From contig JBHGNT010000011.1 in NCBI GenBank assembly GCA_043228905.1, positions 15,128,001 through 15,192,000 on the forward strand: DNA of 64,000 bases. Direction: 5' to 3'. This DNA is from Azolla caroliniana. Its lineage: Eukaryota; Plantae; Polypodiophyta. The notes under the pieces are model-generated. The model was not told the origin of the DNA and did not search any database. It worked only from the letters and a program-made list of their open reading frames with translations. The position numbers and the translations under genes are program-made. This document shows, in pieces, positions 1 through 64,000 of this stretch (positions are counted from its first letter, which is position 1; each line of letters opens with the position of its first letter).

Positions 1-12300: not shown

Positions 12301-12799
12301 TGCAAGCCGGATCTCGTAAGCTGGGGTCCGATGCAACCCCTTTGATTCGGGATTCGCTGCCCCCCGGTAAGGGCGCCGCAACTGGCCTCACCTTCCGGTC
12401 CACAGTCTTGTACTTGGTGCTAACTCGGGCCGTCCGTTCCGACTCGAGCCCTCGACCGAAGTCCGCGATGACTTCGTACATTTCTTCGGAACATACCGGT
12501 ATCGTCCGGTCTTCGATAAGGTCTTCTTCGACTACCCTCCCCAGCATTCCCAAGGTGTCGTCGAAGGAGACTGCCTCCACGGCTCCGTTGATTTCTTCGT
12601 CAGGGCCGAGAACTCCGCACGCCCGAAGTCTCCCCTCCGTCTTTGTTTTCTCTCGGCCGGCGATGCCGACCATCGTACATGCTCCGCTGTCGGAGAAGCA
12701 AAATTTCCTTCCTATTGTACACGGTTTTATCGTACAGATGTGGGGTTTTCCCGGAGCATCCGGACTGTCGCGGCCCCACGCCTTGGCAGTCCTCTCTAA
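9317..12799 (-). CDS. Pol ORF2 (RT, RNase H, integrase), probably entered by -1 frameshift near 12799 rather than at ATG 12673
   Basis: RT motifs DLYSGYDQF, LPQG and FLDD; RNase H TVDTS...KRELWGIV...ETDC; integrase HHCC (HDSPWAGH...CESC), DDE core and GPY motif WFGPY. The frame is open from the slippery site to 12673. Confidence 0.93.
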   Translation of the reverse strand, partial: LERTAKAWGRDSPDAPGKPHICTIKPCTIGRKFCFSDSGACTMVGIAGREKTKTEGRLRACGVLGPDEEINGAVEAVSFDDTLGMLGRVVEEDLIEDRTIPVCSEEMYEVIADFGRGLESERTARVSTKYKTVDRKVRPVAAPLPGGSESRIKGVASDPSLRDPACIGHTFTNETLRELKIGGGGFLLPVEEDRFRRMLGRHGKAFAFSPEEIGCVDPTIVEPMVIFTVPHVPWNLKPIPVPRAHIPKLMELLKQKVDMGILEPSSAPYSNRWFTVPKKNGSLRFIQDLQPVNRVTIRNAGIGPTIDKFAEAFAGRSIYSVGDLYSGYDQFQLAVESRDITTMRTPLGLVRMCTLPQGGTNSVAHMVNAMNKVLRDCIPDITMPFLDDIPIKGCPVEEKDETIGPDGCRRFVVTHIDDCEKVLQRLEDARLTFSGEKSAFGQSEIMVVGHLCGPYGRRPSPAKIEAISAMKPDCSSVTEVRRFLGACAFYHIWIPHYAHVAEPLYGLLKKGRRFEWLDKHTESVWKLKEALSAAPALRKAVYRKGTPVYITVDTSPTGIGWVVNQEDEDDNRFPIRFGAKVLSERQRGYAQVKRELWGIVSAVKADKDYLIGTEVIIETDCMPILGMVSGCATPDLAMLRWIAYIKSLDPEIRHISGKDNAMADMLSRARFDDEGGMVSEDEEVGVDFFETAYVTTDGTSTPALNDFDASKYDGEWLQIGGFLKTMTPDASWTKDEANRIRKKVYRFFLRDGYLWKHPRKRDSAPLRVVAMKEEHEELLTAYHDSPWAGHRGTWATFEKLKGKYWWPGQYQDVHRFVTTCESCQMHSIVRHRDELHPTYPPTIHFKWMVDLVTMPMGIGQMRYLVLAREDLTNQVEGRALPNKTTAAVCQFLIEDVICRYGCVGKIVADRGELDAEEAAELFDRLGVKLSLTTAYNPEANGKVERGHGPIVKALVRACGGRVGNWPRLLPYALWADRTTHSSVTGYMPTELMFGQKPIMPMERTISSWATVDWRDEMSREELLAARIRQLERRPEDVELVAEKLRVARKKNKARFDRTHRLRPKKIEEGDWVLVYDSSLDNQHRATRKFARRWFGPYVVRSANDNGTYHLAELDGTRMAIPVAGKRIKAFKKRHDDEPDPALLVSSDERSENEEEPTGEE

Positions 12800-12805
12800 A
12801 AATCC
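12740..12805 (-). promoter_or_regulatory. Predicted -1 programmed ribosomal frameshift signal
   Basis: G_GAT_TTT (12805-12799) lies directly before the ORF1 TAG. It is followed by a 6-nt spacer and the stem GGACTG/CAGTCC, whose loop GTGGGG is complementary to downstream CCCCAC. ORF2 is in the -1 frame. Confidence 0.8.
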
Positions 12806-14922
12806 TCTCGGTTTTCGGAACCGAGGGAGTCGCGGTTACGTTCGTGGTTCGGCCGTACCGTCAGAAACTGGACCGAATGGCGCCCGTCTTGGCTTTTGAC
12901 CCTCGCGTAGGCCGAACCATTGTCCAGCACCTTGGTCTCCATCCGCGCCGCCGTGATGTACGGCTCTCCCAGTATGACCGGATGCGAAGACGTCTCCTGC
13001 ACGAAGAAGTGCTGGTCAATCTCGACGTCGCCGATCTTGACTCGCACATTCGGACAGGCCCCGTGCAGCTCCTCGGTGGCGCGCGTTGCCGCCCTTATTT
13101 TCCACCCGTGCTTGGTGTTGATCGGCCATTTGCCCTTCTTATAGAAGTCCATGGACATCAAGTTGATCTCCGATCCGTGGTCCACCAAAGCTATCACCGG
13201 TTCCTGGACATCGCCGATCTTCACCGGGGTTTCCGTGGTCGCTCGGGCCCAGTGTAGTCTCGAATAGTGGCTTTCCGCCCACTCGTCTCCCAGCGCCATG
13301 TCGTCTAGGTGCGTCGTCCGCACTTCCACTGGTCTTTCCGGTTCTGTCTCCGTTGACAACCTCTTCCGTTTCACCAAGTCCACGATGGAGTCGTGGAACT
13401 CCTTCTTGGCGATTCCCAGCACCTCTCGTAACGACAGCTCCACCTTGCTGTCGAGGATCCGTTCCTCCAGGACCTTTCGTAAGTCCGTGGTCCTTTCTAT
13501 CTCCGTCCCCAGACGGTACCCGCCCTTCTGGGGTTTATCTTTCGTACCGGCCCCGCCGGCTTCGTCCCGTCGTGGCCCGGACCGGGTCTCGTATCGTTGT
13601 GAGGGCCCGGTCGTCCCGGGTTTCCCCACCTGCTTCTCTTCTACCAGAGCCTCGTAGTTCTGGCAAGCGGCTTCCACGAAGCCCGTCCTTTCCTCGACCG
13701 GGTCGCTCCACCCGGTCATCTCCCGAACCCGTTTCTCCGCGCGGTCCGATTCCTCCCCTTTCAGCCTTGCACCGGCAAGGCCTCCCAGCATCGTCGGCCA
13801 GAATCCGGCTTTGCTTTCCCTTCGGGCCTCGCCGCCCCCAACTCGAATGCCGGCCGACGCCGAGTAGTGGACAGTTTCCGCGTGTCGGGCCGCCGCCTCT
13901 TCCATCAACCTTTTCATACCACCTCGCCCGTCGTTTCGGCTCAGGGCCCTTCGGGTGTCGTTGGCATGCACCCGTCCTTCCCACAGGTACACCACCCTAT
14001 CCCTTAGCGCCTCCGCGAAGTCGCTGCAGTCCTTCCGAATGTGGCCGACTTCATCGCACCACATGCACCTGTTTCCTGCCGCCGGCCGTCGGTCACGAGC
14101 CGGTTCGCCACCTTCCCTTCGGGCTTGCGCGATTTGGAGGTCCTTTACCGCCCTCGTCAATTCCTCCAGCGCCGCTCCTCCGGTTGAGCCTCTGACTACG
14201 CCGGTCGAAGCCGAACCGGTTTCCAACCACTCTCGGGTCTCTTCCTTTCGCACCTGTGGCGCTGGTTCGAACTTCCTTGTTGCGACCGAGCCCGACCCGG
14301 TTACCCCGTTATCCGCCCATTCTCGCCGTTTGTCGAAACGGCCACAGACTTTCTTGACAGCCGCCCAGTCGGTAGTGAGCCCGTCTTTGGTTTCCAGCAA
14401 GAGGCCCACTTGCTCCCGATCCCGCTCGTCGACCGACTTGACAAACAGCAAGACCCGGCTCGTGTCCAGGATGGTTCGGTCGAGCGCCGAAAGGCGCGCA
14501 AAGTTTTCCTCGAACTCCCGGAGGAGTGCCGACGCGTTTCTTCCCTTCCCCGGGGACTCCACCCATTCCATGAACCTTCGCTTCGAAAGTCGGAGCGCGT
14601 CGTCCAGCCCGTATTTCTCTAGGAGCCGACCTTCGAACTCCTCCCAGGTACGGCTCTCCGCCCGCACCTCGAGCACCTCCGCATGGATGCTCGGCATTGC
14701 CACTCGGGGAAATCCGGCAAGACGCCTTTCTTCCGGAATGTCCCGCATCAGCATTTCTGCACCGTAGGACGCCAGATACTTCGTGGCATCCCTCCCATCG
14801 AACCGGCCGATCGTGCCGACGACCGCCTCGATAGCTCTGTCGAGGGCACCGGTGCCCTCGCGCGCGTTTACAATCCGATCCACGGCCGAAGCCATGGCCT
14901 CTGCAAGATCCGACCCCCTCAT
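12796..14922 (-). CDS. ORF1: Gag plus aspartic protease
   Basis: Zinc knuckle CMWCDEVGHIRKDC; protease ALVDHGSEINLM...VILGEPY. The first ATG is at 14922; the GTG at 14949 lies inside the PBS. Confidence 0.9.
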   Translation of the reverse strand: MRGSDLAEAMASAVDRIVNAREGTGALDRAIEAVVGTIGRFDGRDATKYLASYGAEMLMRDIPEERRLAGFPRVAMPSIHAEVLEVRAESRTWEEFEGRLLEKYGLDDALRLSKRRFMEWVESPGKGRNASALLREFEENFARLSALDRTILDTSRVLLFVKSVDERDREQVGLLLETKDGLTTDWAAVKKVCGRFDKRREWADNGVTGSGSVATRKFEPAPQVRKEETREWLETGSASTGVVRGSTGGAALEELTRAVKDLQIAQARREGGEPARDRRPAAGNRCMWCDEVGHIRKDCSDFAEALRDRVVYLWEGRVHANDTRRALSRNDGRGGMKRLMEEAAARHAETVHYSASAGIRVGGGEARRESKAGFWPTMLGGLAGARLKGEESDRAEKRVREMTGWSDPVEERTGFVEAACQNYEALVEEKQVGKPGTTGPSQRYETRSGPRRDEAGGAGTKDKPQKGGYRLGTEIERTTDLRKVLEERILDSKVELSLREVLGIAKKEFHDSIVDLVKRKRLSTETEPERPVEVRTTHLDDMALGDEWAESHYSRLHWARATTETPVKIGDVQEPVIALVDHGSEINLMSMDFYKKGKWPINTKHGWKIRAATRATEELHGACPNVRVKIGDVEIDQHFFVQETSSHPVILGEPYITAARMETKVLDNGSAYARVKSQDGRHSVQFLTVRPNHERNRDSLGSENREDF

Positions 14923-14944
14923 CTTCTGCTCTTCTGCCGCCTCT

Positions 14945-14962
14945 TTCACGTCGGGTTCACCA
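14945..14962 (-). promoter_or_regulatory. Primer binding site complementary to the 3' end of tRNA-Trp(CCA)
   Basis: The plus strand TTCACGTCGGGTTCACCA equals the last 18 nt, including CCA, of plant cytosolic tRNA-Trp as I recall it. It sits 4 nt from the 5' LTR. Confidence 0.85.
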
Positions 14963-14966
14963 AAGA

Positions 14967-15760
14967 TGTCTAGATATTACGCAAGTGCGTGTGGAAACGA
15001 GGCGGGACCGCGGGGGTCTCGAACCAAAGAGCAAGCGAGGGAGGAGAAAGAGGGAGAACCTGCTACGCAGGACCGGGGATACACAGGGACACGGCCCTTC
15101 AGCACAGAGAACGCGAACAGACACCGACACAGACAGATGCGAATGACTAAATATGTATATTAAGAAAAATGGCTAGCACGACTACAACCCCCGATGGGGC
15201 ACGGGTTGGTTACAACCGAACAGGCCGGCGAACAGATGCCGATGCCTGTTCGCTTCGACGCACAAAGGGGGGGTAGCAGGTCGGAGGTGCTGCCGGAAGC
15301 ACTCGGGCGTTCCTCAAAACAGCGCGAGCCTCCTCGGAACCCTGCACAGAAAGCTATGGAGCTCAAGAAGGAAGGAAACAGAGAGAGAAGCGTCCAGAAA
15401 CGGTCCGACAGCACTTCGTCCTCTCTGCGCGAGATGCCTGCAACAACTCTTTCCTGCTCTTATATAGGCCGACGAGCAGGCCGTCATGTCAGCTTTATTC
15501 CCTGTCCCTTTTGAACAGGGATCCGCTCCGTTCTTCACGCATCCGCGTAGTTACGCCGCCGACTCGTGCCGTCCCTTAGCTCGCGCGCACGACCGAAAAG
15601 ACTGTTCGCGCGGTCTTTGTCTCCACTCGTGTTAGGGCCCGTTCCTGCCGATTATCCTCCTAACTCGCCTCTATGTTCGACTTGGAGCGTGCGCGCGTGA
15701 GGAACCGGTTCCCACGCCTTGGTCTGCCGATTCCGCTTATGGACGGTTTTCTTCACGACA
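14967..15760 (-). repeat. 5' LTR of the gypsy element, with TATA box CCTATATAAG on minus at about 15459-15468
   Basis: 794-bp near-identical copy of 8452-9245, adjacent to the PBS. Confidence 0.96.
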
Positions 15761-15764
15761 CCGT

Positions 15765-17953
15765 GTCCAACCAAATACTATATACAAATTCAGTTGGCGA
15801 GGCTCTAACTTGATGAAAAGCGAGAGAGCATAGAGCCTTCTAGATGTAATATGTAGTAGTACTACTCAATATATCCCATAATGGTTGCACCTTCTTCCTT
15901 CTTCCTAAAAACTACATTGACACTAATGGAAGTACACGAACACTCCCAAAGTTAGAGTGAAAACCATGGTCCATAGATTCAACGTTGTAATGGAAAATAG
16001 AGCAGACAAGTGACATCCAAACCACCATGCCCCATGTGAATAACAATGGGGGAAAGTAGTTAGCAAATATTCTAAGGAGGCATTGACATACTAATTGAGA
16101 CTCAATGTAGTCTTATAGACAATCTTTCTGAGTTTCATCTTGTAAATAACATCGAGCACAACTAGAGGATACACCCATTGTATGCAACCATGTGCCAATA
16201 GGCAAGGCTCGATGCACAAATAACCATTGTACATGAAGCATTTGTCGTGGTTGTTTTATTGCCCATAGGTTAACCTATAACTTAGCAAGAAACTTTAGAG
16301 TAATACCCTGTTGACTCTAGTATTGAAATGTAGTTGGTACACATCCCATCTGTTATGAGTAGGACCATATAATATATCGTGGTAAGTTGTATTGTAGTGT
16401 TTTACACACGAGAATAACTTGTGAGGGTTAACCGAGAGTGTAAAGAAGGGAGGGTTACTTTTAATCCTAGGAATTGAGACAACCTATTAAGACAAAGTGT
16501 GAGCTTGCTTGGGGGCATTAGGTCGGGCTATAAATATGAGGCCAAGCTACCCTCATTTGACACATTATTGACTGTGTCGAGACTTTGATATTGTGGTGGT
16601 CAACTCTTGTAGTGAGCGTGCTAGTACCACGTACAACTCGATTCATGATTGTGGTATGGGACACCGATCGAGGCTCGAGTCCATCTCGATCCCTTCGCTC
16701 AGGGTGGTCGGGTGGATCGGCACCCTTCTTTCTCTCTCTTCTCTATTTTCCTATCTATTATTTCCTTGTCATATGCTTACATTAGGATTAAACTCTAACA
16801 CCATCTATCCAACAACAAATGTCTTCCCAACTATAAAGCATATTGGAAAATTTTTAAGTTACCAGTAAATGGATATGTCCACTGATAATCAATTGGGTCC
16901 TATGCTAATCTGAACAAAGGTTTTTTCACTAACATCCACAACTTCCAACGCCGCCTTATGTCCTCTACCGATGGGTTAGTGTACCATTTGTTATGAGCAT
17001 CTCCTATTATCCTTAGGTTGTGTTCCATAATTCATTACCATTTCCTGCAACTGAGACAATTGATTTGCGTTATTCACATAAAAAAGACGAAAGTTCTTAT
17101 CCTCTAAAGACCCCTTTACAATCAAGAGTACTTCCAATATTGAAAAAACACCTATCCATCTATGGTAGGTGCTAGTGGTTGATATGGTGACTCTACTCAT
17201 AACTTTTTGAATTTGATGATACATTAGTTGTCATCCATGCATCCTATGTGGTGCTTGTTTTTGTTCCTCCGAGGAGCACGATAAAAATACCTACCAAGGC
17301 TTGATTAAGTTAGAAGGACCTTAATATGCCAATTTTCCAGATGTCAACCACTATCTAGAACCCAATACTAAACCATATGATGTTATAAACAATGGGTTCC
17401 ATACTACCCTTTGTTAGATATGGAGTCGGCCACAACTGAACTTCCAGCACAAAAGAGAGGGAAAATAGAAAAATGAAATGTACAGACTCAAAGACATGAG
17501 ATGTTAACGTGAAAAACCCTGAATGGGAAAAACCACGACAGTCCACAAACTCCAAACTAATCGCTATAGCATGAGGAATACATCAAGAGTCTCGAAGGTA
17601 GCAACCTTGAGCTCTTCATCGTGTACAGACGGTTACAGAGTTACTACTCTCACACTCTCTCTCTTAGCTCACGCTTAGTACACCTTGTACAACTCATTAA
17701 CTACAACAACACTATATCTCATTATTAGCCCTAAGTATATTTATACCATTGTGTGCATGTGTTCATTTGTCTTACCCTTTTAACATACCCTTTTTAGCAT
17801 GCATGTACCTAAGCCAACCCACCCATTTCACACACCCATTTTAGCACGCATGTAGCTAAGCCAACCCAAATGGGTACATTTGTATCAACTATAAATTGAG
17901 CAAGAAGTAACAAGCTAAGTAGGTTGGTTTTGATCTCTTATGTGCATTTAACA
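15765..17953 (-). mobile_element. Highly degenerate Ty1/copia remnant with LTR-like segment at about 17412-17953; probably continues left of the gypsy insertion
   Basis: TGTTAG...TTAACA segment containing the copia-LTR-like motif TTAACGTGAAAAACCC...GGGAAAAACCACG. TYHRWIG resembles the GAG-pre-integrase motif WHRRLGH. Faint RT-like traces flank the gypsy TSD. Confidence 0.4.
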
Positions 17954-18167
17954 ATACTTATACATTGTAGTAGGCGCATCAAAACATATTTGCAGATATG
18001 TCCTCTTCCGGATTCATCTCCGAATCTGATCTCTCGTTCGGAACCATTTGAAACCGGCTCATGGTCTTCCCATCCGGAGGGACCTGTTTCCTAACACCCT
18101 TTGTCTCGGATGCTCATCATCACTTGGGTAAGCACATACACATACACATACATGATACACATACATG

Positions 18168-18198
<31 letters not shown>

Positions 18199-18635
18199 TA
18201 TCTTCATGTTTTGTTCATAGATCAGTCAAGACAAAATTAAAGAAGTGTGAGTACAGAAGAGTGTTCAGAAATTCAAAAGGATGGGTGTGTATCTGCAACG
18301 GGTCAATTCTCCCTCCCCTCCCTTCCCCTCTCTGGGTCCGCAGCTATGGCGACCTCAAGCTTTCTAGTGTTTCCTCACATTGAAGATTTCTAGGGCGATT
18401 TGATGATTCCCCTGGGGTTTTTCTTAGATTAGTAGTGGTTATTTAGCGTTTCCTCATATGAATACGGCTTCCATATGTGAAGATTTAGCAGCATTTCCTC
18501 CTATTGGGTTTCCCGATATGAAGCTTTCTAGGATTTCCTCAGATGCAGATTCCTCAGGGTTTTCTCTATGAGGATTTGCTCGGATTTGCTCCTTATATGA
18601 AGATTTAGGGTTTCTTTCTTCCAGAAACCTCCAAA

Positions 18636-21600
18636 ATGCCTCCACGTCGAGCAAAGAACTTTGACAGAATGGACTGTCCTATATCTCCAAGGTGATCTCT
18701 CTTTCTCTATCTGTCTGTATCTATTTGTTTTTATTTAGTTTTCACTTCAGGACGGGAGTTGACGGTCAAATCTAGAAAAGATTGCGCATTCCATGGAAGC
18801 TTTTGTCTTTTCTCTCAAGATTTATTATTGATGATGAATAGATCAGTGTAATGCCACACCATAACGTTTTAAACAGGAAAATATACCATCATTATATGTG
18901 GTAGGTAAATTCTAGCACTCAATGAAAATATATCTGGCTTTTGTGTATGGATGGCATATGGTTGAGAAGAAAGTTGAATTCTCAACACTTGATGAGTGAG
19001 TAAACAAATATACTTACATTGGATTTTTAACATACTCATGTACTTTTAAGATAACAAATGAATACATGTTTGTATTGCATGTGTTAGTATTTACTATGAG
19101 ATTTTTGAACGTTTGTTAACAATGTGAGTGTTCAGTAAGGTTGTTTAATAAACATCATAAAAAAAGTTCTTTTTCTTGCAGTCTAACCAACCAGAAGAGC
19201 CCTGCCAATACTTCCTATATACAACCTGAGACTCCAGCCACTATGGTGAACACAAATTTAGTAGGAACCAGCGAAAGAGAGTTGAGGAAGAGACCACCTC
19301 CACCACCAGGTATGTGTCAGAGTTTTGAGTGTTTTACGTTGTTACTCTTGTAAATAGAATTGTAAATGTTAACGAAAAATCGTTAGGAAATGTTTTGAAC
19401 TAGGCTATATTTTGATTTTGGCACTCTGGCAGTTTCAGATGTTCAGCAAAACAACGGAAGAAGGACTAGCTTGAGAGCGAAAGGGAAGGCGCAGAGTAAA
19501 CCTCAAGATCATCAGGTGGCAGAATCAATATCAAAATTTGATAATGATGTAAAGGAAGAGAATCATCAACAATCAACTAAGGTTGTTAGTCTCATCCAGT
19601 ATTCAAGCAGAAGAATAGGTCAGGGGCGTCCTCCGATTGCTCCGAGTCAAGTGCCTCAGAGTCCTTCATTAGAGAAATTTAGTGGTAAACACCTTGTTTC
19701 TGCACAAATACTACCGTCAGAAGAGAATATGTTTCAGAAGCAAACACCGGGAAATAGGAACATTGTTACTTTGGTGATGGAGAATACGGAGACTCCAGTA
19801 ACAGCAGTAATGAAAAACAATCTTGCTGCTGTAAGATCATCTACACGCAATGCACGTGCTCCCATGACAGAAGTGGTGACGAATGGTTCAATCCGTCCAG
19901 TGAGATCATCTACTCGTATCAAGAAAGCTGATCTTAATGAAGAAGAAGCTTTAGTTGTGTGTGAACCAAAGAAATCAACTGTAGTGGCTTCAAAGAGGAA
20001 TTCAGGTTCAGAAAAGCTGCAACCAACTACAGCAAAAAGAGCTAAGAATGATTGCAAAGGAAGTTCTGACAAAGATGTCCTCCCCACAGAAGAAGAAGCT
20101 CTAGTTGTGAGTGAACTGAAGAAATCAACTGTAGTGGCTTCAAAGAGGAATACAGCTTCAGAAAAGCTGCAACCAACTACAGCAAAAAGAGGTAAGAAAG
20201 ATTGCAAAGGAAGTTCTGACAAAGATCCCCTCCCCACAGAAGAAGAAGCTCTAGTTGTGAGTGAACTGAAGAAATCAACTGTAGTGGCTTTAAAGAGGAA
20301 TTCAGCTTCAGAAAAGCTGCAATCAACTACAGCAAAAAGAGCTAAGAAAGATTGCAAAGGAGGTTCTGACAAAGATGTCCTCCCCACACCAATTATTCCC
20401 TCAGGTACCAAAAGAGGGAGGAGCTTGAGCACTTCGAAGTCTCTGGAAATACTCAGTGTTCAAAGTGATAATCCATCACCGAAAGATGAGGGAGTTAGTC
20501 AGCCTATTAGGAAAAGAGGTCGAAGATGCAATTCAACCAAGTCAGTTGAATCAGTCAACATTGAAGAGAACATGGACATTCAAAACCAAATCGTAATGAA
20601 GTCCATTGAAAATATTAAAGATCTCAAAGAAAGAATCGAGGAGAAGATGGAGGTTGCTGCTCAACCCAAACGAAGAAGACCTGCCAAAACTTTGACAAAG
20701 ATGACCGAAGGAACGAAGCATTTAAAAGTTACGATGGAGTCAACATCCTTGAGAGACCTACCCTTAGGAGAAAGCCCTCCTCAGTCGTTGATAGATCTCT
20801 CTAGTAATGAATGTGAACATGGAATCAATGCAAGTGATAGTAAAGACGACACACAAATTTGCACTACTTTAGATACTAAAGTCAGGTCGACAGCTCAAAA
20901 AAGAGGGGAAAAAAACGTCAACAAGAAAGCTGCATCTAGAACAAGTACCCAAACAAACAAGAAAGCAGACTCTTCTGCTAGTGTGGTTGATACTGTGACT
21001 GTGCCTTTGGCCTCATTGGGAGAAATGGAACCTTTGACACAGCCATCTGATGTGATAATTATACCTGCTGCGATGAAAAAAGTTAACAAGAAACCTTCAT
21101 CAAGATTGACCACCCGAGCTACAAGAAAAAACGCGGACTCTTCTATTAGCCTGGTGGATACCATACTTTCAACGAATCCTCTTGAAGTATCAAATACCTC
21201 AGCTGCTTTGCCCCCTACTTTGGATACGTTTCTGTTGCATACAATTGGAAATGATGAAAACTCCTCCCATCCAAATAGCGATGAGATGGCCCAATCACCT
21301 ATTGAACTATTGAAACAGAAAATACCCAAAAAAATGACAATTACTGAAGGAAGAAACACTAAGCAAAGGACCTCGTCAAAAGCTGCCCAGAAGGCACCGC
21401 CACTGCCATCTGTGGCAGAAGATCAGCTGGATGAGCTGCAGACATCACTAACCATGGATGAACTTAAGAATACTCAGAAAGCAGATGGAATACTCAATTC
21501 TAAGACACAAATATCAATAGCCATGGATGAGCTTGATAATGCTCAGAATGCAGATGAAAAATTCAATTCAAACGTGCAAACTGGAGGAAAGAAAGGTGTG

Positions 21601-21909
21601 ACAAAGAAGAGATCTCTTCAAGAAAATGTTCTAAAAACGAAGAGGTTTAAAAAGAGCACTGAGATGTCATCTGCAAGAACCCCTAATTCCACACATACAA
21701 TCACAAAGGAGAGAGCAAATGTGAAGAGCAGCGCTTCAGCTACGAAGCATAGTGGTGATTGGGATGCTAACGAAATTACCAATACAGGAGGGTGTAAATT
21801 AAGGAATGATATATTGAAGACCCGAGGACAAGGAAAAGCTCCGAGGAACAGGATGCTTGAATTTGATGCTTTACCAGTACGATTTGGGTTGGGAATAAGT
21901 GGATTGTAG
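18636..21909 (+). CDS. Uncharacterised K/S/T-rich, probably disordered nuclear protein, about 886 aa; join(18636..18691,19182..19309,19433..21909)
   Basis: ATG in AAAATGC context. Two GT-AG introns have compatible phases (2 then 1) and join into the 812-aa ORF. Basic clusters KRGRS and RKRGRR. No domain recognised. Confidence 0.75.
19939..20388 (+). repeat. Coding tandem repeat, 3 x 150 bp (50 aa)
   Basis: EEEALVV.E.KKSTVVA.KRN..SEKLQ.TTAKR.K.DCKG.SDKD.LPT starts at 19939, 20089 and 20239. Confidence 0.95.
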
Positions 21910-23084
21910 GTGAGAGTCGTTTGGATCTGAAAGAATCAGAAATGGAAATGAAGAGCATCGAGGTCCTACAGGAAGCAAGAAATAATAATCAGCAGTAATT
22001 TACTCATTCGAACAATAAATAAATGCCATGAAGTGCATGCATATTGGGAATTTCATGAAATCAAGAGGCGTTTTAAAGAGCTTTGGGAATGTCATGAAAT
22101 CAATCAACCAGCTTGTTTTTTTGTATGGAATTGCTAGTAACACTTTGGGCAGTTGGAAAGAGTAGCAGAGCTATACACTATTGATTTTATTGATGCATTG
22201 ATTTTACTAATGTAAAAGAAAGACCTTATATATCTCGTACTCCGTCAAAATGTCTTTGTTTTACTATGTATTATTCAATGTGTACAAGTTACCGTAGTAT
22301 ATATACACAGAGGGATTCTGATTTTAACGTAGCTATATATATTTAGAGAGAGAGACATTATTAACCTTCCAAGCCAGATATTAGCCTTTGGGAACCTGAA
22401 TGGAATTTGTGTCGGTGTGGGCCTCAATGTTCAAGAGTGTGCAAATTGGGGCTCACAGAGATGTGTGTAAGATAGATTAACGTTGAAAATGTGGAGAGAT
22501 GCCATGGGAGATGAGACCATTGCTGAGGTTGGTTTATCATCTCAGGCACATGTTTCATGTTCTTTACTGATATGAAAATGGAAGGGAATCAATGGAAAGT
22601 AGATGCTAGTGTTTGATCTTTTTTTTGCAAAGATTACAGCAAAGATTATCAAAGCATGCAAAGCTAGAATTCCTTTTCAAATTGCATTCTAGTGCAACCT
22701 AAATAATTAGGTCCATGAACTCCAATTCTCATGTAGCCAAAGTTGATCAATTAGAGTTAATTAGGTTCATGAACTCCAATTATTGCATAATGTGGTTCGA
22801 GCAATTGGATTTATAATGTCATTAAAACTCTGGTGTATCTATGTCCACTTCAATAATTCCCATAGAGAATTGAATGAATCATTGGTACAACAAGAAAAGG
22901 AAACATGAACTCAGGAATGCTATGTAGTTAGAGCTTTTTGGACATGAATCATTTAAGGGAGTCAAAAAGTTTGAAAAACACAGATCAATTAACCAGACCA
23001 ACCATCCAAAACATATTAAGATTATTCATATCTGTATATAGAATCAGATCACATGCCATCATAGTGTTTCAGAAGTGAGCATTG

Positions 23085-23295
23085 CCGAAGCACCGAGGTG
23101 AAGGGTGGATTCCGTGTGTATGATATAATCAGCTAAGATCCGCCACCCAATCCTTGGGTTGCTTGGGGATTCCTTCCATATCCTGAATCTTGGCTTTTGA
23201 AATGATCATCAATGGTATCAGAGAGCTCTCCACCACCACCTGTCCAGCGTGATTTGTCTTGCCCAGACAAGAGTTCTTATCACAAATATCTGCAT
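23085..23295 (-). pseudogene. Ubiquitin pseudogene, single frameshifted unit
   Basis: Fragments MQIFV, GKT/ITL, VESS/DTID, KAKIQDMEGIP, LADYII and ESTLHL/VLR appear in order across several frames. The PDQQRLIFAG segment is missing. Confidence 0.88.
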
Positions 23296-23494
23296 CCCAC
23301 CCAAGCAAACGAAGCGCGAGCTGAAAATGAATGAGAATGAATGAATGAGGAAAGGGGCGTCAGAGAAGCATCGATCGATCTATCGATGATGAAAAAAGAA
23401 GCTCAAATAAACTTTGCAATTTTTTTGAAACGTTTATGCGGGTAATAATCATCATAATTCTTATCTTCATAAATTCGATAAGGAAATCATGCTT

Positions 23495-23700
23495 TATCTC
23501 GGATTACGGATAGATACGTACATATACATATGTACATATATGGATAAGTGTACGCGGAATATTCTAGACACATGGAGATATCTCGGATACGGATAGGATA
23601 GGATAGATACGTATACGTATATGGATAAGTATACGCGGAATATTCTAGACACATGGCGAACGATCCGATGGAATGACACGCCCAAGAAACGTGTATACAC
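23495..23700. repeat. Short duplicated block with GGATA(C)-type subrepeats, possibly a DNA-transposon subterminal remnant
   Basis: ATATGGATAAGT.TACGCGGAATATTCTAGACACATGG occurs twice about 82 bp apart, among CGGATA/GATACG motifs. Confidence 0.55.
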
Positions 23701-23849
23701 ACTCGACTTGTAAAATAAACATCAAACAATGATCGCATACATTTTCTTGAGAATAAATTCCGGCAATTGGCGTTGCATTGGTTTGTACATCATGGACAAT
23801 AAATGCTGGCGATTGGCAACCACTAGTGACATCTTAAGTACATATCGGC

Positions 23850-24066
23850 AGAGAGAGAGATAGAGAGAGCCCAGATGGATGTAGCTCAGTTGGTAAGGTT
23901 GCCCAATTCAGATCAGGTGGGTTCAACCCCTACATATCACACCGGTATCTAGTGAAATAAGAGATATCCATGGAATGAGAGAGAGGTGAGATATTTGGTT
24001 TGTAGCTAAATACTATAAATGACTTATCATTAGGGTAAGCTGATGACGAGAGAAAGAGAGAGAGAT
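23850..24066 (+). mobile_element. tRNA-derived SINE-like composite element, copy 2
   Basis: (GA)n-GCCCAGATGGATGTAGCTCAGTTGGTAAGGTTGCCCAAT...GGGTTCAACCCCTACAT...ATCTAGTGAAATAAGAGATAT, then an antisense second module (TAGGGTAAGCTGATGACG) and a GA-rich end. Confidence 0.7.
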
Positions 24067-24405
24067 TATTTTCGATTTCTTGAGGTATTGTGGGCCATGG
24101 TTTAGTTGGATATATGTTGGATGCCTTCACTTTTGATTTGCAAGTTGGGGTGAGAAAATATGTTGTGAACTTAAAATGACTTCTTTTGTGGCAATTGATA
24201 TTGCTAGAGAAACCGTGGTCTTTTACCCATGAAGAGAGAGGACTCTGCAACGTCACATTATATCATCATATTTGACATTTGAATTGGTGTGCAGGGTGGG
24301 ATGAGTTCGTAGTAGTAGTTGTTGTTAGATCCTTGGAAGGGTTCTATACTTCGTTGTAAGTTAGTCATGGCGATGTTTTTTTCTTTGGTAATGAAAGGCA
24401 TTATT

Positions 24406-24407
<2 letters not shown>

Positions 24408-24461
<54 letters not shown>
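24408..24461. repeat. (GA)n microsatellite
   Basis: Perfect dinucleotide run. Confidence 0.9.
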
Positions 24462-24465
<4 letters not shown>

Positions 24466-25017
24466 GCATAAGTATCTTGAGAAGCCGACAACAATGACAT
24501 AACGTTACTCACATGCGCCTGCCTTGCTTTGGTTTCTATACTAGTTGCACATATTAGGGATCGAATAAACACTAATGGTGTGTGATCGATAAGTAGGTTT
24601 CTCACCCACGATTATGTTTTTCTAATTTGTGATGATGTACTATTTTGGTTGTATATAATACGCAAGATGACGTGAAGCATGTTCAACATGTGCCTTTACT
24701 ATCTGCATTATTCTGATAGGACGACTGCCTTAAAGTACCAAGGCACGGGACACAGAAGACGACATGGACATGCATATTGAAATTGGGGGAGATAGGGAAT
24801 GAACGGGGTCAGTGTGGCTCTAGAATCAACAAAATACCTTTGCCAAAGTTGAGACTTTCCACATAAAACAATACACCATGTGTGGATCTCTCATATTCTG
24901 AAAGGCATGTGGTGCAACAATGCTCATCTAGTGGGCAACCCAAACCAACCAATACACCTCCCCCCTTTGCCTCCATATACATAGTAGATTGCACGCTAAC
25001 TAAACAAAGAAACGTGT

Positions 25018-25055
<38 letters not shown>

Positions 25056-25560
25056 CTATCTTACACGCAAGAAGAAGAAGAAGAAGAAGAAGAAGAACGT
25101 GTTTCTTGACTCTTGCCCGAGTGATCGTCTCGACCGTAATAAACCAACCATCCAACATTTTTCGATTATTGCTGCCCATATTACAAAAGAAAAGCGGACA
25201 AAGTTCTTGTTTTTTTTGGGGGGGAGGGTCTTCTGGTTTGAGCACGAGGTGATTCTCATGTTAGTGTTGTTTCCTTGGGGACGTGTGTGTCGGTGAGTGT
25301 TTCATGGGTTCCTCGGTTGGGCGGGGTGGGTGGGCGGCCACTCGTATTTTTTCTCGGCTGGTCGCCTGGAAATTGAAGGAAAACTGAGGAGGGAATGGGC
25401 AGGGCATGAATCATCATCTTCATCATCAGTCTTTTTGGTGGCATGGCAGGGCAGGGCATGAATCATCATCATCATCATCATCATCAGTCTTTTTGGTGAC
25501 ATGGCAGGCTCGGTTGCAGGGCAGGGCAGGGTATGATCATTGATGAATCATGATGATGGA

Positions 25561-25626
25561 TTAGGGTTGGGGTTAGGGTTAGGGTTGGGGTTAGGGTTAG
25601 GGTTAGGGTTGGGGTTAGGATTGGGG
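25561..25626 (+). repeat. (TTAGGG/TTGGGG)n telomere-like hexamer array
   Basis: 11 consecutive hexamers: 6 TTAGGG, 4 TTGGGG and 1 TTAGGA. Confidence 0.85.
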
Positions 25627-26851
25627 GTGAGGTGAGGTGAGAGACCCATCTGCATCCCCATCCCCATCTCCATCCATCGATCTCTTCTCTCTGCAACCTG
25701 CAGAACCCAGAACGCCAACAGTCGCTCAGTCAGTCTGCTCTCTTTCTCTCTCCCTAACTGCCCTGTCCCCCCCCTTCCCTGCTCTGTAACTCTTCATGTC
25801 TCCACTCATGGCTCTGCTCCTTCCTTGCCAAGATCATCATCACTCCTCCTCTTCTTCTCTTCTTCTTCTTCTTCCTCTTCTTCTTCTTCTTCTTCACTCA
25901 CACCCACACCCACATCCATATACACAGAAACAGAGCATCAGTGCACAGCTCATTCTTTCTGCTGGGCTGGATCCATCTGGCAACAGCAGCATCATCCTCA
26001 CCCTTCCGCGCAGCTCTTCTATCCTCAATCTGCTTGGTATGAGCTCAAAAATCACTACTGCACACATTCATCTGTTTCTATTTCTTGCACCGGTTGCATT
26101 GCTGTGTGTGATAGGAGCGAGCGAGTGAAAGAAAAATGGATGCTTTCTCTCTCTCTCTCTTATTGAACTGATCAGAACATGTGGAATATGATGACGCTGT
26201 AATCTGCTACGAATGAAATGTAGTGAGCTTTTTCCACCCCATTGATTACATGGCTCTTTCATATGTTGAGGAGGTCATGCTAGAACGTGTTGGTATGTTT
26301 AATCATAGAAGTTGTTGTAGAGAAATGAAATACTACAGTTCTATTCTTTTTTCATATATCTCCATGCCTATCAGTCATATGGAGGCCCATGATGTGCATT
26401 GCGTCCAGCTCTAGTGATTTTTTCATGATTGGTTTTTTTGTACGTATGAAGTGAATGCTTGCATATGTGAATATATAATCCGAATGTTGTTGCCGAGAAT
26501 TACATGTTAGGGTTTCATCTTTGTTTTGTCTGTTTCTATCCACCGTTTATTTGTGGGATTGTCTCCGGTTGGTGGCTTGTTTTCATTGGAGAGTACACAA
26601 TTCTTTTGGCATATGGAGATGATGCTATAATGTGTATGTGGAGACAGACATATTGTTGCAGAGAATAAAAAGTTTGTTTGTTTAATCTGTATCCATGCCC
26701 ACCGATGAGTTTAAGGATGTGGATATCTTTTATTGGTTTCCTTGGAAGTCGGTGACATTATGTACAGGAGCCAGCGATTATTCATCAAGATATTGTGATC
26801 CCCTGGAAATTAAACTTGGTTTCTTTTTTATGCATTAGGGGCTGCGTGGAG

Positions 26852-29800
26852 ATGGCGGGGTCAAGGGAACATTATCAGAATTTGGACACTTCAATGCCAA
26901 CCCATTCAGAGTTAGATACTGAAAATGAGGGTTTGGGGAAGGAGTATGTATCCACCCTGAGGAGGTTTAGCTCAAGGGAATATGTCGACATGTGTGAAGG
27001 GGGTAAAGAGGTGAATGCCTCCCATTCTATGCTACACTCTGGCATCAAGCAGGAGATTGATGCGGATGGAACTCCAAATAGTACCAGGAAGGAGCATAGT
27101 ATTGCGGATGGATTTACGAAGAAAATTTCAGCATGTTCTCTGCCATCCATTTCGGAGCTAAATAGTTGTGCCAACACTATGGATTTCCTCAATGGGTCCG
27201 ACAATGATGATAGCAGCGACACCGATTTACCTGCAGTTGAACCATTACTGGATAATGTTTCCCTTCATGCATTTTCTCGATTGAAGTCACGATTTCAAGA
27301 TCCTCCATCTCTAACACCAGCTGTGATGAATCAGTTAACATACTGTAGCTCTTTTGTGCGGAGACGGGCATCCGCGAACACCTCGCCAGAATTTCCTGTA
27401 AATATGGTTTCATCCAAAGATGAGCCTCCTCAAGAAGTCTCGGCGGAGACACACTCTGGTCCTGCTTATAGCTTGTCAAAATCGAACTCGAATCGCACTG
27501 AACAAGAGGAACAAGATCCATTCATTGCGGATTATGTACCAGAAGATAAAAAAGACAAAGAAAACAAATGGCTTATCAGTGTTCAATGGTGCAGCCTTTT
27601 TGTACTCATGGCATTCTTAATCAGCAGTGTTGAGATTCCAATCCTTGAAAAAGTTTTGTTTCTTGGCCTCAATCTGTGGCGTTGGCAGGCTCTTGCCCTT
27701 GTCATTCTTTGTGGTCACCTTATCTCTGGATGGATCATGAAGGTCATTTTTTTCCTCACTTTTCTATAATCCTTTTGCAATTTGTTAAATTATTGACTTG
27801 TTATCGACATGTATTTGCAAAACTAATGTTCATAATGTGTCAACTTTCACATGACATTAGGATGCCATATAGATTTAGTTATGTTCCCAATATGACACAT
27901 ATTCTGACAGTTTTTATGATTTTAGTTGTTTGTGTCATTGATCGAGAAGCACTATATCCTCAAGAAGAAAGTTCTATATTTCGTATATGGCCTCCGAAAT
28001 TGTGTGAAGAATAGCATCTGGCTAGCATTAGTTGTTGGAGTATGGGGGGTAATATTCCAGGGGCATGAAGATACTACAGCAGTCAGCATTGTCTCTAAGG
28101 TACAATTAATTATTGTTTAAGGTGCGAAGTTCCTTTAGCAATCCTGAGAATTAAGATCTTTTGATAATTTTGCAGTGTTAGTTATTTGTTTTCTTTTGAA
28201 AACTTTCTCTTGATGGATTTTGCAGGTATTGTGGTGTCTTTTTACAGCATCAATCTCATGGATGCTTAAGATTCTTGTGGTGAAAGTCGCTGCCAGCAAT
28301 TTCCATCGGACTGCATACTTCGAGAAAATCCAAGAGTGTCTTTTCAATCAGTATTTACTTGAGAAACTATCAGGGCCACCAACCATGGCAAACTTTGATA
28401 TGGAGAATGGCCGTAAGAACAGTTCTGTCAGCTCTAAACTCAGGAAGCACCATGGAGGTATAGGTGGCTCTCTAAGGAATGAGGAAATTCATCCACAGAA
28501 GGAGCTTCTAAAGACACAATCTGAGAGCCAATTGCATCCTGTCTCCTCTCTTGAATCTTCCTCAAGTTTTGCATGGAAAAGAACATTGAACTCTAAGATA
28601 ACATCATATTGGCACAAAGGTTGTCGGAAATTTGGCAGCGATCGATCACATCATAGTGTTATTGAGATGGATGGTACACCGCCAATGTCAAATGCACCAA
28701 AGCAGGATGATATACAATTTGTTCCCCAAATCCCAAATTTAGGAAAAAGTGCAAAAACACTTCAACATGAGAAGCTGCAAGGGTTAACATCAGAGGTATC
28801 TTTGTTTTTTTTTCTTTAACTTTCATTTCATTTTTTGCTTTTTTCTTGTGAATTAATGTAATAAATGATTTTTGTCTGGATTAGAATGCTGCCATTTTCA
28901 TTTACACTGTCGAGAAAGTTTAAATCCCTTTTCATTAAGGTGCCTTGCTGAACTATATTCAACTGTAGAATTATTGTTAGGTACTCCTCGGAAAGAAATA
29001 GAGAACTTACTATCTTTTGTACACCAGTAGTTTTAGACATGAAGTCTAAATGGGTTGTACGGTTACAAGAATCAAGGGGATCTCTCTATGTGGGTTAAGG
29101 TAATCACACTTGACACTGCTGTGTTTCTCTTACCTATGATAGCACCCAAAAACAGTTTTAACTAAATTAAGTCGCTTGAAAGCTCATATACAATCTTAAT
29201 TAATTAGCTTTTATCCTATTCCATAGGTATTCAAAAAAGTGATTTAGTACTACAATGTCACCAATTTGTAAGCTCAGAATAGTCTGGTCTCATAAAAATA
29301 TATTATAATAGACCAAAATGCCGGCTGTTTTGTGGAAGCCACATATCCAGACATCTAAACATGTGTTCAAAACACCACAGATTATATAAAAGTTTCTTGG
29401 AAATAGTTTGAATTGTCACAAATGACATACATTAGAAAGACCTTGACCTGTAGATAAAATAATTGTCTCACAGATGATGTTGTGAGATTCCATACTGAAG
29501 AAATGACATCATCAATGCCATTCCAAGATTTGTGAATTATTCCTAAATGGCTTTAGACTATGTATGTGTGTAATTTCTTTGTTTTGTTTTTGTAGACAGT
29601 ATCAGTGTTTACGCTCAAGAGATTAATGAAGATAGTTCGTAACACAAATTTGAGGACATATTCCTCATTGCTGTCCCACGAGAAAGAGCAGACCTTCATC
29701 AACAGTGAAGCTCAAGCAAAAGCTGTTGCTAGACAGGTAAAGAGCCGTTAAAATTTGTGTTGAAGGAAATTATCAGTGTGAGAATGTTTTATAAAATGCT

Positions 29801-31639
29801 TGTTAATGTAACTCTCATTTTGTGTTCTCTAGATATATCACAATATGGTAAGACCTGGGCAGAAATATATTACAATCACAAACTTTCTATATTTCCTGGA
29901 TAAAGACCAAGCGTTCAAGGCATTTGGTATATTTGAAGCCACTGAGACAGGTGAAATTACGAAGCATGCCTTTGCCAGGTGGGTTGTGAATGCATATAAG
30001 GAGCGGAGAGCCCTTGGTTTGACTTTGAATGACAACAAAACAATTATTGAAAAGCTGCATACAGTTTTAAATGGGGTAAGTTCTATGTTGATTTATGAAC
30101 ATGCTGCATGTCTCTTGATGACTCTTTATATTGGTTTGCAATCGTTAGTTTGTGGATTCTTCCCATACTTACTGGGATACATTTTCCTTGTCTAATCTGG
30201 AAAGATGATAAGAATATAACAGTGTAAGTATGTGCTATACGAAAAAGAGGTGAGGACAGATCATTGCTCCTCATTGTTTTAGGTATTAAAGATTTTTGTG
30301 CAACTATTAAGCACAGTTGGTGCTGGTTAAGAAATTCAGAAAGTCGTTCTTTTTATGTTCCATGAACCAGGTTCTGGCCGTGATCCTAGTTGCTGCTTTT
30401 GTTTTGATTTTCGGAGTTGATACCTCGAAAGTTCTTCTGTTCGTTTCATCAATAATTTTACCATCTGTTTTTATGTTTGGTAATGCTGCGAAGGTTTTAT
30501 TTGAGTCTTTGATTTTCCTCTTTGTGACACACCCCTTTGATGTTGGGGATCGAATATCTGTGGATAGCCAAGCAATGCTAGTTGAGGTAATGATGACCTT
30601 GTGTGTTGATTTAAGCATATAAATGAACTTATGTTGATTATAAAAGCTAATATGACCTTTTGATCAGGAGATGAACATTTTGCACACTATCCTTCTCAGG
30701 TTAGATTTAATATTATCCTTCCAATCTGCTTAAGAGTAGAAAAAACTCTTGTTTGAATTAAATTCTTTTTGCTTCTATTACTGCAGTACAAGCAATGAAA
30801 AGATATACTATCCGAATTTTCTACTTGCTGGTAAACCTATTGCAAACTTTTATCGAAGCCCTGATCAATGGGATGCAATTGACTTCCAAATTCACATGAA
30901 TACGCCACTTGAGAAACTAACCATGTTGAAAGAAAGACTCCAGAAATATATTGAGGGGCTACCACAAATTTGGTATCCTGACTTCCGAATGGCTTGTAAA
31001 GATATAGAAGACTCCACTAAAATGAAGATGGGTATATGGCCGAGGCATCGGTTAAACTTCCAGGTAAATTTCTCTTATCCTCTTACCAACCTACATTTTC
31101 ATAATTTAATAAACCATTCCCTATATTAGTACTCGTACGTCCCTGTTTTAGTACTACTTTTTGATTTACTGTTTTCCAGTAAAACAGATCATAGCCGATC
31201 TCAGATCTATTGGTGCTTCCCGTTATTTTTGATAATTTATGTTCAGATTTGTCGGATCTAACTGTTGCTTCCTTCTTCTAACACTTATTCAGATTTGTCA
31301 GTGCTAAACCAAAACCAAAAGGCGCTCTATTATTTAGTCTTATTCATCAGTTTTCACAGTCATTTCTTTCTTCTTTCTTTTATTGCTGTTTGATGAAAAC
31401 AGACTATTCTTATTCAGGTTTGTCAGAGTTGAACTGTTTTGTTACTTTTATCAATGTTTTGATTCTTATTCATTTCAACCCAACAGGAAGGAGGGGAGAG
31501 GCTTCAGCGACGAAGTGCCTTGTTGCTCTATTTGAAACAGCAGCTGGAAGAGTTAGATATTAGTTATCATCTTCCTTCGCAACAAATCACCGTCACTGGT
31601 GTTCCAGCGACACGACTTGCATCATTGTGTGACATTTAA
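26852..31639 (+). CDS. MSL: MscS-like mechanosensitive ion channel (MSL4-10 group), about 898 aa; join(26852..27742,27926..28099,28226..28795,29596..29736,29833..30075,30371..30586,30668..30699,30787..31063,31487..31639)
   Basis: Motifs KKVLYFVYGLR, ASNFHRTAYFEKIQECLFNQYLLEKLSGPP, VSVFTLKRLM, FMFGNAAKVLFESLIFLFVTHPFDVGDR, EEMNIL and EKIYYPN...KPIANFYRSP. All introns are GT-AG with consistent phase. Confidence 0.93.
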
Positions 31640-33209
31640 CTTCAGATATAAGTATATAATGCAAAATTGTTCCCACAAGCTTCTATATATCTATATATCT
31701 TCATAACATCTCTCTTGAAAACCAACCATTGTGGCACCCTCTATATAACATTTCTTACATCCCCCACATGCTTGTTGTAGCATCAAGATATTAAAATGCT
31801 AATAACAATAATGAATACTATGATGATGATTATTATTATATAATCCTTTCTTTGACGGCATTTCTATCTGGGTTTAAATATGATTGCTATTCATGGTAAA
31901 TGCAGACATATACTGTTGTTCAGTCGGATTAAAAAGCCTCATATTGTTTTAATGGAAGGAATGTAGTTTAAAATTTTCACATGGCTCAACAACTCAAATT
32001 TTCTAGGAGATTAAGTTCAAGGTGGTACGATTGATATGGAGTTCAGCTTAGGAACGATTTATATTCATTAGATAACATTCACATATTGAGCACTTGGCTT
32101 TACAATGCCTCACAATTGATGACGATGCTACAACTTTTATGGCATGTGAGCTTATAAAAGGGACAAACTACCCTCTCTTTGTATGGCATCTTGAGATGAT
32201 CTTGAGACCCTATTGGTAAGGCAAAGCTCTCTTTTTTCGAATCTATTCATCTCTACCTTCCGAGTTATAACATATGGTAATGTTTAGTATGAGACACTGA
32301 TGGTATTTTATGTTCATCTCTTGTCCTTTGATCAGGATGGTCGATGTGGTTAAGCAACCCAACCCTTCTTTTTGTAATCTTCACATTCATTGCTTATCAT
32401 TAGAATTTTGATTTTTAATAATGGTGCTGGTGTCTTGGCATTGCCAAAGGTAAGATGACATCACAGTATGGATGGCAAGGAACGGTCTTCAACGTTGGGA
32501 TAATCCACATCCTAATTAATATGTGATCATCCAATGATAACTACGACTCTTCCCATGTACTCCAAAAATCTGATAGCCTCCTCCATATTGCCCATCACTT
32601 GTGTTTTTATCTTCAACCAATATGAATGTTTTGGTAAGAACAATAAAGTTCTGTGATCTGTTGTTGGTTCTCATTTCTTCTCATCAAATGCAATTTACCG
32701 ACAATCATAAACTTATTGACTATAGTAATGATGAATAGCTCTTGTCAATAGCCCTCTATCTCAGCATTCAAAGGTTTTTATTGTAAAACATTCTCTTTGA
32801 AGGTTAATTTTTTAATATCATAATTGCAAATCACACTAAAGTTTCTGATAGTTTTGTAACAAATTGAATCCATTTCCATTATGGTTGGAGTTTTTATTAA
32901 TTTATAATTATATAATTACCTCAACGTATGGAGGTGTATGTATTTCAGCATATAAATAATTATACTAAACTTGGGATTGTTCTTTAACATGCCAACGAAC
33001 ATAACCATACAACCCCATATTCCAAAATGAAGGCTTTATTACGTTTTTTCTATATGATTACATTGCAATTAAGTTTAGCCTCAATGGATCTGTGGATGAT
33101 GTTGTGTTATGTAGGGGTTACTACATTCCAAAAGTTGGGTGGGTCACTAGCAACATTTATGATCCAATTAGACATATAGAATCCAAGTTTCACCAAACCA
33201 AATAGACAT

Positions 33210-33285
33210 ATGTAGCTTGGTAAGGTTGTCCCTAGAGACGAGAAGGTGTGTTTAAGCCCTCTGCATTTCAGATAATCATCTCATA
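33210..33285 (+). mobile_element. Degenerate third copy of the SINE-like tRNA head
   Basis: ATGTAGCTTGGTAAGGTTGTCCCTAGAGAC...GGTGTGTTTAAGCCCTCTGCATTTCA aligns with the heads at 5674-5742 and 23877-23940. Confidence 0.45.
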
Positions 33286-34129
33286 AATAGGCAGGAATTA
33301 TGACCCTTGTGTAGGAATTCACAAAGATATACCTCGCGTGGCAAAATCTCTCTCTGCCAATTTCATTTCAAATTTGATTTGTATCCAAATGCTCAAGAGG
33401 TTGGATCCAATGATGATGAGAGAGAGGGATAGAGACTCAAAGCATTAGATGAACATGAAAGTTGTGGTGTTGGGGGAGGAAGGTGTCGTTGGATGAGGTC
33501 TAGGTGTAGGGCGATGCCGTGGCGGGTCACTAGCATCTAAACGCATACAAATGGCGCGATGGCGCGATTGCAACCGTTGAATTTGGTCGTGCAACTTGGT
33601 GGCATGCTCAGCCGCGGCACATGTGCGCCCATGCCAAGACGGGTTCGCCACGTGAACCTGCCTTTTAAGCCCTTGTCCCATGCCTGGCTTGGTGGTACTG
33701 ATCTTAAGTCGCCCATGATTGTCGTCCCCCGCCACGTGTATGACCGTCCTACCCCCAGCCTCATCCACGTGTCTTGTTGGCGTCCATACCCTTTGATGAT
33801 CTCGGCCAAGTCTCGGACTCCAATTGGTTTCGTCCTCAAGAATCGGGTGACACGGTACCCGATGGCGGTTGGCAGATGGTGACGGCCCTCGTACTGGGAT
33901 CGGGTTTGGTCTGCCGAGTGACGAATGTTCGCACCATTTTAACGCTTGTCGGGCTTTGTTTAGAAGTTGCGCTACGTTGTCGGAGACTTCCCACACAGAC
34001 ACCAAGGCATTGTAGGAGCTCATTGACTTCTGCCAAAAAAAAAAACAATTTGCATCATCATGATCAGACAAAGACATCAGCTGCATTGCACAATATGAAC
34101 CTTTCGCAGTCGATATCTTACTCATATTA

Positions 34130-36256
34130 CTATTGCGGAACCTACAAAGGAGGGGAGGGTTGATGTAGGAAACGTCACGGAAAATCATTTTTCAATCTAT
34201 TGCTTAAAGAACAAACAACTTTGATCAAATACTACATGGTTACATATTGTGAATCTTTTTATTTATTTAAGAAAACCATTTGTGCTTAGTGTGGATATCT
34301 ATATGCATGTCCATGTCCATGTGTGTGTGCATGTCTATAGATAAATAGATAGATACATATGCATATATAATGATCCTTTGCCTTTTCACCTTCCAATTAA
34401 ATAAAATAATTGACTAAGAATTACCTTCCTTTTTATTTATTTAAGAAAACCATTTGTGCTTAGTGTGGATATCTATATGCATGTCCATGTCCATGTGTGT
34501 GTGCATGTCTATAGATAAATAGATAGATATATATGCATATATAATGATCCTTTGCCTTTTCACCTCCCAATTAAATCAAATAATTGACTAAGAATTACCT
34601 TCCTTTGTAGAATTCCAATCCCTGAAGACAACAGATCTTGAAGCTCATTAAGTTCACGATGTACAGATACCTACAGTTTTTCATCACATGATGAAATTCC
34701 ACATTATACATGAGAACATATACCTCAATCAATCAACATGCTTTAGATTTTTTTTCATTGTACCATTTAAAACGCCATTGTTGTTTTTTATATCAAATTT
34801 ATAATGCTATAATCTATTTATACCAATAAGATCATATCATACCCAAAATGTATTCTGATATTTTAAGCCATTGTGGTTTTTTATACCAATTTAATTTATA
34901 ATGCTATTTATACCAATAAGATCATATCATGCCCAAAATGGATTTTCATAAGATCGATCCTATTGAAAAAAAACATATACACAAGAACTTAATGAATTTA
35001 ATACATACTTGTAACGTTTGAAGGCATTTGGTAGTAGAATTGGGTTCCAAGCCAGGTTTTGGTTTATTAAAATCCTCCAAGCTTGCTTTCCTTTGCACTT
35101 TGGGTTGCTTCCTCTTCTCCAAGCCTAGATTTCTTGTTGGGCATAGAGCTATTGTAATGGAGTTGTTATCTCCTTGCTTAACAATTTGTTTCATGTTAGG
35201 GGATTTCATGGAGAGAGTCTTGCACTTTCTGGATCCATTGAAATCATATGTTGGACGCTTTGTGTCGCATGTCTTATTTGTCACACACGACAATGTTGGC
35301 ATCATTTTATTCAAACATGTACTCAATTTTTCCACTTGCTTTTGCATTTCCTCCACTTTAGTCAGTGCCCCTTTTTCTTCATCAGAATTTTGGTCAAATC
35401 GGTCCGACCAAACTGTACTACTGTTTGGATCCATTTTAACAGAACTTTTTGCACCGTTGAAGTTATCTAATGTCCTGATGCCATTGCCTTCACCTTTATT
35501 ATCATGATCTTTGAGTGGTTTGCTTGATGATCCATACTCGAGCTCTTTTATCCTATGTGACAATGTTTTAGCCTTCCAAGCTTCCATAGCCCATCTCCAT
35601 TTCCAAGCCACCCAATTCTTCATAGTTCTGTTTCTCCTTGCAGAGTCTGGGTCATAATCATCCGTTGTCGTATCTTCAAATTCACTAGCATGTGAAGGAG
35701 CTTGATTGTTTGTATGTTGTCCTTTGATAGTGATTGTAGAGAAAAGGTCATCATTAATCTGTAGGACATATCCAAGCTTAGCTCTCTCAGTTTTTTTGTC
35801 GAAACCACATAATTACATTATTTGTATGTAATTAAATATCTCTTATAGAGGCGGCTCTGTTAGTCTATGGTTGAGACTTTGTTTGCTACTTGGTGGAAGC
35901 CTATCCAGGATAGACACTGAACCTTCATTAATCCTCCTGAATCCCATCATTCAGGTTCCCCTATATTTGTGCACAGACGAACAAAGGACTGGCATGCCAT
36001 ATACCTGGCGAAGGTTTTGTGATGGCCACTAACTATTTCTTTCACACATACATGTTTATGTAGTGATAATGTAGGCATGAACATCAGTATATGTTGTTTC
36101 AATGTAATTATGTTATGTATGTATGTAAGTGTATGTATCTGTATAAACGATGAAGTTTGATCTTCAAGAGTTTTACCTTTTTCTTCATCAAGATGTATTG
36201 CTCTGCTGCTTCTATAACAAGGTCAGATCGTGCTTCTCCTCTGCTTCAGGATCCAT
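34130..36256 (-). CDS. Tentative multi-exon hypothetical protein with coiled-coil character; exons about 36256-36177, 35758-35009, 34670-34599 and 34141-34130; start uncertain
   Basis: A 250-codon exon is bounded by CCTACAG| and |GTATGT. It is followed by a phase-0 exon VSVHRELNELQDLLSSGIGILQRK and a terminal VPQ*. The first exon is out of frame with its upstream ATG. Confidence 0.5.
34257..34606. repeat. Tandem duplication, 2 x about 175 bp
   Basis: AAGAAAACCATTTGTGCTTAG at 34269 and 34443; the two copies are nearly identical. Confidence 0.9.
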
Positions 36257-36705
36257 GTGAAACCACCAAACACTAAAGAAGAAGAAGAAGAAGAAGATGG
36301 GGGTGATAAAGAAACCTGTTTGCCGATGATTCATCTATCTGCACCATAACCAAAAATCAGAACCCCCAAAGAAGATACAAACATAAAGCACAAAAACAAC
36401 AACAGAAAATGAAGGATCAAAACAACTGATGTGCGTTGGCAATCGATCTTTTCACCTTTGAAAATCTTCATCGACAGAAATCATTCCAAAAGAAGCAAGC
36501 AAAGAACAGGATATATATCTGGTTTTCCCCACCCAAAAAAAGATGGGTTTGATTCATTATTATCTATCTGCCTCTGTGTGTGACATGTGAGTGTGTGTGT
36601 GTGTTTTGTTCTGTTTGATTCGTCTCCTTCATCCGAGCATTTCACTGGCTTTTTCTTCTCAACCAGAATAACGATTTTTCCATTGACAAAAATCCTCCAT
36701 ATAAT

Positions 36706-36812
36706 AAAAAACAAAAACAAAAACAAAAACAAAAACAAAAGCAAAAGCAAAAGCAAAAGCAAAAGCAAAAGCAAAAGCAAAAGCAAAAGCAAAAGCAAAA
36801 GCAAAAGCAAAA
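36706..36812. repeat. Compound hexamer microsatellite (AAAAAC)n(AAAAGC)n
   Basis: Read directly from the sequence. Confidence 0.9.
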
Positions 36813-37787
36813 TTCTAGCATTTCCTTCTCATCTTTCTGTCAATCTTTGGAAGTAATCCATGGATTGGATGCATCATGTCCACACTCTCTCCATACAAAT
36901 TTCCCAACTCACTAAGGAAGAGATGTTCTTCATCGATGAAGGGTTGCGAAAATATGACATTTGTTATGGTACTCGATCAAGCCTTCCCTTCTTGACTTGC
37001 GCCGATGCATTTGTGGGTGCACTCTTGATGCACACGTGTGTGTGTGTGTGTGTGAAATCCCTTCAATGATTATTGTGGCCTAATTTGAAGACCTTTGTGT
37101 GCAAGGTTATGTAGATGCATATGGTATTTGATTTTATAATGCACTTATGGGCGCACTCACGATGTGTGGGTGAATGAATGAATCCCTTCAATGAGTATTG
37201 TGGCCTAGTAGTTTGAAAGACCATGTGTGTAGGGTTATGTAGATGCACATGGTAATTTGATTTTAAAATGAGGGCCCCTTATAATAATGATAATGGAACG
37301 TGTGCAAGATTGGAGTTATGTGCACTCATCTTTCCCATGTATGGGCGGTTTATTTGTTTGTTAAGTGTACGTGCGTGTTGGGATAAATAGGAGTGTATAT
37401 GCGTAATCGTATGTGGTTTTCAAAGTGCATGTGTGAATATGTAGGGTTTTTTTTATTGTATTTTGTGTGTATGTTGGTATGCGCTTGAGCGTATATGTGT
37501 GTATAGTATGTTGGTATACGCTTGAGCGTATATGTGTGTATAGTTGAGAGTCTGAGACTATGTGTATAAGTGTGGTTACATTTAAAAGGTGTTTATGTGT
37601 ATGCAAGCCCATGTGGATAATGTTGGAAAAGAATATTAGTACATGCACTTATCGACAAAGCAACATGTAGTGTAAGGTTGTGAGGTTTATTGTAAGCCGA
37701 TTGTGAAGTATGTGAAGTCTAGAAAATTTTGTTTATCACAAACATAGAAAAAAGCCACCCTTCTTTTAGTTGATCTCATGTAGATCA

Positions 37788-38008
37788 CATTAATCATTGG
37801 GATGTTTATTCATTGTCTTGCTATATGTTTGCTAACCTTTGTTCTACACATCAACCTCATTATTCCCCTTGTCTCTCTTACATTCCTCTTGTCTCTCGCA
37901 TTAATCATTGGGATGTTTATTCATTGTCTTGCTATATGTTTGCTAACCTTTGTTCTACCCATCAACCTCATTATTCCCCTTGTCTCTCTTACATTCCTCT
38001 TGTCTCTC
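37788..38008. repeat. Tandem duplication, 2 x 111 bp
   Basis: CATTAATCATTGGGATGTTTATTC at 37788 and 37899. Confidence 0.9.
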
Positions 38009-38714
38009 ACCATAAGCCCATGGGTTGTGTTAGGCTCTTACCTCTTCCTACTATGATCATTTAATCTTGGTCCTTAGTTTTTGTGTATTCCAATCCACTC
38101 GTCCTCACTCGCTCCTCTACTCATCTTCCTCTTTTTTTATTAATCTCCCTCTAACCAACTTATCCTCTCGTTCGAATTTCCCACCCTTCCATCGGTCCAC
38201 ATCCTCCCATTCAATTGTTCGACATTTGTGATACTTCTGATAAGGTGAAGTGACGATGGAAAAGTGAGGATTGACCACACACAACGCAATGGTCTTGGTA
38301 TTAGTGGAAGGCACAAACATGAATGCGAGGAAGATGATTTAAGTCGTCATCGAAGCATCGTGAAAAAAAAGGATTTCGGAGACAACATAAGGCGAGGAAG
38401 GAAGATCGAAAGGATAGGGGGATCATAAAGATGCCAAGGCATGTAGGAATACAATGTGCTCTTTTGTAGCTTAGCATAATGGGATGCCCATTTAGTTCAT
38501 AATTATAAGAGCATGTTGTTGTGCAACAATTTGTGCCCCTTGAAAGAAAGAAGACTTATTACCACTTGAATGTATATGCATGCAAGTTCAAATCCTCTCA
38601 ATTTTGGTAAGGGCTTGAAATGATATAGAAATGCCCAAAACCTTACTAAAACGTGATCAGTCTTTACCATAAGATCAAGCATGAAGAATCAATCTCATCG
38701 CATGTATCACTCAC

Positions 38715-38915
38715 TGTAAGAAGCTGGCATGGGCAAAACAATCCATGGATATAATTGGAGCTTTCATTCCATGGCATTCATCGTGTAAGAAGCTGGCATG
38801 GGCAAAACAATCCATGGATATAATTGGAGATTTCATTCCATGGCATTCATTGTGTAAGAAGCTGGCATGGGCAAAACAATCCATATAATTGGAGCCTTCA
38901 TTCCATGGCATTCAT
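38715..38915. repeat. Minisatellite, 3 x about 69 bp
   Basis: TGTAAGAAGCTGGCATGGGCAAAACAATCCAT occurs three times. Confidence 0.9.
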
Positions 38916-39483
38916 TTTGCAGGCCAAACCTCCTACTAAACTAAACAGGGGATTGCAAGATTTGAATGAAGATAGGAATCCTTCACATTAAAATGTTGGC
39001 ATTACATGCAAGTTCAAAGCTAACCCAACTAAAACTAGTTAGGGAAGAAACAAGCCTACATGAGCTGAACTAAAACTAGTTTGATGATGAAACAAAAGAC
39101 CAAAAAAATGGACTACATACAAATTTTTGCACCACCGTGAATACTTGCTTTTACCATACTGACTCATGAAATCAGAGAATGAAGAATTCACAAAGTTTTA
39201 ACCACCATCTCTACTTGTTCATGCTCAAATCATAACATTACAAATGAAACTTCTCACATCTGTGTATGAAATAAAAGATTTCCACGCTCACATTGTCCTA
39301 TAATCTGCGCTTTCGAATGCTGCTATATGCTGCATGTGAAAGAAGGAAACGACATCAAGCCATTCCCTGAATGGTTTGATATCTGTTGATAGCAATCCTC
39401 GATTGCTTTTTCGGCATTCTCGCAAACCTAGAGAAACAAATCTTGAAATAAAAGTAGGCAAAACCCTAAGTACAACTGTTTTT

Positions 39484-41190
39484 TCACTTGCCATCCGACG
39501 AACTTTCACCGATGAGCATCAAAGACTGCTTTAATTTCATGATTTCAGTGGAAAGCTTACGCCGAGCTCCGACTGCGCTTACGCCCATCTCCTTAAGGTC
39601 ATCCATGGTGAGAAAAGGCAATACATCATGTGTGACTTCATGGTGCTCAAACATGGCAGTGTATTTCTCGAGACCAATGCTGTTCATCCAGTTTCTCACC
39701 TTATTGTCAACTGATTTGAGGGCACCCACTTCCCACACCGGAAGTCGGATTCGCAATTCTTGGGCGTCCACGCCGCCGGCCGTCGAGGGCGCCCGTTTCT
39801 TGTCCTCTTCAAATTTGGCTGAAACAGGAGCTGCTTGGAAAGAATCCATTCTCTTCATTGTGGTTTGCTTTTTGGGTTGCTTTCTAGCTTGCTTTTTGGG
39901 AGGGATATTCTGCAGGCCCTTAGGAGAGCCACTGTCGAGGCTGGATGCAATGGGGTGGGTATTGAAAATGGGTGGGGGCAGTGGCTGTTGGATTTTCACT
40001 TGTTTATCGGTGTCCGAGAGACCATAAACGCATCCATCGGCAGCTTCTAAGAAGCCATCTGCAACCCCAGTCATGGCCTTATGCATCCAACCATTACCAT
40101 TACCATTATCAATCCCATTACCATTACCAATCCTATTACCATTACCATTACCATTATCAATCCCATTCCCTTCATGATGAGGATGTGGATGATGATGATG
40201 GCCAAGACTATGTGGGTGACCACCACCGTTCCCCTCAGAATGATGAAATGGGCGATCGGCATGACCTTCAGAATGATATGGCCGAATGTTAACTTCATAC
40301 AGGCGAGCACTATGGGCTTCGGAATGATGTGAGCGACTGTTATTTTCACGTGGGCGATTGTAGATACCTTCTGAGAGGTATGGGCGACGAGGGTTAGATC
40401 CGTGTGGCCCAGCTTTCAAACGATGTGGGCGAATATCGCCCTTCCTTGGGGAAGGATTAGATTCATTTCGAAAACTGTTTCCTTCATGTGGGCGATGAGT
40501 ATTCCCTTCGAATTTGGCGGTTTCTTCATGTGGCCCATGAATTCTCCCTTCAGAATGAGCGGTTTCTTCATGTGGGCGATGGCCTTTCCCTTCAAAACGA
40601 GTGGTTTCTGCATGTGGACTACGGGTTCTGCCTTCAGAGCGAAGGGTTTTCTCTTCGAATCCTGTGTTTTCTGTATGTGGGCGATAGTTTTTCCCGTCTG
40701 AATAGTCACTTCCTTGAGGTTTCATGGAGAGCTTGGACGTAATCACCTTTGTGCTACCATAGCCACGTTTAGCTGGGCGCCCAGCCCTCTTCATAGCAGA
40801 GGAATTCGAAACACCGAGAGTAGAAACATTACCATATCTATCATTATTGCCAAATTTGGAAGAGATCTTGGGGCGTTTAATGGCGGGCTTACCTGAAGAC
40901 GACAACTTTCCTGCTGAGGCTTTAATTCCTTTCCTGTCTAGGAAATAGTCCACAACAGTGGCGAGGCTGTCTGATCCAATCTCGTTAAGGCGAACGTTGG
41001 GTCGCCTCTGCCGTTTGGAGTAATTCTTACTGATTGTTGCAGAAATCAATGACTCAATTGATGGCGAAATTGTGGCTAAAGTTGGGGGAGATGGATTCGG
41101 CGGAAGAGATTCTTCTCCATCTTCTTGATGAGGATGATAATGTTGCGATTCAATTGTTTCCCCCTCCATTTCTGCTTGAGAGAGAGACAT
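39484..41190 (-). CDS. Sterile alpha motif (SAM) domain protein, about 568 aa, single coding exon
   Basis: C-terminal SAM domain VRNWMNSIGLEKYTAMFEHHEVTHDVLPFLTMDDLKEMGVSAVGARRKL and the N-terminal SKRQRRPNVRL motif of plant SAM proteins. Start is ATG 41190 or 41169. Confidence 0.88.
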   Translation of the reverse strand: MSLSQAEMEGETIESQHYHPHQEDGEESLPPNPSPPTLATISPSIESLISATISKNYSKRQRRPNVRLNEIGSDSLATVVDYFLDRKGIKASAGKLSSSGKPAIKRPKISSKFGNNDRYGNVSTLGVSNSSAMKRAGRPAKRGYGSTKVITSKLSMKPQGSDYSDGKNYRPHTENTGFEEKTLRSEGRTRSPHAETTRFEGKGHRPHEETAHSEGRIHGPHEETAKFEGNTHRPHEGNSFRNESNPSPRKGDIRPHRLKAGPHGSNPRRPYLSEGIYNRPRENNSRSHHSEAHSARLYEVNIRPYHSEGHADRPFHHSEGNGGGHPHSLGHHHHPHPHHEGNGIDNGNGNGNRIGNGNGIDNGNGNGWMHKAMTGVADGFLEAADGCVYGLSDTDKQVKIQQPLPPPIFNTHPIASSLDSGSPKGLQNIPPKKQARKQPKKQTTMKRMDSFQAAPVSAKFEEDKKRAPSTAGGVDAQELRIRLPVWEVGALKSVDNKVRNWMNSIGLEKYTAMFEHHEVTHDVLPFLTMDDLKEMGVSAVGARRKLSTEIMKLKQSLMLIGESSSDGK

Positions 41191-41607
41191 ACACACACAG
41201 AGAGACAGACAGACAGGGTTAGAAGAAGAAGAAGAAGAAGAAGAAGAAGAAGAAATAGTTGCAAAGTGAATGAATGAAAGCAGAAAGCTTGGCTCTAGGA
41301 AAGAAGAAGAGATTTGAGCACAATGAAGAAGAAAGAAAGAAAGGAAGAAAGAAAGAAAGAAGAAAGAAGAGATTTTGAGCACCAAATTGTTGGATTATAT
41401 GCAGTTATGTGCTGAAGAAGATGGAGGAGGAATTGTATGGAAAAAATCATTGGAAAAACAAACTAAGAAGAGAATTGAATGTTGTTGTTATGTTTTAGTG
41501 TTAATCTCTACTAAAAATCCTTGATGCTTTATTAATTAATTATGTAATGTTGTGAGGTGGGGGGAGAAGAAGGAGCATTCATTCATCCATCCATCCATCC
41601 ATCCATC

Positions 41608-41642
<35 letters not shown>

Positions 41643-44600
41643 TGTGAACTCAAGAAACACTCTTTTTTTAGCTCAGATGGAGAGGAGATGCTTTAAAAAC
41701 ACCTACCCCTTTCCTTCACCATATTAGGGTTGGGATTGGGATCTTCTCTTCTCTTTGTTTCTTTGTTCCTTTCTTCTATGGTCCCTAGAAGGTTGGTACG
41801 AATGTCTCCCCTCAAACTCTTCGACCTCATGTCCCGTGGTCACGAACTCACTATCTCGACCCCTTCTTCTATATACCTCATATGCCCCGCCTTCTGTCTT
41901 CATTGTCTCGGAACCCGTCGATCGCATTCATCCTTAGCTCGGTAGCTAGCGAACTGCTCACTTCACCCAAAACCCTTCGATCTTGATGTCTCGACAAGCA
42001 CATTACCTCAAAGCCTTCCTTCCATCTCAATGTCTGAGTCGTTCATTATCCCTCGAACTCTCTTCGATCTCTTGTATTTGTTGTTTACTATCTCTTGAGT
42101 CTGTGTATGCCCAAGACTCTTGTGACTCTCACGTGGTGTCGCTCATATCATCCACCTCATTGTGTTTCTTTTGAGTGTGTGTACATATGCCCAAGACTCT
42201 TGTGACTCTCAAGTGGTGTCGCTCATATCGTCACCCCTTACAGTGTTTGAGTAGGCCAAAACCCAAGTTTAGTGTAATTTGCACTTGCACAATTTGAAAA
42301 TCGCCCTTTGAACTTTAAATTTGAAGGTATAAAAAGTTCCACAACATTTAAGATACTCAAGCAAGAAACCCATTCAAATTATAAATTTATTCTCTTGAAC
42401 AATTTTCCAAATTATAAATGAAAGGTTTGAAACTTTTAAAAAATCATTGCATACATTCACTTGAAAGCTCTGTGAAGAACCTCACAATTCATTTGCCTAA
42501 TCATACTCATAATAAAGTTGGTAAGTTTTATAGAATTGGTGCAAGCACATAATTGTCCAATGTTGCTACTTGTTGAAGAATCAACGGGCGTAGCACGCAT
42601 ATTGATCCAATTTCAATTTATGTAAATCATTTTCAAGGAAGTATAACTATCGTAGATTTATTTAGAATTTAGGGTCAATAACATAGTGAAAAGATTCAAA
42701 ACGAAGGTCAGAAGCATAAAAAATGAGAAAGAAAAGGGTTTTGTAATAAAAATTGATTGCGTGTTGTGTTGCCATGTAGGTAAGATGTGTTCTCCATGAC
42801 TTGAGTCACAGAGGGAATTATGGTAACAAAAGGAAGTTGCAACATGCCAAAGCAACTTTTCGAAGAATATTCTTTGATGTGCTTGATGGATAGATATGTT
42901 TTTAACGTCCAAAAGATACCGATTGCAATCTATGAGACGGGGGGCTACCCCATCGTAAGGATCAAACCTAGGTTTTGTCAATTTGAGGATGTTGATGCCT
43001 AGAGAGACAAAAATGCCTAGATTGTGAATAAAGAGAATAGATTGCAATTTAGATTGTGCTTGGCTTGAGATGGTAAGAAGAGACTCCTCACTCGAGCATC
43101 ACTTCTTTCTGATTCTACTTCTTATGGAGTATCTTGTAAATATGTATAAAATATGATAGTTTTAGAACTTCTGCTCATATACATGTTATATATATCCCTC
43201 AAACAACTCATCTATTGAAATCCATCATAGTTGTTATTTTTTGGGGCTTACTTATGCAAGATGAAATGCCCAAAAATCCCAACCAGCTCATTTCCCTTGA
43301 TATTCATGTACATAGATACATATCTATAATATGTATAAACTTTACTTGAAATTTCCACAACGGAAGCTAATTGGTAATCATCTCTTATCTCCAAATATAC
43401 TTTTTGAATACACTTTTTGAACACAGTAATAAGCAAAAGGGATATTACCACGTTGGTCGACTACGATGTAATTGAGACATGAAAGCAATTCCTTTGATCT
43501 ACACAAGTGAAAGTCCACCTCCATTTGTTGACAACCAATAATATGCCTATAAATTGAACTTGGACTACAAGAATGTAAACCCAAATTTGCCATAGGTGTT
43601 TTGGCAAAAAAACTAAACATTAAGGTGTAATGTTTTTGGCCACATTGAATAAAGGATTGAGGGCATCCATGCTCACCTTCTAAACCAAACTTGGCTCGTC
43701 TTCACATGCTTTCGAATAAGCGAACTCCACTTCATGTGTATCCTATAGCATCCCTAGTGGTAGAGGTGGAATGCTTAGTTCACAAGAGTCTTTCTTGAAA
43801 TTCAAACACATTCTAAAATGACCATTTTATCAAATTCGATTACTCTATATTTGATTTTTTTTGCATCGAAATTCCAAAACTACCATTTGTCATAGCCATG
43901 TTTTTCAATAGAGCAATCACAAACATTTTTAAATCGTTGCGAGGAAGTATATATCACAGATTCTTTAATCACGAAGGTGTTGAGTCCTCAAAAGCAAAAT
44001 TTACTGCCTTTAACCTGGATTGGTTTTCTAAAATGTTACCCTACTTGTTAGATAGGTACATTCCTTTCACCATTAAGTGTGTGATCTAACTTCAATTCAC
44101 AATCTACCCTATAGGTGTTGGTCAACAAGAGCATCCACATTCCTCTAGCTCTCCCATACAAATAATCCTCAAAAGCACACATATAATACAGTGAACTGGG
44201 AGAACATGATTTCATTAACTGAATGTAACATAATCTATCTTTGCCATTGTACAAAAAGATCTGATGATTTGTGTTGCCTATTTGATTGGTGTACATCATT
44301 GCTTATATCACCAACTACACATCACTAACATTAGTATAAGAAAAATAGAGGCATTACTACCCATATCACTATCGGTATGAGAAAATCGACCTAAACAGGG
44401 AATATATATCTATGCAGAAAGCCATGATGTAACAAATATTGTGTCCTCATACCAGTTCCATAACTCTCCATATCACTAATATCAATATAATAAAGCCCTC
44501 ATATCAATTACATACTATGAACATCACTATATAGCCATACCATATCTAACATTAACCCCACTAAAAAGAAAAACAATACCGATTCAGTGATATATATCAA

Positions 44601-44964
44601 TGCAAATTTCATGAAGCTACCGAAAATAAAGTTCTCGTATCACTTACATCACAACCCATATCGCTAACATTAGCAAATGCATTTCCCCTATTATTATAAT
44701 GAGGCCCATGATCACCAAACATCGTAATTGGAATCAGACTCTCGTTTGTTTCTCTTGGGCAGTTGATGTCATTCTGAATGCTTGATCTGACATTTGCATG
44801 ATATCACATTTTCTCAAGTATTTTTGGGAGTCAGAAAAATTTCATTATAAGAGACATACATCAGAAAGTCCTGATATCTATCTACGTTCGATATTCAAGA
44901 CAATCTAATCAATCATCGGAGATTCCAGAAGACAGTTTCTATTGTTTTGGAATAGGACTTTAAT

Positions 44965-46590
44965 TTAGAGGTCTGCTTCAGGTACAATTACAGGTCCATA
45001 TTCATCGTTGTCATTCTCACTCTTTTCTAGATCAAAAGTCCAGCCGAGAAACTTTTCCAATATGCTTTTCAGACGTCTTGTGTGATTCAGAAGGTCTCCA
45101 TCTACAGGGCGAGCCTCCATTACGAGTCTATAAAATTCTTTGAAATTAATTCTAAGAAAGTTATCATCAGAAAACCATGTAGCATCTAAGATTGCCATCT
45201 CAGCATTGGCATCCGTCCCAGGTTTCAGACCTACCATAAGCTGAAAGCACACAATGTCGAGAAAGCTCACAAATAATCGTGTCCGGCTCGAGAGTGGAGC
45301 CTCATCACAACTAAACATTAAGCATACTATGGATTTCCATTGGCTAAATGATTCCAGAGATTGCCCCATCAAAAAGGCGATGAAGGAAAACTCAAGCTCT
45401 CCAAGTAAGAGGTCTTCTGATCCTTTGTACTGATTGATCAGCAATCTCTCTAGTTCCAAACTCTTATCAATGTTCAGCATGGTGAGCTGAGAACCACTGA
45501 GGCCTGTTCGTTTAACAAGGTGAGGGAACTTCGTATAGAAGCACCTTCCAGAGGGTTTTTTAGCAAGATCAGAATACATTTTCCCACATTTTATGTGTTT
45601 CTCACCTACGTTTCTGACATTATCAACATCCATTGTTTCATTAACAAGATCAGTACGTACTTTTTGTGTTACCACATATTGCTCATCCATTTTCCGTTCT
45701 ATAATAGGCATGTTTTTACCACTATCGACATCCATGGTTTCTTTATCGAGATCAACATCCATGGTTTCTTTATCGAGATCAACATCCATGGTTTCTTTAA
45801 CAAGATCAACGTCCATTTCTCCAGCTATTCTATGCATGTTTTCGCTATTATCAACATCTGTGGCAATTTGTCCGGCTGTGATTCCATCCTTTTGTTGCTC
45901 TTCACCTATGTTTAGATCTTGTACACACACCCCATTCAAATTGCGTTTCTTCACACTTTCCCTGGTTTTAAACAATTCTCGGCTATTTTGGAGATGTTGT
46001 TGCAACTGTTTCTCAGCTCGGGTTTGAGCTTGTGCATCTGAGAACTCGGCCTCATGAATCACAGATATATCAGCGTCAACAGGCTCAAATTTTCCAATAA
46101 CTTCTGCATCAATATGACCTGATATCCGTTTCCAAGACTTGTAATGATGAACATCATAAGCACCCAGAAACTGATCAAATTCAAGCTTTTTCACACTGAC
46201 CCTATACCTTTCTTCTTCGTCTTCATCGCATAGTTTCACGAGCATTTCCAACTGCGGGTCCCATCGTCGTACAATGATGTCGGCAGGATTGGGATGAATG
46301 AAAAAACCTGTGAAAAATGATTGTGATGTATTCTCGTGTTGATTTGTGGTGCTATAGTAGATGAAGTGCGGTCCGGGGGGTATCATTTTGATGCCTTTGA
46401 AGAGGGGTCCAACCGATAAGGTCTGGAGATCGAATCCCAGAAGAGTTCCCGGGGGCATGTCGAGGATCAATAGAGATGCCCCTTGCTTCACTAGCTCTAG
46501 GGCTTCTGTAGGGTTCAATTTCACAGAGTAAGGCGGCATACCTTGCTCTTTCCCTGGCGATGGTGATGGTGATGGTGATGCAGAAGCCAT
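44965..46590 (-). CDS. AAR2: AAR2 homolog (U5 snRNP assembly factor), about 541 aa, single coding exon
   Basis: Motifs VGPLFKGIKMIPPGPHFIYYS, EFDQFLGAYD, LLLGELEFSFIAFLMGQSLESFSQWK, DDNFL and terminal DEYGPVIV. Confidence 0.93.
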   Translation of the reverse strand: MASASPSPSPSPGKEQGMPPYSVKLNPTEALELVKQGASLLILDMPPGTLLGFDLQTLSVGPLFKGIKMIPPGPHFIYYSTTNQHENTSQSFFTGFFIHPNPADIIVRRWDPQLEMLVKLCDEDEEERYRVSVKKLEFDQFLGAYDVHHYKSWKRISGHIDAEVIGKFEPVDADISVIHEAEFSDAQAQTRAEKQLQQHLQNSRELFKTRESVKKRNLNGVCVQDLNIGEEQQKDGITAGQIATDVDNSENMHRIAGEMDVDLVKETMDVDLDKETMDVDLDKETMDVDSGKNMPIIERKMDEQYVVTQKVRTDLVNETMDVDNVRNVGEKHIKCGKMYSDLAKKPSGRCFYTKFPHLVKRTGLSGSQLTMLNIDKSLELERLLINQYKGSEDLLLGELEFSFIAFLMGQSLESFSQWKSIVCLMFSCDEAPLSSRTRLFVSFLDIVCFQLMVGLKPGTDANAEMAILDATWFSDDNFLRINFKEFYRLVMEARPVDGDLLNHTRRLKSILEKFLGWTFDLEKSENDNDEYGPVIVPEADL

Positions 46591-48839
46591 ATCTCCCCGG
46601 TTCTCTCTGTTTCTGTAATGCTTTGCTTTGAAGAACAAGAATTAAAACCCTTTATTCTTACAATACATAGATACATATATATACGAAAAATACATACATA
46701 CATACATACATATACATACGAAAAATACATACATACCTATGAAAAATACATACATACATACACATACATGATCATGGATTTGTTCGTAGAATTGAATTGC
46801 ACAAGCCATTACTGGCGACTATTACTAATCCTTGTACTTGCTAACTCACATGCTCATCTGAAACATAAAATTTCTTCTAGCGAACACTTTCGAACTTGTA
46901 ATGTTCAATGAAGCATTCTCATGTTTCCTATTCTACATATGAAGGTTTTTCTCTCTCCGTTGTAAAATCCACTTTAATGATAAATTATATAGGGCTACAA
47001 CAAGACTTTAGGGTAATTCGGCCTATGATATTTCGTGAGACTTTTTGTTCTCCTCATTCTTTGTCTTATCTTGTTCCACTGATCTAGTCAAGGCGTTGGA
47101 TTTATTCGGTGGAACAATCCACTAAATCATTGTCTAGCATTTCCCTACTCCCTTTGGATTTACCCTTCATATATTTATCGCTAGTTACACCATCACCATC
47201 TGTCTCTTTGATTTTATAGTGAGTTGGGCCCAAAGCTTTGGTGATGGTTTTCATCCCATCAACCAGATTGTCCCAAGTCATCAGTGTGTTGACCCCAAGT
47301 GTTTGCACCAAGTGAGCATCTTTGTACTATCGGAGTTTTGCCTCCACACACCGTAAGCTACGGGGGTCTAGACTGCCATATACTCTATTGATGTTGAGTT
47401 GAGTGAGAGTGGTTGTCAAGCACTCTCAACCCACTAACCTCACTTATGCTAATCTTGCAAACTTTCACTCACCTATATTAAAAGCACTAACCTCCCAAGA
47501 AGCCCACTAATACATAAACTAGTAACCACAAGCAAAAGAACTAAACATGATTTAATTAATGGAAGCACACACAACATAGATAAAAGGAGTGATTAAGATT
47601 TGGCTAAGTAACACTTAACACTAATCATTCATCTGACAACAAGTATATGAGCGAGAGAGGTCTAACTTAGGTTACAAGGGGACTAACACTAGAGATTCAA
47701 GAAGTAGCTAAAAAGGGCACAACGTCATCTAAAGGTGTGTTACACCAAAGTTTACATCTTCATTTTCGTTGAAGTTCTCTCTCCTTGTTGAGATCATATA
47801 CATAGGGGTCCAAACCTCCATATACCCGATGAACCGAATGAGAGTAATCATCAAGCACTCTTGACAGGCTAACCTTGCAAACTCACATTCACACTTCCTT
47901 AAGACAACTATGATTGACAAGCTAGCTAATGCCTCACGAAGATGCAAGTGTAAAGCATTCTAATACATAAATAAAAGATATTACATGTGATAGTATTGAG
48001 CACACTTCAATTAAATAAAGTGGTCTACAAAACACATACAAAAAGAAGAGTGAGTAGGATTTGCCTAAGTAACCCTTAACCATCACCACTCAACTCACAA
48101 GTTGTTGAAGAGGATTTTTGTGGGCATTGTAGGGAGTGGTTGGTGTAGTGAAGGTAGGGGTGGGGCGATTGATGTTGGTGAAGTGGAGGGAGTGAGGAGG
48201 TTGGTGTAGGTAGACACATTGATACATCAACAAGCGGGCAACAATGGGCATTGGAAGCATTGTATGTTCAGAGGTGGGGGGGGGGGGGGGGGGGAGAAGG
48301 GGATAGTGAGCATTTGGTATGTGTTTTGATTGTGGAGGATTACATTGACTCTAAATCTCATTGGTAAGAAGAGGGAATATGGTAACCACGTCTATAGGCC
48401 ATTCATGTGGTGCCTAGTGGGGAATTGATCAAGGTCAAAGGTGAGACTTCAACTAGGTTGGTCAGACATTTGGAAGTATGGAGAATCAAATGGAGGGGAG
48501 AAGCTAGAGCAACATCAAGAAGCAACGATCACAATTAAAGGACCAATTAAGTCCACCCAAATTTAAAGCATCATGGCTCTAGTATGTTGATTGTAGAAAA
48601 AGTTGATAAACTTGACAAATAAAAAAGGAGGGTTGATCGAAACTTCGTTGGATTGAGGTGATGAGGGGAGAAGGTAACATCCAACTAGTTAACACTCAGT
48701 AGTTGGCTTGACACAAAGTACAAAGGAACTTAACTCACAAGTTGCCTCGACACAATGCACGAAAACTGAAACCACGAGAGTGCTCAACCATCCAACACAG
48801 TGCATGAGACAAAGCATACAAAGAGCATGTTGTCGTGAT

Positions 48840-50720
48840 GTGGTAGGTTTAAAGATAGAAAATATAAAAATGGGGGGAAAGAGGACAACCATAAAGTATG
48901 TATATAATAAATATGAAAATAATAATATAATAAGGAAAGGCTTATAGCAAAACGATAAGGCTATAGATTGTGGTAACTGAGTTCAAGGGGTTGGGTGAGT
49001 GGTGAGTCTAAGGGGTTTTGGTGGGTGTTCAAAGGTCTTTATTTTTCGAAGTTTAGTTCAAATTATTCTTCTTAGTAATTGGAGTTTAAGTTGAGTGAGT
49101 GATGAGTGCAAGAGTGGAGTTGGACCACCTCTCCATCATTTTCTATTTATACGTGGGTTGGGTGAGAGTGTGTTTAAAGTTTCAACTCACTCAAAGAGAT
49201 GGTGAAGGAGGAAAAAAGGCGGGTAAACAAGTCAAAGAGGCTCGAAGTGATGGGTAAACGAGGCAAAGAGGTTGTTTTGTATGAGTGGTGGGCATGACTA
49301 TGTATGAGAGGTCAAAAAGCTTCAACAAGCTCATGACCCTTGGGGATCCCTCGAGAAAACACTACTAGAGAAGTACGACTACGAAGAGACAAGGGAGACA
49401 AGCATGTACAAATCCAACCAATGGGTGGCATCGAGGAAGACCTGCTATAGTACTACATGTGCATTCGTAGAGTTCGAACTTCGCTTTGCTAAACTCTTAG
49501 AGTGGGATTGGATAATAGTGGGGGTGAATAAAGTTCCCAGGTTACATTTATCAAAATGAAAGGATGAAGATTGGGGTAAAATTGGAAGATGAGGATGGAG
49601 CGAATGCATTGTGCTCGAACCTTCACATGAAGAAGGGATGGAGGAAGATCGAGAAGGTTGGGAGAGTTTGAAGGGTGTTCCTTGGGATATAATTGTGTCA
49701 TCAAACTGAAAGGAGGACATTAGAATGAATAATCAAGGGTGGACAACTCTAGGATGAGAGTGTAGCACAACAAATGGCAAAGCGAGAGACATGCAATGTG
49801 GGAAACTAAGGGCCCTAAATAAAAGCCTGTACTTGAAGATTAGACTATGAAGATTAGTCACAATAGATGTTCAAAAGGGGCCCAATGAGGGCAAAAGGAG
49901 AAGCGGATTGACGACAAAAGGGAGGTTAAGGTGACATCACCAAGGGGACAACATGGATGAAAGGGACACATGCTTGTTGCAGAAAGGGTTATGGTCAAGG
50001 GAAGCACGCAAGCCAACAACAACCTCCCGTTTTGAAGAAAAATGTAGGGAGAGGATCTAGTGGATATGGTGGCAACAATTTTTCTCGTATTAAGAAGAAT
50101 TGACATGGCCAAGATAGAAGAATAGAGATAGGCAAGTTATGTGCTAAGGGAAACGAAGTGTGACTACCTTCAGTTCCCCCATTCTTCACACGTATCAGAG
50201 GGTGTGCTGGTTTGGTAAAGGTGGATGTCATGATGTGGTGGATCCAAAGGTATAAAATAGAAAAATGGGGGAAAGAGAACATCTGCAGAAATGTGTATAT
50301 GTAAGTTTATAGATTGTGGCAAGAAGGGTGGAGAGTTTGAGCCTTCATTGGTTCATAGAAGAACAACATTTTGATTTTTTGATGGAGAAGGGGTATGTGA
50401 ACATTTAATACAATATATGGGTTTTTATTTGGGGCTCGTTCATTTTAGGTTTTGGAGTGGACGATTTCTGATTTTCGGGTTCAACATTTAAGGGGTTTTG
50501 GGTGTTCAAAGGTCTCTATTTTTTGAAGTTTAGTTATTCTTCTTCTTCTTACTACTTGGAGTTTAGGTTGGGTGAGTGGTGAGTGCAAGCAAGGAGTTGG
50601 ATCACAATCTCCTTTATCATTTTTGATTTCGTCTCGCTCGAAGAGGAAGTGAAAGGAGGAACAAGAGGTGGAGAAAAGACGTAGGTCAAAAGAAGGCATG
50701 GAAAGCCATGATGACAATTG
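48840..50720. repeat. Degenerate direct repeats (about 48840-49250 and 50240-50720), old TE debris
   Basis: Shared blocks AAAAATGGGGGAAAGAG and GGGTGTTCAAAGGTC...GAAGTTTAGTT...TTGGAGTTTA..TTG.GTGAGTG.TGAGTGCAAG, about 1.4-1.5 kb apart. Confidence 0.5.
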
Positions 50721-53700
50721 TTTGTGAGCTCAGGCCACAAAAACTTAGAGTGCTTCCTCCCATTATAATTCTCGTTTCATTGTAATCAATATTATAAAAC
50801 TTTTTATAATCATCAATTTCTTTGTGAAAAATAATATTGGGCCTTAATTAATGTTTATTATATTAAACTAGTGGAGTTGTCCCTAATCTTTTGTTACACT
50901 TGAGTGCTACCATGATGAGAGGCTATTAGCCGGTCGGCTACCTAGACAAAGGTCGACAAGTCAAAGTCAAAGTCGGACAGTATGAAAAGACAGATTTTAA
51001 AATGTAATTTTTGGTGAGTATAAAAATATAGTAATTTAGGAAATAGGGTAGTTCTGTGTAACTGTAGGTTCTTGCCGAATAGGCAAGTGTATCATCTTGG
51101 AAAAGACTCTCAAGTTGCCTATAAAAAGGGCCCAAGAGCATTATAACATGATCGTTTTGTTTTGGTTTTAATATTCGTATTGTAGTTAGAGTATTTTTGT
51201 ATCGATTGTTATGTCATTCTTTGTATACTTATTTATTGTGTCGAATGTTCGAATTATTCTCTGCCACACCAATTATGTTATACCAATAGTCGATCAAGAT
51301 AAGATGTTCTAGTTCTAAGTAATTAGGTTTTGAGTGACCATTGTTTTACATCAAGTTCCGAGTGACTGTCGACACAACACATCTCTCCAACCACAATCAT
51401 CTTGATAGAACATTTTTGGTAGGAAGACATTCGACCTATTATGTCTGTCGGTTGTCGGTAGAACAACACAATATTTTGGCACGCCCGGTTACATCTGGTA
51501 CAAGCAGAGAACAAGGAGAATGGATGTCTTCTAGTCGACTCAATACATACCAACTTGCAGAAAGCAGAAGACCACGCATGCGATCAGAGAACCGACGTGC
51601 AAAAAAGGGTAATTCCGATAGTTTAGAGTTTGCTGAACAAATCCGGCAAGAAGCTGAAGGGGAATTGAGAGCACTTCCCAATTTAACAACTGACATTAGT
51701 TTGGACGAGGAGCAGTTCGACCAGAGCTACTTAGTCGAACTTTGTGAGGAGGATACAATGTCGTATCCCTATCCTAAGTATAATGATGACACCAACGTAG
51801 AGGCGCATGTGTGCGCTTTTGTTACGACATGGCAGGAGAACTATGTGTCACAAAGATTGTCTGAAGCAAATGCCGATAAATCTAAAATTTCCGAATTCAG
51901 ATTATCGCTCGACGAGCAGTCGGCGAATTGGTACTCCCAGCATGAGGCGGGTGAGTTTGAGTCTTTTAAGCAAATAACTACCAAATTTATTAGGTTATTT
52001 CATCGACAAGTTCCAAAGAGGGAACTAATGAGTCAATTCTATGTGGCGTATCAAGAAGCCCATGAAATTGTGCCACAATTTCGGTTTCAGGATATTCGGA
52101 GGCAGTTGGCACGAACTTTGCTGAAAGAGACCTTCTTGTCGGCATTACGAGAACCGCTGCGAACCACGTTAGCCGTGTTCAATTTCAAGGATCAATCACT
52201 ACAGTAGGTGATTGACAAAGCACTTTTCATGGACAAGTCACAAACCAGTAATAGTATATCCATGGCATCATTACAACGGTCTTTACCAATGTCGGAGGAA
52301 TTGAGGTTCCGATAATCAATCCAATGCACGACATGTCTGAATCCAGGACATTCGACAATTGAGTGCACACTGCGCACACATTGTCCAATTTGTCATTCAA
52401 AGCACATAGAATCGACCAATGTGAGTATAATCTACTCCATAAAGTGGTGGCACCAGTTAGACAAATATAACCTCAGGACGACCACCAGGGGGATCAGAAT
52501 CGGTCAGTACACCGGTTTCGGCAAGACGATCGACCAAGGTATGATGATCATTACTGGTCAGATCGCAATCGACGAGACGATTGATACAATGAGTATCGAC
52601 GAGAGGAGGATCGGCAAGAGGAGTATAGAAAGGATAGTCAAAACAATTATGACCGGGAATATTCACCCCGACAAGATAGAAATGATCGACGACCTTACAG
52701 GGGTAATATATATCATGCTGAAAGAAGTTCCTATGACCAGAGAAGAAATGAAGACAATTGACCAGCTAATCATCGATTTAAGAATGATAGGGGGGATGAT
52801 AACAAAAGACCCAAGACATCATGACAATTTCAGTACAATTCCAAAGGCCGAGATGACCGGAACCACAAGATGTCCAGCAATCGCATTATGAGAACGGCAA
52901 ATCCAGTGGACTATCAGTAACTGCAGAGGTTCAACAAGCCACCACCTGGAGTAAAGCTAAACAATCCGAAAGGGATGTACAGTAACAGTTCAGAAAGCAG
53001 CAACAGAATGGGTTGGGGAAGTGAACAACAACAATGTCGTTAGGATGTTGCATGAAAGTAATGCCCCGAATGGCACGTCTGACAGGTCGGGAAGCCGACA
53101 AGAGGAAGTACCAATAGATACACCTGACAACGATGAAACATGGAAAGTCTTGGCCGATTGCCAGATATCGTTACCATTGACCGGCTTACTGAAATTAGTT
53201 CCTTGGTTCACAGAAAAGGTGGCGACCATTATCGCAAGAAAAGAGTAGGAAAATGTGCCGGTGAATTTTACGAATCCGATCAAAGGCCCGACAATTATGG
53301 ATGAGCAGAGCCCTACGATCAAAGTAATTATTTAGGGTAAAGAAGTGTCGGGCAACATAGTCGATGGAGGATCAAGAGTGAATGTCATTAAGAAGATTAC
53401 CTGTGATCGGCTAGACATCATCGCCTGGGAAGCATTTCCATTTTGGCTACGAATGGCAGAATCTGATACCAGTACGGTCCGACCAATAGGGTCAATCCGA
53501 CAACTTGATATTGTCATTGGTGGCCATACATTTCATATATCAGTGGTCATACTCCATTTGGATGTGCCAGGAGCTTACCCTCTATTATTGGGCAGATTAT
53601 GACTTCGAACTTCCAATATTAAACAGAATTGGCAAAAGAATATTCTGACATTCTGGAAGGGCAAAGTAAAGATTCAAGTTTCGACTCAGGAAAAGGTCGC

Positions 53701-53997
53701 CAGAGCACGACATTGTGTGCCTTTGTATGTTGAATCTATCAATATGATGGAGGGATTAGATGAAGGGGAAGAAAATAAATATTTTGAGGACAATCCAAAA
53801 CTTATTCCCTTATTGAAATTGACGTCGTCGAAGTACTCACGCAATATCTTAGTGACGACGAAAAGGAGGTTGACAATCCAGTTGATGATAAAACTATCAT
53901 GGAGTTCCGTCATCGGCAGGAAGCAATGGAGAGATACATGCAAGTATCGCAACACGTACATGCTTCTGCACAAGAGGAATTAAATCTGGTTGACAAT

Positions 53998-54400
53998 TGT
54001 AAACAATTACTTGTGGAAGCGTTAGAAAACAGAGAAGGCAGAGAATACACAGACAGAGTACACGGGAGAGACAGAGAGAGCAGAACCTCAAAGCTATATT
54101 CAAAAACGATAAAAACACTCTGTCACTACAACTGTGCTCAGTAGCACTATTTATACAAGTCCTCGTGGGACTGACAGAAGTACAAAATACTTCAATGCTC
54201 ACACGAGCATCTAACACTTACTACGAGACTATAACTGCCTAGTAGTCTAAACTAATACTAGGCTTCCGGTTACCGATTGGATCCGACTAACCGGCTCCCC
54301 TACTCACCAGCTCGGTTGCTCACCGGCTTACCGATCCGTCTCGCTCACCGGCTCAGGCTTATCCAGCCAATCCGGCTCCAGTTGAGCTTGCCGCTCAACA
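53998..54400 (-). repeat. Copia 3' LTR, 403 bp
   Basis: TGTAAAC...CTCAACA, adjacent to the PPT. Confidence 0.92.
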
Positions 54401-55182
54401 CTCCCCCTCAAGCTCAACTTGAGGTTGGATCCTAGTGTCAACCTCTATGGCAGTCGGTTCTTCCAACCGACTTCTCCTGGCGTCGCTCCGCCTTGCTTGC
54501 GCTCCTCATTCGGTCCGGTTCCGTTTGCCGCGACCCTTCTGGTTCTGCGCGCCCTGACCTTCTCGGTCGGCATGTTTGCTCAATAGGCCCCTCTTAGCTC
54601 CTTCACTGCTATGACTCCGGCGCTTGCCGATCCGTCGGTTCCTCCGCGATGGCATCGACTTCCGCTGCATCCGTGTCTGCCCGGCCTCTAGTTGATTCGG
54701 TTCATCCGGATCTGTATGATGATCCGAATCGGATGTCCTCGATTCATTCCAGCTCTTGTCAGAGTCGATATCCTCCAACTCGTCTTTCGGTTTAAGGCCC
54801 TTCACAACATCAGACCACGTCTGGGTCTTGGCCTTGCTTCCATCCTCGGCTTTCTTCCGGTTCTTCCCTTACCAGTGTCGGCAACAGTCTCTTTGCCTTT
54901 GCCCGTTCCGGTGTCTTTGCCCGTCCTCCCCCTCAAGTGTGGCACGTCGAGATGCTAAACACCAAGCATTTTGGTGAAGTGCTGCAACTTGTCCGATCCG
55001 AGCGGCTTGGTGAAGATGTCGGCAACTTGCCGATCCGTGTATACCGAAGTTCGACCTCACCGCTCAGGACACGCTCACGCACGAAGTGATAGTGCACTTC
55101 TATGTGCTTTGTGCGAGCATGGAATACGGGCTTCTTGGCGAGTTGCATGCTGCTTATGTTGTTGAGTAGACTCGAATCAGGG

Positions 55183-58100
55183 TCAATACCTCGATCCGTA
55201 GGTCTTGTAGTAGTCATCGAGGCCAAATGGCTTCACAGGTGGCAACGGTCGCGCCCGGTACTCAGCCTTAGTGCTTGACAGAGCCACTGTTGGCTGCTTT
55301 TTGCTGCTCCACGCAACAGCTGCGCTCCCAAGGGAAAACATAAAACCGGAGGTCAATCGGCGATCTGATGCATCTCCGGCCCAATCGGCATCTGTGTAAC
55401 GGACCAGCTCTTCGGGTATACCACGCCGGTATAACAGGCCCCGGTCCTTCATGCCGCTTACATATCGTAGTATCCATTGCGCGCACTGAAGGTGCTCCAC
55501 GGTCGGCTTCTGCATGAACTGACTTATCATTCCAACCGGATAGCTGATGTCGGGCCGTGTGATAGTCAAGTAAATAAGGCTTCCGACGATTTGTCGGAAC
55601 TGTTTCTCATTGTAGGCCGGTCCGGAGTTAGGACGAAGCTTCTGGTTCCGATCTAAGGGTCTAGAGAGAGGTCGGCATTCTGTCATGCCGAACTTGTACA
55701 ACATATTTAAGACGTAATGTCGTTGTGAGAGAAATATGCCGTCGGGGGTTCGAATTACCTCGATCCCAAGAAAATAATGAAGGTCCCCTAGATCCTTCAT
55801 CTCAAATGCGTTCGACAATTGGGACTTGACGCGGTTGATTTCTGGAAGACCCGGTCCGATGATGACTAGATCATCAACATACAACAATATACATACCGGA
55901 CCGGCTGAGCCTTGCCGGATGAACAATGAAGAGTCCGATTTGGAGGCCACAAACCCCATCTTATGCAACCGGTGCGTGATCTTCGCATTCCAAGCTCGAG
56001 GGGCTTGCTTCAGGCCGTACAACGACTTCTTCAGCCGGCATACCGCTGACTTGTTCATCTCTGATTGAAAACCGGGAGGTTGATTCATAAAGACTTCTTC
56101 TTCAAGATCACCTTGAAGAAATGCATTCTTCACATCCATCTGATGAAGATGCCACCCCCTTGCCGCAGCAACCGCCAGCACCACTCGAACCGTTGTCATC
56201 TTCGCTACTGGAGCGAAGGTCTCGTCGTAGTCGATTCTGTGGGTTTGCGCGTATCCCTTTGCCACTAATCGGGCTTTATACCGGTTAACAGAACCGTCGG
56301 CATTGTACTGTACCTTGTATATCCACTTGCATTCGATCGGTTTACAAGACGAGGAGGGTCAACTAGGTCCCATGTCTTGTTGACATCAAGTGCCCGCATT
56401 TCTTCCTCCATAGCGGCATGCCAATTTGCGTCCTTGGCCGCTTCTACGTAGCTCTCCGGCTCACGCACTTCCGCCACCTTAGTCATGTATGCATAGTGAT
56501 GCGCCATGTACTCATTGTACCCGTACCGCTTGACGGGATCCTTCTGGCGGGTGGACCGGCGTAACTCACCGTTACCCGGTTTGAGGCCCTTCTTGGCCGG
56601 TTCGGTTTTTGTTGCCGAAGATCCGCCTTTCTCCTTGTCGGAGTCGGATGCACACTGATCCGACTCATCGCTGTCGGTTTCGAATTCCGGCATCTTCTTC
56701 TTCCCCTTCTCTTTGCGCGTGAACCGTCGCCTCGGTTCCTTGTGCGGGGAGTGCACGACAGAGTCTCCACTACTCGCCGGTTCCTCATCGGACTGGTCAG
56801 ATCGACCTTGTCTCTCGTTCGGCCCGCTCAACCGGAACGATTCCGGACTCTCATCCTGAGTCCACGCTTCATCATCCTCTACCTGGGCCGGTTCAAGCTC
56901 ACTAGCCTCATCCACTAGCATCGGGTTAGATTCGGAAGTCGGAGCCGGTAAGGAGTACCACGATGCCGATTCATCGAACTCGACATCTCGACTAACTTGG
57001 ACCTGCTTTGTCCGGGGGTTATAACACTTATAACCCTTTTGCTCTTGAGCATAGCCGATTAGGATGCATTTTTCCGATTTTGCATCCAACTTCCTCCGCT
57101 TCTCATCCGGTACATGCACATATGCAATGCTACTGAAGATCTTAAGGTGTCTCAAATTCATCTTGCGCCCGAAATATAGCTCGTGAGCTGACACCTTGTC
57201 ACCGATCCGGTTCTGGATGTAGACAGCTGTTTGGACTGCCTCCGCCCAGTAGAATTTGGGCATGCTCTTCTCCTCCAGCATTGCCCTTGCCACATCGATA
57301 AGCGATCGGTTCTTCCTTTCGGCAACACCGTTCTGTTGCGGTGTGTATCTGCAGCTAAACTCTCGCCGAATTCCCTTTTGCTGCAGATAGCTATTGAATT
57401 GGCCGGAAAAGTACTCTTTTCCTCCATCCGACCGCAGGCATTTGATCTTCCTCTCCGATTCCCGTTCCACCATGCTTTGGAGGCTTCGGAAACACTCGAA
57501 GACTTCACTCTTCCGCTCAATGAGGTAGATCCATGTGTGCCTCGTATAGTTGTCGATGAAGGAGACGAAATATCGACTCCCGCCAAGACTAACATTCTGT
57601 GCCGGTCCCCACACATCCGAATGGATAAGGTCGAGCTTGTTACGGCTCCAGTTACGTTCATAAGCTTCCCCTTCTGTCCGACGTGGCTCAAAGGGACTTC
57701 TCCGATGTGCACGATTGGGTGAGGAGTGTCGTCTCCGGTTTCGACTACTCCTGGTTGATCCGGTTTCTCCAAAAAGGAGAACCACTCTTTGTGGCTCGTT
57801 ATGTGGTTCGACGCACCAGAATCAACATACCACACTTCCTCCGATTTGGAAGTGGTTTTCTTCATCGAGTTCGCCTCGTGCTTCATCACCATGGCCCGTT
57901 ACCGTTCTTGCATCCTCCCGATCCCTTCGCGAAGTGCGAGCCGTGACAGCCATCCTTGTTGGCCTTGCCGGATCCGGACTTGTCTGAATCGGTGCGTTTT
58001 CTCCAACACTCACTTTCTCTGTGACCCTTTTTGCCATAGTACCAGCATTCCGTTGCAGATTTGTCTTGCCGGCCTCCGACACCGCCTTGACTCCCCCTGC

Positions 58101-58728
58101 CTGTGGAAGTCCTGGAACTGCTGTCGGCACGTTCTCTGTGCCTTCGTTCTTGCTCTTGCCGGCCGCCTCCATTGCGTGCCGACTCACCTCATCCACCACG
58201 CCCAGGGGACCGATCCGCCTCCGTGTACAACATCCGACTGTTAGTGGGTGCGCTAGTTGACGCACCTGCGTGGTTCTCCTCTACAAGGAGCATCGACTGT
58301 AAGTCGAAAAATGACGGCGTATTCTCCCTTATACACACCGCCGTTTGGAACGCTCTGAACTTAGACGCCAGACCCCGAAGACAGACATGTACCATCTCGT
58401 CTTCCTCTATGGTAACGTTGATGGAGGCAAGTGAGTTGTAGAACTCTTTGATCCGGGCCGTGTAATCCGCCATCGACATGTCCTTCTGTCGGACATTGCT
58501 CAACTCCTGTCAGAGTTGCAGCTTCTGGGCTGTAATGCTCGCAGCGAAAAACTTCTTCAGGTTTCCCCAAGCCTCCTTTGGCATCTTGGCGTCTCGGATG
58601 TGGCTCAGCAACTGGTCTCTGACACTGGACGCGAAGCAGTACATCACTCTGCTTGCTGATTGTTCCCACACTAGGAAATCCTTATGTGCCACATCAGGTG
58701 TTGTTTCGTTGGCTCCTTCGACGACCAA
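55183..58728 (-). pseudogene. Copia gag-pol broken into several frames
   Basis: ORF pieces 58510-58728 and 58189-58503 (gag), 57158-57892 (PR), 56265-57785 (INT) and 55183-56265 (RT/RH). Confidence 0.88.
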
Positions 58729-58883
58729 GATGCGTAGTTGGATCTGTCGAGTTTCTCCACAGGGAGCGAGCTAGCCATCCCTCTATCCATCACTTCTCTG
58801 TCTGCTATTCTTACGACCTGTTAGGGTTTGCTTTCAAGCGTTTGTCGGTTGCAGAGGTTCTCAACCCTCGCGCTTTGATACCA

Positions 58884-59298
58884 TGTAAATAATTACTTGC
58901 GGAAGCGTTAGAAAACAGAGAAGGCAGAGAATACACAGAGTACACGGGAGAGACAGAGAGACCAGAACCTCAAAACAATATTCAAAAACGATAAAAACAC
59001 TCTGTCACTACAACTGTGCTCAGTAGCACTATTTATACAAGTACTCGTGGGACTGACAGAAGTACCACATACTTCAATGCTCACACGAGCATCTGACACT
59101 TACTACGAGACTATAACTGCCTAGTAGTCTAAACTAATACTAGGCTTCTGGTTACCGATTGGATCCGGCTAACCAGCTCCCTAGCTCATCGGCTCTATTG
59201 CTTGCCGGCTCGGTTGCTCACCGGCTTACCGATCCGTCTCGCTCACCGGCTCAGGCTTATCCAGCCAATCCGGCTCCAGTTGAGCTTGCTGCTCAACA
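58884..59298 (-). repeat. Copia 5' LTR, 415 bp
   Basis: TGTAAAT...CTCAACA, adjacent to the PBS. Differs from the 3' LTR by more than a dozen substitutions and indels. Confidence 0.92.
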
Positions 59299-62200
59299 AC
59301 AATGATACAGAGCCGAAAACATTGCTAATAGCAAAAGAGGTGTAGTCGGCCGACAAGACAAGGCTCACCGAACTATTACTTCAATACAGAGATGCGTTTG
59401 CATGTTCGTTCAAAGATATGAAGGGACTAGATCCGGCCTTCTATCAGCATTAGATTAATCTACACAAAGATGCAAAGCTAGTACAACAATGGCGGTATTG
59501 CCTAAATCCGAATTATGTAGTAAAGGTCAAGAGGAAATCAAAAAATTGTTGTGAGTTAGCTTTATACGACTGGTCAAGAAGGCTACTTGGTTGAGCTCGA
59601 TAGTCGTGATGCCCAAAAAGAATGTCAAGGTTAGGGTGTTTGTGGACTATCGGAAGCTGAATGTTGCAACGGTGACAGATGCATTTCCGTTACCTTTCGT
59701 AGATGGAGTCCTTGATGCAGTGGTTGGCCATGAAATATACAATTTCCTCGATGGATTCACTGGATATAATCAGATTCGGATGCATCCCGACGACCAGGAG
59801 AAAACATCTTTTGTCACCAAATGGGGCGTATTTGTAGCAGTCCTGATGATGTTCGGCCTCAAAACGGCTCCGACTACATTGCAAAGGGTAATTATGGAAA
59901 AATTTACGGATTATGTACCGACATTTATGCAAGTATTTCTAGATGACTTTACTTCTCATGCAAAAGCATGTGCGCGTCACCCTTTCTTTGGTGTGTGTCT
60001 TCTTACTTTCTTTGATGGGCGTCCACATTCTTTCCTTTGTGGGTGTCTTCACTTTATCTGTGACTAGTGCCTTCTTCGTGAGTGTCTTCTTTGTCATCTT
60101 TCTAGTCCTCACTCTTCTCCTAAAAAAGCTTCCATAAAATAATATTAACTCCCTCTTCGTGCATGTCTAGACAACAGTACTAAGTCAACAAGAACAACAA
60201 CTTTTCAACATAACAATACTAAGTCAAGCACCCCCCCTTTCCAACAAGAAGAAGAAGCAAAGAATATTCAAGCATAGGTCTACATGTTCAAGATTCAAGC
60301 ATAACTCAACCCTCAAATGAACACTTCATAAAAACAACAAGAACAAGAACATGACATAATAGTTTGGTCCAAGAAAAACAAATCATAACATGTCATCACA
60401 AAATTACTAAATCTCGACTCGCAAATGAACATTGAGAAAAACAATTGCAGCAACATCAACAAAAACAACAAGAACATGACATAATAGTCCAGATCAAGAA
60501 CAAAACACTTCTTGGACATGTCATCACAGCAGTATGAAATGAGGCACCCCTTTTCCGAACCTGAACAAGTACAAGATTCAATCTAGCTACATATATAGGG
60601 TTTCATATCTCGACTCTCGGATGAACACTGGAGAAAACAAGAACAAGAACAAGAACAATAGATAGAACGAAGTGCAATCTTGAACAACAACAAACATACT
60701 AAACAAGAACATGTTGAGGAACATAACATATACATAGCATCATATCATCATAGCACCCCCTTTCCATATGTCAACATGTACAAGAATCAACCATATACAT
60801 GTACAAGACTCTCAAATGAACACATTTGAAAAACAAGACAACAAACATGGTCAACAAGAGCATGTTGAGGAAGATAAAATATAAATAGCATTATGATATC
60901 ATCATAACACCCCCTTACCATATGTGAACATGTACAAGACTCGAGCATATTTCTGTACAAGAATTGTTGAGCGGCAAGCTCAACTGGATGCGGGTCGGCT
61001 GGATAAGCTTGAGCCGGATCGGCATCCAGAAGGATGAAGCCGAATCGGTGAGACAGAGAGACCAGAACCTCAAAACTATATTCAAAAACGATAAAAACAC
61101 TCTGTCACTACAACTGTGCTCAGTAGCACTATTTATACAAGTACTCGTGGGACTGACAGAAGTACCACATACTTCAATGCTCACACGAGCATCTGACACT
61201 TACTACGAGACTATAACTGCCTAGTAGTCTAAACTAATACTAGGCTTCTGGTTACCGATTGGATCCGGCTAACCAGCTCCCTAGCTCATCGGCTCTATTG
61301 CTTGCCGGCTCGGTTGCTCACCGGCTTACCGATCCGTCTCGCTCACCGGCTCAGGCTTATCCAGCCAATCCGGCTCCAGTTGAGCTTGCTGCTCAACAAC
61401 AATGATACAGAGCCGAAAACATTGCTAATAGCAAAAGAGGTGTAGTCGGCCGACAAGACAAGGCTCACCGAACTATTACTTCAATACAGAGATGCGTTTG
61501 CATGTTCGTTCAAAGATATGAAGGGACTAGATCCGGCCTTCTATCAGCATTAGATTAATCTACACAAAGATGCAAAGCTAGTACAACAATGGCGGTATTG
61601 CCTAAATCCGAATTATGTAGTAAAGGTCAAGAGGAAATCAAAAAATTGTTGTGAGTTAGCTTTATACGACTGGTCAAGAAGGCTACTTGGTTGAGCTCGA
61701 TAGTCGTGATGCCCAAAAAGAATGTCAAGGTTAGGGTGTTTGTGGACTATCGGAAGCTGAATGTTGCAACGGTGACAGATGCATTTCCGTTACCTTTCGT
61801 AGATGGAGTCCTTGATGCAGTGGTTGGCCATGAAATATACAATTTCCTCGATGGATTCACTGGATATAATCAGATTCGGATGCATCCCGACGACCAGGAG
61901 AAAACATCTTTTGTCACCAAATGGGGCGTATTTGTAGCAGTCCTGATGATGTTCGGCCTCAAAACGGCTCCGACTACATTGCAAAGGGTAATTATGGAAA
62001 AATTTACGGATTATGTACCGACATTTATGCAAGTATTTCTAGATGACTTTACTTCTCATGCAAAAGCATGTGCGCGTCACCCTTTCTTTGGTGTGTGTCT
62101 TCTTACTTTCTTTGATGGGCGTCCACATTCTTTCCTTTGTGGGTGTCTTCACTTTATCTGTGACTAGTGCCTTCTTCGTGAGTGTCTTCTTTGTCATCTT

Positions 62201-64000
62201 TCTAGTCCTCACTCTTCTCCTAAAAAAGCTTCCATAAAATAATATTAACTCCCTCTTCGTGCATGTCTAGACAACAGTACTAAGTCAACAAGAACAACAA
62301 CTTTTCAACATAACAATACTAAGTCAAGCACCCCCCCTTTCCAACAAGAAGAAGAAGCAAAGAATATTCAAGCATAGGTCTACATGTTCAAGATTCAAGC
62401 ATAACTCAACCCTCAAATGAACACTTCATAAAAACAACAAGAACAAGAACATGACATAATAGTTTGGTCCAAGAAAAACAAATCATAACATGTCATCACA
62501 AAATTACTAAATCTCGACTCGCAAATGAACATTGAGAAAAACAATTGCAGCAACATCAACAAAAACAACAAGAACATGACATAATAGTCCAGATCAAGAA
62601 CAAAACACTTCTTGGACATGTCATCACAGCAGTATGAAATGAGGCACCCCTTTTCCGAACCTGAACAAGTACAAGATTCAATCTAGCTACATATATAGGG
62701 TTTCATATCTCGACTCTCGGATGAACACTGGAGAAAACAAGAACAAGAACAAGAACAATAGATAGAACGAAGTGCAATCTTGAACAACAACAAACATACT
62801 AAACAAGAACATGTTGAGGAACATAACATATACATAGCATCATATCATCATAGCACCCCCTTTCCATATGTCAACATGTACAAGAATCAACCATATACAT
62901 GTACAAGACTCTCAAATGAACACATTTGAAAAACAAGACAACAAACATGGTCAACAAGAGCATGTTGAGGAAGATAAAATATAAATAGCATTATGATATC
63001 ATCATAACACCCCCTTACCATATGTGAACATGTACAAGACTCGAGCATATTTCTGTACAAGAATTGTTGAGCGGCAAGCTCAACTGGATGCGGGTCGGCT
63101 GGATAAGCTTGAGCCGGATCGGCATCCAGAAGGATGAAGCCGAATCGGTGAGACAGAGAGACCAGAACCTCAAAACTATATTCAAAAACGATAAAAACAC
63201 TCTGTCACTACAACTGTGCTCAGTAGCACTATTTATACAAGTACTCGTGGGACTGACAGAAGTACCACATACTTCAATGCTCACACGAGCATCTGACACT
63301 TACTACGAGACTATAACTGCCTAGTAGTCTAAACTAATACTAGGCTTCTGGTTACCGATTGGATCCGGCTAACCAGCTCCCTAGCTCATCGGCTCTATTG
63401 CTTGCCGGCTCGGTTGCTCACCGGCTTACCGATCCGTCTCGCTCACCGGCTCAGGCTTATCCAGCCAATCCGGCTCCAGTTGAGCTTGCTGCTCAACAAC
63501 AATGATACAGAGCCGAAAACATTGCTAATAGCAAAAGAGGTGTAGTCGGCCGACAAGACAAGGCTCACCGAACTATTACTTCAATACAGAGATGCGTTTG
63601 CATGTTCGTTCAAAGATATGAAGGGACTAGATCCGGCCTTCTATCAGCATTAGATTAATCTACACAAAGATGCAAAGCTAGTACAACAATGGCGGTATTG
63701 CCTAAATCCGAATTATGTAGTAAAGGTCAAGAGGAAATCAAAAAATTGTTGTGAGTTAGCTTTATACGACTGGTCAAGAAGGCTACTTGGTTGAGCTCGA
63801 TAGTCGTGATGCCCAAAAAGAATGTCAAGGTTAGGGTGTTTGTGGACTATCGGAAGCTGAATGTTGCAACGGTGACAGATGCATTTCCGTTACCTTTCGT
63901 AGATGGAGTCCTTGATGCAGTGGTTGGCCATGAAATATACAATTTCCTCGATGGATTCACTGGATATAATCAGATTCGGATGCATCTCGACGACCAGGAG
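58950..64000 (+). repeat. Tandem array with a 2100-bp unit (58950-61049, 61050-63149, 63150 to window end)
   Basis: AGACAGAGAGACCAGAACCTC at 58951, 61051 and 63151. Identical ORFs are offset by exactly 2100 (59591/61691, 60915/63015). Confidence 0.96.

Follow-up and report, generated by a model that had tools for sequence, protein, structure and literature searches.

A conserved slippery site and a predicted pseudoknot at the protease-reverse transcriptase junction of Phygy-like gypsy elements

A gypsy retrotransposon of the fern Azolla caroliniana carries, between the regions encoding its protease (PR) and reverse transcriptase (RT), a slippery heptamer followed by a predicted H-type pseudoknot, and both are conserved among its relatives. 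On the strength of sequence comparison, we consider it very probable that ribosomes shift here by -1 nucleotide into the frame encoding RT, RNase H (RH), and integrase (INT). The element lies in a 64,000-nucleotide stretch of contig JBHGNT010000011.1 (GCA_043228905.1, forward-strand positions 15,128,001 to 15,192,000), which is hereafter called the window. All positions given below are those of the window, and all features are on the minus strand. A preliminary description of the window had read the junction as a site of pseudoknot-stimulated -1 frameshifting, and this reading is supported by the comparisons reported here.

Results

An intact Phygy-like element in the window

The element occupies positions 8452 to 15760 (7309 bp). 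Its 5′ LTR (14967 to 15760) and 3′ LTR (8452 to 9245) are each 794 bp long and 99.5% alike, and the target-site duplication ACGG, which fits the pattern NCGN, is found in matching copies on the 5′ side (15761 to 15764) and the 3′ side (8448 to 8451). Because the LTRs differ at only four positions, have TG...CA ends, and are bounded by ACGG on both flanks, we regard the element as young and intact. Both of its ORFs are also intact. A purine-rich tract (9246 to 9258) precedes the 3′ LTR, and the primer-binding site (14946 to 14962) agrees with the Rfam RSV_PBS consensus at 16 of 17 bases, a match to the core of the consensus only, with the whole RSV_PBS model scoring below the Rfam gathering threshold. 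Reverse transcription of Rous sarcoma virus (RSV) is primed by tRNA-Trp, and from the identity of that primer we take the A. caroliniana site to be of the tRNA-Trp type. Among the 80 related loci retained as the best of 175 matches, 40 have this primer-binding site with one mismatch at most. An env gene is absent, as the 71 bp between pol and the 3′ LTR contain no ORF.

The LTRs, target duplication, primer-binding site, and purine-rich tract, together with the order Gag-PR-RT-RH-INT, place the element in Ty3/gypsy, with the protease as the weakest link in this assignment. Within this group, it appears to belong to a Phygy-like non-chromovirus lineage. In the REXdb classification, Phygy is marked by a target duplication of 4 bp fitting NCGN together with a primer-binding site for tRNA-Trp, and its ORF organization is given as "ND" (PMC6317226, Additional file 5). 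The A. caroliniana element has both marks, along with a compact interior that is filled by coding sequence and holds no extra ORFs, and a search for a chromodomain in ORF2 at an E value of 0.01 gave no match. Its protease is 59 to 71% identical to Physcomitrium patens gene models, and DUF4100 is present in its Gag. However, Phygy is described in PMC6317226 as specific to P. patens and as 7.7 to 10.0 kb in size, whereas the present element is 7.3 kb and resides in a fern; it also has a definable GAG-PROT / -1 / RT-RH-INT layout where that of Phygy is "ND." Because neither its size nor its host fits what has been published for Phygy, we call the element "Phygy-like" rather than Phygy proper.

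Named relatives recovered by protein searches come from P. patens, Adiantum nelumboides, and Riccia sorocarpa, and a scan of viral contigs for relatives found none. Separately, we note that a SKIP gene neighboring the element is 80% identical to that of Adiantum, compared with 66 to 74% for other named full-length plant matches.

Coding capacity of the two ORFs

ORF1 comprises 708 codons from its first ATG (12796 to 14922, within a stop-to-stop frame extending from 14976 to 12796) and has a capsid-like N-terminus, a CCHC knuckle, DUF4100, and a C-terminal protease, in that order. The capsid-like domain (approximately 14323 to 14847) is suggested by a structure model in which residues 20 to 194 align to the dArc, Arc, PEG10, and Ty3 capsids. 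Its best alignment is to the dArc1 capsid (VIA-align Z of 9.3, rmsd of 7.0, 157 residues aligned), and the Ty3, PEG10, and Arc capsids follow. A Foldseek search with the ORF1 model returned nothing at an E value of 0.001, with capsids nonetheless ranked at the top, and sequence searches against solved structures gave nothing significant.

The C-terminus of ORF1 (12967 to 13227) carries a D-H-G motif and is predicted, with weak scores, to be an aspartic protease. The Pfam family Asp_protease_2 matches this region with an E value of 0.006, which is below the cut-off, in 8 of 15 members, and an Atlas feature score of 0.96 was obtained against Asp_protease_2 clusters. An AlphaFold model of the protease alone has a pLDDT of 35, and the same region is also of low confidence within the ORF1 model. 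The Atlas features of the protease also hinted at look-alikes in Basidiomycota.

ORF2 (9317 to 12835) is in the -1 frame relative to ORF1. It consists of a linker of approximately 120 codons followed by RT, RNase H, and integrase, and it extends 1160 codons beyond the proposed shift site. The two ORFs and their domains agree with the earlier view that ORF1 combines Gag with protease and that the -1 frame is open into RT-RH-INT.

The candidate frameshift signal in the window copy

On the minus strand, ORF1 ends with GAG GAT TTT TAG. This sequence includes the heptamer G_GAU_UUU (12799 to 12805) and, directly behind it, the ORF1 stop codon UAG (12796 to 12798), which makes up the first half of a 6-nucleotide spacer (12798 to 12793). 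Stem 1 follows with a core of eight pairs, formed by a 5′ arm at 12785 to 12792 and a 3′ arm at 12762 to 12769, both identified by alignment and by RNAalifold. The hairpin loop contains GUGGGG (12774 to 12779), which can pair with CCCCAC (12740 to 12745) as the two strands of stem 2, and a poorly conserved connecting loop of 16 nucleotides (12746 to 12761) separates stem 1 from the 3′ strand of stem 2. The preliminary description had located the heptamer, the spacer, GGACUG/CAGUCC, and GUGGGG/CCCCAC exactly where we find them. As a definition of stem 1, GGACUG/CAGUCC is present but too short, since the core spans 12792-12785 / 12769-12762. A competing hairpin of CCGGA/UCCGG that was said to overlap the 3′ arm also exists in the window, where it lies in the connecting loop. 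However, pairing of at least 5 bp occurs there in only 9 of 30 aligned rows, and we rejected this hairpin as a conserved switch of the family.

The pattern of heptamer, spacer, and stem occurs once in the window and in none of 100 shuffled versions, a weak test given that the pattern was derived from the same family. Stem 1 of the window copy has one C·A mismatch in its core and a 2 × 2 internal loop. It also has a G-C pair where most relatives have A-U, with a G·U intermediate at one locus (L002). When folded alone, the window copy does no better than shuffled sequences (z of -1.19); the structural support comes from relatives. An Rfam search of the junction with E values up to 1 matched no curated frameshift element.

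Reading frame and heptamer are conserved among relatives

Relatives were taken as the best 80 of 175 matches among metagenome contigs. These 80 loci do not represent 80 independent hosts, because 77 of them carry the same record-name prefix and a large number probably represent collapsed repeats. Two loci end within the protease and 12 lack the start of RT, leaving 66 that are informative about the reading frame. At 60 of these, pol is open in the -1 frame back past the ORF1 stop; at two it is open in the -2/+1 frame; and four are broken. An intact in-frame fusion of PR and RT, which the preliminary description had named as evidence against its reading if present in sister copies, was found at none of the 66 loci, and the sole locus with pol in frame 0 (L024) is a degenerate copy with stops. 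A distant singleton (P0056), with 45% identity in the protease, has PR and RT in one protein.

The 62 open loci fall into 29 families at 90% identity, with pairwise identities of the protease DNA as low as 55%. The heptamer is conserved, with a site of the form G_G(A/G/U)U_UU(U/C) at all 62: GGAUUUU at 54 loci, GGAUUUC at four, GGUUUUU at two, and GGGUUUU and GGUUUUC at one each. The heptamer starts at the wobble position of the codon before it, and this base is G in 29 of 29 families even with 12 different codons in use. Likewise, GAU at the site is never GAC, against an upstream background of 147 GAT to 89 GAC. A stop codon stands directly behind the heptamer in 23 of the 29 families, and all three stop codons occur in this position. 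Because the pol frame closes just upstream of the site (median of seven codons, minimum of two), the point of entry into pol is pinned at the heptamer. The linker contains no stops in the pol frame, a count that is circular; the two remaining frames hold 215 and 169.

The same junction is seen from the ORF1 side at the protein level. Among the best 120 protein matches, none of the 83 unnamed proteins continues past the protease; xF is the terminus of 62 of them, and another 16 have five residues behind it. In a separate protein search extending to approximately 32% identity, F is the last residue in 32 of 52 short tails. This ORF1-ending signature is the same in moss, liverwort, and fern proteins. 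The endings and the locus frame counts together refute the idea that the frame change is a private indel or an assembly error in a single dead copy, to which we assign a negligible probability. It could draw only on the general expectation that a plant LTR copy is more often broken than not, yet the register recurs at 60 of 66 loci, xF terminates 62 of the 83 unnamed proteins, and the window copy has LTRs that are 99.5% alike and two intact ORFs. In addition, the contigs of four DNA runs (5317, 6421, 7847, and 1364 contigs placed) have one indel in a 1-kb stretch, an in-frame 9-mer off the site.

Named gene models of mosses, ferns, and liverworts present a different picture, in that 21 of 37 among the best 120 matches continue past the protease, some of them into RT. 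Such models, many of which join ORF1 to pol, are what could be cited for an Ogre-like mechanism wherein pol is reached by splicing across the junction and the RNA structure regulates this splicing. The joins vary in length, and because of this we read the run-on models, from the proteins alone, as probably containing false introns. Moreover, ORF1 and pol overlap and leave no noncoding spacer that could be removed as an intron in the manner of Ogre, 62 of 66 loci keep pol open through the junction, and no GT(A/G) donor position is common to more than 9 of the 29 families. In three poly(A) RNA runs from a related species, reads fall in each of the 30 bins of the element, and no joint or indel falls in the junction columns among the matches listed (15 of 48 joints and 12 of 15 indels, at a depth of approximately 7 to 17). 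We therefore regard splicing as very unlikely.

The same RNA reads list no indel at the site, albeit at low depth, which speaks against transcriptional slippage on the run of U residues as a source of transcripts with an inserted base. A run of five U residues behind GGA exists in most families and might favor such slippage, but the run is only three long in the GGAUUUC families, and slippage by the polymerase gives no reason for a covarying pseudoknot downstream. We accordingly hold this explanation to be extremely improbable, and translational frameshifting remains the preferred reading.

Covariation supports both stems of the predicted pseudoknot

Alignment A3 consists of 30 rows, namely the window copy and 29 of the 62 open loci (approximately one per family), with broken or truncated loci left out. 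It is free of gaps from the heptamer through stem 1, and the spacer is 6 nucleotides in all 28 rows with a -1 arrangement. RNAalifold, without prompting, returned the eight-pair stem 1 with two-sided changes in six of the eight pairs, and 234 of 240 cells in this core can pair. In register, the stem can reach 12 pairs; some families form all of them, and others have an internal loop. In this 12-pair version, 84% of positions are paired, compared with 75% for shuffled alignments (none of 500 reaching the observed value) and 26 to 40% when the arms are slid against each other; the extension pairs 28 to 30 form in only 13 to 16 of the 30 rows.

The partner of the loop strand in stem 2 lies approximately 11 to 16 nucleotides past stem 1. 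When each loop was compared with its own downstream region, the pairing score was 15.0, versus 12.96 ± 0.35 when loops were swapped between rows (0 of 100,000 trials) and 10.2 for shuffled sequences (0 of 1,000), where the stem 2 register was fitted per sequence in a way that favors pairing and the loop-swap test ignores relatedness. Loop and partner change together across families, for example as GCGAGA/UCUCGC, CAAGG/CCUUG, and UGAGGG/CCCUCA. On a protease tree, several of the two-sided changes, in stem 1 as well as stem 2, have between two and four origins. Column conservation is 0.96 for the heptamer and 0.82 to 0.84 for the stem strands counted, compared with 0.40 to 0.61 for the flanks, spacer, and loops. 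Thus, the sequences point to an H-type pseudoknot with covariation in both stems, and the compensatory changes that the preliminary description had suggested looking for are found in both stems across approximately 29 families.

These observations also bear on the possibility that pol is produced by reinitiation or by ribosomes initiating internally at a linker AUG, with the stem-loop serving as a packaging or initiation signal. An AUG in frame with pol lies 3 to 35 codons before the start of RT in 29 of 29 families, most commonly at approximately 17 codons, and a start codon is thus available to this route. Nevertheless, it leaves the fixed heptamer, the invariant wobble G, and the fixed 6-nucleotide spacing unexplained, and the pol frame stays open for approximately 100 codons upstream of the AUG, closing just 5′ of the heptamer. 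Our assessment is that internal initiation has only a slight chance of being correct, and that -1 frameshifting is the far better account of the junction.

One branch with pol in the -2/+1 frame

The two loci with pol in the -2/+1 frame, L051 and L064, share 77.5% identity across 5.6 kb and form one clade with support of 100/100. The RT tree included 24 of 31 candidate rows, and the row for L053 may derive from a pol ORF upstream of the L053 junction. The pol ORFs of L051 and L064 are intact (1181 and 1106 codons), and ORF1 of L051 has one internal stop. Within the matching cluster of ORF1 proteins, the ending is shared by all six members that reach it, among the 15 of 35 listed. At both loci, the site is AG_GUU_UUU and the spacer is 5 nucleotides, one shorter than in the -1 rows; the pseudoknot is retained, as is the register in which pol reads through it.

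A shift of -2 and a shift of +1 lead into the same frame and differ by one residue, and we consider -2 to be the probable direction at L051 and L064. The sites conform to RG_GUU_UUU and the ORF that follows is in the -2 frame; RG_GUU_UUU is reported as the -2 site of arteriviruses (PMC5644247, PMC4937337). A slip of -2 would re-pair the A-site tRNA on UUU at both loci, whereas a slip of +1 would re-pair cleanly only at L064. According to PMC3458567, -2 shifting is optimal at spacers 1 to 2 nucleotides shorter than those for -1. Note that 5-nucleotide spacers yield -1 shifting in umbraviruses, as reported in PMC4737148.

The switch, which counts as one evolutionary event, could have involved the loss of one spacer base and the adoption of an arterivirus-type AG_GUU_UUU with the pseudoknot retained. 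On balance, we lean toward a history in which pseudoknot-dependent frameshifting at the PR/RT junction is ancient and lineage-wide in mosses, liverworts, and ferns, yielding Gag-PR and Pol in a ratio like that of alpharetroviruses, with a change from -1 to -2 in one branch.

Discussion

The junction has the parts of a -1 frameshift signal, which canonically consists of a slippery site, a spacer of 5 to 9 nucleotides, and a stimulatory structure (PMC5009743). The heptamer is of the X_XXY_YYZ type and in frame, with G_GA as an exception to the rule, and it is followed by a 6-nucleotide spacer and a predicted pseudoknot. We propose that a ribosome with GAU in its P site and UUU in its A site would meet stem 1 at the mRNA entry. 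After a -1 slip, the tRNA-Phe in the A site could pair again in full with UUU, and the tRNA in the P site in part with GGA. Gag-protease would be the end point for most ribosomes, and a minority would read on into Pol, an outcome that would make protease equimolar with capsid and supply Pol at a low, fixed ratio.

An experimental precedent is from Pea enation mosaic virus 2 (PEMV2), whose identical heptamer G_GAU_UUU supports -1 shifting in wheat-germ extract and likewise has a stop codon close behind it, in a setting of plant ribosomes (PMC4737148). This report describes the U run as essential, P-site re-pairing as moderately important, and the nearby stop codon as a factor that boosts efficiency. 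By comparison with that measurement, the adjacent stop codon of ORF1 may raise efficiency as well. However, PEMV2 and RCNMV (red clover necrotic mosaic virus) are described there as using a bulged stem-loop, long-range pairing, and a 5-nucleotide spacer, whereas the signal here has a local H-type pseudoknot, as predicted, and a 6-nucleotide spacer. The preliminary description had attributed G_GAU_UUU to dianthoviruses such as RCNMV. Sites of the G_GA type are reported from dianthoviruses and also from some umbraviruses (PMC5009743), and the G_GAU_UUU measurement cited above comes from the umbravirus PEMV2.

The likeness to avian alpharetroviruses is best taken as an analogy and not as membership. 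The heptamer of RSV is A_AAU_UUA, unlike G_GAU_UUU here, and the protease motif is D-S-G in RSV and D-H-G in the present element. As an analogy, the comparison made earlier is apt: in RSV and its relatives (ASLV), protease is encoded with Gag and a pseudoknot stimulates -1 shifting into pol, according to PMC12789967 and PMC5009743, and the primer-binding site is nearly identical. The present element differs in being of the plant Metaviridae type and in having no env, and the RSV pseudoknot is described in the same sources as having a third stem.

Among the plant elements, the nearest comparisons are with Ogre and Retand, which are also non-chromovirus gypsy elements and have a polyprotein broken at the same PR/RT boundary. 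Their existence means that the rarity of a break at this position was overstated in the preliminary description (REXdb Additional file 5). The spacer of Ogre is removed by splicing, Retand mostly has one stop codon at the boundary, and neither is listed in that file with overlapping frames. Because a PR/RT break is already known from these elements, it is the mechanism that would be new and not the position. Tcn1/PpatensLTR2 and Selgy resemble the present element in having a two-ORF layout of the frameshift type in gypsy elements of seed-free plants (REXdb; bioRxiv 2022.12.06.519325), but their break precedes the protease, and Tcn1 is a chromovirus.

Overlapping frames are listed in REXdb Additional file 5 only before the protease, in Tcn1, Selgy, and some SIRE elements, and a pseudoknot-type PR/RT junction with overlapping frames is absent from this summary table. 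Most plant LTR elements are described as having a single ORF and no recoding, and a survey of recoding signals in LTR elements (Gao et al. 2003), as summarized in PMC5009743, knew at its time only two types of plant elements with separate frames, both of them +1. In literature other than this survey itself and the REXdb sequence supplements (Additional files 1 and 3), we found no description of the present signal.

The L051/L064 branch invites comparison with the nsp2TF site of arteriviruses, where RG_GUU_UUU directs -2 shifting and AG_GUU_UUU is the site here. In arteriviruses, a protein complex is bound approximately 10 nucleotides downstream and no RNA structure is used (PMC5644247, PMC4937337), whereas L051 and L064 have a predicted pseudoknot 5 nucleotides downstream. 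If -2 shifting is indeed used, this branch would provide a natural example of RNA structure-driven -2 frameshifting in a retroelement of plants, and the spacer-tension model would be confirmed by evolution. Because the -1 and -2/+1 families share one pseudoknot, the role of the spacer in the direction of slippage can be tested in plant ribosomes.

How plant LTR retrotransposons control the ratio of Gag to Pol is poorly known. The signal described here would supply a precise 66-nucleotide answer for one lineage of seed-free plants, and it would represent a third solution at the PR/RT boundary, beside the intron and the stop codon. It would also account for the introns that gene predictors appear to have invented in these elements.

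Variation at the ORF1–pol junction among related elements

Among the related element loci recovered from metagenome contigs, a late-stop sub-type is represented by L053 (position 6528), L069 (position 935), and L077 (position 1569), wherein the ORF1 stop codon lies within stem 1 of the predicted pseudoknot, five codons past the heptamer. ORF1 in these three loci consequently has the C-terminus xF-xxx-P-L. The same ending is present in ORF1-related proteins from P. patens (P0039 and P0052) and Adiantum (P0037), and this shared protein sequence suggests that stem 1 is conserved in the moss and fern relatives as well.

Two other loci, L051 (junction cassette at 2835–2900) and L064 (2497–2560), form one clade comprising two families, both intact. 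Each carries AG_GUU_UUU as the slippery site, followed by a 5-nt spacer and the same pseudoknot found in the −1 families, and pol resides in the −2/+1 frame. Their pol is likely accessed by a −2 frameshift.

Of 37 named gene models from Physcomitrium, Adiantum, and Riccia, 21 extend beyond the protease; the joins in these models differ in length and are probably false introns spanning the frameshift. A distant relative, P0056, is a single 1374-aa protein containing both protease and RT, and represents either a mutated copy or a single-ORF sister lineage.

Genomic surroundings of the gypsy element

Host genes in the window encode SKIP/SNW (1971–3848), whose closest named full-length match is from a fern (80%), a SAM-domain protein (39484–41394), and AAR2 (44965–46641). 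A host tRNA-Thr gene (6412–6485) is located about 2 kb from the gypsy element's 3′ end. An older copia element (53998–59298, minus strand) has LTRs about 91% alike, and its integrase and RT are split over two overlapping frames (56265–57821 and 55183–56358), which looks like ordinary decay. A tandem repeat (58947–64000; 2100-bp unit, 99.9% alike) begins within an LTR of this element. No Pfam match was found for an 836-codon open frame (19399–21909, plus strand) containing three 150-bp repeats.

Protease motif and gene layout

The protease motif is D-H-G-S (window about 13180–13170, minus strand) rather than D-T/S-G in all but one of the 14 ORF1 proteins aligned (13 of 14). As an idea only, the layout would be compatible with a weak protease produced at capsid-like levels.
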